Positions 1 to 32,000 of a DNA stretch of 32,000 bases are shown piece after piece. The notes beneath the pieces were generated by a model, which had not been told where the DNA came from, did not search any database, and saw nothing but the letters and a program-made list of their open reading frames with translations. Location: contig NC_015931.1 in the NCBI RefSeq assembly GCF_000223395.1, positions 1,530,001 through 1,562,000 on the forward strand, written 5' to 3'. A program made the translations under genes and the position numbers. The stretch comes from Pyrolobus fumarii 1A (lineage in GTDB: Archaea; Thermoproteota; Thermoprotei_A; Sulfolobales; Pyrodictiaceae). Position 1 is the first letter of the stretch, and every line of letters begins with the position of its first letter.

Positions 1-44
1 ATGAAGAAATTGAGGTCAAGAAGAGTCTTCTATAAACGGCTAGA

Positions 45-314
45 TTATTTGCGCCTTCTACGTCTCCTCTTCTCGCTTTCTGGTACAGCTATTCCCTCGA
101 GAGCAGTTCTAGCCTCCGTTTCGCTAAGCTCGCCTCTCGCGAGCTTTTCTAGTACGTTGAGGCGGTCTAGCATAGCCTCCAACAGTAGTACGTTTACGCT
201 GATTTCTTCCGCTTCTCCCTCCTCTCCTTCCTCGCCCTCAGTAGTTAGCGTCTCGCTGGTCTCTTCACTAAGTGTAGCTTCGCCATACTCCTCTTCGAGG
301 ACCATTGCTCTCAC
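45..314 (-). CDS. hypothetical small acidic protein (Glu-rich, C-terminal RRRRRRK tail)
   Basis: The 89-aa minus ORF has a thermophile-like E/L/R composition and helical heptad-like stretches. The overlapping plus ORF 1..324 is Ser/Leu low-complexity and looks like an antisense shadow. No family recognised. Confidence 0.4.
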   Translation of the reverse strand: MRAMVLEEEYGEATLSEETSETLTTEGEEGEEGEAEEISVNVLLLEAMLDRLNVLEKLARGELSETEARTALEGIAVPESEKRRRRRRK

Positions 315-387
315 CGTCTTTTAGGTCGGCGCGTATGTTGCCTGGTAATGCGGGTATGTAAAGCATTACCTCTCTACCCGGTAACTC

Positions 388-395
388 GATATAAG
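388..395 (+). promoter_or_regulatory. TATA-like box upstream of helicase gene
   Basis: GATATAAG lies about 35 nt upstream of the GTG start at 428 in a divergent intergenic region. Spacing fits a short-leader archaeal promoter. Sequence pattern only. Confidence 0.25.
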
Positions 396-427
396 CTTCT
401 TGGTGTGTCTTTCACACGTCGGGTATA

Positions 428-3262
428 GTGGCTGTGGGAGATACCAAGGGCTGTCCTAGTGGAGCCTTTGCTCTCCTTCATCCCAGGTTAAAGGAAGCCC
501 TAGTGAAGCATGGGTATTGTGAACCTACGCCAGTGCAAGAAAGAGCCATTCCAGTATTGTTAAGGGGTGTTAACGCCTTAGTCATGGCGCCAACAGGATC
601 GGGGAAGACTGAGGCGGCACTGTTACCATTAGCTTCCCGTGTTATGGGGAGGGGTGGCGACGGTATCAAGATACTCTATGTTACTCCTTTGCGTAGCCTT
701 AACCGTGACATATTCCTGCGTATAGTGAAGTTGTTGGAGACAGCTGGTCTTCGGGTGTTTGTCAGGCACGGGGACTCCACGAGTAGTGAAAGGAGGCTAT
801 TCTTGCAGGAGCCGTTTGACGTGGTCATAATAACGCCTGAGACGCTAGAGTATCTGCTATCCTCGTCAAAGCGGTTCCGAGAATATCTGGCGAGCTTGCA
901 AGCGGTGATCATAGACGAGGTTCATGAACTACTCGATAGCAAGAGGGGTGCTGAGCTTAGCGTAGTCTTAGAGAGGTTGGAGAGGATCTCGAGGTTTCGG
1001 GTTCAGAGGGTTGGGTTGTCGGCAACTGTAGGCGATCCCATGTTGGCAGCTAGGTTTGTGGCTGGTGTGGGACGGTATGTGGAGATAATTGAGGACCCGT
1101 CTGCTAAGAGGTATGAGATTATCGTTGAGACTGTAAAACCGGGTTCAAGTGATAATCTTGAGGCTGTTAGACTGGGGGTCGAGCCGGACACTGTTGCTAG
1201 GTTGCGAAGGATAGTAGAGTATAGTGAGCGTTATCGGCACGTCCTGGTGTTCACTAATACTCGTGATACGGCAGAGATGTTGTCTAAACTGTTATCGTTG
1301 CTTGTCGGCGATGATAAGGTGCGTGTGCACCATGGTAGTCTGAGTAGAGAGGAGAGACTTGAGGCGGAGAAACTCTTCCGTGAGGGTAAGCTGCCGATCC
1401 TTGTTGCGACCTCGAGCCTCGAGCTTGGCATAGACATCGGTCATGTCGAGTTTGTAGTCCAGTATCTATCTCCGAGGCAAGCGTCGAAGCTTGTGCAAAG
1501 GGTTGGTCGTAGTGGTCATAGGCTTGGTAGAGTATCGAGAGGCGTAGTGCTGACGCTGTCCAACTTCTACGATGTGCTAGAGTCGATGGTGCTTGCCGCT
1601 CGTGGTATGAGGGGTGATATTGAGGAGCCCAGACCCTACGAGAAGCCTCTAGACGTGCTCGTGCACGAAATAGCCGGTATGGTTGACGAGAGGGGCTCTA
1701 TTACGATAGACGAGGTTTACGATATAGTTACTCGTTCGTGGCCCTTCCGTGACCTTACGTGGGACGAGCTTCTCGAGGTTATCGGGTTAATGGAATCTGC
1801 GAGGATATTGCGAAGAGATGGGAATGTTCTGCGCCCAGGTAGGAGGCTCAAAAGCTACCATTACAGTGTTACGATGATACCTGACGTCAAGCAGTATGTG
1901 GTTATCGAGCAGGGTAGTGGGCGGCGTGTAGGCGTGCTAGATGAGGTGTTTGTTGCCGACTTGTCGCCTGGAAAGCAGTTTGTCCTTGCTGGCAAGATAT
2001 GGGAGGTTCTCGATATAGGCGAGTCTAGAGTGCTGGTGAGGAAGGTTGACGAGGGTAGCCTTGTCCTCCCAGCCTGGGAGGGCGACCTAATACCCGTAGA
2101 GTGGAAAGCGGCACGCGAAGCTGGAGCATTGCTCAGACGGCTTGCGAACAACGATAGCGGATTACACGACTCCTATCCCGCTACGAGTAGCTCTTGGGTA
2201 TTGTTGGAGAGTGTTGTCCGAGAGCACAAGTCTAGGGGTTACCCGGTGCCTAGCGATAGGCTAGTTCTTGTCGAGGTTTATCGGGACATACTTGCGCTCC
2301 TAGGATTCTTTGGTACTAGGCTTGCAAAGACACTGGAGTTCCTAGTCTCGACACTCGTAGCTGAGATGGTGGGATACACGCCTAGAAGCGCAAGTAACGC
2401 GTATGCGGTCGTGTTGCAGCTTAACTCGCAGCCTAGCCCCCTCCTCGTAGAGACACTTACAAAGCTGCTAAAACGTATATCTCTAGACGAGGCTAAGGTG
2501 CTCGTTGAGCGGGCCGCTAAACGCTCTAACCTCTTCATGTGGAAGCTGTACCATGTAGCTGTGCGTATGGGGCTAGTCGAGAAGGGAGCCAAGCCAGAAA
2601 GGAGGCTTCTAGAGTCTCTCGCGGATACACTAGCGGGTGTAGAGGCGCTACGCGAACTCGAGCATGATAAGCTAGACTTTGAGGCTCTCGAAAGACTGCT
2701 TAAGGATATCAGAGACGGGCGCGTGCGATTGAAGATAGTCTACTCTGTTGAGCCGAGCCCTCTGCTCCAGCATGCAATCAGTGTGGCTTCGTCGGGCGAC
2801 CGTGTCAGAGATTCTACAATACCATCCTCTGTTCTTGCCAGTGTGTTGAGGAAGAGGCTTGACGAGAAGAAGGTGAGACTAGTGTGTCTGCGTTGCGGGG
2901 AGGTGTTTGAGGAGAGAATAGGTAGTCTTGACGAGAAGCCAAAATGCCCGAAATGTAATGCAGGCTTCATCGCTCCAACCAGTTTATCGTCGGGAGAGGC
3001 TCGTAGGCTGGTAGATGCTGCGAGGAAGGGTGTTAGGCTGAAAGGCGAGGATGCTAAGAGGCTTCGAGAGCTGCGTGAGGCGGCGGACCTAGTGCTAACC
3101 TTTGGCAAGTATGCGCTATACGCACTGTCTGTTAGGGGTGTGGGGCCTAAGACCGCTAGGAGGGTTCTATCGCAGCTAGCTTATGGCGAGGAAGCTTTCT
3201 TCAAGGCGCTTGTGGAGGCTGAGCAAAGGTACCTGAAAACAAGGAGGTATTGGAGAGGGTGA
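428..3262 (+). CDS. lhr: Lhr-type (large helicase-related) superfamily-2 ATP-dependent helicase with C-terminal zinc ribbon and helix-hairpin-helix
   Basis: Walker A is MAPTGSGKTEAALLP and the DExH box is IIDEVHEL. Motif ATSSLELGIDIG and QRVGRSGH are typical of Lhr-core helicases. The long C-terminal extension carries CLRCG...CPKCN and GVGPKTARRVL (HhH-like). GTG start. Confidence 0.85.
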   Translation: MAVGDTKGCPSGAFALLHPRLKEALVKHGYCEPTPVQERAIPVLLRGVNALVMAPTGSGKTEAALLPLASRVMGRGGDGIKILYVTPLRSLNRDIFLRIVKLLETAGLRVFVRHGDSTSSERRLFLQEPFDVVIITPETLEYLLSSSKRFREYLASLQAVIIDEVHELLDSKRGAELSVVLERLERISRFRVQRVGLSATVGDPMLAARFVAGVGRYVEIIEDPSAKRYEIIVETVKPGSSDNLEAVRLGVEPDTVARLRRIVEYSERYRHVLVFTNTRDTAEMLSKLLSLLVGDDKVRVHHGSLSREERLEAEKLFREGKLPILVATSSLELGIDIGHVEFVVQYLSPRQASKLVQRVGRSGHRLGRVSRGVVLTLSNFYDVLESMVLAARGMRGDIEEPRPYEKPLDVLVHEIAGMVDERGSITIDEVYDIVTRSWPFRDLTWDELLEVIGLMESARILRRDGNVLRPGRRLKSYHYSVTMIPDVKQYVVIEQGSGRRVGVLDEVFVADLSPGKQFVLAGKIWEVLDIGESRVLVRKVDEGSLVLPAWEGDLIPVEWKAAREAGALLRRLANNDSGLHDSYPATSSSWVLLESVVREHKSRGYPVPSDRLVLVEVYRDILALLGFFGTRLAKTLEFLVSTLVAEMVGYTPRSASNAYAVVLQLNSQPSPLLVETLTKLLKRISLDEAKVLVERAAKRSNLFMWKLYHVAVRMGLVEKGAKPERRLLESLADTLAGVEALRELEHDKLDFEALERLLKDIRDGRVRLKIVYSVEPSPLLQHAISVASSGDRVRDSTIPSSVLASVLRKRLDEKKVRLVCLRCGEVFEERIGSLDEKPKCPKCNAGFIAPTSLSSGEARRLVDAARKGVRLKGEDAKRLRELREAADLVLTFGKYALYALSVRGVGPKTARRVLSQLAYGEEAFFKALVEAEQRYLKTRRYWRG

Positions 3263-3270
3263 GGGATGCG

Positions 3271-5328
3271 TCACTCTTCCTCCTCTGGTTCTCCTGGGAA
3301 CCAGAAGGTATCTACGGGCTTTACCTCCTTGCTCGGCTCCTCTATACCCATTAGCTTCTTCGCGGTTGCTATCGTATCCTCTATCTTTCGTTTTGTTGGT
3401 CTCCTCCAGGGTGTCGGATCGTTTCTCACGAGTGGCAACACTATATGCTCGAAGTAGACCTCAGCCAGGGGGCACGTGTCTATACAGATCCTGCACGAGA
3501 CACACTTCTCCGGATTCGTCACCGGATAACCACTGGATACGCTGATAGCGCCCGTTGGGCATGTAGCCTCGCACGCGGCGCAACCAGCACAGAAGGTGCC
3601 CCTATACGCTAGCTTTAGAGCGTCATAGGCTTCCTCGTGAAGCTTCTCTCCCCTCATACCTAGGCTCTCGGCGACGAACCTACGTCCATCGAACGATATC
3701 CTCCATGCATCGCTCTTTTCGAGCACAACAGTGTCGTCCCTCTTCTCAACTCTAGTCGCGCCTAGGATTGATGCCTGCTCTACCAACGCGTCTCTACGGA
3801 GGGGTGAGTCTAGCTCTATCAGTACCATGTCATCCCTATGCTCGACGCGTATGGGTCTAGGCGTTGCCCACCGCTCTAACTTTGGCCTCCATTCGTAGGT
3901 CGAAAGGTCTACTCCACCCTTTCTCGCAAGCCGCTCTTTCTGCGTTGCAGGTGCGTTCCATCTCCAAAGGCCTAGTGTCACCCACTTCTCGGGCATGCCT
4001 AGGCGTCTTCTCCACTCCTCAAGTATCTCGGCCCAACGCTTCCATAGCTCCGGGTGAGTCTCCTCTACTATGCTGAGCTCTGCCATGGTGCTAGCTGGGC
4101 ACATGAAGCAGCCTATACGATCGAAGCCCTTATCGTACAACTTGTTATATGGTAGCTTGTGCTTAGCTATGTACAACCAGATGTGCATTTGTGTCCACTC
4201 TTGTATGGGTGATATCGCTAGAAGCTGTGGAACCCATCGATTCCTCCAAACCCTAGGGGATCTCGCACGATCGAAACTCTCGAAGCCTCTCTGTCCTACA
4301 ACGTTCAACGCCCCATCGGGCCATACCTTCCTCGCTGTGCGAGATAGAGGAGCTAGCTTGCATATCTTACAACACCAGCGGTAGTCGCGGCCAGGCGGCC
4401 CGAAGTATCTAACAGCCCTCCAGAAGCGGTCGCCCGCGCTAGCCTCGACGAGCTCCAGACCCCATCGCTCTGCGGCTTCTCTCACAGCTTCGATTGTCTC
4501 TGGCAGCTCGATGCCAGTATTGTTGAATAGGAGTTTGGGCTCTAGGCCTGTCGAGAGCGTTAAGTGTAGTGCTACGAGGCTATCCTTTCCACCAGAGTAG
4601 GATACTACTAGAGGCTTACCAACCTTCTCGTACATCACGTGTATAAAGGCGTGTGCTTTTGAACTCCTAACGTACAGCTCGTACTCATTAGCTTTGAGTA
4701 CATCCTCGATAGTTGCCCTGGTGTCAGTGTTGAGAGGCTCTCTTTCTCCGCCGAAACGCGTCTGTAGCATAACTCTGCCGCGTCTGACATAGCCTATGCC
4801 CACGGGCTCGCCATTCGCGTCCAGGATTACGACCTGCTCGTTCTCTCTCATGCTATGGCCTGCTGGTATGTCAAAACTTGGGCCTAGCCTCTCGCCAGGC
4901 TTGAGCCTAATGGTAGCTACTATGCCCTCCTCGACGGCTATCCTCGCGGTCCATTTTGAGAGTCTAAATCTCCATCTTCTCTCCACAGGATCGTAGTAGA
5001 ATTTGCCAGCGTGGCCTCCGCCCAGTATCACCTCCTTCATCTCATCCATATGTGGTATCTTGTTGGTTGCAAACGCACGCCCCTCGAATATCTTCGAATA
5101 CAGGCGTTGACCTGCCTCTCTACCAAACTCTTCGACCAAAGCGCGTCGTAGCTTCGTCTCCTCGCCCGCAAACCAGGGCTTAGCATCGCCAGGCTCAGTT
5201 AGCCTCACTGGTATGCCTCTCCCGCCGCATTTGCTACATTCCGGTCCGAGTAGCGGCACGTTGCAATTAGGGCACCACCATAGCTTGCCACGGATGGGCC
5301 ACTTCTTTGCGAGCCTTGCGCTGGGCAT
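3271..5328 (-). CDS. PAPS-reductase-family PP-loop protein fused to N-terminal zinc ribbon/PUA-like region and C-terminal 2x[4Fe-4S] ferredoxin domain
   Basis: N-terminus has WWCPNCNVPLLGPECSKCGG. The PP-loop is VVSYSGGKDSLVALHL. The C-terminus has CAGCAACEATCP and CVSCRICIDTCP ferredoxin motifs. The antisense ORFs inside it are shadows. Confidence 0.8.
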   Translation of the reverse strand: MPSARLAKKWPIRGKLWWCPNCNVPLLGPECSKCGGRGIPVRLTEPGDAKPWFAGEETKLRRALVEEFGREAGQRLYSKIFEGRAFATNKIPHMDEMKEVILGGGHAGKFYYDPVERRWRFRLSKWTARIAVEEGIVATIRLKPGERLGPSFDIPAGHSMRENEQVVILDANGEPVGIGYVRRGRVMLQTRFGGEREPLNTDTRATIEDVLKANEYELYVRSSKAHAFIHVMYEKVGKPLVVSYSGGKDSLVALHLTLSTGLEPKLLFNNTGIELPETIEAVREAAERWGLELVEASAGDRFWRAVRYFGPPGRDYRWCCKICKLAPLSRTARKVWPDGALNVVGQRGFESFDRARSPRVWRNRWVPQLLAISPIQEWTQMHIWLYIAKHKLPYNKLYDKGFDRIGCFMCPASTMAELSIVEETHPELWKRWAEILEEWRRRLGMPEKWVTLGLWRWNAPATQKERLARKGGVDLSTYEWRPKLERWATPRPIRVEHRDDMVLIELDSPLRRDALVEQASILGATRVEKRDDTVVLEKSDAWRISFDGRRFVAESLGMRGEKLHEEAYDALKLAYRGTFCAGCAACEATCPTGAISVSSGYPVTNPEKCVSCRICIDTCPLAEVYFEHIVLPLVRNDPTPWRRPTKRKIEDTIATAKKLMGIEEPSKEVKPVDTFWFPGEPEEEE

Positions 5329-5405
5329 ACCTTATCCTGGTCTAGTGCACAGGGCGGTTAGCCTCCCTTAAACAATGTGAATGCGCGAATAGCGGATGGA
5401 GGAGC

Positions 5406-6113
5406 TCACCACAACGGGCCGAACACTAGACGCTCCCAGGTACCGCGCTTAGCCTCATACTCGTCACGACTAGCCACAATTCTTGCGGGAACGCCCGCCA
5501 CAACAACCCCCGGTGGCACGTCGCGCGCTACTACGGCGCCTGCTGCAACAACAGCCCTCTTTCCAATCCTAACCCCAGGAGTCACTACGGCACCAGCCCC
5601 AACAACAGCGCCCTCCTCAACAACCACACCGATTAGTCTACGGCTTGGCGGGTAACGATCGTTAGTAAAGACAGCACCAGGCCCGATGAAGACATTGTCG
5701 TGTACAACTGTGCCAGGCGGCAGATAGACACCAGACTGTATAGACACCCGCCTACCAACATACACGTGGCTATCCAGGATTACACGCGTACCTATAACAG
5801 ACTCGTCTCGAACAACACAACCCTCCCTAACCACAACATGATGGCCTATCCTGACTCTCCGCCCTATACTCACAGCCTCATAGATAACACTGTGGCTCCC
5901 TACGCGCGACCCAGCACCTATACGAGTACCTACGCCACGCGACCCCCAGTCAATGCCGCCCCGCCATCCAGAGGCAGCCCCCACTACAGCATAATCGCCT
6001 ATGACCACCTCCTCTTCGACGATAGTAGGGCCTAGGATTGCAGCCCCTCGCCCAACGACCACTGACGAGTGTACAACTGCCTCGGGGGATACACGCCCAA
6101 GCCAGGCCGCCAT
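5406..6113 (-). CDS. hexapeptide-repeat (left-handed beta-helix) acyl/acetyltransferase, sugar N-acetyltransferase-like
   Basis: Long series of [LIV]-G-x-x-x-x hexads, for example VRIGHHVVVREGCVVRDESVIGTRVILDSHVYVGRRVSIQSGVYL. FTNDRYPP and a GVPARIV tail are typical of LbH transferases. The start is uncertain: ATG 6113 or GTG 6062, and both overlap the upstream gene end. Confidence 0.8.
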   Translation of the reverse strand: MAAWLGRVSPEAVVHSSVVVGRGAAILGPTIVEEEVVIGDYAVVGAASGWRGGIDWGSRGVGTRIGAGSRVGSHSVIYEAVSIGRRVRIGHHVVVREGCVVRDESVIGTRVILDSHVYVGRRVSIQSGVYLPPGTVVHDNVFIGPGAVFTNDRYPPSRRLIGVVVEEGAVVGAGAVVTPGVRIGKRAVVAAGAVVARDVPPGVVVAGVPARIVASRDEYEAKRGTWERLVFGPLW

Positions 6114-6703
6114 ACCCTCCCGGGCCTCGCTCCAACCTCCCTCGAGGCTAGTAAAACGGCCTTAGCTAGAGCCTCCTCGCGGCTCCTCGCATGCTCCCAC
6201 ACACCGCCAGTCCAGCTGACAAACCTCGATATCCACTCCACGTCAGCCGCTATGAGATCAGCTCTCGACACCGTCAGGAAGTCGATAACAACCCCTATGC
6301 TCCTCGCGAAGAACGCTATAGGTTCTGGTGGAGGCCCTAGTCTAAACCCACCGCTAGTGAATACTAGTGTGCGAGTAGCGTAGCCCGGTGGCGCCGAGAG
6401 GAGCAGATAACAAGCCTCTCTAATCGCCTCGGAGAGCGCAACCCCCCTCTCAGCAATACTCAAAGAGTTCAACGCGCTCCTAACGAGGCTATAATCGCGA
6501 GTGAAGTATAGCAAAGGTACGGGCCTCCTATAAAACGCTAGTAGAGCAACCCAGCCGCCGCGTTCCAGCAGTTTGCGGGCAGCTGTTGCAGCGGCTTCCC
6601 TTAGAACCTCAAACCTGGACGGCTTAACATCATCGCTAGACGTTAACGCGTTGACATCAATAGCTATTACGGCATAAACGCCCAAGCTTCTCAAGCTGCT
6701 CAC
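6032..6703 (-). CDS. vWA-fold protein with degenerate MIDAS motif
   Basis: The pattern matches the von Willebrand A layout: VYAVIAIDVNALTS replaces DxSxS, then SRFEVLREAAATAARKLL, WVALLAFYRRP, ERGVALSEAIREA, RTLVFTSGG (TDG-like), IGVVIDFLTV and WTGGVWEHA. The GTG start overlaps the upstream stop (GTGA). Confidence 0.55.
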   Translation of the reverse strand: MSSLRSLGVYAVIAIDVNALTSSDDVKPSRFEVLREAAATAARKLLERGGWVALLAFYRRPVPLLYFTRDYSLVRSALNSLSIAERGVALSEAIREACYLLLSAPPGYATRTLVFTSGGFRLGPPPEPIAFFARSIGVVIDFLTVSRADLIAADVEWISRFVSWTGGVWEHARSREEALAKAVLLASREVGARPGRVWRPGLGVYPPRQLYTRQWSLGEGLQS

Positions 6704-7386
6704 CCCATCCTTGGAACCGGGAATGGTAGAAGCTCGAACCTAGGCCTCCATACACTCTCGTCAACCAAGCGTAGCAATGCATAGCAACACACGACTCTCT
6801 TCACGCCAGCACCTCCAGAACGAGCCCCAAGCCTAGGATCACACGCAGCAAGAATACCATGTTTCGCGGCAAGAGCGAGCACAGCAGCCTCCTCTAGCGT
6901 GACACCAAGCTTCCTGACCAGGCTCCTAACACCAGCGATCCGCTCAAACCTAACATCTAGATGCACGCCTATCAGAGCCTCGACACGTCGGACAATAGGT
7001 TCAAGCTCCACTGGCAAAACCAACCGGCTAGACAAGTGCTCAAGCACGCCAAGCCTCCCAAGAACCTCGACGCCAATAGGATCGATTACATAGAGGCTAG
7101 TAGGTGGTGGTGCAGGAGCCTCACGGCAGCCAATCTCAGGTGCCACGCCGGACGCTAGCATAAATGATAGAAACTCTTCGAAACCAACACCGGATATGCG
7201 GAGCGCACGCCATAATGTCGAGCCCCGTTGATAAGCCCGAAGACCAACGAGTCTCATATCAATAGTTTCAAGCAGCCTTCTAAGCGCGTCGCGTACAACC
7301 TCAGCTTTTGACGAATAGATGCCGCTTTCAACCAGCGCATCCATAATTTCGTCGAAGTACTCTCCCACTTCGACACACGTGGGCAT
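6700..7386 (-). CDS. fusion protein: ribbon-helix-helix (CopG-like) + UPF0175-like antitoxin segment + PIN-like (DUF3368-type) domain
   Basis: RHH signature is VEVGEYFDEIMDALVESGIYSSKAEVVRDALRRLL. The UPF0175-like stretch is LRAYQRGSTLWRALRISGVGFEEFLSFMLASGV. The PIN-like stretch is LYVIDPIGVEVLGRLGVLEHL...LEEAAVLALAAKHGILAACDPRL...GVKRVV. I place the start at Met13 of the listed ORF because its ATG overlaps the upstream TAA (TAATG at 7384-7388). Confidence 0.6.
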   Translation of the reverse strand: MPTCVEVGEYFDEIMDALVESGIYSSKAEVVRDALRRLLETIDMRLVGLRAYQRGSTLWRALRISGVGFEEFLSFMLASGVAPEIGCREAPAPPPTSLYVIDPIGVEVLGRLGVLEHLSSRLVLPVELEPIVRRVEALIGVHLDVRFERIAGVRSLVRKLGVTLEEAAVLALAAKHGILAACDPRLGARSGGAGVKRVVCCYALLRLVDESVWRPRFELLPFPVPRMG

Positions 7387-7898
7387 TACGCGACACCCAG
7401 GAACCTCTCTACCTCCTCCCAAGAACTAGTCACAAGATCAAACCCGTGCCGTTGAAGCGTACGGGCTACACGCTCAGAGTAGCCAGCAACGCAATAGAAG
7501 ACACGTTTTCTAAACACGGTAGGCATGACGAACCATTTTGAACAAGGCCCCCTGCAGCAACCAACAACTACAAGCACAGACCCACCATACAACAACCTCA
7601 ACGTATCAACGATAGCCTGATCCCAGCAGCCTCTCCCACCGACAATACCGAGATACTCGACAGACTCACTGCATGTGGCACTGGACCCAAGACACAATGG
7701 AATCAAGCCACCAGACCACCATATGCCGACCAGAACAACTCCTAACGTTGAACTCGTTAGTCTGGTAACGGCCTCCTTGCCAGCCTCGAACCTACCGCCA
7801 CGCTCCATACAACTGCCACCATCTATCAGGATAACAACGTGCTCCAATGTTGACACCCTGGAATCCCCTGGGGGATTCAGAGGCAGGTAGTACACCAT
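7386..7898 (-). CDS. small vWA-like protein with degenerate MIDAS motif
   Basis: HVVILIDGGSCME sits at the position of DxSxS. The alternating beta/alpha pattern is VVLVGIWWSGG, GGRGCWDQAIVDTLRLL, SVLVVVGCC, RVFYCVAGYSERVARTLQRHGFDLV. Weak, motif-level call only. Confidence 0.45.
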   Translation of the reverse strand: MVYYLPLNPPGDSRVSTLEHVVILIDGGSCMERGGRFEAGKEAVTRLTSSTLGVVLVGIWWSGGLIPLCLGSSATCSESVEYLGIVGGRGCWDQAIVDTLRLLYGGSVLVVVGCCRGPCSKWFVMPTVFRKRVFYCVAGYSERVARTLQRHGFDLVTSSWEEVERFLGVA

Positions 7899-7959
7899 AG
7901 AAAAGAGTCTTAACCGCGGCTATGCCGCCATCCAACACAGCCAAGTGAGGTCGGGGTGC

Positions 7960-10900
7960 ATGTCAGCCATGAGTAGGTTCACCCTAGTCACTCTAGCTCT
8001 AGCCCTAGTAGCCCTCGTAGCACTAGCTCCAGCGATCGCAGCTGCCCAGCCATACAAGTTCACGAGGCCACTAACAGTAGTAGTCTGGAAAGGCTCGCTG
8101 ATAGAAGTATACTTGAACTACACCGAGCTAGCAGACCAGTACGGCCTAGGCCCGAAGGGCTACCAGTTCGCACTAGGCATCCCAGGTACCGCTCAGCCAC
8201 TAACTGATCAGCCACTACCAATACTCATTAGCGACCCAGCTGGTACGACATTCTGTACTGTTGGCTACATAATCATTGACATCGGTTCAACGAACATAAA
8301 CTACGCGCTATGGATGACAAGCAGCCTAAACTACACGTTCACGGCGGACATCGGTACTGGCGTACGCGCGACCTACATGCTATTCAGGAGCCCAGCGGAG
8401 AACGACTATCTCGTACACCTATACAACGTCACTGGTAACAGCGAGGTAGGCACACTCAACATATACGCCAAGGTGTACTTCCCGGACAAGGGTAGCCTTG
8501 AGGCTGCTATAAAGGCGGCGAACGATGGCACCGTGCCACCAGCGTGTCAAGATCTGATTGACAGGTGGTGTGCTAACGGCTGCTGGTTACCAGTTTACGG
8601 CGTGATAGTGCCAGAAGATCTGCCGCTAACCCCGGGCAACAGGTATTCACTACTGATCAAGACTACTGCGAGCACCACCTGGGCCTTTGAGGGCGGACTC
8701 TATGTCCAGGCTATGGAGCCAAACGAGATACTAGTCAAGTTTGATGCGGGTACCAGCAACGTACTAGCATTTGGCAGGAAGACTCCACAGAAGATAACCC
8801 TAGCTGACGGTAGCAACATCTATGCGGTTGGCGCTCTCAACGTCACAATCAACTGGACTGTGCTTAGGAGCGCGATTGAGAACAGCCTCTCTGAGAACCT
8901 AGGCGTCAGGAACGTAAGCGCGGTGGTACGTGTAGTATATAGGCCGTCTATCTACAGCCTGGGCCAGATACTAGCCGAGAGCGGTATCGTGACGTACAGC
9001 AGCACGAGTATGAACTATACAGCTGCAGGCTCCCTACTTACGAATGCTTCGGCCGGTAGCTTACCAGCTAGGATACTTGGCGGCGAGTTCGGCACATTCA
9101 ACAAGAGCAACGTCGGTGCAATCATATTCAACCTAACAGTCAACCCAGACGCAACTCTACCAATCGTCAACAAGATGCTAGCACTCAAGTACAGTGTTGG
9201 TGGAATGACGATAATGTTGCCAGCAGCCGAGGGTAGCGTCGACATCGTGGTAAGAGTAAACGAGACAGTGTGCGTTGGTGGTTGCGTAACATTCGACGTG
9301 GTAGGGATAAGCGGAGCGACTGAAGCTGTGCCATTCTGGGCGATAGCAGCCTATATACCGCTAGGATACAAGATAACCATACTGCCGAGTGCAATCTACG
9401 CTGACGACATGAGACTAGACACGCCAGACGATCTAGTTAACGGCTTTAACGCGTCACTGTACGGTGATAGAGATGCACTAAACGTCTATGACGAGCTGCG
9501 TGTAGTTCTAGTGAACTTCATCAGCGACATGACGAAATTCTACCTACCAGCAGGTACCTACACGATACTAGGTGCTGGCACGCCAAACATTGATAGGAAC
9601 GTGACAGCGCTCGAGGCACTACTAATCAAATGGGCTACTGGCGACGTCGTTGGCAGTACGTATGTGAACGAGACGGAGGGTTACATAGCTGCTGGTAACA
9701 AGCTGGCTTACAACAGGATACTAGTCATCTATAATGTCAAGCCAGCACCGTACGCTGGCGCCTACTACTACCTACTGCCAGTCTTCAAGCTGAACCTAAC
9801 GGATGCTGAGGGCCAGATAACAACCGAGGTGATAGCGACACTACCGCCAATAAACGTCACTAACGTCGATAACGTCGCTAGCGGCGATGTCAAGATGGTT
9901 AGTGGTAACACCGTCTTCAGGATAAGACCAGTACTATTCGCGTGGCCTGTTGACGTCATAAGTGGTAGTAGGCTAACATCCGACACTAGCACAGTTGCGA
10001 CACTAGGCACCTACATAATGGTCTATGGCGTCGGCTTCGACCTTGATGACGCCGCACTGAAGCTATTCGTCGGTAACGTCTCGATACCATTCAGCCAGCT
10101 GCGCAAGATACTAGGCTATCAGCTACTACGCGCGGACTTCATCGACGTAGTGGTGGTTAACAAGGAGACCGGCACCTTCGGTGTACTAGTACCGCTATGG
10201 AGGCTCTACGAGCAAGGCTACGATGTACTGGCAGGAGCAAAGACAGGCTACATAACAATCAACGTGACCGGCACCGGCGCCAACAGCGATGTGGCGGGCG
10301 GCCATGGCAACCTAGGCGTATACACCGGTGCAGCCTATGACGCCGCAGCAAGGTACGAGATCGTCGAGCCAGCAGAGCCTCTAGTACTGCTCGAGCCGAG
10401 AGCGTATATCAACCTAACCGGCTCAACCGCGACGATAGCAGGTAACGTGACACTAACCGTAGCGACACCTGACGTAAACGTGCTAGCCTACCTACAGGAC
10501 GGCACCATCTACCGCAACAAGACCGCGGGTGCTGCCTACGAGAAGCTGGTAAGCCTATACCCACCGGCAGACAACAATGCAATGTACTACAACTTCACCC
10601 ACCTAATGGCCGTGGTAATAACCAAGCCAGCGACTGCCGATACGACCTACGCGCTAGTACTCGCCAGCGGTACCACGCCGGTCGCGTTCGCGATCAACAT
10701 GACTGTCAGCGACCTAGCTAGCGGCATCTACGTTGCGAGGGGCATACCGGTGCCGACGGTAAAGAAGGGCACTTACATACTAGCATTCTACAACGAGAGC
10801 GCTACGACGCCAGTGACTGGCACTGGCGCCAGGATAAGGATGGTGCCATCCGTGGTCTTCCACAGCGTCGAGATGGGCGTTGCCGACATGAGCACTGTCG

Positions 10901-12429
10901 CGTGGTGGACTAGCGGCATCTACGCGCCAAGCCTAGACGCGCTGCCAAACGGCACGATAATGATGTACGGTTACAGCTGGGACACCGGCTACGCAATCAA
11001 GCTATACGTCGACCAGACCCAGAAGATGACCATCGAGACTGCACAGATCGATGAGACCGGCTCGTGGACGGCCAGCTATACGGTGCCAGCCACCGCGGCG
11101 GGCTCCACGCTGACACTAGAGCTAGACCAGAACGGTCAGAAGGCTGGCGCCTACGTGAGAGTCATAGAGATCAAGAGGAACGCGCTAGTCGCGAAGGTGA
11201 GCAGCGGCCCAGTGGTCTACGAAGATGGCACCGTGAAGATACCAGTGGTGGTCACTGTAACCTACTATGACGTGCCGGTGGCGTGCAACGCCGACGTCAA
11301 GATAAGCGTGAAGGCATACTATGACGTCAAGAAGCACCTAGCCTACAGCCTAGACCTGACACCAGCCGACTGTGTAGAGCCTGGCGTATGGATGGGCGTC
11401 ATTGAGATACCAGTAATCCAGGCACCAACCTACCTAGTGATCGTTGCTAAGGTTGAGTACACGCTAATGGGCGTTGCAAAGCTGACACAGTTCGCAGAGG
11501 CTGGCGTAACGATCGACCCAGAGCTAAAGGCAATGGTGGCGACCGCCGCTGAGAAGGCCGACACAGCTGCTATGGCGGCCGAGGAGGTCAAGACCCTAGT
11601 AGAGACGCTCAACACCAAGGTCGACAGTATAGCTACAACTGTCGAGGGCATCGACACCAAGCTAGCCAGCATCGCTGCTAAGCTAGACACAATCGGTACA
11701 AGCCTAAGCGACATCGCTGCTAAGCTAGATGACATCAAGACCAGCCTAACGAGCGCTGTAGCCGAGATAACCACCAAGCTAGACAAGATCAGCGGTGACC
11801 TCGAGAGCGTCAAGGCCACACTAGCTGGCATCACCAGTGAGGTGAGCACGGCAGTCAAGGAGGCGCTAGCTGGCGTGGCAACCGTCGACGATGTGAAGAG
11901 CATCGTCGAGAGCGCCAAGAACGCAATACTAGACAAGCTAGCTGCCAGCACCAGCGATGTCAAGGCTGCTGTGGCTGCTGCCAAGAGCGAGCTAGCTAGG
12001 AAGATAGACGAGAGCACTGCGGCAGTAACAAGCGCGGTCGACGCGGCCGTCAACAAGATACTAGGTAAGGTTGACGAGGTGGCGGCAGCCATCACCGACC
12101 TAAAGAACAGCATGGCAACCAAGAGTGATGTGGAGGCTGTGAAGACAGCTGTTGACCAGCTAAGCAGCAAGCTAGACGAGGTCAAGGGCGCGATCACTGC
12201 AAGCGTAGAGGACGTGAAGAAGGCGGTCAACAGCCTAGCCGCCAAGCTAGGCGACGTAAAGGCCGGTGTTGACAGCCTCAAGACCGAGATAAGCAACGTC
12301 AAGAACAGCGTTGACAGCGTTGGCACCAACACGATGATCTTCGGCGCTGCCAGCCTAGTGATAAGCATAATCGTACTAGCTCTACTAATACTCGTGGCTG
12401 TTAAGGGAGGACTACTAGCATCCCACTAA
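7960..12429 (+). CDS. S-layer glycoprotein, tetrabrachion-like (signal peptide, large N-glycosylated ectodomain, long C-terminal coiled-coil stalk, C-terminal TM anchor)
   Basis: Signal peptide is FTLVTLALALVALVALAPAIAAAQP. I see more than twenty N-x-S/T sequons by eye (NYT, NVT, NLT, NET, NKT...). About 300 aa of Ala/Ser/Lys/Asp heptad-type repeats run from roughly 11520 to 12300. The protein ends in the hydrophobic anchor MIFGAASLVISIIVLALLILVAV. The ORF is open from GTG 7945; ATG 7960 or 7969 is the more likely start. Confidence 0.8.
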   Translation: MSAMSRFTLVTLALALVALVALAPAIAAAQPYKFTRPLTVVVWKGSLIEVYLNYTELADQYGLGPKGYQFALGIPGTAQPLTDQPLPILISDPAGTTFCTVGYIIIDIGSTNINYALWMTSSLNYTFTADIGTGVRATYMLFRSPAENDYLVHLYNVTGNSEVGTLNIYAKVYFPDKGSLEAAIKAANDGTVPPACQDLIDRWCANGCWLPVYGVIVPEDLPLTPGNRYSLLIKTTASTTWAFEGGLYVQAMEPNEILVKFDAGTSNVLAFGRKTPQKITLADGSNIYAVGALNVTINWTVLRSAIENSLSENLGVRNVSAVVRVVYRPSIYSLGQILAESGIVTYSSTSMNYTAAGSLLTNASAGSLPARILGGEFGTFNKSNVGAIIFNLTVNPDATLPIVNKMLALKYSVGGMTIMLPAAEGSVDIVVRVNETVCVGGCVTFDVVGISGATEAVPFWAIAAYIPLGYKITILPSAIYADDMRLDTPDDLVNGFNASLYGDRDALNVYDELRVVLVNFISDMTKFYLPAGTYTILGAGTPNIDRNVTALEALLIKWATGDVVGSTYVNETEGYIAAGNKLAYNRILVIYNVKPAPYAGAYYYLLPVFKLNLTDAEGQITTEVIATLPPINVTNVDNVASGDVKMVSGNTVFRIRPVLFAWPVDVISGSRLTSDTSTVATLGTYIMVYGVGFDLDDAALKLFVGNVSIPFSQLRKILGYQLLRADFIDVVVVNKETGTFGVLVPLWRLYEQGYDVLAGAKTGYITINVTGTGANSDVAGGHGNLGVYTGAAYDAAARYEIVEPAEPLVLLEPRAYINLTGSTATIAGNVTLTVATPDVNVLAYLQDGTIYRNKTAGAAYEKLVSLYPPADNNAMYYNFTHLMAVVITKPATADTTYALVLASGTTPVAFAINMTVSDLASGIYVARGIPVPTVKKGTYILAFYNESATTPVTGTGARIRMVPSVVFHSVEMGVADMSTVAWWTSGIYAPSLDALPNGTIMMYGYSWDTGYAIKLYVDQTQKMTIETAQIDETGSWTASYTVPATAAGSTLTLELDQNGQKAGAYVRVIEIKRNALVAKVSSGPVVYEDGTVKIPVVVTVTYYDVPVACNADVKISVKAYYDVKKHLAYSLDLTPADCVEPGVWMGVIEIPVIQAPTYLVIVAKVEYTLMGVAKLTQFAEAGVTIDPELKAMVATAAEKADTAAMAAEEVKTLVETLNTKVDSIATTVEGIDTKLASIAAKLDTIGTSLSDIAAKLDDIKTSLTSAVAEITTKLDKISGDLESVKATLAGITSEVSTAVKEALAGVATVDDVKSIVESAKNAILDKLAASTSDVKAAVAAAKSELARKIDESTAAVTSAVDAAVNKILGKVDEVAAAITDLKNSMATKSDVEAVKTAVDQLSSKLDEVKGAITASVEDVKKAVNSLAAKLGDVKAGVDSLKTEISNVKNSVDSVGTNTMIFGAASLVISIIVLALLILVAVKGGLLASH
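11671..11754 (+). repeat. 42-bp tandem duplication encoding 14-aa (two-heptad) coiled-coil units
   Basis: atcgctgctaagctaga occurs at 11671 and again at 11713, exactly 42 nt apart. The units encode IAAKLDTIGTSLSD and IAAKLDDIKTSLTS, and the following units (AVAEITTKLDKISG, DLESVKATLAGITS) keep the 14-aa period. Confidence 0.8.
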
Positions 12430-12462
12430 GCGTGAAAACGAGTAACACATGACTCCCGATGA

Positions 12463-12484
12463 TTTTCCTGCCCCAAGTTTTTTC
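12463..12484 (+). terminator. oligo-T tract after S-layer gene (archaeal intrinsic terminator candidate)
   Basis: GATTTTCC and then TTTTTT (12478-12483) lie within 55 nt of the TAA stop and are followed by an AT-rich spacer. Confidence 0.4.
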
Positions 12485-12718
12485 ACACAACTTGCGTATC
12501 CTGTATCTTTGTTTCACCTCTCTCATCTGTGTATCTAAGTCGTGTTGTTTTCTCATTCGCCTTCTGTAATTGTAGGGAGTTTCGAGGGGTGATACCCTCA
12601 CGCTCTATACTTTTCATTGTTTGTCGATTTTGTACTGAAAAATGTATGTCTTGTTAAATACTTGCAGGGTACTCTCTCCGCGCCTTTTACTTCAACGTTG
12701 ATAGGATGGGATTGACTG

Positions 12719-13000
12719 ATGCCCGATTTAGTGGTGTTGCTTAACGATATTCTAAGACGTGTTGTGATGCTAGCTTGGGGTGTGTTCCTTCTAACTTGGA
12801 GTATAGGGTGGGCGTTGAGAGGTGCACCAATACCCATAATGCGGTTAAAGAGGAGTGGTCAACACATGATAGAGGATGCAGTATGGGCAGCATTCTGGCT
12901 CTCTATGGGTTCAACGATATTCTGGATTGTATCTGTAGTGGCAAGTAGTGTGGCTGAGACCATTGGCGGACCTAGAGTAAATATTACAGTATTGCGATAG
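12719..13000 (+). CDS. cedA1: small two-TM hairpin membrane protein, VirB2/TrbC-like pilin candidate (CedA1-like)
   Basis: The 93-aa protein has two hydrophobic helices (VVMLAWGVFLLTWSIGWAL and AVWAAFWLSMGSTIFWIVSVVASSV) separated by a basic loop. It is the first gene of a cluster ending in a VirB4-like ATPase. The assignment rests on architecture and gene order, not alignment. Confidence 0.5.
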   Translation: MPDLVVLLNDILRRVVMLAWGVFLLTWSIGWALRGAPIPIMRLKRSGQHMIEDAVWAAFWLSMGSTIFWIVSVVASSVAETIGGPRVNITVLR

Positions 13001-13017
13001 GCGGGGTGTAATTCTCC

Positions 13018-14487
13018 ATGGAGTTTAGTGTATCGAGTGTATTGTCTCTTGCTTACCTGTTATCTGTCATAAACTATTACGTTGGTCTTGTGTTGTACGC
13101 GATGCCTGCTCCGATTGCCGTGAAGAGGTTTGGGCTTAGAATGTCATATCATGGTGCTATTGCGGCTCTCCTAGTAATGTTGTACGGTAGTCTAGTCTAT
13201 GTCGTAGAGCTGACATTTAAAACACTGGGGTTAAGCTGGGAGTCACTCTCTAGTTTCTATACGAGATCTAGCTTGCTAGCCTCCGGCTTCTACTCGATGG
13301 CTGCATTGTTAGCGTCCTTCCGCAGTCATATACTTGGTATAGTTCCCGATGCGATGCGTAACCTAGTGTCTATCATACTAAACACGGCTTATCGGAACTT
13401 GATGCGGGCATCAATATTGATAGGTACTAGCGAGGCTATGGTAAAGCTTGTTGCTAGCTTGGCTTATCATTACTGGGATAAGCTCGTGCTATTGGGAGTA
13501 CTGTTATACTCTCTGCCTGCTGGTGTTGGGCGCAAGGCTGGGGCTAGTCTCATAGCAAGCGGCATAGTATTGTACATTGCAGTTCCGTTGCTCCCGCTTT
13601 GGGTCAATATGTGGCTAGATTCAGTTGCGAAGTCCAATCCTATAGCGGCTCTCGTGGGTGGATTGGGTTATGCGAAACCCACGCTCTACATGCTATGGGG
13701 TAATGTGGTTGATCATAGTGGTCTAGGGCAGGGGTATACTATTGCCCTGTGGAGGGGTGGCGTACCGCTAGTAGCTAGGAGCGGGTACGCATCATATATT
13801 GTTACTTACCCCTTGGAGCCCGGCACGTACCTGCTTCAGGTATATGCGGGTCCAATTGTTGTAAAGAGTAGGGTAGTGTCAATCCCGGATGAGTGTCTGG
13901 AAAGTGAGTCGCCGTTTACCGATTTGTTAACTGTTATACAGCTTCTTGTGAATAACTTGTTGTATGGTAGAGTTGTGCAGTGTAAATACGATGTGATGCT
14001 CGAGAATGTGTTGATGCTCGGTGAGCACATTCTCGTAGAGTGGCCATCTACAGTACAAGTGTTGAGCTACGACTACAATCAGAGCGACGATGGCGTTTTT
14101 GTCAACATTAGTTTCGAGGGTAGTGGTGTTGTAAAAGTATGCGCGTGTTGCGGTTGTAGTGTGGATAGTTTATCAGGTATTATTGTAGAGAAGGAGGAGC
14201 AAGAAGACGGTGTTAGCTGCAGCTATTATCGCGTCGAAGACAGTACAGTGATAGCCATAACTGCGAGAGAATGTGGTGCTACTTTCTCCTCTGTGGCGCC
14301 ACAAGGTGGTATACAGTATCCGCTCTTGGATTTCTTGCTGCACGATATTCCGATGGCAGTTTACATGCTGGCAATGGGTTATGCGGCAGGCGTATGGAGC
14401 TATCTGATGCTTCTATCCCTGCTCATATATGGGTTTGGAAGAGTGCTTGGTGAAAGCGGGGTGCTAGTCATACGTATACGATACTAG
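13018..14487 (+). CDS. cedA: polytopic membrane protein (about 6 N-terminal TM + about 200-aa non-membrane domain + C-terminal TM), CedA/VirB6-like candidate
   Basis: Hydrophobic segments lie at roughly aa 5-28, 45-65, 85-105, 130-170, 175-200 and 440-480. The middle region contains a prealbumin/CarboxypepD_reg-like stretch (YPLEPGTYLLQVYAGPIVVKSRVV) and a Cys cluster, VKVCACCGCS. It sits between two small membrane ORFs. Confidence 0.55.
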   Translation: MEFSVSSVLSLAYLLSVINYYVGLVLYAMPAPIAVKRFGLRMSYHGAIAALLVMLYGSLVYVVELTFKTLGLSWESLSSFYTRSSLLASGFYSMAALLASFRSHILGIVPDAMRNLVSIILNTAYRNLMRASILIGTSEAMVKLVASLAYHYWDKLVLLGVLLYSLPAGVGRKAGASLIASGIVLYIAVPLLPLWVNMWLDSVAKSNPIAALVGGLGYAKPTLYMLWGNVVDHSGLGQGYTIALWRGGVPLVARSGYASYIVTYPLEPGTYLLQVYAGPIVVKSRVVSIPDECLESESPFTDLLTVIQLLVNNLLYGRVVQCKYDVMLENVLMLGEHILVEWPSTVQVLSYDYNQSDDGVFVNISFEGSGVVKVCACCGCSVDSLSGIIVEKEEQEDGVSCSYYRVEDSTVIAITARECGATFSSVAPQGGIQYPLLDFLLHDIPMAVYMLAMGYAAGVWSYLMLLSLLIYGFGRVLGESGVLVIRIRY

Positions 14488-14495
14488 GGACGAGT

Positions 14496-14663
14496 ATGAC
14501 GCTAGAAATTAGTGCAAGAGATAAACGCCTTCAAATAGCTTTCTTGCTGATGACGCTACCTCTGGTTATCATGGGGGATACGATCCTACGTTTACTCTCC
14601 ATTATCGCGCTATCATCGGGTCTAGTAGCATTTGTGCTTGTAGAGAGGGTTGAGGAGAGTTGA
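14496..14663 (+). CDS. cedA2: unlisted 55-aa two-segment membrane ORF (CedA2-like candidate)
   Basis: My hand translation from ATG 14496 gives MTLEISARDKRLQIAFLLMTLPLVIMGDTILRLLSIIALSSGLVAFVLVERVEES, ending at TGA 14661-14663. The stop overlaps the TTG start (14660) of the ATPase gene as TTGA. The ORF is below the 60-aa cutoff of the ORF track. Confidence 0.45.
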   Translation: MTLEISARDKRLQIAFLLMTLPLVIMGDTILRLLSIIALSSGLVAFVLVERVEES

Positions 14664-16252
14664 TCGATCCTGCGCTTGTGTTTCTCCTTGTAGGTGTTGC
14701 TTCTGCCGTGGTGCAAGCTGCTCGCAGTGTTTGGGGTGGAAGGAGTACTGCGAAGCTAGCTGCTCTGTCGGGATTGAAGGTAAACCATGAATATATAAAG
14801 CTAGGTGATAAGTGCTATACTGTCGTCCTCGTAGAGGACTTGGTGTGTGTCTTTGAAGCTGGTGAGTTATTCGCAAAAAGCTTGGAGTTGATAATTTCAT
14901 CTCAGGAGGTCGCAGGTGTTATTGTTGCTAAGCATAGTGTTGACAGAAGCTCAGCTCTCGCAAACCTAGAGAATAGTATTATGTCTTTGCGTGTAGTCCT
15001 TGAGCGAGAGCCTGGTAACAAGAACGTTGAGAGAAAGCTGCGTATACTCGAGAGGATGTACGAGAGTATAATGACTGGTTATCAGCCGGTTAAAGCCGTG
15101 ATTGGAATCGTTGTTAGGGGTGAATGTAGAAGAAGTCTATACAGAGAAGCTGAGCGCATAGCCAGGGAGATAACAAAGCTCGGATGCAAAGCTAAGGTTA
15201 TGACGGGCCAAGAAGCGCTCAAGGCACTCTTGCTGCCATTATCTTATAGCGGCTCTAGAAAAATTACAACAAGCAGGCAAGTTGTTACAAGCTTGTATGG
15301 TGCGTTGTCTAACACGCTAAGTAGTACACGTGAAGGCATCTACCTTGGTAGAAGGAATGATGGTGTTGCTTTTCTTCTTCCGCTCTGGTCGTCTAGCGGT
15401 AGCTTGCATTATGTGATTGTAGGGCCTACTGGTAGAGGTAAGACAACCTTAGAGGCAATCCTGGCGGTGCGCGCAGACGCAATGGGTATCAACGTGTACA
15501 GCGTCGACCCAAAGGGTGACCTTGCAAATTACTTGTCAGGGTTCCTCAGGATCGTGAAACTGACCATACGTGAAGTGTTTGAAAGCATGTTATGGTTGTA
15601 TCGTGAGGGTGTCATAGACAAGCGTGTGGTTAGCGAGGCGCTTGCAGAGCTAAACTTGGATACCATTATTGACGCTGCTATAACAGCTGCAGAGGAATGT
15701 AAACCGCTTTACCGCCTTGTTGATGGCCACTTGTTATCAAGATTAAAGAGGCTAGGTTTGAGCAACGTGACATGCCGAAGGCCATCATGGGTAAGCTCGG
15801 GGGTAGTGTATGATGTCAGCGGTCTACCAGAGGCGCTCAAGAGTATCGGCGCTATTGTAGTTTCCCTATCAGCTCTTTCTAGACGAAGTAGAGGGCTACT
15901 TCTCATTGACGAGGCGTGGCGTATTGGAAAACTTGCCTCGTTGCACGTTATACGCCTGTACAAAGAGGCGAGGAGCGCTGGACTAAGTATAGTGTCGGCT
16001 ACACAGGATCCAGACGACCTTCCACAAGAGATATACAACAATTCGTATGGTGTGATACTCTTCGGGTCTAACGACGAGGAGTATATCACCAGGGTTGTTA
16101 AGAGATTGGGGCTTAGTAGTGAGGATGGGCGCAAGTTGCGCATGCTAGGTGTTGGCGAGGTTCTCGTGAGGCTTGCTGGATCTAGACCAGAGCTGGTAGA
16201 GATTGATGCGAGTGAAATCCTTGGAATGAAGGGGTTAAAGGCTGGCAGTTAG
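14660..16252 (+). CDS. cedB: VirB4/TrbE-like (HerA-FtsK superfamily) conjugation-type ATPase with N-terminal TM helix, CedB-like
   Basis: N-terminal hydrophobic helix is ALVFLLVGVASAVVQAA. Walker A is VIVGPTGRGKTTL. Walker B is LLLIDEAWRIGK, the DEAW form typical of VirB4. VSATQDPDDL follows. TTG start coupled to the upstream small ORF. Confidence 0.8.
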   Translation: MIDPALVFLLVGVASAVVQAARSVWGGRSTAKLAALSGLKVNHEYIKLGDKCYTVVLVEDLVCVFEAGELFAKSLELIISSQEVAGVIVAKHSVDRSSALANLENSIMSLRVVLEREPGNKNVERKLRILERMYESIMTGYQPVKAVIGIVVRGECRRSLYREAERIAREITKLGCKAKVMTGQEALKALLLPLSYSGSRKITTSRQVVTSLYGALSNTLSSTREGIYLGRRNDGVAFLLPLWSSSGSLHYVIVGPTGRGKTTLEAILAVRADAMGINVYSVDPKGDLANYLSGFLRIVKLTIREVFESMLWLYREGVIDKRVVSEALAELNLDTIIDAAITAAEECKPLYRLVDGHLLSRLKRLGLSNVTCRRPSWVSSGVVYDVSGLPEALKSIGAIVVSLSALSRRSRGLLLIDEAWRIGKLASLHVIRLYKEARSAGLSIVSATQDPDDLPQEIYNNSYGVILFGSNDEEYITRVVKRLGLSSEDGRKLRMLGVGEVLVRLAGSRPELVEIDASEILGMKGLKAGS

Positions 16253-16275
16253 AGGCCGCGGGTTGGGGAACGAGA

Positions 16276-16992
16276 GTGGGTAAACGAATACTCGTCCAGA
16301 GGATGGGTAGAGGCAGTCCAACGTTCCGCAGTAAACCATGGATACACCCAGCGCCAGCCAAGTACCCGCCGCCAGCGCCAGTGACACTACGCGGGCGTGT
16401 CGTCGAGCTAGTTCATGATCCGGGTAGGTGGTGCCCGCTAGCAAAGATAGTGCTGGAGAACGGTGTCGAGTTCTACACTGTAGCTGCAGAGGGTATGTAC
16501 GTCGGTCAAGTGATCAAGATAGGACCAGATGCCGAGCCCGTCAACGGCAACATACTGCCTCTTGGTAAGATCCCAGAGGGTACACAGATATTCAATATCG
16601 AGATACGCCCAGGTGACGGTGGTAAGCTAGCGCGTGCACCAGGCTCCTATGCAATCGTAGTGGGTAGGACTGGTAACAAGACAATAGTCCAGCTCCCGAG
16701 TGGTAAGGTCAAGGAGCTTCCGAATGATGCTCGCGCTACTATAGGTATACCGGCTGGCGGCGGAAGGCTCGAGAAGCCACTACTCAAGGCTGGGAATGCT
16801 TACCACAAGTGGAAGGTCAAGGCCCACAAGTGGCCACGCGTGCGCGGTGTAGCCATGAACGCTGTAAGCCACCCACATGGCGGTGGCAGCCACCAGAGTC
16901 CAAGCTTCCCAACGACCGTTGCAAGAGAGGCGCCACCAGGCCAGAAAGTCGGTCACATCGCTGCCAGGCAGACTGGCCGCAAGAAGAGGTAG
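16276..16992 (+). CDS. rpl2: 50S ribosomal protein uL2 (L2P)
   Basis: MGKRILVQRMGRGSPTFRS, PGDGGKLARAPGSYA, IPAGGGRLEKPLLKAGNAYHKWK and VRGVAMNAVSHPHGGG are classic uL2 signatures. GTG start 23 nt after the cedB-like stop. Confidence 0.95.
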   Translation: MGKRILVQRMGRGSPTFRSKPWIHPAPAKYPPPAPVTLRGRVVELVHDPGRWCPLAKIVLENGVEFYTVAAEGMYVGQVIKIGPDAEPVNGNILPLGKIPEGTQIFNIEIRPGDGGKLARAPGSYAIVVGRTGNKTIVQLPSGKVKELPNDARATIGIPAGGGRLEKPLLKAGNAYHKWKVKAHKWPRVRGVAMNAVSHPHGGGSHQSPSFPTTVAREAPPGQKVGHIAARQTGRKKR

Positions 16993-17037
16993 CGCTAAAA
17001 CCCCTATACCCTATGCATCTCGTGAGACAAGAGTACG

Positions 17038-17045
17038 GGTGGTGA
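17038..17045 (+). promoter_or_regulatory. Shine-Dalgarno-like GGTGGTGA upstream of rps19
   Basis: GGTGGTGA lies 4 nt before ATG 17050. The identical octamer precedes rpl3. Confidence 0.5.
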
Positions 17046-17049
17046 GCAC

Positions 17050-17496
17050 ATGTCTGCTGAGATAAAGAAGTGGCTTGAGATGTTGCCACCCGAGTGGAGG
17101 AAGTTCAGGTACCGCGGCTACACGCTTGAAGAGCTACTCCAGATGAGCATGGATGAGTTCGTGAAACTGCTACCCGCTAGGCAGAGACGTAGCCTACTAC
17201 GCGGCTTCACAGAAGCTCAGCGTATACTACTAAGGAAGATCAAGAAGGCTAGACAGAAGATGCTGAAGGGCGAGAAGGTAGTGATAAAGACTCACGTACG
17301 GGACATGATAATACTGCCGGAGATGGTCGGGTTGACTATAGCCGTCTATAACGGCAAGGAGTTTGTACCAGTTAAGATAACGCCAGAGATGATAGGTCAC
17401 TATCTAGGAGAGTTCTCGCCAACGTGCAAGATCGTCAAGCACGGCGAGCCAGGCCTCAAAGCCACAAAGAGCACGCTGCACGTCGCACTCAAGTAA
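17050..17496 (+). CDS. rps19: 30S ribosomal protein uS19 (S19P)
   Basis: [62 protein letters not shown] and KHGEPG are typical of archaeal S19. Confidence 0.95.
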
Positions 17497-17561
17497 AGCT
17501 ATTCACCTTTTACAACTATCAAGCCGTTTTTGCCTCCACGAGTTTCGCGGGGTCGCTTATT

Positions 17562-18104
17562 TTGCCCGACCCGCGTATAATCCGTGACAAGTATTGTTCG
17601 ACTGCAACTGGCTACGACGAGCTATACCGGGAGGAACAGTTTGAGAAATATGAGGTTGTATTCAACGAGCATAGGCCGAAAGGGGTAGTGGCCGACGTAG
17701 GCGCAGGCACGTGCCTCCTTGAAGAGTATTTTGTAACTCGTAATATCCTATCAAGTGTTTTGTATATACTTGCGCTAGACTTAACGCCTTGTATGTTAGA
17801 TTTGTGTAGGGAGAGGTTATCAAAACTAAATGTGATGCATTTAGTGGATATTGTTGAGTGTGATGCTGTTCATCTTCCGCTTCGGGATAACTCTGTTGAC
17901 GAGAGCTATGCATTCACAGTTTTTGATCTTGTAAGTGATGCGGAGAAAGCCATACGTGAGCAAGTTAGAGTTACACGCAAACGCGCTATCTACACGTTAT
18001 TGAAACGTGCGGAAGCTCATAGAAGATTTAGCCTATGTCAAAGGTATCATGGTGAGACGAGCAAGGACGTCATCTGCTCACCCAGGGCTTTCAACAGCAA
18101 CTAG
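17562..18104 (+). CDS. class I SAM-dependent methyltransferase
   Basis: Motif I is VVADVGAGTCLLEEY. Motifs ALDLTPCML, CDAVHLPLRDNSVD and AFTVFDLV follow. The listed ORF (17424) overlaps rps19, so I take the first in-frame TTG after the rps19 stop (17562). The start is uncertain and the gene is AT-rich relative to its neighbours. Confidence 0.65.
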   Translation: MPDPRIIRDKYCSTATGYDELYREEQFEKYEVVFNEHRPKGVVADVGAGTCLLEEYFVTRNILSSVLYILALDLTPCMLDLCRERLSKLNVMHLVDIVECDAVHLPLRDNSVDESYAFTVFDLVSDAEKAIREQVRVTRKRAIYTLLKRAEAHRRFSLCQRYHGETSKDVICSPRAFNSN

Positions 18105-18285
18105 CTTGAGGCACATGTCCTGTCTTAATCTTGTGCTCGGCGGTATGGGCTTACCATCGCATGTGAAAACTGTAGTGAGGACTTCTATCAATCCGAGTCT
18201 GTTGATAATTTCTGATATGCTAGTGTCTCTACATACGCGTATCCATGCGTGATGTACAGTCCCGCCGAGTTTCACGATTATGATG

Positions 18286-19212
18286 TTAACGTCTACAAAT
18301 CCTCGTGTTGAGCAGCGTTGAGGTGAGCCTACACGTAAAGCATACCATGGATTGTGAAGGTGAACCACAGTATACACACCGTTGAGGTGCACTAGGCTTA
18401 ACCCGGTAATAGGCTAGTCTCAGTAGATTGCCGATTATGGAGGGATACCTAGATCGGAGGCTACCCGCAGCTGCTTTCATAGCAGATGATAAGCTACGGG
18501 TTGGCTTAAAGGGGCACGGCGTCTCGGTGAAAGGCAAGCCCCGCGCAATTACGTAGTTTAGTGTGTCGCGCTCTCCCACCAGTAGCAGTGGACGTAGCCT
18601 CATCAGTTGCTCGCCCTTCTCTACAACTGCAAATCCCTCATCCTCTTGTCCCGAAGCCATATTCACTAGAGTGAACGCTGTAAGATCATCAAGCGTGTGG
18701 CCAGTTGCTATAGCATCTGCGCCGAGAGCATGTGCAACCTCCTCTAGAATCCTTCTCTTAATGGAGCCGCAAAGTGCACAGGTAGGCCTTCTAACAATAT
18801 TGTTTATATAAGCTTCACTAGCACAGTTGGTATCCACGCCGAGAACCTCTCTACTATCGACAATCACGTATGGTACGCCAACAGAGTTGTATACGTCTAC
18901 AACTACACGGAGCGCGTGTCTACTATACTCTGGTATGTGCAGGTCTATCGTGACTCCTACGACATCGAAACCCTCGTGGCGTGACACCCACGCTAGGGCA
19001 TCAAGAAGAGCGACACTATCCTTTCCTCCAGACACTCCAACTATCACACGACGTGGCTTCAGTTTAGCCTTGCGCAAGGCGTCGCGTACGCGCCGCCTAA
19101 AAGCTTCTATGTAATGTCGACGGCATAGTGCTATGTTAGGTGCCCAGGACGGTGTAAACTCGCCAGGGGCGCCGCATCTAGCGCATCTTGGCTTGTAGAG
19201 CCTAGGTGGCAC
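18286..19212 (-). CDS. ttuA: TtuA/NcsA-family PP-loop tRNA 2-thiolation protein
   Basis: N-terminal CARCG...C zinc finger and PP-loop VGVSGGKDSVALLDAL. CALCGSIKRRIL, GHTLDDL and C-terminal CVYCG...CFTC are present. GTG start 9 nt after the upstream vWA gene stop. Confidence 0.85.
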   Translation of the reverse strand: MPPRLYKPRCARCGAPGEFTPSWAPNIALCRRHYIEAFRRRVRDALRKAKLKPRRVIVGVSGGKDSVALLDALAWVSRHEGFDVVGVTIDLHIPEYSRHALRVVVDVYNSVGVPYVIVDSREVLGVDTNCASEAYINNIVRRPTCALCGSIKRRILEEVAHALGADAIATGHTLDDLTAFTLVNMASGQEDEGFAVVEKGEQLMRLRPLLLVGERDTLNYVIARGLPFTETPCPFKPTRSLSSAMKAAAGSLRSRYPSIIGNLLRLAYYRVKPSAPQRCVYCGSPSQSMVCFTCRLTSTLLNTRICRR

Positions 19213-19221
19213 TGTAAACCC

Positions 19222-21198
19222 CTAGATACCTGAGAGACGCGAGAGAAACCTTGGTATATCCTCTGGCCGGGCGACAACCCTGACTGTAGCATACTCGGAC
19301 ACAGCCCTGCGCTCGTTACTACAGTGGCGCGGCGGTAGTATGAAGAGAAGGTGCCACCCCTCTCGAGCTAATCTAGCCGCGGTTTCTGATGGTCTCTCGT
19401 CTTCAACTGTCTGGCACAAGTCAGTGACTATAACCATCTTCGAGGGTGTTGTGTAGACTCGTGCTGTTTCGCGGAGGGCTACTGAAATGTTAGTATAGCC
19501 TTCGAATGATACGCGGAAGAGTAACTCTATAATCCTGCGGCGCGAAAGCTTCCAGGCATTCTGAACTATTTCTACGTCACTTGAGAAGAGCGTAAGGGTA
19601 TACACGAGACCCGAGAAACTGGAAGCCGCAAGAAGCGCCCATAGAGTGTACTTGGCCATGCTGCCACTAGTATCGAGAACGAGCGCTATACTAGGCTTCT
19701 TTCTACGCTTCCTGGCGACAATAGGATTCTCTCTCAGCGCGACCAGGTTATACACTGTCCGTCTAACATCTACCCGGCCTCTCTGCGAGATTATGGTTTC
19801 ACTGCTCCTCTTCGCATGTTTAGCTGCACGTGCTTCCATCCTACGCCATACTATCTCGGCAAGCCTCAGGGCGGTGCGCTTAAGATGATCGTCGCCGCTT
19901 CTGTAAACCTCCCGGAGATAGAGAAGAGCCTCATCCGGTTGCATGCGCTTTACGATAGAATAAAGACGTATCATCGCATCGCTTACACCCTCAATAACAG
20001 AGCGTAGCTGTTCGACACGCTCCCGGTACCTCTCGATGGCCCTGATAGCCCAATCTGGCGCCTCACTATAGTCTATCTGTTTCACTTTCTCTAACTCGTA
20101 GAGAGCATAGTCTAGTTGTGCTTCATCCCCCCTGGCTGCAGCTAAGAAGCCCTGCTCGGCACGAGCAAGCATACCTGCAATTGCAACAACAGCCTCTTCC
20201 CAGCTTCTAGGCTGCCTTGATATCCTAACTTCGCTCCAAACGCTGAGATCCACCTCGCCTAGGAGCCCCGCTGCAACACCAATACCTCTGCGATCATGCG
20301 AGATCTTGCGGAGTATGGAGCGGAGAGCGTTAGCATCAAGCAGGCGAAGAGCCTCGGCCAGCATGTCGCGTGATTCGCGGCTTCTCAGCAACTCTAGGGC
20401 CAGACGGGGCTCGCTGCGCAACAGACTAGCCAGACTACGTGGAGTCAGCGCATCGAGATTACGGAGCAATTTGTAAGCGCTCCAAGAGTCTCTTGGGGTC
20501 TCGCCCGATTCGAGTCTCTTAGCAACTATACTTGCGAGTTTACGCGCTAGGCCGCGATTACCCTCTTGTAGTGCCTGTAAAGCGGCTAAAGCAATCCTAT
20601 CTATCTCGATACCATCGAGCTTCTCCTCGTCAACCGGCGCAGCATAGAGTGCAAACCATTCGAGTTTACCTCTAGATATCATGCGAGCCGCACTAGCAGC
20701 AAGAGCATCCCATGCCGACCCATACTGACGTAGAAGTGATCGTATTCGTCTAATTGCGGCATCCCGATCAAGTACAACGTCGCCACGCGGTGTACGTACA
20801 ATGAGGCCAAGCAGGCGTAGACGCGAGTATGCCTCTCTACGCTCCTCGGCGTGAGGGCCATTCAAAAGCTTCTTCTTCGAGTATATCCTCGAGCCCCAGC
20901 CTAGACCAAGCCTACGTAGATCGTCCTCCACGGCGGCTATAACGCGAGCTATAGAGTTTTGACTCTGGTTGATCTCCCTCCACACCCGCTCTACAACGGT
21001 CTCCTCCCTATCGTTATGCGCGAAAACTGCACGGATAACATCGTGGAGTATCTCCTTGTCAAGCTCCTTGCCCTCGAGAAGCGCGAGGTTCTCGGCTATA
21101 CGCAGTGCATCTACGATTTCAGATGTTCCGACTTGTAGACCTTCGCGTCTAAGCCTATAGGCAATGCGTATGCATAGACTCACAAGGTCTTCCTTCAA
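19222..21198 (-). CDS. vWA-domain protein (CoxE-like) with large N-terminal helical region, partner of MoxR ATPase
   Basis: The C-terminal domain has an intact MIDAS motif, KKPSIALVLDTSGSMAKY, then GYTNISVAL and MVIVTDL. The N-terminal ~470 aa are Leu/Arg/Ala-rich and helical. The TTG start overlaps the MoxR stop (TTGA). Confidence 0.75.
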   Translation of the reverse strand: MKEDLVSLCIRIAYRLRREGLQVGTSEIVDALRIAENLALLEGKELDKEILHDVIRAVFAHNDREETVVERVWREINQSQNSIARVIAAVEDDLRRLGLGWGSRIYSKKKLLNGPHAEERREAYSRLRLLGLIVRTPRGDVVLDRDAAIRRIRSLLRQYGSAWDALAASAARMISRGKLEWFALYAAPVDEEKLDGIEIDRIALAALQALQEGNRGLARKLASIVAKRLESGETPRDSWSAYKLLRNLDALTPRSLASLLRSEPRLALELLRSRESRDMLAEALRLLDANALRSILRKISHDRRGIGVAAGLLGEVDLSVWSEVRISRQPRSWEEAVVAIAGMLARAEQGFLAAARGDEAQLDYALYELEKVKQIDYSEAPDWAIRAIERYRERVEQLRSVIEGVSDAMIRLYSIVKRMQPDEALLYLREVYRSGDDHLKRTALRLAEIVWRRMEARAAKHAKRSSETIISQRGRVDVRRTVYNLVALRENPIVARKRRKKPSIALVLDTSGSMAKYTLWALLAASSFSGLVYTLTLFSSDVEIVQNAWKLSRRRIIELLFRVSFEGYTNISVALRETARVYTTPSKMVIVTDLCQTVEDERPSETAARLAREGWHLLFILPPRHCSNERRAVSEYATVRVVARPEDIPRFLSRLSGI

Positions 21199-22124
21199 AC
21201 TCCGAAGACCTCCCTTAGAACCTCGTCCACTACCTCCTCTTCCTCAACCCTCTTGTATAGAGTTACCGTTGCAGCCTCAATAACGTCCCTAACGTCAACT
21301 GTATCGCTTCCACGCAGTTCTGCAAGCCTCGCCGCCACTCTAGCCCATGTGACAGTATCGGCAGGACCCGGTTTATACGAGGCTCTCTTTCTCAACTCGT
21401 TAACAACGGCTATCATAGAACGAAGCAGCTCGTCGGGAAGTTTAGCCCTTGAATCGAGCCTTATGCGTACGATCTCTGCTTCGCGCTCGGGAGGCGGATA
21501 GTCGAAGCGTATCCTTACGACTCTTCTCAGGAAAGCATCGCTAAGTTCGCCCTGCCCGATATCCTCTGGGTTACTAGTGAAGATCACTTGGAATCCTGGG
21601 CCTCTGGCTCTAAACACCTTCCTAAGCTCGGGTACTATTATGCGCCTCTTGTCAATTATGTCAAGAAGCATGTTTTGGAATTCCTCGCTACTCCTTCTAA
21701 TCTCGTCGACAAGGACGCCAGCATCCAGTATTATGGCAGCTAGTAGGGGCCTAGGTATGTAGCTCTCCTCGTTGAAACCATATTTCATGGCCATCAATGG
21801 GTGGAAATCACCGATAACTCGGTACTCGTCATAGTTCTCGCTACAGGGTAACACGAAGGCGGTCTTCCCGGCCCAGAGAGTAAGTATAGCCTCACCAATC
21901 TCAGTCTTGCCGGTGCCGGGTGGCCCCTCAAATAGCACCGGCCTGCCCGCCATAAACGCCGCTAATACCAGTGACACTAGCCTCTTGTCTACTATTAGAC
22001 GGTATTCATCCCTGAGTATGCGTACCATTTCGTCTGGATTACGTACCGGTTTTCGTGTCTCAACCACCTGCCCATAGATCTCATACACTTTCCTCACGAT
22101 GGGGTCATCGGCGTCAACACTCAT
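21195..22124 (-). CDS. MoxR-family AAA+ ATPase
   Basis: Walker A is VLFEGPPGTGKTEIGEAI and Walker B is VLVDEIRRSSEEFQNMLLDIID. VIFTSNPEDIGQGELSDAFLRRV is a MoxR-like sensor/Arg region. Size is 309 aa. Confidence 0.85.
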   Translation of the reverse strand: MSVDADDPIVRKVYEIYGQVVETRKPVRNPDEMVRILRDEYRLIVDKRLVSLVLAAFMAGRPVLFEGPPGTGKTEIGEAILTLWAGKTAFVLPCSENYDEYRVIGDFHPLMAMKYGFNEESYIPRPLLAAIILDAGVLVDEIRRSSEEFQNMLLDIIDKRRIIVPELRKVFRARGPGFQVIFTSNPEDIGQGELSDAFLRRVVRIRFDYPPPEREAEIVRIRLDSRAKLPDELLRSMIAVVNELRKRASYKPGPADTVTWARVAARLAELRGSDTVDVRDVIEAATVTLYKRVEEEEVVDEVLREVFGV

Positions 22125-22197
22125 AGCTACTATTCGACCCCCACCCCGTGAGACATATGCAAGACGCGCCCTATACGGCTAAGCCTGGGGAAAGGAG

Positions 22198-22668
22198 ATG
22201 GTCAAGCGTTTCAGAAAGCGTGGTGGAGAGGTGCCACAATCTCCACCACCAAATGTGCTATTCAGTGTCGCTGTGTGGAGAGGAGCAGAGGTAGAACACT
22301 ACGACGTCTACTTTGAGGATGATGGGATACGCTTCGAATACTTAGGTGGATACTGGGACGGTGTCAAGCCATTTGCGGGCCCAAGTCGCCGCGAAGCTCT
22401 GTTGATCTATAGTGTTTTGAAGAAGAGGCGTAGAAGTGTAGGTGAGAGGCGGATAGAGGATTTCAAGATATCCTATGACGATATAGTCCGTGTTGAGATA
22501 GAGAAGAGAGAGGAGAATGCAAAGATACGTCTATGGATGCGCGATGGGCGCTGGCTAGAGATGAGAATACCAATCAAGATCTACGACCTCGCCTACAAGT
22601 TGCTAAAGAAACGGTTAGAGCGGAGACTACGCGAGAAAGGAGCATGGGTGGTGAGGAGGGCCCGATAA
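22198..22668 (+). CDS. hypothetical basic protein
   Basis: The 156-aa ORF has thermophile-like composition, an AGGAG immediately upstream of the ATG, and is divergent from the MoxR gene. No family recognised. Confidence 0.5.
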   Translation: MVKRFRKRGGEVPQSPPPNVLFSVAVWRGAEVEHYDVYFEDDGIRFEYLGGYWDGVKPFAGPSRREALLIYSVLKKRRRSVGERRIEDFKISYDDIVRVEIEKREENAKIRLWMRDGRWLEMRIPIKIYDLAYKLLKKRLERRLREKGAWVVRRAR

Positions 22669-22703
22669 TCAGAGGCTAGCATAAGAAAGCCGATGAAGAA
22701 GGA

Positions 22704-25700
22704 TCAACCGGCCGAGCCCGCCGGCCTAACACTTATCACAAACTTCTCATCTCCAATCTCCCATTCCATCACTAGGCCTCCGGCTTCTCTAGCTGCGTGC
22801 TCGTCGCTAGTTAGCAGCAGCCTAGCTGCTCTCGTCTCACTCTTCACGTACTCCTCGAGCTTCTCTAGAAGCTTGAGAGCGTCGCTCGGGCCAGCAACCA
22901 CAACCTCCACATACGCGTCGACCGGCAGGTTTAGCATCTTCCTCATGTACTGTATGCGGCGTACAACATCCCTCGCTAGACCCTCAGCAATCTCCTCCTC
23001 GGTGAGCCTCGTGTCTACAGCTACACTACCCCAGCTGGTCTCTGCAATGGCAAATCCAACTCTAGGCTTAGCTCTAATGTTGACATCCTCTCTCTCAATA
23101 GTTACTTCTACACCGTCTATCACGGTCCTGTGTACACCTTCGCGTATGATATCGCGTGCTACTTTGTCTGCATTAGACTTTAGATACTCTACTATCCTTG
23201 ATGTGAGCTTGCGATACTTGGGACCCAGCCTAGCATAGACCGGCTCAACATCATAAGTTAGGAGTTCTTCGAGTTCAGCCGCGCTCCTAACACTAACCTT
23301 CTTCGCATTAGCCTGCTCCAATACTATCCTTGATAGCCTCTCAACAGCTTCGGATACTCTCTCGTCACTAGTAAACACAATTATCTCGCGTACCGGCTGC
23401 CTAAGCTTAAGCCCAGCCTTCATACGCGCAGATGCAGCCGCCTCAACAACCTCGCGCACAATTGCCATGTCCTTCTCTAGCTGCTCGTCAATTAGTCTCT
23501 TGTCTATCTGCGGCCATTCTAGCATTGCTACGCTTGGCGGCGCGTCTGGCTCAGCGGGCTTAACAAAAGTCTGGTAGAGGTACTCGGTGATGAACGGTGT
23601 TATGGTCGAGGCCATAGCGAGCCACGAGCGGAGCACGTGATAGAGTGTAGCGTATGCGGTGATCTTTGATATGTTCTCCTCTTCTAGCCATACGCGTCTC
23701 CTTATAAGGCGAATGTACCATCTGCTGACGTCCTCTAGTATGAACTCGCGGATTGCTCTTGCAGCTTCATGTATCCTATATTCTTCGAAAGCCCTGGTTA
23801 CCCTCCCTATCAGCCTCTGTAGCCTCGAAAGTAGCCATCTATCTTCAGCTTCCAGCTTATCGAGAAGCTCATCGAGTTTGTGTCTAGTCGGGTCGAACTT
23901 ATCTAGGCTCATGTAGGTCGATGCGAAGACGAACACATTCCACACGATGCTCAAGTCTTTCCTAGCCTGCTCGAGAGCCTTCCACGAGAACCTTGCATCC
24001 TCCCAAGTAGTGTTCTGGAGTACCCATAGGCGGAATGGGTCGCGGCCGGCCTTCTTTATGATCTCGGCGGTGTCAACATAGTTGCCAAGGCTCTTGTGCA
24101 TCTCGCGACCTTTCTCGTCAAGCATGAATCCGTGGACGAGTACGTTGCGGTAAGGTACGCTACCGAAGCCAATAACGCCAGCACGTAGCAAGCTGAAGAA
24201 CCAGCCACGCGTCTGGTCGTGACCCTCTGTTATGAAGTCGACTGGGCTGAATTCTATCCTCTCCGGGTGGCCGAGTGACGCGTAGAAAGCGACACCGCTG
24301 TCAAGCCAGACGTCCATCACGTCTGGTACTCTGCGAGCGTTACCGCCACACTTCGGGCAGCGTAGCGTAACACGGTCTACCCAAGGACGGTGAAGTTCGC
24401 GAGGCTTTTCCCCGCCAAGCTCTACAAGCTCCTTAAGACTGCCAACCACTATGGTGTTGCCACACTTCTCGCATATCCAGACCGGTAGCGGCGCACCCCA
24501 ATACCTCTGTCTGCTGAGAACCCAATCCTGTAGATTCTCTAGCATAGACATTATACGGTCTAGAGCCCAGGATGGTATCCAGTTAGCCTTCTTCACCTCC
24601 TTGACCAGCTTCTCTTTCAGTTTTGTCACCTTGATTATCCATTGGGGCGTGGCGCGAAGGAGAACGGGTGACTTGCATCTCCAGCAGACCGGATACCTGT
24701 GACTAATCTCGCCAGCGTGGAGTAGGGCTCCCCGCTCGCGAAGCATGTCAATTATAGTTGGGTTTGCCTCGCGAGCCCGGAGCCCCTTAAGGGGACCTGC
24801 ATCCTCGGTGAATCTCCCCTCATCGTCTATTGGTGCCACGATGGCATCACTCCATCCGCGCTTCACGGCTACCTGGAAGTCTTCGAAACCGTGGCCTGGA
24901 GCGGCGTGGACGAGACCCGTACCCTCATAGAGTGTCACAAACTCGGGAGCGGCGACGATCTCGTGGAACTTTTTGAGCTTGGACTGAAGCGGGATAACAT
25001 CTTCGAGCGGGTGGATATACCTTAGGCCTACAAGCTCAGAACCCTTTACTACATCGACTATCTCATAGTTTGAGATCCCGGCTTCCTCCATAACTTTCTC
25101 TACGCGAGTGCGCGCCATGATGAGTATCTCGTTGCCTACCCTTACCCTGGCGTACTCGGCATCCGGGTGTATCATTACAAAAGCGTTAGCAGGCAGAGTC
25201 CATGGGGTTGTCGTCCAGATGACTATGTATTCGTTTTCTCTACCTTCGAGCTTGAACTTGACATAGATGGATGGGTCTGTAAGCTCGCGGTACTCTATTT
25301 CATACTCGGCTAGTGTCGTGCCGCAGCGCGGGCACCAATAGACAACGCGCAGCTCGCGCTCCAGGAGGCCCTCTTCCCATGCTCTCTTAATTAGCCACCA
25401 CTCGGCCTCAATGTAATCGTCCCGGAGGGTGAGGTAGGGGTTATCCCAGTCCATGAAGACGCCGAGTTCCTTAAACCACCTTGTGAGGCCCTGCACGTTT
25501 GTAAGAGCGAACTCCTTACACAGTTCCACGAACCTCTCGATCCCTATCTTCTCCTCGATCTCCCTCTTTACCTTTATACCAAGCCTCTTCTCTACCTGCA
25601 CCTCTATCGGTAGACCGTGGCAGTCGTAACCAGGCTTATCCCAGGTGTCGAACCCCGCCATCCTCCTATATCGTAGCACAGCATCCTTCAATACCTTGTT

Positions 25701-25889
25701 CCACGCTGTACCGGCATGCGGTATGTCGCTGCTAGGATAGGGAGGCCCGTCAAGGAAGAAGAAACGGCGCCTACCTCTGCGCCACTCGCGCAGCTTCGAG
25801 TATATCCTCTCCTTCTCCCAGAAGCTCTTAACCCAATCCTCGACACGCCATGGATCGTAGCTGCCCTCAACCTTACCAACAACGGGCAT
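22704..25889 (-). CDS. ileS: isoleucyl-tRNA synthetase
   Basis: The 1061-aa class I aaRS has the HIGH-region variant PPYPSSDIPHAGTAWNK and the KMSKS-region variant GREMHKSLGN. Zinc knuckles are CPRCGT, CWRCKS, CEKCGN and CPKCGG. Editing-domain and anticodon-binding regions are collinear with archaeal IleRS. Confidence 0.95.
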   Translation of the reverse strand: MPVVGKVEGSYDPWRVEDWVKSFWEKERIYSKLREWRRGRRRFFFLDGPPYPSSDIPHAGTAWNKVLKDAVLRYRRMAGFDTWDKPGYDCHGLPIEVQVEKRLGIKVKREIEEKIGIERFVELCKEFALTNVQGLTRWFKELGVFMDWDNPYLTLRDDYIEAEWWLIKRAWEEGLLERELRVVYWCPRCGTTLAEYEIEYRELTDPSIYVKFKLEGRENEYIVIWTTTPWTLPANAFVMIHPDAEYARVRVGNEILIMARTRVEKVMEEAGISNYEIVDVVKGSELVGLRYIHPLEDVIPLQSKLKKFHEIVAAPEFVTLYEGTGLVHAAPGHGFEDFQVAVKRGWSDAIVAPIDDEGRFTEDAGPLKGLRAREANPTIIDMLRERGALLHAGEISHRYPVCWRCKSPVLLRATPQWIIKVTKLKEKLVKEVKKANWIPSWALDRIMSMLENLQDWVLSRQRYWGAPLPVWICEKCGNTIVVGSLKELVELGGEKPRELHRPWVDRVTLRCPKCGGNARRVPDVMDVWLDSGVAFYASLGHPERIEFSPVDFITEGHDQTRGWFFSLLRAGVIGFGSVPYRNVLVHGFMLDEKGREMHKSLGNYVDTAEIIKKAGRDPFRLWVLQNTTWEDARFSWKALEQARKDLSIVWNVFVFASTYMSLDKFDPTRHKLDELLDKLEAEDRWLLSRLQRLIGRVTRAFEEYRIHEAARAIREFILEDVSRWYIRLIRRRVWLEEENISKITAYATLYHVLRSWLAMASTITPFITEYLYQTFVKPAEPDAPPSVAMLEWPQIDKRLIDEQLEKDMAIVREVVEAAASARMKAGLKLRQPVREIIVFTSDERVSEAVERLSRIVLEQANAKKVSVRSAAELEELLTYDVEPVYARLGPKYRKLTSRIVEYLKSNADKVARDIIREGVHRTVIDGVEVTIEREDVNIRAKPRVGFAIAETSWGSVAVDTRLTEEEIAEGLARDVVRRIQYMRKMLNLPVDAYVEVVVAGPSDALKLLEKLEEYVKSETRAARLLLTSDEHAAREAGGLVMEWEIGDEKFVISVRPAGSAG

Positions 25890-25945
25890 ACTAGTGTGCC
25901 CTTGAGGCTCCCGCTGACAGCCACGGTTTAAGGGCTAGCCTCTGC

Positions 25946-26209
25946 TCACGTCTCGACAGTATACGCCTTCACGCCGAATACAAGGTCGCCACCAAGCTTC
26001 TTGACAAGCTCCTCTACCTCTACGCGGATACGCTCCAGGTCCGAGCTGTTGCTGACAGAGATCTCTACATAGTAAAACTCTGGGAGTACCCTTGAACGTG
26101 TAAACTTGACCCCCTCGTAACGCCTTGATAACTCCTCCTCTATGCGCCTAGCGAGATCCTCGTAGAACGTGTTGAAGAAGAGTCTAACCACCCTCTTTCT
26201 CTTCGCCAC
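25946..26209 (-). CDS. hypothetical small protein
   Basis: The 87-aa ORF has plausible alpha/beta composition and overlaps the upstream gene end by 26 nt. No family recognised. Confidence 0.4.
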   Translation of the reverse strand: MAKRKRVVRLFFNTFYEDLARRIEEELSRRYEGVKFTRSRVLPEFYYVEISVSNSSDLERIRVEVEELVKKLGGDLVFGVKAYTVET

Positions 26210-26795
26210 GGCTATCCCCAGCCGACGCTACAAACTCCTCAAAATCAAGTATCTCCCTACAACCCTCAATCCCATTAACTTTCCTGAACCCCTCCTCACG
26301 CAGCAGTTGGACTGCAGCAACATAATCCGCGAATACTTTCTTCGCTATCTCGATCTCGCTGGGAAATATCTTCCCGAGCAGGTCGCCCCTCTTAGTCACC
26401 CACATATTTTCCTCGATCCACTTACACGCGCCGCTCACGCTCAGACGGCCGGACGGCACCTCGAGAAGCAACGGGTACATCCTACAAGCGCTGGGCTTCT
26501 CTGGATGTATCCGGCAACCGCGAGATGCAACATCGTAGAACGGGCAGAACCCTCTAATAACCCAGCGGTACAGGAGCACAACACATCTATCCTTGTCATC
26601 GCGATACACCTCGAGGGGCTTCAACTCGACGTTTTCAATGGGTACGCCATGCTCCTCTAGAAGCTCCTCTAGCCTCCTAGCCTCCCAGGAGAAGACTACA
26701 GGAGCCTCTTCCTCACGCGAAAAGAAACAGCAGTACATACACCGTAGGCAGGTAAAGCGCGCGGCGCTATGCAAAAAGCGCACCCCAGGCGCCAC
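26184..26795 (-). CDS. YkgJ/UPF0153-family zinc- or iron-chelating CxxCxxCC protein
   Basis: The N-terminal CLRCMYCCF motif (CxxCxxCC) is followed by further conserved Cys (FCPFYD, RGCRIHPEKPSACRMYP), typical of this family. Confidence 0.7.
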   Translation of the reverse strand: MAPGVRFLHSAARFTCLRCMYCCFFSREEEAPVVFSWEARRLEELLEEHGVPIENVELKPLEVYRDDKDRCVVLLYRWVIRGFCPFYDVASRGCRIHPEKPSACRMYPLLLEVPSGRLSVSGACKWIEENMWVTKRGDLLGKIFPSEIEIAKKVFADYVAAVQLLREEGFRKVNGIEGCREILDFEEFVASAGDSRGEEKEGG

Positions 26796-26883
26796 GCACG
26801 CGGAAAACCTCTACTTCTTCTTTTTACCGCCCTTCTCTTTGCCACTCTCCTCCTTTATCATGAAGAGTGTTGTGCGTTGCCTG

Positions 26884-27210
26884 CCACCCACTTCTCCCGC
26901 ACCCACATGAAGAGCCGGGACCCCTAGCTTATAGGGGTGTGGCAACTTGGACAACAAATGGCCGATGACGTGTTTGCCGAGTGCCGACCCTAGGCGGCCA
27001 GGCCCCGCCGCCTAGGGGTTGGAGACAAACCCCTTCTACCGAGGCCACGTTGACATTTGGAGCCCCTCTGGACGGGTCTAGGTCAGCACCGTCATTAGAT
27101 GCTCAGCGTTTGCACCCCTCTTCATCGGGGCCCCGCGGCCCCACAGTACTCGAGACGCACCCTCGCTTATAACACAGCGGGTTACCAGCAGAGCAGCTCA
27201 TGGGTGGGGC
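26884..27210. ncRNA. GC-rich structured noncoding RNA candidate (RNase P RNA-like motifs; strand and identity unresolved)
   Basis: The intergenic region has no credible ORF. It holds several perfect hairpins: 26986-27020 (10-12 bp stem CCTAGGCGGC/GCCGCCTAGG), 27127-27142 (GGGGCC-CCGC-GGCCCC), 26921-26937, 27014-27034 and 27071-27093. Long-range complements are ATGAAGAG 26907-14 with CTCTTCAT 27118-25, and CCACCCA 26884-90 with TGGGTGG 27202-08. Motifs resemble RNase P conserved regions in both orientations, for example GCCGATG, CAAACCCC, TAGATG and CCCGGCTCTTCAT on the minus strand. Confidence 0.4.
27167..27172 (+). promoter_or_regulatory. palindromic TATA box TTATAA upstream of SPOUT methyltransferase gene
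   Basis: TTATAA lies 42-47 nt upstream of ATG 27214. Being palindromic, it could also drive a minus-strand transcript starting near the GGGGCC hairpin at 27142. Confidence 0.35.
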
Positions 27211-27213
27211 TGT

Positions 27214-28074
27214 ATGGCTGGTGACTGGCCGCCTCCGCCTAGGGAGAAGGAGCTCGAGATAGTAGTGCCAGCGAGCGTTCTTAGCGTCGAGCCATCACTA
27301 CAGTTGAAGACAGTTAAGGCAGGAGTTATTGGACGTGCAGCTGCTGTGTTCAGAGCGAGCCGTATAGTATTGTATGTGGACCGTGCTGAGGCCTGGAGGG
27401 ACCTAGAGACATTCCGAAAGCTACTGGAGTATCTAGCGACGCCGCCCTACCTCCGCAAGCGCGTCTACCCGCCAGGGGTCCCAGAGTTGAGATACGCTGG
27501 TCTCCTGCCGCCACTCCAGATACCAACCCATGGTGTGGGAGGACCGAAGGAAGGCGAGATTCGAGAAGCTTATGTGTTGCGCAAGAGAGGGCGTAGTGTA
27601 GTTGTTGATGCGGGTTTGGAGGAGGAGGTCGAAGTCGACTTACCAAGAGGTGTGCAAGTGAATAGAGGTGAGCGCATACTGGTCAAGATAGTGTCGTTGA
27701 CGCCGCCTATCCTAGAGTATGTGGAGAACCCGCCAGTCTATACCGGCTACCGTGTTGCCACCTTTGACTCGCTCGGCGACTACCTGCGCAGTGCGAGGAA
27801 GGACACTCTCCTGATAGCAACGTCTAGGCGTGGACGGCGGATAGACGAGGTTGTAGACGAGCTCCGGAAGAAGCTTGGCGAGAAGAAGAGGGTGGCGCTC
27901 CTCTTCGGCTCGCCGCGTGAAGGACTCTATGAGATCGCTGAAAGGGAGGGCATAAAGCTAGACGAGAGCGTAGACGCTGTGGTTAACGTAGTGCCGAATC
28001 AGGGTACGCTTACTGTCAGAACAGAGGAGGCGGTATGGGCTGCCCTATCGCTCCTCAACATACTCCTAGGTTAG
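27214..28074 (+). CDS. DUF171/COG2106-type SPOUT-class RNA methyltransferase (MTH1-like)
   Basis: LEIVVPASVLSVEPSLQLKTVKAGVIGRAAAVFRASRIVLY is at the N-terminus and LLFGSPREGL...AVVNVVPNQGTLTVRTEEAVWAALSLLN at the C-terminus, a knot-like motif. As I recall, its position immediately upstream of rpl3 matches the conserved archaeal synteny for this family. Confidence 0.7.
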   Translation: MAGDWPPPPREKELEIVVPASVLSVEPSLQLKTVKAGVIGRAAAVFRASRIVLYVDRAEAWRDLETFRKLLEYLATPPYLRKRVYPPGVPELRYAGLLPPLQIPTHGVGGPKEGEIREAYVLRKRGRSVVVDAGLEEEVEVDLPRGVQVNRGERILVKIVSLTPPILEYVENPPVYTGYRVATFDSLGDYLRSARKDTLLIATSRRGRRIDEVVDELRKKLGEKKRVALLFGSPREGLYEIAEREGIKLDESVDAVVNVVPNQGTLTVRTEEAVWAALSLLNILLG

Positions 28075-28090
28075 TAACCTGGTAGACACG

Positions 28091-28098
28091 CTATATTA
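28091..28098 (+). promoter_or_regulatory. TATA-like box upstream of rpl3
   Basis: CTATATTA lies about 54 nt upstream of the GTG start and is followed by an SD-like site. Pattern only. Confidence 0.3.
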
Positions 28099-28137
28099 GG
28101 GTCCTTGAGGGGCGGGGTGCTGGGAGTCTCAAGAGAC

Positions 28138-28145
28138 GGTGGTGA
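28138..28145 (+). promoter_or_regulatory. Shine-Dalgarno-like GGTGGTGA upstream of rpl3
   Basis: GGTGGTGA lies 3 nt before GTG 28149. It is the same octamer as upstream of rps19. Confidence 0.5.
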
Positions 28146-28148
28146 ACC

Positions 28149-29189
28149 GTGGGCGCACGAAAGAAACACGCGCCACGACGAGGTAGTCTTGGTTTAAGGC
28201 CCAGGAAGAGAGCGTCGAGGTTAATACCTAAGATTAGAAGCTGGCCAGAGGTGAAGTCGGAGAAGCCTCTGCCACTAGCCTTCCTAGCCTACAAGGCTGG
28301 AATGACGCACGTCTTTATGATCGACGATAGACCCGGGAGCACGACCGAGGGCAAGGAGATATTCGTGCCGGTGACGATCCTAGAGGCTCCCCCGATGGTA
28401 GTCCTTGCCGTCCGAGTATATGGATACGACCCGAACATAGGCTTGTATACATTGACGGAGGCGTGGGCACGCCCAGAGGACCTAGTCCAGCAGTACAACC
28501 TTGACATCTACCGTGTATTGCCTAAGACGTTCCGTGTGCCCGATCCCGAGCAGCAGCTAAAGAAGATCGAGGAACTTCTCCCGAAGGTGTATGATGTCAG
28601 GATAATTGCGGCTACTCAACCCAGGCTTGTCGGCGGTCTTAGCAAGAAGAAGCCGGACCTAATCGAGATTAAGATTGGTGGTGGATCGGGTATCGAAGAG
28701 AGGTTCCAGTATGCGGCTTCCATCCTAGGTAAGACGTTCACAGTGCGTGACGTCTTCCAGGAGGGTCAGCTAGTGGATGTAATTGCGGTCACGAAGGGCA
28801 AGGGCTTCCAGGGTGTCATCAAGAGGTTCGGTGTTAAGGAGCTGCCAAAGTGGCACAAGCACCGCAAGGGTAGCAGGAGGATTGGTGCCAGAAGCCCTGG
28901 CATCGGCGCTATAAGCCCGGTGCCTCAGCCCGGTCAGATGGGCTTCCACAGGCGCACCGAGTATAACAAGAGGATATTGAAGATAGGCGATAATGGCTGG
29001 GAGGTCACGCCGGCCGGCGGCTTCCTACACTATGGTATCGTCCGGAGCACCTACGTGATGCTTGCGGGTAGCGTCCCCGGCCCGGCAAAGAGGCCGATAG
29101 TGCTGAGACATCCCGTGAGACCGACATGGACCCCACCAGGGCCGCCGCGCATTACATACATCAGCCTGGCTAGCAAGCAGGGCAACTGA
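28149..29189 (+). CDS. rpl3: 50S ribosomal protein uL3 (L3P)
   Basis: HAPRRGSLGLRPRKRA, FLAYKAGMTHV, VTKGKGFQGVIKRFGV and PGQMGFHRRTEYNKRI are typical of archaeal L3. Confidence 0.95.
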   Translation: MGARKKHAPRRGSLGLRPRKRASRLIPKIRSWPEVKSEKPLPLAFLAYKAGMTHVFMIDDRPGSTTEGKEIFVPVTILEAPPMVVLAVRVYGYDPNIGLYTLTEAWARPEDLVQQYNLDIYRVLPKTFRVPDPEQQLKKIEELLPKVYDVRIIAATQPRLVGGLSKKKPDLIEIKIGGGSGIEERFQYAASILGKTFTVRDVFQEGQLVDVIAVTKGKGFQGVIKRFGVKELPKWHKHRKGSRRIGARSPGIGAISPVPQPGQMGFHRRTEYNKRILKIGDNGWEVTPAGGFLHYGIVRSTYVMLAGSVPGPAKRPIVLRHPVRPTWTPPGPPRITYISLASKQGN

Positions 29190-29228
29190 GGTGAGCGCGG
29201 GATGCTAGGTACGACCATGTTCCTCCTC

Positions 29229-30020
29229 ATGAAGGAGCCGCCAACAGTGCCAATCTACGACGTCAACGGAGAGAAGGTAGACGAGGTTAAACTACCAAAG
29301 GTGTTCGGGCTGCCAATCCGCAAGGACCTGATACGCCGTGCGTTCCACTCTGAATTCACAGCAAGGCTTCAGCCCAAAGGCCGTGACCCAATGGCTGGCA
29401 AGAGGACGAGCGCTAGGAGCTTTGGTGTGGGTCTAGGTATCGCGAGGGTGCCGAGGATACCCGGCACCGGCAGAGCAGCGTTCATACCCTCGGCTGTTGG
29501 TGGCCGTCTAGCCTTCCCACCCACGCCGCTCAAGAAGCTACACGAGGAGATCAACAAGAAGGAGAAGAAGCTCGCCACGGCCTCGGCGCTAGCCGCTACA
29601 GCCGTAATCGAGATGGTAAGGCAGAGAGGCCACGTGTTCAGCGCGCCAGCAGTGCCGGTGGTAGTAGTAGATGAGGTCGAGGAGAAGATACGCAGCACGC
29701 GCGAGGCGAGAGCATTGCTAGAGAAGCTAGGGCTCTGGCCGGACATAGTGCGTGCCCAGGAGAAGACCAGGCAGAGAGCTGGCAAGGGTAAGATGAGAGG
29801 GCGTCGCTACGTCACACCAAAGAGCGTACTGTTCGTGTTGAGTAGTCACACCTCGCCATTTGCAAAGGCAGTTGCCAACCTGCCGGGCGTCGACGTCGCT
29901 ACACCGAGCTACGTGAACGTGCTATTGCTAGCGCCGGGAGGCCACCCAGGAAGGCTAATGCTTGTAACCAGGTCAGCTCTAGAGGCTCTTGGGAAGAGGT
30001 TCGAGGCTGACCTGCCATGA
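29229..30020 (+). CDS. rpl4: 50S ribosomal protein uL4 (L4P)
   Basis: [46 protein letters not shown] and [15 protein letters not shown] are present. The ORF is open from ATG 29202, and I prefer Met10 (29229) by comparison with typical L4 N-termini. Confidence 0.9.
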
Positions 30021-30280
30021 GGGACCCGCGCGAGATAATCATAAGGCCTCTTCAGACTGAGAAAGCGCTAAGACTCATCGAGCAGCAGAACACGCTAACA
30101 TTCATAGTGAGGCGTGACGCGACAAAACCAGAGATAAAGAGAGCAGTAGAGGAGCTATTCGGCGTCAAAGTAGTCAAGGTGAACACGCTGATAACGCCAA
30201 GGGGCGAGAAGAAGGCATACGTAAAACTGGCTCCCGAGTACAAGGCCACCGAGATAGCCGCCAGGCTAGGCATACTCTAA
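30017..30280 (+). CDS. rpl23: 50S ribosomal protein uL23 (L23P)
   Basis: [51 protein letters not shown] is the uL23 signature. The ATGA overlap links it to the rpl4 stop. Confidence 0.95.
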
Positions 30281-30590
30281 CTGCTTTTATCTCCAAAAGC
30301 ATCCGCATCTGTAACGTACCTTCTATGCTCTCATGCTCTTGTATTCCATATTATCTAGTCAGCCGGAACATTGTGACTGGTTGTTATCCTCCTGTGGATG
30401 AGCTTCAAGTAGAGAGTTTGGGGTCACCACTGCCACCATCTTCCTCATCGTTCGGTGCAGGTCAGCCCGTTCATCCCCCGGTTCCCGGTGGTGCGAGGCC
30501 GCCCTTTGAAGTTGAGTCAGACTGATGCCCTAGGCGTAGGTAATAGGGTGTGTTTGCGCATCACTCGATGCTATGTAATTCCGGGTTAGG

Positions 30591-30596
30591 TTATAA
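30591..30596 (+). promoter_or_regulatory. TATA box TTATAA upstream of rpl22
   Basis: TTATAA lies 39-44 nt upstream of the TTG start at 30635, inside the 354-bp gap that replaces rpl2-rps19. Confidence 0.35.
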
Positions 30597-30634
30597 GGGC
30601 TTGGTATGTTCGCGCGTCTCGGGTGCGGTAGGGT

Positions 30635-31105
30635 TTGCCTAGATGGAAGTACAGCGTGCAGGTGGACCCTGAAAAGACGGCCAAGGCGATGGTGTGGGAC
30701 GCGCCGATATCCTACAAGAAGGTTGTGGAGCTTGCTCGCGTATTGAAGGGTAAGCGTGTTGACGAGGCGCGCAAGCTCCTCGAGCGTGTAATAAGGCTCG
30801 AGGAGCCCATCCCCGTCAGGAGGTACCATGGTAAGCAGGCTCACCACAGGGGCCTCGCCGACAAGTATGGGTGGCCGGTTGGCAGGTACCCCGTGAAGGC
30901 TGCGAAGATTATCCTCAAGCTACTGGACAATGTAGTCAACAATGCTGAGCAGAAGGGCTTGGACACTAGCAGGCTTAAGATAATCCACATTGCGGTTCAC
31001 AAGGGGATAACCTTGAAGAGGTGGATGCCACGCGCTTTTGGCCGAGCAACGCCCAAGTGGAAGAGGCGTAGTCACATCGAGATAATCGTGGCGGAGGAGG
31101 AGTAA
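30635..31105 (+). CDS. rpl22: 50S ribosomal protein uL22 (L22P)
   Basis: WKYSVQVDPEKTAKAM, GKRVDEARKLLERVI, GRYPVKAAKIILKLLDNVVNNAEQKGLD and PRAFGRATP are present. TTG start. Confidence 0.9.
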   Translation: MPRWKYSVQVDPEKTAKAMVWDAPISYKKVVELARVLKGKRVDEARKLLERVIRLEEPIPVRRYHGKQAHHRGLADKYGWPVGRYPVKAAKIILKLLDNVVNNAEQKGLDTSRLKIIHIAVHKGITLKRWMPRAFGRATPKWKRRSHIEIIVAEEE

Positions 31106-31107
31106 CC

Positions 31108-31836
31108 ATGGTGCTCATAAAGAAGTATTTCGTTCAGAAGGCCCTCCGCGAGGCAAAGATAGACGAGTATCTAGCCAAGAGGTTCTATCGTGCGGGTTAC
31201 GCTGGCGTACGTATCATAGAGCTGCCTATCGGCCACAGAGTGTACATCTATGCTGAGAGGCCGGGTATGATAATCGGGAGGGGCGGCCAGACTATCCGCG
31301 AGTTGCAATACATATTCGAGAAACACTTTGGGCTCAACAACCCCCAGGTGAGCGTCCGCCGCGTCGAAGAGCCGGATCTCAATGCGCGTGTAGTAGCCTC
31401 GAGGATAGCAGTGCTGCTCGAGAGGGGTGCTCACTACCGTCGTGTGGCCAACGTAATGCTAAGGCGTATACTTGCAGCTGGTGCGATTGGCGCCGAGATA
31501 GTAATCAGTGGTAAGCTGCGCACCGAGAGAGCCAGATATGAGAAGCTGCGTGCAGGCAAGGTCTACAGTACCGGTTACCAGGTAGAGTACATGGTAGATC
31601 GTGCGGTGATGCACGTTCTGCTAAAGCCAGGCGTCTATGGTATCGAGGTGAAGATAGTGAAGCCTGTGAGACCAGCGGACTATGTGAGGATAAAGACGCC
31701 CGAGGAGGTGAAGGAGATCGTCGAGAAGATACGTGAGGAGATGGGTCTGAAGGCTGCTGAGGCACAGGCCCAGGAGGGGCAGGCTCAAACCCAGGCGGGT
31801 GAGTCGCAGGCTGAAGGAGGCGAGGGTGGTAGCTAA
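31108..31836 (+). CDS. rps3: 30S ribosomal protein uS3 (S3P)
   Basis: The KH-domain core is IIGRGGQTIRELQ, with ISGKLRTERARYEK. The acidic/Gln-rich C-terminal tail is common in archaeal S3. Confidence 0.95.
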   Translation: MVLIKKYFVQKALREAKIDEYLAKRFYRAGYAGVRIIELPIGHRVYIYAERPGMIIGRGGQTIRELQYIFEKHFGLNNPQVSVRRVEEPDLNARVVASRIAVLLERGAHYRRVANVMLRRILAAGAIGAEIVISGKLRTERARYEKLRAGKVYSTGYQVEYMVDRAVMHVLLKPGVYGIEVKIVKPVRPADYVRIKTPEEVKEIVEKIREEMGLKAAEAQAQEGQAQTQAGESQAEGGEGGS

Positions 31837-32000
31837 TGGCGCGTAAACCAAAGTTCATGATAAAGACTGATGATATAAGGAAGATGAGTCCCGAGGAGCG
31901 CATCAAGAAGCTGCGTGAGTTGCAGGAAGAGCTTGTCAGGCTGCGTCTAAAGGCTGCTATGGGTACGCTTGACAACCCAGGCGCTATTCGGGCGATACGA
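31836..32000 (+). CDS. rpl29: 50S ribosomal protein uL29 (L29P), 3'-truncated by window end
   Basis: My hand translation from ATG 31836 (overlapping the rps3 TAA by 1 nt) gives MARKPKFMIKTDDIRKMSPEERIKKLRELQEELVRLRLKAAMGTLDNPGAIRAIR. This is the uL29 pattern, and the gene is in the expected position after rps3. Confidence 0.8.
   Translation, partial: MARKPKFMIKTDDIRKMSPEERIKKLRELQEELVRLRLKAAMGTLDNPGAIRAIR

Follow-up and report, generated by a model that had tools for sequence, protein, structure and literature searches.

Organisation of the locus

The window analysed here is a stretch of 32,000 nucleotides from the genome of Pyrolobus fumarii 1A, and a reading of its open reading frames places four minus-strand genes, g1 to g4, at 5406-7898. 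The frames run from 7386 to 7898 (g1), 6700 to 7422 with an ATG at 7386 (g2), 6032 to 6703 (g3) and 5406 to 6113 (g4). A first-pass annotation of this DNA proposed that the genes are coupled through overlapping stop and start codons and this is what is seen in the DNA: the g1/g2 junction is TAATG at 7388-7384, the g2/g3 junction is GTGA at 6703-6700, and g3 and g4 overlap by 82 nt, with the ATG of g4 at 6113. Such overlaps are frequent in compact archaeal genomes. From 6032 to 6113 on the minus strand the same DNA encodes both the C-terminal tail of g3 and the N-terminus of g4, and both frames as well as the DNA sequence are conserved in three relatives (L002, L003 and L005). The suggestion that no ATPase accompanies the genes also held, as no MoxR-like ATPase adjoins them in the window or in any of 47 related loci. 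The sole MoxR-type ATPase of the window (21195-22124) lies 13 kb away, where it adjoins a VWA_CoxE partner of its own (19222-21198).

Divergent from g1 is a gene for an S-layer-type protein (7960-12429, plus strand) with a signal peptide, 25 N-glycosylation sequons, a C-terminal coiled coil and a membrane anchor. The intergenic region holds a TATA-like box, GGTTAAGA / TTTAAGA (7908-7915), which aligns in five relatives and is read from the sequence as a putative promoter element. A repeat search found a perfect palindrome, GAATCCCC-ca-GGGGATTC (7861-7878), between the TTAAGA box and the likely start of g1. Its core, TCCCCnnGGGGA, is kept at the same place in five relatives; in the window it occurs as a single copy, which is not above chance, and its RNA fold was not significant (z -1.33). 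The palindrome is a candidate operator for a ribbon-helix-helix (RHH) protein or a candidate element pairing with the ribosome-binding site. A search for a shared operator upstream of distant g2 homologues gave no common motif, and some inverted repeats of C-runs and G-runs were seen there.

Products of the four genes

The g2 product is a polypeptide of 228 aa, encoded by a single ORF, that combines RHH, UPF0175 and COG2405-type PIN domains. Residues 1-43 (7258-7386, minus strand) make up a ParD-like RHH DNA-binding domain, which matches Pfam ParD_antitoxin (PF03693) at 29.4 bits against a cut-off of 21 and the ParD chains 7b22 and 3kxe in the PDB at E 1e-4 to 2e-3 (best E 1.2e-4). Residues 44-86 (7129-7257, minus strand) make up a three-helix HTH resembling UPF0175 (COG2886), followed by a proline-rich linker; in the AF2 model (pLDDT 74) the helices lie at 44-53, 58-65 and 69-78. 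Residues 98-228 and the stop codon (6700-7095, minus strand) correspond to a COG2405/DUF3368-type PIN domain, whose model was matched by Foldseek to the PIN protein PAE2754 (1v8p; prob 1.0, TMt 0.60) and also to SSO1118 (2mdt). Taken alone, g2 of the window falls below the Pfam thresholds for UPF0175 and PIN, and both assignments rest on family-level matches and on the model with pLDDT 74. UPF0175 (PF03683) matches seven of 27 family members (best E 1.9e-6), with precomputed matches also in L044 and L046, while PF20698 (PIN-TPR-GreABC) is found in nine of the 27 and PF11848 (DUF3368) in the homologues L041 and L044. The fusion that had been proposed is upheld in this form, with its RHH part above threshold and the remainder recognised by family matches and the PIN fold. 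Among the 27 sequences the acidic residues of the PIN domain are D102 (Asp in 24, Glu in two), E166 (Glu in 26, Asp in one) and D183 (27/27). Position E127, the second of the canonical acidic ones, varies, with Glu or Asp in only eight, and because of this the nuclease may be inactive; between two and five such residues have been reported in COG2405 members (PMC5499597).

The third gene (6032-6703, minus strand) encodes a vWA protein of 223 aa, which is recognised by PF13519 (VWA_2) at 36.9 bits against a cut-off of 27 and, through a profile of its family, by a match to BatB in the PDB (3ibs, E 1.9e-4). Alignment with MIDAS-intact homologues indicates that its MIDAS is fully degenerate: in the motif DVNALTS D16 is kept, and N, L, V and S stand for the S, S, T and D of the MIDAS (D-V-N-A-L, V, S). 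Beyond the Pyrolobus clade, homologues of g3 retain all five MIDAS residues, DxSxS...T/S...(T/S)DG, and on these alignments MIDAS loss in the core vWA protein is a state of the Pyrolobus clade only. The C-terminal tail of g3 is Pro/Arg-rich and clade-specific.

The first gene (7386-7856, minus strand) encodes a small Cys-rich protein with a predicted vWA fold, of 156 aa from GTG 7856 or 170 aa from ATG 7898. The GTG appears the more likely start, because two of four related lineages have an ORF that opens only past the conserved palindrome. The database version (P0001, 140 aa) starts too late, since the strand and motif VVxLxDGGxCMER, which lie ahead of its Met, are conserved in frame in all relatives. 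No Pfam or NCBIfam match and no significant PDB sequence match to g1 were found; the sole near-match, to CDGSH/NEET proteins (E 0.11), had a Cys-poor alignment and was dismissed as chance. The AF2 model (pLDDT 88.2, pTM 0.87) has the alpha/beta order of a vWA domain (b1-a1-b2-b3-a2-a3-b4-...-b5-a-b6-a). Compared with the PDB by Foldseek it gave 134 matches at E<=1e-3 (best E 1.6e-6, prob 1.0), and all of the best 50 of these 134 are vWA domains (TMq <=0.74), including TFIIH p44, ArnB (8s05), vWA2 (5a8j), Rpn10 and the integrin I domain. The vWA fold first claimed for g1 is thus supported by structure prediction, with no profile match. By hhalign g1 matches the broad g3 family (prob 87.7%, E 3.4e-6), a comparison that is meaningful only with that broad family, the match to a four-sequence clade alignment of g3 being weak (prob 5%). 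There was no significant similarity by hhalign to a vWA family of 168 aa (E 0.33), and orthology is not assignable.

The g1 motif is DGGSCM and the MIDAS positions are occupied by D12, G14, C16, G76 (with C77 adjoining) and C100, so that the DxSxS, Thr and Asp of a MIDAS are replaced by D-G-G-S-C, G and C. Only eight members of the family were found among 5.8 billion protein clusters, with invariant Cys at the former MIDAS positions and an invariant GGRGCWD. Alignment and secondary structure suggest that the cysteines cluster at the MIDAS face. Candidate residues for a Cys site on that face are C16, C77, C100, C101, C105 and C122. Identity among relatives is 35-51%, the same rate as that of the S-layer protein. 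By eye neither g1 nor g3 has an apparent signal peptide or membrane segment. The earlier description of the two as inactive vWA scaffolds is apt in that both are MIDAS-degenerate, but this degeneracy is lineage-specific and the partners elsewhere are MIDAS-intact.

The fourth gene (5406-6113, minus strand) encodes a left-handed beta-helix (hexapeptide, LbH) acyltransferase, matched by PF00132 (Hexapep) at 96.1 bits against a cut-off of 27. It is most similar to the NeuD/PglB/VioB sugar acetyltransferases, with a score against that family (TIGR03570) of 92.1 bits, under the NCBIfam cut-off of 160.8. It is present only in Pyrolobus-clade relatives and, non-adjacent at a distance of 1.8 kb, in L010, and is a clade-specific passenger outside the conserved core.

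A conserved core in Desulfurococcales-type archaea

Gene-neighbourhood mining found the association beyond this genome, in a form narrower than the four-gene set originally drawn: the conserved unit is the g2 fusion followed immediately by a vWA gene, to which a second small vWA gene may be joined, and g4 is bound to the Pyrolobus clade. The pair was seen in every locus with DNA downstream of the fusion and spans about 14 lineages of Desulfurococcales, Acidilobaceae and Pyrodictiaceae (L010, L012, L014, L015, L017, L018, L024-L031, L041, L043-L047 and the Pyrolobus clade). L041 is ASAC_1217 of Acidilobus saccharovorans. Fused relatives of g2 occur as single ORFs of 250-270 aa in ~40 cluster representatives, g2 identity across the wider loci falls to 22-34%, and the fusion/vWA junction is mostly an overlap of 4-22 nt, with the translation of the two genes usually coupled. 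Members that have database names are called hypothetical, 'PIN domain-containing', 'UPF0175 family' or RHH/nucleic-acid-binding regulator. A second small vWA gene is often added to the core and many lineages have a MIDAS-less paralogue; the second-vWA family of 168 aa matched the g3 family with a probability of 98.3%. In L010 and L011 a vWA gene lies upstream. The Pyrolobus clade is set apart by the extra, Cys-rich vWA gene (g1) upstream, the MIDAS-less g3, the g3 tail that overprints the start of g4, and the newly attached g4 itself. There are also split gene pairs, RHH-UPF0175 and PIN, in six loci (L013, L016, L020, L021, L022 and L037) and none of them has a vWA neighbour.

Close relatives share the synteny of the whole region, comprising Ced, the S-layer gene, g1-g4, a PAPS-reductase-like gene and Lhr. 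Between these relatives the pace of change in g2, g3 and g4 equals that of the Lhr helicase, with 61-71% identity. Further afield the other neighbours of the pair vary, with MoeA and ribosomal genes in L041, ParA in L043 and DNA polymerase B in L046. The distribution is not the mobile and patchy one of TA systems, synteny being conserved and divergence housekeeping-like, and it is well supported that the module is vertically inherited and specific to Desulfurococcales-type archaea. A scan of genome contigs with the g2 alignment, using patterns from the clade-specific N-terminus, returned one locus that was already known. Neither g1-g4 nor the trio of genes in L025 matched a PADLOC model (E<=0.01). 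A literature search found no paper describing the module, in line with the novelty claimed at the outset.

An S-layer-type gene lies beside the pair in most lineages, in either orientation, and one built like that of the window adjoins the module in nine loci (L014, L023, L025, L029, L030, L033, L043, L046 and L047). In L047 and L015 the module adjoins an S8 protease gene downstream of a tetrabrachion-like gene. A phmmer comparison of the window S-layer protein with the large neighbours of distant loci matched only close relatives, and the 'S-layer-type' label at those loci denotes shared architecture, not sequence homology. With this reading of the label, the link to the S-layer hinted at in the first-pass annotation is stronger than was guessed, being repeated in several diverged lineages with the genes in either orientation. 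In A. saccharovorans the pair is not beside an S-layer gene, and for that reason the link could reflect old synteny rather than function.

Known systems and proposed function

COG2886 (UPF0175) and COG2405 (DUF3368, PIN) have been described as a predicted type II TA pair (Makarova 2009, PMC2701414; Matelska 2017, PMC5499597), and a vWA partner is mentioned in neither paper. The same two domain families occur in the same order in g2, SSO1118, the structural representative of COG2405, is among its fold matches, and split relatives exist. It is well supported that the core of the module, g2, is a whole predicted type II TA pair in one polypeptide, in which an RHH domain precedes the HTH 'antitoxin' (UPF0175/COG2886) and the PIN 'toxin' (COG2405). 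Unlike the separately encoded pairs, g2 fuses both parts behind an extra N-terminal RHH, is always found with a downstream vWA gene and occupies a stable chromosomal place with housekeeping-like rates. In FitAB and VapBC an RHH module and a PIN domain also come together, in autoregulating complexes that bind to operator DNA. Those are heteromers of two separate proteins with neither UPF0175 nor a vWA partner, whereas g2 is one polypeptide whose DNA binding is predicted.

The closest likeness in layout is with ArnA, ArnB and vWA2 of Sulfolobus acidocaldarius, which act in motility repression and in which two vWA paralogues flank ArnA upstream and downstream (PMC6509490). Both systems have two cytoplasmic vWA paralogues flanking a regulator, beside a gene or operon for a cell-surface structure and without an ATPase. 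In the Arn module, however, the central protein is a zinc-finger/FHA protein instead of RHH-UPF0175-PIN, the vWA proteins, at about 370 aa, carry beta-sandwich and helical-bundle domains and keep their MIDAS intact, whereas g1 and g3 each consist of a single domain (156-223 aa), and control is by Ser/Thr phosphorylation next to an archaellum operon rather than an S-layer gene. With neither an FHA/zinc-finger protein nor multidomain vWA proteins in the present module, the likeness beyond the vWA domains is one of layout, not shown homology. MoxR-vWA systems (PMC7159879, PMC5898192) also have a standalone vWA adaptor and the g3 family is BatB-like, but no AAA+/MoxR gene lies beside the module in the window or the 47 loci.

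The function that we infer for the module is, on balance, that of a cytoplasmic regulator made up of a domesticated TA fusion and its vWA partners. Envelope or S-layer expression would be the most likely target, because the module recurs beside an S-layer gene. It is envisaged that g2 would dimerise through its RHH domain and bind DNA, the candidate site being the conserved palindrome before the operon, about 90 nt from the start of the divergent S-layer gene. The PIN domain would still bind metal and probably cut RNA, because three of its four acidic residues are kept. The vWA partner or partners would bind to g2 and determine how active it is or how it oligomerises. In most lineages the contact would be between the MIDAS and an acidic residue, and in the Pyrolobus clade it would use a surface that is Cys-based or independent of metal. 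The resulting assembly of g2 and vWA proteins would be an ATPase-independent regulatory complex, laid out like vWA2-ArnA-ArnB by the Sulfolobus archaellum operon.

An alternative that seems unlikely, and is the one to weigh first, is a three-component TA or defence system, in which the PIN toxin is held in cis by the fused UPF0175/RHH and the vWA protein is a sensor or trigger that frees the RNase on infection or stress. In domain content it matches the predicted COG2886-COG2405 TA pair (PMC2701414, PMC5499597), and split two-gene forms exist, but the module has a fixed chromosomal place, keeps its neighbours in all relatives and has no PADLOC match. The acidic residues of the PIN domain are conserved and a sensor or adaptor role of vWA proteins is known from conflict systems of bacteria (PMC7159879), but the described vWA conflict systems need MoxR or another NTPase (PMC7159879) and none is present. 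The rapid evolution of g1 (35-51% identity) would suit a conflict role, yet g2 and g3 evolve at housekeeping-like rates, and around the module, in the loci that were inspected, lie cellular genes (S-layer, Ced, ribosomal proteins, helicases, MoeA) and none that is recognised as belonging to defence or to a mobile element. From the earlier wording 'regulatory or conflict module' the regulatory half is favoured, and a mobile conflict module is opposed by synteny, divergence rates and the PADLOC result.

It appears quite improbable that the vWA proteins and the acyltransferase act on the S-layer protein or its glycan, as assembly chaperones or by acylation, with g2 only an autoregulator of the operon. 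The recurrence of S-layer-type genes, the S8 protease/tetrabrachion-like context of L047 and L015 and the shared divergence rate of g1 and the S-layer protein agree with such a role in envelope biogenesis, but g1 and g3, seemingly devoid of signal peptides and membrane segments, should be cytoplasmic, and the pair is also found away from any S-layer gene. The initial idea of glycan modification is supported only by g4, which is nearest to sugar acetyltransferases but scores under the NeuD-family cut-off and, limited to the Pyrolobus clade, is missing from almost all of the wider loci. That g1-g4 have no joint function and are merely packed together in a compact hyperthermophile genome, their neighbourhood being inherited synteny, is very improbable and already disfavoured for the g2-vWA core: whole-region synteny from Ced to Lhr in all close relatives and the ordinariness of stop/start overlaps would fit, but the pair persists at 22-34% identity while all other neighbours change, outlasts inversion relative to the S-layer gene, and has its vWA neighbour always with the fused PIN and never with the split one.

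An extension of the preferred regulatory reading, itself rather doubtful, is that in g1 of the Pyrolobus clade the Mg2+-dependent MIDAS has given way to a Cys-lined Fe-S or zinc site, which would make the module a redox or metal sensor, and that RHH-UPF0175-PIN with vWA is a hitherto unrecognised regulator that controls S-layer or envelope expression across the order Desulfurococcales, acting through RHH on transcription and through PIN on mRNA. If true, a Cys-based cofactor site replacing the MIDAS would be a new use of the vWA fold, and the loss of the MIDAS in one clade, with Cys at the same positions, offers a natural experiment on vWA binding chemistry. In g2 what looks like a whole TA pair has been fused, chromosomally fixed and given a new protein partner, a case of domestication. 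In archaea the module is also a second case, ArnA/ArnB being the first, in which vWA proteins beside a regulatory protein apparently do without an ATPase. Little is known of how archaeal S-layer genes are controlled, and a conserved module with predicted DNA-binding and nuclease domains by an S-layer gene provides a concrete, order-wide candidate.

The operon and its surroundings

The first-pass annotation described a four-gene minus-strand operon at 5406-7898, and this was confirmed from the open reading frames g1 (7386-7898), g2 (6700-7386, starting at the ATG within TAATG), g3 (6032-6703) and g4 (5406-6113) and from their overlapping junctions, which on the minus strand are TAATG at 7388-7384, GTGA at 6703-6700 and a g4 ATG at 6113 that lies 82 nt ahead of the g3 stop. 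Upstream of g1 and divergent from it is an S-layer-type gene of 1489 aa, whose true start, ATG 7960, has a conserved GAGGT ahead of it. The listed start at GTG 7945 is probably wrong, since an 18-nt plus-strand stretch just before the ATG (ACACAGCCAAGTGAGGTC, 7935-7952), invariant in five relatives, carries this Shine-Dalgarno-like GAGGT. Lying 77 nt downstream of g4 and on the same strand, a 685-aa gene (3271-5328) is the most conserved of the region (78-83% identity) and may be co-transcribed with g1-g4. It is PAPS-reductase/4Fe-4S-like by way of its homologues, which match PAPS_reduct and several 4Fe-4S ferredoxin families in Pfam, and its Cys-rich, zinc-ribbon-like N-terminal stretch was recognised by eye. 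An Lhr helicase gene follows beyond it.

That the operon lacks an ATPase partner was borne out: the sole MoxR-type ATPase in the window (21195-22124) is 13 kb off and adjoins its own VWA_CoxE partner (19222-21198). These form a classical MoxR (AAA_5) and VWA_CoxE pair (19222-22124, 4-nt overlap) unrelated to g1-g4, so that an ATPase-dependent vWA system is also present in the genome.

The vWA proteins and the fusion protein

Both g1 and g3 are vWA-fold proteins, as had been proposed, because of profile matches for g3 and of predicted structure and profile-profile comparison for g1. A VWA_2 match of 36.9 bits against the Pfam cut-off of 27 was obtained for g3, whose family profile also matches BatB (PDB 3ibs). 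The small Cys-rich g1 had no sequence match in Pfam, NCBIfam or the PDB and only 8 relatives among 5.8 billion protein clusters. The AlphaFold model built from those 8 sequences (pLDDT 88.2, pTM 0.87) retrieved vWA domains only in Foldseek (TFIIH p44, ArnB, Rpn10 and integrin I domains; E 1.6e-6, prob 1.0, TMq up to 0.74), and g1 matched a broad g3-family alignment over 147 columns (prob 87.7%, E 3.4e-6). The database version of g1 (P0001, 140 aa) begins only at the Met within DGGSCMER and lacks the first beta-strand as well as the motif equivalent to MIDAS; this start is too late, since VVxLxDGGxCMER is kept in frame upstream of it in every relative. The same mis-call is found in several g1 relatives (143-145 aa). 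The ATG at 7898 is in turn probably too early and, from sequence comparison, GTG 7856 is the likely start; of four related lineages, two have a reading frame that opens only past a conserved palindrome, and GTG 7856 is the counterpart here.

The vWA metal site (MIDAS; DxSxS with Thr and Asp) is degenerate in both proteins, in agreement with the first-pass annotation. Aligned with MIDAS-intact homologues, g3 keeps the first Asp alone, reading D-V-N-A-L with V for Thr and S for Asp, and the g1 residues read off the alignment are D12, G14, C16, G76 (with C77 adjacent) and C100. Outside the Pyrolobus clade, the close relatives that include L002, L003 and L005, every g3 homologue has an intact site, so that the loss is derived and peculiar to this clade. 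The invariant features of g1 are the motif GGRGCWD and cysteines C16, C55, C62, C77, C100, C101, C105 and C122. The secondary structure of the model places all except C55 and C62 on the MIDAS face, either in the a2-a3 loop or where strands b1, b4 and b5 end C-terminally, and these cysteines may form a site for a metal or an Fe-S cluster, or disulfides.

The N-terminus of g2 gave a ParD_antitoxin/RHH match above threshold in Pfam and also matched ParD structures; the remainder of the window protein had no Pfam match. Searching 1.84 billion representatives with a profile recovered ~40 relatives of full length (250-270 aa), and a Pfam scan of 27 g2 relatives detected PIN-TPR-GreABC in nine, UPF0175 in seven and RHH_1 or ParD in 12, with DUF3368 added among the homologues by precomputed hits. 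The AF2 model (pLDDT 74 overall, 87-94 in the C-terminal domain) matches PIN proteins, namely PAE2754 (prob 1.0), SSO1118, Rrp44 PIN and HARP. Acidic PIN positions D102, E166 and D183 are conserved in 26-27 of the 27, the second of the four canonical positions being variable. The ParD profile, the Pfam matches of the family and the PIN structural matches thus uphold the RHH-UPF0175-PIN reading of g2.

A palindrome, GAATCCCC-ca-GGGGATTC (7861-7878), separates the likely g1 start from a conserved TTAAGA box, and its core is conserved in five relatives. It could be an RHH operator, with TCCCCnnGGGGA as the candidate binding motif, or else a pairing partner of the G-rich ribosome-binding site. It is present in one copy, which is not above chance, its hairpin is not significant, and the distant loci have no motif in common upstream of their g2 homologues. 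At L024, L025, L029 and L030 the region ~10-60 nt ahead of the g2 homologue has, after a TTTTAAATA box and before the start codon, a C-run (AACCCCC/ATCCCCC) and a complementary G-run (GGGGGTT/GGGGGTA) 24-27 nt apart, with the G-run at the ribosome-binding-site position. This pair recalls the window's own CCCC/GGGG palindrome, and the two may reflect a shared masking of the ribosome-binding site.

Distribution and conserved core

The close relatives, Pyrodictiaceae-type MAGs with 65-71% identity in g2, have the entire region in common (Ced, S-layer, g1-g2-g3-g4, the PAPS-reductase-like gene and Lhr), which taken alone is synteny only. The Ced matches in the window, to CedA1 and a HerA/AAA_10-type (CedB-like) ATPase, are downstream of the S-layer gene at 13018-16252, in what looks like a Ced DNA-import locus; Ced genes were noted also in L002 and L003.

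Comparison of neighbourhoods among 47 related loci (L numbers) from genomes and metagenomes revealed that the association extends beyond this genome. Wherever there is sequence downstream of a fused g2 homologue, the very next gene is a g3-like vWA gene, usually with an overlap of 4-22 nt (L010, L012, L014, L015, L017, L018, L024-L031, L041/L042, L043, L044, L045, L046 and L047, of which L041/L042 is Acidilobus saccharovorans ASAC_1217 and L046 is Acidilobaceae). Mere gene packing is a rival explanation, but the pair is kept at g2 identities of only 22-34% amid neighbours as different as MoeA with ribosomal proteins, ParA, DNA polymerase B and helicases, and is therefore a real conserved unit. 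Many loci have a second small vWA gene, which when downstream encodes a MIDAS-less protein of 168-174 aa (prob 98.3%, E 1.9e-14 against the g3 family); in L010 and L011 it is upstream instead and MIDAS-intact. Split versions, an RHH-UPF0175 gene and then a separate PIN gene, often overlapping by 1-4 nt, are found in L013, L016, L020, L021, L022 and L037, have no vWA neighbour and look like unfused ancestors of g2. No MoxR-like ATPase was found in any related locus.

Of the proposed four-gene unit the g2-vWA linkage is thus widely conserved, and g4 is not part of it. This hexapeptide acyltransferase (96 bits), nearest to the NeuD/PglB/VioB family with a score under that family's cut-off, is found with the module in the Pyrolobus clade alone, apart from one occurrence 1.8 kb distant in L010. 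Both frames of the g3/g4 overlap, and the DNA itself, are conserved. The g3 tail GARPGRVWRPGLGxYPPRQLY is invariant in the Pyrolobus clade and confined to it, and probably arose by read-through of g3 into g4.

The S-layer link and known systems

Large neighbours in L014, L023, L025, L029, L030, L033, L043 and the window share an architecture of signal peptide, many N-glycosylation sequons, Ser/Thr/Ala-rich C-terminal coiled coil, one C-terminal membrane anchor and short basic tail, and big neighbours in L046 and L047 have the same faint coiled-coil Pfam matches. The likeness is one of architecture, sequence homology among these large neighbours not being demonstrable. Gene and module are oriented divergently in the window clade and in L043, where the order Ced, S-layer, module is found again, and co-directionally in the remaining loci. 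In L047 (1904-5851) and L015 (1-3948) a 1315-aa protein, with a Peptidase_S8 match in L047, is encoded between the S-layer-type gene and the module, and L017 (1665-4730) and L019 (976-4839) have a sedolisin-type secreted protease instead; these large proteases are of S8 subtilase or sedolisin type with MG2 domains. The L047 protease directly follows the coiled-coil S-layer-type gene. In Staphylothermus tetrabrachion has a bound protease, and the secreted protease beside an S-layer-type gene in L047 and L015 resembles that arrangement. An S-layer biogenesis accessory is a rival reading that these neighbours would suit; the pair in A. saccharovorans has no S-layer neighbour. A role in envelope or S-layer expression is probable for the module.

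A three-component toxin-antitoxin or defence system is the other rival. Among known systems, the components of the module come nearest to the predicted COG2886-COG2405 toxin-antitoxin pairs (PMC2701414, PMC5499597); PADLOC gave no match for the module. Against three relatives g2 (65-71%), g3 (61-66%) and g4 (62-67%) diverge like Lhr (65-67%), and g1 (35-51%) like the S-layer protein (38%) and CedA1 (42%), so that the rates look like those of a cellular function that is stable and has a single fast-evolving subunit rather than those of a mobile element.

The closest known logic is that of vWA2-ArnA-ArnB beside the archaellum operon (PMC6509490). Neither of the two papers on the toxin-antitoxin pairs, nor the literature found by full-text search, mentions a vWA partner for this PIN family. 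The first-pass interpretation stands for the vWA folds and fusion domains, and not for a four-gene unit or for inactive vWA proteins as the general state. The best reading of the module is that a toxin-antitoxin fusion has been domesticated and, with its vWA partners, would form a cytoplasmic, ATPase-independent regulatory complex. It would join a toxin-antitoxin-derived PIN regulator to an ATPase-free vWA regulator, a new combination with a function that we infer to be regulatory.

Follow-up and report, generated by a model that had tools for sequence, protein, structure and literature searches.

A probable chromosomal Ced (crenarchaeal exchange of DNA) operon in Pyrolobus fumarii

The four genes and their products

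The stretch of DNA analysed here (the window, 32,000 nucleotides of the hyperthermophile Pyrolobus fumarii 1A) harbors a cluster of four plus-strand ORFs of 93, 489, 55 and 530 amino acids, as given by the ORF listing of the window. The original prediction of four co-oriented, tightly packed genes is exact to the nucleotide. The features of the locus are:

7945-12429, plus strand: candidate S-layer (tetrabrachion-like) glycoprotein of 1494 amino acids, with signal peptide, sequons, coiled coil and membrane anchor
12657-12676, plus strand: AATACTTGCAGGGTACTCTC, a promoter element similar to the DDRE, positions -62 to -43 relative to the cedA1 ATG
12685-12690, plus strand: tentative TATA-like box TTTTAC, located by eye only, downstream of the DDRE-like element
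12719-13000, plus strand: cedA1 (Pyrfu_1644), Ced pilin of 93 amino acids, two-helix hairpin (NCBIfam, PDB 8DFU, RefSeq name)
13018-14487, plus strand: cedA (Pyrfu_1645), long-form polytopic membrane protein of 489 amino acids (NF041796, hhalign, AF2)
13684-14268, plus strand: β-rich insert of CedA, residues about 223-417 (AF2 model, comparison with short CedA)
14496-14663, plus strand: small ORF (Pyrfu_1646) of 55 amino acids in the CedA2 position, with two hydrophobic segments and positional conservation
14660-16252, plus strand: cedB (Pyrfu_1647), membrane-anchored FtsK-HerA superfamily ATPase of 530 amino acids (NF041017, Pfam, AF2/Foldseek)
15422-15445, plus strand: Walker A GPTGRGKT, CedB residues 255-262, invariant in 17 homologues
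15905-15919, plus strand: Walker B IDEAW, CedB residues 416-420, conserved in 17 homologues
16276-17496, plus strand: uL2 and uS19, which begin 23 nt downstream of cedB; uS19 assigned by NCBIfam, uL2 by name (Pyrfu_1648 region)

The spacers measure 17 nt between cedA1 and cedA and 8 nt between cedA and the small ORF, whose end shares 4 nt with the beginning of cedB, and the genes are probably transcribed as an operon. All four proteins are matched exactly in public collections by Pyrfu_1644-1647 of P. fumarii 1A. They are not chance ORFs, because all four positions are kept as protein in syntenic loci of relatives, at 40-84% identity. The predicted order small-large-small-ATPase, as in Ced, is correct, and about 45 loci preserve the arrangement cedA1-cedA-(small ORF)-cedB. 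The segment 12657-16252 is very likely, with a probability of roughly 0.86, the chromosomal Ced operon of P. fumarii; the NCBIfam CedA1, CedA and CedB matches, the pilin match to 8DFU and the VirB4-like fold of the CedB model support this assignment, which the original prediction had proposed. The Ced kind is already known, its function and components having been described (PMC9905601, PMC11823120, bioRxiv 10.1101/2024.09.27.615246), and the P. fumarii copy is partly annotated: RefSeq names the pilin 'DNA import protein CedA1' (WP_014027177, Pyrfu_1644), and a paper of 2025 records Ced throughout the Pyrodictiaceae, all of which are reported to have CedA1 (PMC12518558). Three details appear to be new: the CedA insert, the linkage to a ribosomal-protein operon and the promoter element, each described below.

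The first product, expected to be a pilin-like two-helix protein, has two hydrophobic helices by membrane-feature prediction and scores 120.3 bits against NCBIfam NF041797 (CedA1), above the cutoff of 100. It aligns end to end with the Ced pilin of Aeropyrum pernix, known from a cryo-EM structure (PDB 8DFU; E 2.3e-23, about 48% identity, residues 3-82 on 3-82), a member of a family that is structurally VirB2-like (PMC9905601).

Membrane-feature prediction confirms that the 489-residue product is polytopic. Its residues 3-198 match NF041796 CedA at E 3.2e-22, ahead of CedE, with a score (79 bits) far under the equivalog cutoff of 330; a precomputed PF27251 match is found in relatives, and hhalign shows homology between the N-terminal hairpin and CedA1 (P 1e-4). 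The folds of the ced products are predicted ones. The AF2 model of CedA (pLDDT 73.6) folds the insert as all-β subdomains, with block pLDDT mostly of 69-90. The 179 representatives of the family fall into long and short classes, which have the N- and C-terminal helices in common, and the β-rich segment is a clean insertion relative to the short, Sulfolobales-type CedA. By the positive-inside rule, this insert is probably extracellular, and it appears to be the norm outside Sulfolobales. The wider soluble segment around it, spanning residues 206-435, contains 8 cysteines, which are kept within the clade, while both sequons of the protein, N354 and N363, fall within the insert. Foldseek returned for the insert weak matches only, to transthyretin/CBM-like β-sandwiches. 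A VirB6 relationship of CedA, for which a comparison had been proposed originally, was recovered by neither structure nor sequence comparison and rests on the literature.

Only position and architecture make the 55-residue product an equivalent of CedA2. Of 37 loci, 29 have an ORF of 48-66 amino acids with two hydrophobic segments in the gap between cedA and cedB; in Acidilobaceae-type loci it is missing and cedA and cedB abut. The family alignment displays no conserved residues, Pfam (VirB3 included) yields no match, and no homology to anything was detected. The CedA2 position expected originally holds, and similarity to the CedA1 pilin family is absent at the sequence level.

CedB carries both motifs claimed for it, GPTGRGKT and IDEAW, as well as one hydrophobic N-terminal helix (residues 1-25) that would anchor it to the membrane; D417, E418, A419, W420 and R421 are invariant in the 17 homologues. 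It matches NF041017 CedB at E 2.3e-35, followed by VirB4_plasma and CedD at about 1e-4, with a score (122 bits) far under the equivalog cutoff of 700. CedA and CedB are still hypothetical proteins in RefSeq; judged by their sequences, they are orthologues that have diverged from their Sulfolobales counterparts, far below cutoffs tuned to Sulfolobales. Comparison of the AF2 model (pLDDT 81.8) with the PDB, as had been proposed, gives R388 TrwK/VirB4 as the nine best Foldseek matches (2e-19 to 3e-15), followed by HerA 4d2i. The family profile ranks the solved structures otherwise, with HerA-like chains best, at 6e-15 to 9e-13, and VirB4 at 1e-3, and Pfam reports AAA_10 above its cutoff and HerA_C just above. 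These last results might suggest a HerA-type repair helicase or translocase flanked by unrelated membrane proteins. However, the NF041017 match lies about 30 orders of magnitude ahead of other families, the best fold matches are VirB4, the N-terminal helix is present, and nearby genes include neither NurA nor Mre11 nor Rad50. The invariable linkage of cedB with cedA1-cedA, often with overlap, contradicts this explanation, which is highly improbable. Moreover, setting HerA against VirB4/CedB, as the original prediction did, offers a false choice: by sequence CedB is a member of the HerA clade, where the literature also classifies it.

Promoter region and chromosomal context

Upstream of cedA1, AATACTTGCAGGGTACTCTC differs at 2 positions from AATAGTTTCRGWDTACTCWS, the DNA-damage-response consensus of S. 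islandicus (PMC6061795), and is similar to the DDRE that Orc1-2 binds at cedA1 of S. islandicus. A scan with the consensus at up to 3 mismatches finds this single match in the window, for 0.08 expected by chance. Its core, ACTTGC, is one base (T to G) off ANTTTC; at the homologous position, other lineages have A(A/G)TA(C/G)TTTC(G/A). The motif TA[CG]TTTC[AG] occurs in 15 of 38 cedA1 upstream regions and in none of 250 control intergenic regions, AGTTTC and ACTTTC head the de novo hexamer enrichment in the upstream regions, and most related loci have an A/T-rich TATA-like box about 13-17 nt downstream of the element. In these lineages, the regions upstream of cedA1 show enrichment of the Sulfolobales DNA-damage element (ANTTTC / AATAGTTTCRG…), for which there seems to be no earlier report outside Sulfolobales. 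The element suggests that the cluster may be regulated in response to DNA damage.

The gene preceding the cluster encodes a 1494-residue protein for which no solved homologue was found. It has a signal peptide and 25 sequons for N-glycosylation, and its C-terminal part comprises a coiled coil of about 265 residues and a membrane anchor. These features fit a tetrabrachion-like S-layer protein, as which it is putatively assigned; the coiled coil would span roughly 40 nm, in agreement with the 40-nm quasi-periplasm of P. fumarii (PMC3156397). The adjacency to an S-layer gene pointed out originally is thus real at the candidate level and extends throughout the Pyrolobus clade, but it is clade-specific. 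The general linkage is with the ribosomal-protein operon: uL2 directly follows cedB in Pyrodictiaceae and Acidilobaceae-type loci, and this association appears to be ancient. As had been recommended, conservation was checked in related Desulfurococcales: synteny of the ced genes and the housekeeping genes around them extends to about 45 loci from Desulfurococcales, Pyrodictiaceae and Acidilobaceae.

These data bear on whether the cluster is part or a remnant of an integrated conjugative plasmid or element exporting its own DNA. The T4SS-like parts (a VirB2-like pilin and an ATPase of VirB4-like fold) would suit such an element, as would the drop in GC content over the cluster (0.47-0.48, against 0.53-0.57 in the flanks). 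On the other hand, no integrase, relaxase, replication protein, tRNA or VirD4-like gene lies within the 32 kb, the housekeeping flanks keep their order across three families, in relatives at 40-49% protein identity, and tblastn with CedB finds nothing among 72,556 plasmids. Gene content, synteny and plasmid search largely refute an integrated element, leaving it a very slim chance, and bear out the chromosomal, non-mobile apparatus initially proposed. Gene structure, orthology, conserved synteny and chromosomal context are established for the P. fumarii cluster, as is the existence of a conserved promoter element. The lack of VirD4, listed originally among the telling absences, is not diagnostic: Ced systems use the VirD4-like CedD, whose gene in Sulfolobus acidocaldarius lies apart from the remaining ced genes (PMC11823120). 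Neither CedD nor CedE is present in the window.

Proposed mode of action

Transcription from the promoter upstream of cedA1 would cover cedA1, cedA, the small ORF and cedB as a single, closely coupled unit. CedA1 would be extracted from the membrane and polymerise with lipids into a conjugative-type pilus whose lumen, as solved in the A. pernix orthologue, may be wide enough for single-stranded DNA. CedA, with its pilin-paralogous N-terminal hairpin, may be the polytopic platform or channel, and the predicted β-rich domain of about 200 residues in its last outward loop would probably project into the 40-nm quasi-periplasm beneath the S-layer. The 55-residue hairpin protein would be an accessory membrane subunit, translationally coupled to CedB. 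The latter, membrane-anchored, of predicted VirB4-like fold and presumably hexameric, would power the assembly of the pilus and/or the translocation of DNA. Judged from its Sulfolobus orthologue, the apparatus would import neighbour-cell DNA for recombinational repair, and it would need further components encoded elsewhere, for example CedD.

The inward direction of transport is proposed by analogy, as DNA import is demonstrated only in Sulfolobales, Ced pili have been observed in A. pernix alone and the P. fumarii system is known from its genes alone. A Ced-type pilus could instead serve Pyrodictiaceae mainly to adhere or make contact between cells, to export DNA or to exchange it in both directions. 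In S. islandicus, CedA1 and CedE have a part in export as well, the A. pernix pili came from the extracellular fraction of cultured cells (the accessible part of that description does not mention UV treatment), and the long CedA has a predicted extra extracellular domain absent from the Sulfolobus protein. Such a role is nevertheless unlikely: CedA1, CedA and CedB have their orthologues in the import system, the conserved damage-response-type promoter element fits a repair-linked role, and neither relaxase nor export coupling genes are found nearby.

Comparison with known systems

Compared with bacterial conjugative T4SS (R388 TrwL/TrwI/TrwK = VirB2/VirB6/VirB4), of which TrwK/VirB4 is the best match of the CedB model (E 2e-19), the P. 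fumarii cluster is devoid of nearby relaxase, VirD4, VirB3, B5 and B7-B11 genes; it is chromosomal and vertically inherited, and the proposed DNA transport is inward. The Ted system of Thermoproteales (TedC/TedA/TedB; PMC9905601) is likewise a domesticated T4SS-like DNA exchange machine made of a pilin, a channel and an ATPase. Ted and Ced share no recognisable sequence similarity (PMC9905601), whereas the P. fumarii proteins match the Ced models directly, and the P. fumarii pilin is devoid of a cleaved signal peptide.

The Sulfolobales Ced system (CedA1-CedA-CedA2 and CedB, plus CedD and CedE; van Wolferen 2016, PMC11823120, bioRxiv 10.1101/2024.09.27.615246) has the same components, and its locus tags saci_0569/0568/0567 suggest the same cedA1-cedA-small order. 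CedB is a membrane-anchored HerA-clade ATPase in both. In P. fumarii, cedB is contiguous with cedA, while in S. acidocaldarius it is unlinked (saci_0748 versus saci_0567-0569). CedA is 489 residues long with its insert of about 200 β-rich residues, instead of about 260, the small ORF has no demonstrable homology to CedA2, and Ups pili are reported in Sulfolobales only.

For the A. pernix Ced system (CedA1 pilus, 8DFU; Beltran et al. 2023, PMC9905601), the comparison covers the pilin. Cited papers place both organisms in Desulfurococcales, P. fumarii belonging to a different family (Pyrodictiaceae), and A. pernix is devoid of Ups pili. Their CedA1 pilins are orthologous, and the N-terminus is unprocessed in both.

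The ced gene cluster and its identity

The cluster is the chromosomal Ced operon of P. fumarii, known for many years as the holder of the upper-temperature record, and the original prediction of a Ced-like DNA-transfer system is supported. The four co-oriented ORFs on which it was founded are reproduced exactly, coordinates included, by the ORF listing:

12719-13000, + strand: cedA1, 93 aa, two-helix hairpin by hydropathy
13018-14487, + strand: cedA, 489 aa, polytopic by hydropathy
14496-14663, + strand: small ORF, 55 aa, two hydrophobic segments by hydropathy
14660-16252, + strand: cedB, 530 aa, one N-terminal hydrophobic helix by hydropathy

The intergenic spacers measure 17 and 8 nt, and the 55-aa ORF overlaps cedB by 4 nt. 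By exact-sequence look-up, the four products are Pyrfu_1644-1647 of Pyrolobus fumarii 1A; in RefSeq, “DNA import protein CedA1” is already the name of the 93-aa product, the other three being hypothetical. CedA1 scores 120.3 bits against NCBIfam NF041797 (cutoff 100), and its residues 3-82 align with residues 3-82 of the Aeropyrum pernix Ced pilin, the cryo-EM structure 8DFU (E 2.3e-23, ~48% identity). Together with hydropathy, this match bears out the description of the product as a two-helix hairpin, pilin-like protein. CedA residues 3-198 match NF041796 with an E-value of 3.2e-22, the value for the paralogue CedE being 7e-15, but at 79 bits, far below the equivalog cutoff of 330. Likewise, CedB matches NF041017 with an E-value of 2.3e-35, but at 122 bits for a cutoff of 700, while other families (VirB4_plasma, CedD, TraC, TraD) reach 1e-4 or weaker. 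The label “hypothetical” carried by Pyrfu_1645 and Pyrfu_1647 is thus probably due to CedA and CedB models tuned to Sulfolobales, which leave both scores below the cutoffs. The proteins corresponding to CedA and CedB in the examined relatives bear no source name in their records.

By orthology with Sulfolobus Ced, import of DNA from other cells is the putative role of the cluster. The Ced kind and its presence in Pyrodictiaceae and in the P. fumarii genome are already recorded: that P. fumarii has retained this domesticated, conjugation-like machine is implied by the literature and RefSeq, and the locus itself adds little. The comparative by-products, namely the annotation of CedA and CedB, the promoter element and the ribosomal linkage, are more useful.

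Chromosomal setting

The window gene scan covers ORFs of at least 100 aa that look real and are neither nested within a larger gene nor opposite one. In order, the neighbours encode an Lhr-type helicase, a PAPS-reductase-like protein, an acetyltransferase, a candidate S-layer protein and, beyond ced, uL2 and uS19, a methyltransferase, TtuA, a VWA/MoxR pair, IleRS, and uL3, uL4, uL23, uL22 and uS3. Those discussed here are:

428-3262, + strand: Lhr-type DEXH helicase
3271-5328, - strand: divergent PAPS-reductase/ferredoxin-like gene
5406-7898, - strand: four-gene block between the latter and the S-layer candidate (hexapeptide acetyltransferase, VWA-domain protein, 240-aa protein with an N-terminal ParD/RHH-like domain, 170-aa unknown protein), conserved in Pyrolobus-clade relatives
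7945-12429, + strand: S-layer candidate, 1494 aa
16276-17496: uL2-uS19, directly after cedB
19222-22124, - strand: 658-aa VWA_CoxE/DUF5682 protein (19222-21198) and MoxR-like AAA ATPase (21195-22124), conserved in relatives
28149-31836: uL3-uL4-uL23 and uL22-uS3 (uL23 at ~30020-30280)

The cluster had been proposed to be a chromosomal apparatus devoid of relaxase, coupling protein, integrase and plasmid replication gene. No integrase, relaxase, replication gene or VirD4-like gene was found among the scanned ORFs of the 32-kb window, nor any tRNA or CedD. The latter is a second, VirD4-like ATPase co-occurring with CedB, and its gene in S. acidocaldarius is not located with the rest of ced. A tblastn search of PLSDB (72,556 plasmids) returned no plasmid-borne CedB relative. 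An origin as an integrated conjugative element or plasmid is effectively excluded by the lack of mobility genes, the absence of a plasmid match and a housekeeping synteny conserved across families.

This synteny extends over ~45 loci; the genome scan, which relies on exact peptide patterns and therefore missed P. fumarii, A. pernix and Hyperthermus butylicus, does not cover these three. Their backbone is Lhr (+), PAPS-reductase-like (-), ced and the ribosomal-protein operon, and three MAG relatives keep the whole neighbour order at CedA/CedB identities of only 40-49%. One gene lies between cedB and uL3-uL4-uL23-uL2-uS19-uL22-uS3 in Desulfurococcaceae-type loci, while in Pyrodictiaceae and Acidilobaceae-type loci it is uL2 that directly follows cedB. 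That ced keeps a fixed place beside the ribosomal-protein operon speaks strongly for its domestication long ago.

The Lhr/PAPS-reductase-like pair stands just upstream of ced in many Desulfurococcales loci (e.g. L004, L008, L014, L019, L026, L028 and L030), making a repair-type helicase a recurrent ced neighbour. The ribosomal order is broken in the window: uL2-uS19 is missing between uL23 and uL22, which lie with uL3, uL4 and uS3 ~11 kb downstream, in contrast to the canonical order found just downstream of cedB in Desulfurococcaceae-type loci. The GC content drops to 0.47-0.48 over the ced cluster (12001-16000), the flanks being at 0.53-0.57 and the whole genome at 54.9%. A recent transfer is made unlikely as the cause of this dip by the deep synteny; membrane-protein composition may contribute to it.

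The adjacency of an S-layer gene to ced, which the original prediction emphasized, holds for the Pyrolobus clade but not as a general rule, the gene being absent from many other loci. The 1494-aa protein exhibits a signal peptide, 25 sequons, a C-terminal anchor and a coiled coil of ~265 residues that would span ~40 nm, in line with the 40-nm quasi-periplasm reported for P. fumarii (PMC3156397) and with the p4 tetrameric lattice. These sequence features, and the agreement between the coiled-coil span and the quasi-periplasm, make it a plausible S-layer subunit. It has no homologue among solved structures, and its Pfam and NCBIfam matches are coiled-coil noise. Antisense to its coiled-coil region runs a 312-aa ORF (11430-12368, - strand) of low complexity, with an abundance of S, T, A and L; almost certainly it does not code for a protein and merely reflects the repeats of the sense strand.

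In some Desulfurococcaceae-type loci the adjacency recurs in another form, cedA1 being preceded by a secreted glycoprotein of ~650 aa and this in turn by an anchored, tetrabrachion-like one. In several Desulfurococcales loci a secreted protein (608-696 aa, with a signal peptide and 13-20 sequons) ends 34-65 nt upstream of cedA1 and could be co-transcribed with ced:

L002, 4041-5867
L015, 3859-5895
L023, 3911-5899
L047, 3825-5915
L041, 3715-5649

A tetrabrachion-like anchored glycoprotein precedes it in four of these five loci, L041 being the exception. The window contains no equivalent of the secreted protein.

A DDRE-like element upstream of cedA1

The alignment of cedA1 upstream regions from close relatives contains one semi-conserved block, which matches the 20-bp S. 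islandicus DNA-damage-responsive consensus AATAGTTTCRGWDTACTCWS. Part of this consensus is ANTTTC, the hexamer bound by Orc1-2; cedA1 is one of the promoters on which the hexamer was validated (PMC6061795). A bacterial sigma-70/terminator scan, not applicable to an archaeon, was set aside. The P. fumarii copy is as follows:

12657-12676, + strand: DDRE-like element AATACTTGCAGGGTACTCTC, -62 to -43 from cedA1, 18/20 match to the S. islandicus consensus

It is the sole window match at up to 3 mismatches, for 0.08 expected by chance. The 11-mer at up to 1 mismatch occurs three times in the window (1.85 expected), and only the cedA1 site is in a promoter position. The core of the element, ACTTGC, is one base off ANTTTC, which makes its function in the P. 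fumarii genome uncertain. The S. acidocaldarius hexamer occupies positions -44 to -39 relative to the transcription start and is closely followed by the BRE/TATA; dinucleotide substitutions in it leave 28-55% of promoter activity. Damage-inducible expression through this element, a trait of Sulfolobales, is putative for P. fumarii ced.

Enrichment was assessed in 38 cedA1 upstream regions against 250 other intergenic upstream regions of the same loci. Bearing in mind that the 38 are not independent samples, at least 14 of 19 consensus positions are matched in 21 of them and in 8 of the controls, and TA[CG]TTTC[AG] occurs in 15/38 versus 0/250. In an unseeded k-mer test, the most enriched hexamers are AGTTTC (p 3e-7) and ACTTTC (p 2e-6), and the most enriched heptamer is TAGTTTC (p 1e-7). 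The matches cluster at -50 to -70, with a TATA-like box 13-17 nt further on. The flanks of the element cannot be aligned between clades, hence shared ancestry alone is an unlikely cause of its recurrence. One Desulfurococcales MAG clade (loci L005, L007, L009, L010, L012, L034 and L037) displays a different promoter geometry, the element being further upstream (~-88) and immediately preceded by TATAAA. Orc1-2 has been inferred for the crenarchaeal ancestor. According to PMC6061795, the role of Orc1-2 outside Sulfolobales is an open question. None of the papers searched links the DDRE motif to Desulfurococcales, Aeropyrum or Pyrodictiaceae.

The long form of CedA and its possible role

The N-terminus of CedA is homologous to CedA1 (hhalign, P 1e-4), reproducing the reported homology, and CedA aligns with short-form CedA at both ends. 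Its AlphaFold model (pLDDT 73.6) exhibits three regions:

N-terminal part: five long helices
residues ~223-417: β-rich region, block pLDDT mostly 69-90
residues 433-476: C-terminal helix

Aligned with the short forms, the long ones carry the β-region as a clean insertion, which is bounded on one side by the conserved “LYxxPxRxGRxxGASLIA” helix and on the other by the last helix, common to both forms. An exhaustive HMMER search of 1.84 billion proteins (E of at most 1e-3) yielded a family of only 179 representatives; among the best 150 of these, ~100 are 450-499 aa long and ~27 are 200-299 aa long. A word-indexed profile search with the CedA alignment matched only nine close relatives and none further. 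All related loci examined encode a CedA of 450-530 aa, and the insert is thus the norm outside Sulfolobales and no peculiarity of Pyrolobus. The long form, with its β-rich and putatively extracellular insert, is in fact the commonest one.

The insert is predicted to face outward, on the grounds of the positive charges flanking the cytoplasmic ends of the adjacent helices, the eight cysteines of the soluble segment 206-435 (several conserved in the clade), the two sequons of the insert and a β-sandwich-like domain. The Foldseek matches of full-length CedA are all weak (TMq of at most 0.17) and are to β-sandwiches, such as transthyretin and carboxypeptidase-regulatory or CBM-like domains; none is to VirB6/TrwI, and the CedA profile retrieved nothing from PDB sequences. 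The VirB6 relationship is therefore a matter for the literature, where the protein for which HHpred shows it is TedA (Pcal_0766), the homologue in Ted, and no other (PMC9905601).

As far as could be checked, three points are unreported, namely the long form of CedA with its predicted outward β-domain, the ancient linkage of ced to the ribosomal operon, and the conservation outside Sulfolobales of a DDRE-like element ahead of cedA1; the 2016 Ced paper may already cover the length of CedA and show the contiguous cedA1-cedA-cedB order in Desulfurococcales. Tentatively, with a rough probability of 0.4 for both parts jointly, we propose that the Orc1-2/DDRE damage-response circuit by which Sulfolobus Ced is switched on may control ced across Desulfurococcales, Pyrodictiaceae and Acidilobaceae, and that the modelled β-domain of long-form CedA may bridge the wide quasi-periplasm, bringing the base of the pilus up to the S-layer. 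If true, damage-induced DNA import would be an ancient, conserved regulon of these Thermoprotei. The recurrence of the element in distant lineages offers a testable handle on the question, raised in PMC6061795, of Orc1-2-type damage regulation outside Sulfolobales.

CedB and the small ORF compared with type IV secretion

The Walker A (GPTGRGKT) and Walker B (IDEAW) motifs of CedB are present, together with the N-terminal hydrophobic helix expected of a membrane-anchored ATPase, and both motifs are invariant among 17 homologues. Compared with solved structures, the family profile is closest to HerA-like ATPases (6e-15 to 9e-13), VirB4 following at 1e-3; VirB4 matches are weak by sequence (TIGR00929 0.012, 4ag5 1e-3). 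Conversely, Foldseek with the AlphaFold model (pLDDT 81.8) places R388 TrwK/VirB4 at ranks 1-9 (2e-19 to 3e-15, TMq ~0.4), followed by S. solfataricus HerA (4e-15). The original prediction opposed VirB4/CedB to HerA: membership of the CedB family and the VirB4 fold stand, but the sequence profile is nearer HerA, and CedB would belong with VirB4 at the level of the modelled fold only. As sequence points to HerA and fold to VirB4, both being true of CedB, the opposition is a false dichotomy; the literature describes CedB and CedD as HerA-clade ATPases with VirB4-like N-terminal domains. The gene is identified as CedB by its direct match to the family, by its membrane anchor and by the fact that it is invariably linked to cedA1-cedA.

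A HerA-NurA end-resection module was also considered. No NurA, Mre11 or Rad50 was found among the neighbours of CedB in the window, CedB is membrane-anchored and linked to cedA1-cedA, and its HerA likeness is at superfamily level; this candidate was rejected. Among relatives, the MAG clade with the distant promoter element possesses a longer CedB (613-628 aa). In one Pyrodictiaceae MAG (L040, 7388-8684), cedB is apparently split into ORFs of 160 and 291 aa after a 609-nt gap following cedA, the explanation being either loss of a functional gene (a pseudogene) or an error of assembly or frame.

The 55-aa ORF is a real, positionally conserved gene in the CedA2 position. Of 37 loci, 29 have an ORF of 48-66 aa with two hydrophobic segments between cedA and cedB, and it is missing only where cedA abuts cedB, in Acidilobaceae-type loci. 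The family keeps its architecture of charged N-terminus, helix, polar turn, helix and charged tail, yet its alignment has no conserved residue. It has no match in Pfam, VirB3 included, and hhalign detects no similarity to the CedA1 profile (P 0.37) or to the CedA N-terminus; a pilin paralogue or VirB3 homologue is therefore unsupported by sequence. The proposed small-large-small-ATPase order holds, with the 55-aa ORF as a candidate CedA2 by position and architecture. In bacterial type IV secretion systems, a VirB3-like protein is encoded upstream of virB4, and the likeness of the P. fumarii small ORF to it is one of position only.

Follow-up and report, generated by a model that had tools for sequence, protein, structure and literature searches.

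The genome of Pyrolobus fumarii 1A carries its uL2-uS19 gene pair detached from the rest of the S10-like ribosomal protein gene cluster, directly behind a set of Ced-like genes, and its uL3-uL4-uL23 block directly in front of uL22. We take this arrangement to be an ancient permutation of the archaeal S10-like cluster, passed on by vertical descent and fixed before the radiation of the Pyrodictiaceae (probability about 0.85). Gene identities, gene order, family-wide spread, congruent phylogeny and correctness of the assembly are all established by the analysis. The window, that is the whole stretch of DNA analysed, is 32,000 nucleotides long, and all coordinates below refer to it.

Gene order in Pyrolobus fumarii

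Three sub-blocks of ribosomal protein genes are present in the window:

16276-16992, + strand: uL2 (rpl2), GTG start; Ribosomal_L2_C (PF03947), 152.3 bits (cut-off 33.7); exact match to AEM39504
17050-17496, + strand: uS19 (rps19); Ribosomal_S19 (PF00203), 119.8 bits (cut-off 27); exact match to AEM39505
28149-29189, + strand: uL3 (Pfam)
29202-30020, + strand: uL4 (Pfam)
30017-30280, + strand: uL23 (Pfam)
30281-30634, no strand: 354-bp spacer, the new uL23-uL22 junction
30635-31105, + strand: uL22, TTG start (Pfam L22; AEM39519)
31108-31836, + strand: uS3 (Pfam)
from 31836, running past the end of the window, + strand: uL29 (translation)

Each sub-block (uL3-uL4-uL23, uL2-uS19 and uL22-uS3-uL29) is contiguous and co-oriented, all on the + strand; neighbouring genes overlap by 4 nt at the closest and lie 57 nt apart at the widest. 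The two adjacencies that would join them in the canonical cluster are absent: uL2 lies about 14 kb upstream of the end of uL23 (30280), and uS19, which ends at 17496, is followed by a methyltransferase gene and eight further genes, not by uL22. Nine unrelated genes occupy the 10,652 bp between the uS19 stop and the uL3 start. With the canonical cluster as reference, uL2-uS19 and uL3-uL4-uL23 stand in each other's place. A preliminary description of this DNA had located uL2-uS19 away from the L3-L4-L23 block, after a VirB4-like gene, and had given the order uL3-uL4-uL23, 354-bp gap, uL22-uS3-uL29; Pfam identities and coordinates bear out both statements. The public gene call for uL22 starts 21 nt downstream of 30635; a P-x-W-x-Y-S motif at the uL22 N-terminus, conserved in nine loci, supports the start at 30635. 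Further downstream the order continues as L29-Rpp29-S17-L14.

The following genes separate uS19 from uL3:

17562-18104, + strand: class I SAM methyltransferase, the first intervening gene (Methyltransf_11, Methyltransf_25)
18286-19212, - strand: PP-loop ATPase (ATP_bind_3)
19222-21198, - strand: VWA_CoxE protein (Pfam), forming a pair with the next gene
21195-22124, - strand: AAA_5 MoxR-like ATPase
22198-22668, + strand: conserved hypothetical protein of 156 aa, its position kept across Pyrodictiaceae loci
22704-25889, - strand: isoleucyl-tRNA synthetase-type class I aaRS (tRNA-synt_1, Anticodon_1, DUF5915)
25946-26209, - strand: hypothetical protein of 87 aa, its position kept in all Pyrodictiaceae loci
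26184-26795, - strand: CxxCxxCC protein (PF03692), its position kept in all Pyrodictiaceae loci
27214-28074, + strand: SPOUT RNA methyltransferase (PF02598; Methyltrn_RNA_3, 195 bits), the usual upstream neighbour of uL3

In many Thermoproteota loci the SPOUT gene immediately precedes uL3. The 156-aa hypothetical protein has no match in Pfam.

The left flank of uL2 is formed by three genes:

12719-13000, + strand: CedA1-like small membrane protein, the left anchor (PF27251, CedA1, on a public gene call of identical sequence)
13018-14487, + strand: CedA-like polytopic membrane protein (weak PF27251 match, taken from the public gene call)
14660-16252, + strand: CedB-like VirB4/HerA-type ATPase (AAA_10, 29.9 bits, cut-off 27.5; HerA_C, 22.5 bits)

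Two PF27251 membrane protein genes followed by a VirB4/HerA-like ATPase gene, cedB, are thus present upstream of uL2, and the AAA_10 and HerA_C matches agree with the "VirB4-like" label first given to the neighbour of uL2. The CedA1 and CedA assignments are based on precomputed PF27251 matches on public gene calls; the Pfam profile search of the two ORFs in the window returned no match. CedA1-like orthologs are equally placed in the loci of Pyrodictium abyssi, Pyrofollis and Staphylothermus type, as are CedA-like orthologs carrying PF27251. The cedB stop lies 23 nt ahead of the uL2 start, and across eight Pyrodictiaceae loci this spacing varies between a 29-nt overlap and a 42-nt spacer, with overlap in two genera.

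A fault of assembly or scaffolding, at 16252-16276 or at 30280-30635, could in principle produce such a gene order; nothing speaks for this explanation, and we assign it practically no probability. The source is a finished genome (1,843,267 bp, about 1.84 Mb). Logan assemblies of three runs (SRR064176, SRR3923853 and SRR064175) reproduce both junctions, and a single 17.6-kb contig (SRR064176_10561) covers the whole region, with CedA, L2-S19, the intervening genes and L3-L4-L23-gap-L22-S3-L29 unbroken. Since these independent assemblies span every junction, the gene order is not an artefact, and the escape through misassembly that the preliminary description had left is closed. The same order is moreover seen in unrelated assemblies of other species.

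The order is common to the sampled Pyrodictiaceae

The arrangement Lhr, CedA1-CedA-CedB, uL2-uS19, AAA5/VWA and other genes, SPOUT-uL3-uL4-uL23, gap, uL22 recurs in Pyrodictium abyssi and Pyrofollis japonicus, both with complete genomes, and, either in full or over the stretch present on each contig, in six MAG contigs (L001-L005 and L027) and five metagenome contigs (L083-L086 and L101). When defined as cedB-uL2-uS19...AAA5/VWA...CxxCxxCC(-)-SPOUT-uL3-uL4-uL23-spacer-uL22, it is found in the window and 13 further loci, a sample that leaves Hyperthermus and the other cultured Pyrodictium species outside. The AAA5-VWA pair is present in all Pyrodictiaceae loci. The methyltransferase gene after uS19 is missing in L004 and L005. 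Two insertions are lineage-specific: the PP-loop ATPase gene, confined to the Pyrolobus lineage (window and L001 only), and the isoleucyl-tRNA synthetase gene (window, L001 and L027 only).

In a neighbour-joining tree of L3+L4+L23 (p-distances, 200 bootstrap replicates) all loci that have this order group in a single clade in 200/200 replicates, which is sister to the Desulfurococcaceae-type loci in 185/200. The uL2 tree is congruent with it. A recent and rare relocation specific to Pyrolobus fumarii, for which the bare gene order of the window is the only argument, is extremely improbable against these data: the order extends over three genera with complete genomes and eleven contigs (six MAG, five metagenome), with uL2 identity falling to 77-79%, its clade has a bootstrap value of 100%, and only the PP-loop and isoleucyl-tRNA synthetase insertions are lineage-specific. 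The preliminary description had called the split rare, and had itself noted that an order common to related lineages would be an ordinary family trait. Every sampled Pyrodictiaceae locus has the order, and the gene-order comparison thus leads to the latter view. As the relatives of the family break the cluster differently, we regard the order as an old lineage trait rather than a rare event.

The position of uL2-uS19 right behind the genes of a DNA-uptake machinery also brings to mind a xenologous replacement, in which a foreign uL2-uS19 pair was gained beside the ced DNA-import genes and the native copies were deleted. This is very unlikely. The uL2 tree mirrors that of L3+L4+L23, with the Pyrodictiaceae sister to the Desulfurococcaceae-type loci, and so gives no sign of a foreign origin; the identities of uL2 and uS19 to those of relatives scale like those of other ribosomal proteins. 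The uL23-uL22 spacer contains no relic of uL2 or uS19, though none would be expected after such a time: a tblastn search (word size 2) of nine spacers gave best E-values of 0.07-1, the same as unrelated controls.

A fluid cluster in related archaea

The S10-type order had been taken as nearly universal, an assumption that does not hold on this branch of the archaea. In the genomes of 80 related archaeal species, L23 and L2 are adjacent in 60 of the 75 testable loci and L2 and S19 in 43 of 68, and S19 lies within 300 bp of L22 in only 4 of 36. These counts indicate that the cluster is fluid here. The Desulfurococcaceae, including Staphylothermus, have CedB-SPOUT-uL3-uL4-uL23-uL2-[AAA5-VWA]-uS19-uL22; in other relatives uL2 stands alone. 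The uL2 and uS19 junctions are a rearrangement hot spot in Desulfurococcales-type archaea, with at least four uL2 contexts. The common assumption of a nearly invariant S10-like gene order is corrected by these observations.

How the order may have arisen

From the distribution of gene orders we infer the sequence of evolutionary events. Between two conserved anchors, the Lhr helicase, PAPS reductase and cedA1-cedA-cedB genes on the left and uL22-uS3-uL29 onward on the right, the segments [SPOUT-uL3-uL4-uL23] and [uL2-uS19] would have traded places on the same strand. They would have come to be separated by the methyltransferase gene, the inverted AAA5-VWA pair, the two small hypothetical genes and the CxxCxxCC gene, with the PP-loop ATPase and isoleucyl-tRNA synthetase genes added in the Pyrolobus lineage only. 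The uL2-uS19 pair had been described as excised and moved upstream. Its displaced position stands; as to the direction of movement, a downstream move of SPOUT-uL3-uL4-uL23 fits equally well, both alternatives looking alike when the left and right anchors are both conserved. Direct or inverted repeats at the junctions, which could have pointed to a mechanism or a mobile element, amount to short chance-level matches, none of them flanking the blocks.

A more specific scenario, to which we give somewhat less than an even chance, is that AAA5-VWA already split uL2 from uS19 in the common ancestor, as in Desulfurococcaceae, that uS19 re-joined uL2 in the ancestor of the Pyrodictiaceae with inversion of the AAA5-VWA pair, and that SPOUT-uL3-uL4-uL23 moved to the place just ahead of uL22 and uL2-uS19 stayed. 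Both sister groups have the AAA5-VWA pair within the cluster (AAA5 identity 61-66%): it parts uL2 from uS19, on the + strand, in Desulfurococcaceae-type loci (L006, L008, L009, L102, L103) and in L087, and it is inverted after uS19 in most Pyrodictiaceae. The locus L087 has the Desulfurococcaceae-type order and groups with those loci in only 7/200 bootstraps, so that parsimony favours that order as ancestral; however, its placement (51% with the L013-L028 group, 32% with Pyrodictiaceae plus Desulfurococcaceae) comes from a three-protein neighbour-joining tree only. No sampled member of the order-level clade outside the Pyrodictiaceae keeps the uL2-uS19 adjacency. In addition, the cluster has cedB on its left in Pyrodictiaceae and Desulfurococcaceae alike, so that removal of SPOUT-L3-L4-L23 accounts equally well for the location of uL2 beside cedB. 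On the other hand, at least two operations lead from an ancestral split to the Pyrodictiaceae order, no fewer than are needed if the ancestor was canonical and AAA5-VWA was inserted independently, and both orders follow just as well from an ancestor whose AAA5-VWA pair lay between uS19 and uL22.

It is a rather doubtful extension of this scenario that the uL2-uS19 adjacency was secondarily restored after an AAA5-VWA split in the common ancestor of Pyrodictiaceae and Desulfurococcaceae, and that the junctions then gained promoters and small-RNA genes. The latter may be a conserved K-turn RNA in most Pyrodictiaceae and a C/D-box-like RNA in Pyrolobus. If true, a restored adjacency would point to selection for co-expression of uL2 and uS19, and to a long-standing, possibly functional association of AAA5-VWA (MoxR/CoxE-like) with the ribosomal protein cluster.

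Under our main reading, an old permutation inherited within the family, the rearrangement is family-wide and visible in already published genomes, and thus of modest interest alone. The order offers a simple synteny marker of the Pyrodictiaceae, and it provides a natural experiment on the relevance of gene order and co-transcription to ribosome assembly in hyperthermophiles.

Candidate transcription signals and the uL23-uL22 spacer

Promoters and terminators we infer from motifs, of which the following are placed in the window:

16235-16240, + strand: TTAAAG box, candidate archaeal TATA box for uL2-uS19, 41 nt upstream of uL2 in the 3' end of cedB
17497-17535, + strand: oligo-T runs after uS19, candidate archaeal terminator (TTTT at 17508-17511, TTTTT at 17527-17531)
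30283-30300: predicted hairpin with T-run after uL23
30420-30481, - strand: candidate C/D-box sRNA in the uL23-uL22 spacer
30528-30536: CCCTAGGCG motif in the same spacer
30591-30596: TTATAA box, 44 nt before uL22

Within 60 nt upstream of uL2 there is no second box of the TTAAAG type. A TTAAAG, TTAATA or TTAAGA box precedes uL2 in 8/8 Pyrodictiaceae loci (at -41/-40 in six and at -51 in two), a conservation that may be due in part to constraint on the coding sequence of the CedB C-terminus. A TTWWWW box is found before uL22 in 9/9 loci, at -44 to -65, with an expectation of 0.05 per 90 nt. Upstream of uL3 we read a TATA-like CTATATTAGGG and a Shine-Dalgarno-like GGTGGTGA; the latter motif is also read ahead of uS19. 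T4-T6 runs follow uS19 in 6/10 Pyrodictiaceae loci, and T-runs also follow uL23.

The conserved TATA-like boxes before uL2, before uL3 and before uL22 suggest that the genes are transcribed as three separate units. The first would comprise uL2-uS19, transcribed from the TTAAAG box in the 3' end of cedB, with Shine-Dalgarno-like motifs and with the oligo-T runs after uS19. The second would be (SPOUT-)uL3-uL4-uL23, from the TATA-like box before uL3 to the hairpin and T-run after uL23, and the third uL22 with its downstream genes, from the TTATAA box in the 354-bp spacer. The new promoter arrangements proposed in the preliminary description thus receive support at the level of motifs. Read-through into uL2 from the ced genes may also occur, given that the cedB-uL2 gap is 23 nt here and that the genes overlap in two genera. 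The ced genes are reported to be DNA-damage induced in Sulfolobales (PMC11868833); control of this kind would suit ribosomal protein genes poorly if the transcript were shared.

The spacer between uL23 and uL22 measures 150-455 bp in Pyrodictiaceae-type loci. In the window it holds no Pfam-recognisable ORF, no tRNA and no Rfam family at gathering score, in agreement with its initial reading as noncoding. Rfam at gathering score and ARAGORN returned nothing over the whole window. The spacer also gives a sub-threshold match to Rfam sR2 (17.6 bits, E-value = 0.14). Another sub-threshold match in the spacer, to the bacterial family L19_leader (E-value = 0.014), we regard as a chance hit. The K-turn element of the relatives has no genuine match in the window (covariance model, filters off).

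Comparison with known systems

The Ced DNA-import system of Crenarchaeota consists of CedA, CedA1, CedA2 and CedB (PMC9905601, PMC11868833); its import activity and DNA-damage induction are known only for Sulfolobales (PMC11868833). The genes upstream of uL2 have the same CedA1-CedA-CedB order, and DNA import is a predicted function here. As for a location of ced genes next to ribosomal protein genes, the word "ribosomal" occurs 0 times in PMC9905601.

The S10 operon of E. coli, S10-L3-L4-L23-L2-S19-L22-S3-L16-L29-S17, has the same universal genes in the same order within each sub-block. In contrast to it, both the L23-L2 and the S19-L22 junctions are broken in Pyrolobus. The bacterial operon is subject to L4-mediated autoregulation.

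A close arrangement is that of the Desulfurococcaceae (Staphylothermus hellenicus-type L103, and MEX13E-LK6-19, L102). These share the left anchor (Lhr, PAPS reductase, CedA1, CedA and CedB), the SPOUT-uL3-uL4-uL23 block, the uL22-to-uL32e series and the presence of an AAA5-VWA pair in the cluster. They differ in that uL2 follows uL23 and the AAA5-VWA pair, on the + strand, parts uL2 from uS19, which adjoins uL22, whereas in Pyrolobus uL2-uS19 follows cedB, AAA5-VWA is inverted and uL23 adjoins uL22.

Archaeal S10/spc clusters in general lack uS10 at their head (PMC10833476). In these clusters uL3-uL4-uL23(-uL2) is separable from the uS19/uL22-to-uL15 core, the small ribosomal cluster often lying apart from the big one, and in Lokiarchaeota uL2 is separate from uL3-uL4-uL23 (PMC10833476). 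As in the clusters described by Tirumalai et al. (2023, PMC10833476), uL3-uL4-uL23 always stay together here, the core from uL22-uS3-uL29 to uL15 is intact, and the breaks occur beside uL2. Our search of the literature found no description of the Pyrodictiaceae permutation. It is unlike those clusters in two respects: uL2 keeps uS19 as a detached pair, and uL3-uL4-uL23 lies directly upstream of uL22, with only the short spacer between them.

Arrangement of the ribosomal protein genes

ORF listing and Pfam scans confirm that all the genes named in the preliminary description are present where it placed them, all on the forward strand. The uL2-uS19 pair lies apart from the rest of its cluster, the canonical order of which is uL3-uL4-uL23-uL2-uS19-uL22-uS3-uL29.

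Ribosomal protein genes in the window
16276-16992, +, uL2 (Pfam; exact match AEM39504)
17050-17496, +, uS19 (Pfam; exact match AEM39505)
28149-29189, +, uL3 (Pfam)
29202-30020, +, uL4 (Pfam)
30017-30280, +, uL23 (Pfam)
354 bp between uL23 and uL22, spacer
30635-31105, +, uL22 (Pfam; protein AEM39519)
31108-31836, +, uS3 (Pfam)
from 31836, +, uL29 (start only in the window)

The VirB4-like gene reported directly 5' of uL2 (14660-16252) encodes a VirB4/HerA-type ATPase with AAA_10 and HerA_C matches. The separator, put at about 10.6 kb, measures 10,652 bp from the uS19 stop to the uL3 start. It contains nine genes, none ribosomal: a SAM methyltransferase, a PP-loop ATPase, a VWA_CoxE protein, an AAA_5 ATPase, a 156-aa hypothetical protein, an IleRS-type synthetase, an 87-aa hypothetical protein, a CxxCxxCC protein and a SPOUT methyltransferase (PF02598). 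The whole window exhibits zero tRNAs and zero Rfam families at gathering score. Both junctions are reproduced in independent Logan assemblies of three sequencing runs, which excludes an assembly error there. A single 17.6-kb contig, SRR064176_10561, spans everything from cedA to uL29, including uL2-uS19, every gene of the separator, uL3-uL4-uL23 and the spacer before uL22-uS3-uL29. The exact protein matches belong to the finished genome of Pyrolobus fumarii 1A, which is 1,843,267 bp long. The feature is real and was correctly described.

Farther upstream, between the PAPS reductase gene and cedA1, a segment of about 7 kb (5406-12429) is a Pyrolobus insertion relative to its relatives. It encodes a hexapeptide transferase, a VWA_2 protein, an RHH/ParD-like protein and a secreted or membrane-anchored protein of 1494 aa. 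The C-terminal half of the latter is a long coiled coil, and it is possibly a surface-layer or cell-envelope protein.

Gene order within Pyrodictiaceae

A uL2 scan of one genome per archaeal species yielded 80 loci, which were annotated by tblastn with the window proteins (handles L001-L103 denote contigs or loci of relatives). Scored over whatever stretch each contig covers, the order Lhr ... CedA1-CedA-CedB-uL2-uS19-(MT)-VWA/AAA5-hyp-hyp-CxxCxxCC-SPOUT-uL3-uL4-uL23-spacer-uL22-uS3 recurs in the MAG contigs L001, L002 (Pyrodictium sp.), L003, L004, L005 and L027, in the complete genomes of Pyrodictium abyssi and Pyrofollis japonicus, and in the metagenome contigs L083-L086 and L101, retrieved with uL22. 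The PP-loop ATPase and IleRS genes are the only separator genes confined to the Pyrolobus lineage; with them, the separator measures about 10 kb instead of about 5 kb. In a neighbor-joining tree of uL3+uL4+uL23, the loci with this order form one clade (200/200 bootstraps), sister to Desulfurococcaceae-type loci (185/200). A uL2 tree branches in the same way, indicating that uL2 was inherited vertically. The preliminary description had presented the split as a rare event, to be abandoned if the order proved common to all related lineages; as the order occurs throughout the sampled Pyrodictiaceae, the comparison came out in that way. Shared by the whole family, the cluster order of P. fumarii is an ancient trait passed down vertically and neither rare nor recent, in a clade where the cluster is routinely rearranged.

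The CedA1-CedA-CedB genes, of the Ced DNA-import type (12719-16252; orthologous loci in L081, L082, L102 and L103), are a conserved left neighbor of the ribosomal cluster, and this neighborhood spans Pyrodictiaceae and Desulfurococcaceae. One paper on the Ced system (PMC9905601) makes no mention at all of ribosomal genes.

Gene order outside the family

None of the members sampled from the surrounding order-level clade has the genes in the canonical contiguous order. Desulfurococcaceae exhibit the order Lhr-PAPS reductase-CedA1-CedA-CedB-SPOUT-uL3-uL4-uL23-uL2-x-AAA5-VWA-uS19-uL22-uS3-uL29, seen in a contig with a uL2 identical to that of Staphylothermus hellenicus, in the complete genome MEX13E-LK6-19, in L006-L009 and in L087. 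CedB-uL2 is followed by unrelated minus-strand genes in L010 (Acidilobaceae) and L011, and uL3-uL4-uL23-uL2 by unrelated genes in L013-L021 and L028; uL2 is solitary in Ignicoccus pacificus, Zestosphaera and L014. Across all 80 species loci, counting those with enough flank as testable, adjacency holds for 60 of 75 uL23-uL2 junctions, 43 of 68 uL2-uS19 junctions and 4 of 36 uS19-uL22 junctions (within 300 bp). Masked stretches that could cause missing genes are present in none of the 80. Since adjacency is often lost, and since uL3-uL4-uL23(-uL2) is already published as a small cluster that can stand apart from the uS19/uL22-to-uL15 core (PMC10833476), the premise of a near-universal order is overstated in this part of the tree.

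Further arrangements were observed. Many of the Korarchaeia- and other Thermoproteota-type loci L022-L050 carry uL3-uL4-uL23-uL2-uS19 and have neither uL22 nor uS3 in as much downstream flank as was covered (up to 10 kb). An insert of 1.3-1.9 kb separates uS19 from uL22 in the Thermofilaceae-type loci L030, L042, L047, L064 and L075. In the metagenome contig L095 (4855-8604), SPOUT-uL4-uL23-uS19 is separated from uL22 by some 0.9 kb of other sequence; with zero tblastn matches to uL3 or uL2, this may be another unusual variant.

History of the rearrangement

The left flank (Lhr, PAPS reductase, ced genes) and the right flank (uL22 onward) are common to Pyrodictiaceae and Desulfurococcaceae. 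Because both flanks are conserved, the change would be a local same-strand exchange of two neighboring blocks, SPOUT-uL3-uL4-uL23 and uL2-uS19. The proposed relocation thus stands as to uL2-uS19 lying away from the cluster, but not as to direction: order alone equates an upstream move of uL2-uS19 with a downstream move of uL3-uL4-uL23.

An AAA5-VWA pair lies within the cluster in both sister groups, with AAA5 61-66% identical.

AAA_5 (MoxR-like) and VWA_CoxE pairs
19222-22124, -, window
11642-14591, L102
11136-13977, L103
7107-9340, L087

The pair is on the plus strand between uL2 and uS19 in Desulfurococcaceae and in the separately branching L087, and after uS19, mostly inverted, in Pyrodictiaceae. 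In its architecture it recalls Rea1/midasin, a eukaryotic 60S biogenesis factor combining an AAA_5 ring with a MIDAS/VWA domain.

A grouping of L087 with the remaining loci of Desulfurococcaceae-type order receives just 7/200 bootstraps, so that parsimony mildly favors an ancestor already split between uL2 and uS19, the uL2-uS19 adjacency of Pyrodictiaceae then being secondary. However, the placement of L087 is not firm and other ancestors need a similar number of steps; we consider a split ancestor possible, at somewhat less than even odds. As for the block exchange, no sequence trace of the event is left: the uL23-uL22 spacer has no uL2 or uS19 relics, and no repeats were found flanking the exchanged blocks.

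Probable expression signals

Judging from motifs, the genes most likely form three units: uL2-uS19, (SPOUT-)uL3-uL4-uL23, and uL22 onward.

Upstream boxes in the window
16235-16240, +, TTAAAG, the box before uL2
30591-30596, +, TTATAA, the TTWWWW box before uL22

Exactly one TTWWWW box precedes uL22 in each of 9/9 family loci, at -44 to -65, with G-rich Shine-Dalgarno-like motifs 3' of it; such hexamers number just 18 on the plus strand of the whole window. The uL2 box (TTAAAG, TTAATA or TTAAGA) falls within cedB or at its end, with a GGGG motif after it; six loci have it at -41/-40 and two at -51. Its conservation may owe something to coding constraint. As cedB ends 23 nt before uL2 here and overlaps it in P. 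abyssi and Pyrofollis (-29 to +42 nt across Pyrodictiaceae), read-through from the ced genes into uL2 is possible. uL3, too, is provided with a TATA-like box, together with a GGTGGTGA motif. As candidate terminators, most loci have oligo-T runs after uS19 and uL23, and the window exhibits a GCTTTT/AAAAGC hairpin 3' of uL23.

RNA-like elements

Every sampled Pyrodictiaceae locus except that of P. fumarii has, on the plus strand of the uL23-uL22 spacer, a single conserved element about 85 nt long, in which a K-turn-type hairpin showing six compensatory pairs precedes an invariant GGAGGCUCCACCCCUAGGCGUCAGGCCCUCCGCACA.

Copies of the K-turn element (all +)
L002, 15992-16079
L004, 18806-18895
L081, 20551-20641
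L082, 20336-20424
L083, 185-273
L084, 9801-9890
L085, 1121-1210
L086, 9791-9880
L101, 2389-2471

Its covariance model scores 69-104 bits in seven loci and 33-35 bits in two, with nothing in the searched sister-group loci and none in the P. fumarii window even with filters off. The sole other match up to E = 1, in L018 (18.6 bits, E 0.23), was treated as chance. Rfam gives no match at the element in three short contigs (L083, L085, L101). The element may be a small RNA of H/ACA-like or L7Ae-binding type. In its place, the P. fumarii spacer contains a candidate C/D-box sRNA, GGGGAUGAACGGGCUGACCUGCACCGAACGAUGAGGAAGAUGGUGGCAGUGGUGACCCC (30420-30481, minus), with a sub-threshold Rfam sR2 match (17.6 bits, E 0.14 in 501 nt); by alignment, L002 and L083 share this C/D-box-like sequence in their spacers.

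A weak C/D-box-like sequence (GAUGAAG, 12 nt, CUGA) occurs at 27065-27135 (minus) in the 418-bp CxxCxxCC-SPOUT intergenic region, with sub-threshold sR14 and sR1 matches (E 1-4). The 9-mer CCCTAGGCG, also part of the relatives' K-turn element, has exactly four copies in the window (about 0.24 expected for an exact 9-mer), at 26988-26996 (+), 27009-27017 (-), 27236-27244 (-) and 30528-30536 (+), all close to where the SPOUT-uL3 and uL22 units begin. A hairpin upstream of SPOUT (stem about 11-12 bp, roughly 26987-27019) has two of these copies as its arms.

Comparison with known variation

No description of this particular permutation was found in the literature searched; it is visible in published, annotated genomes. 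In Lokiarchaeota, uL2 is detached as well (PMC10833476), and the Pyrodictiaceae permutation adds one more case to a kind of variation already known.
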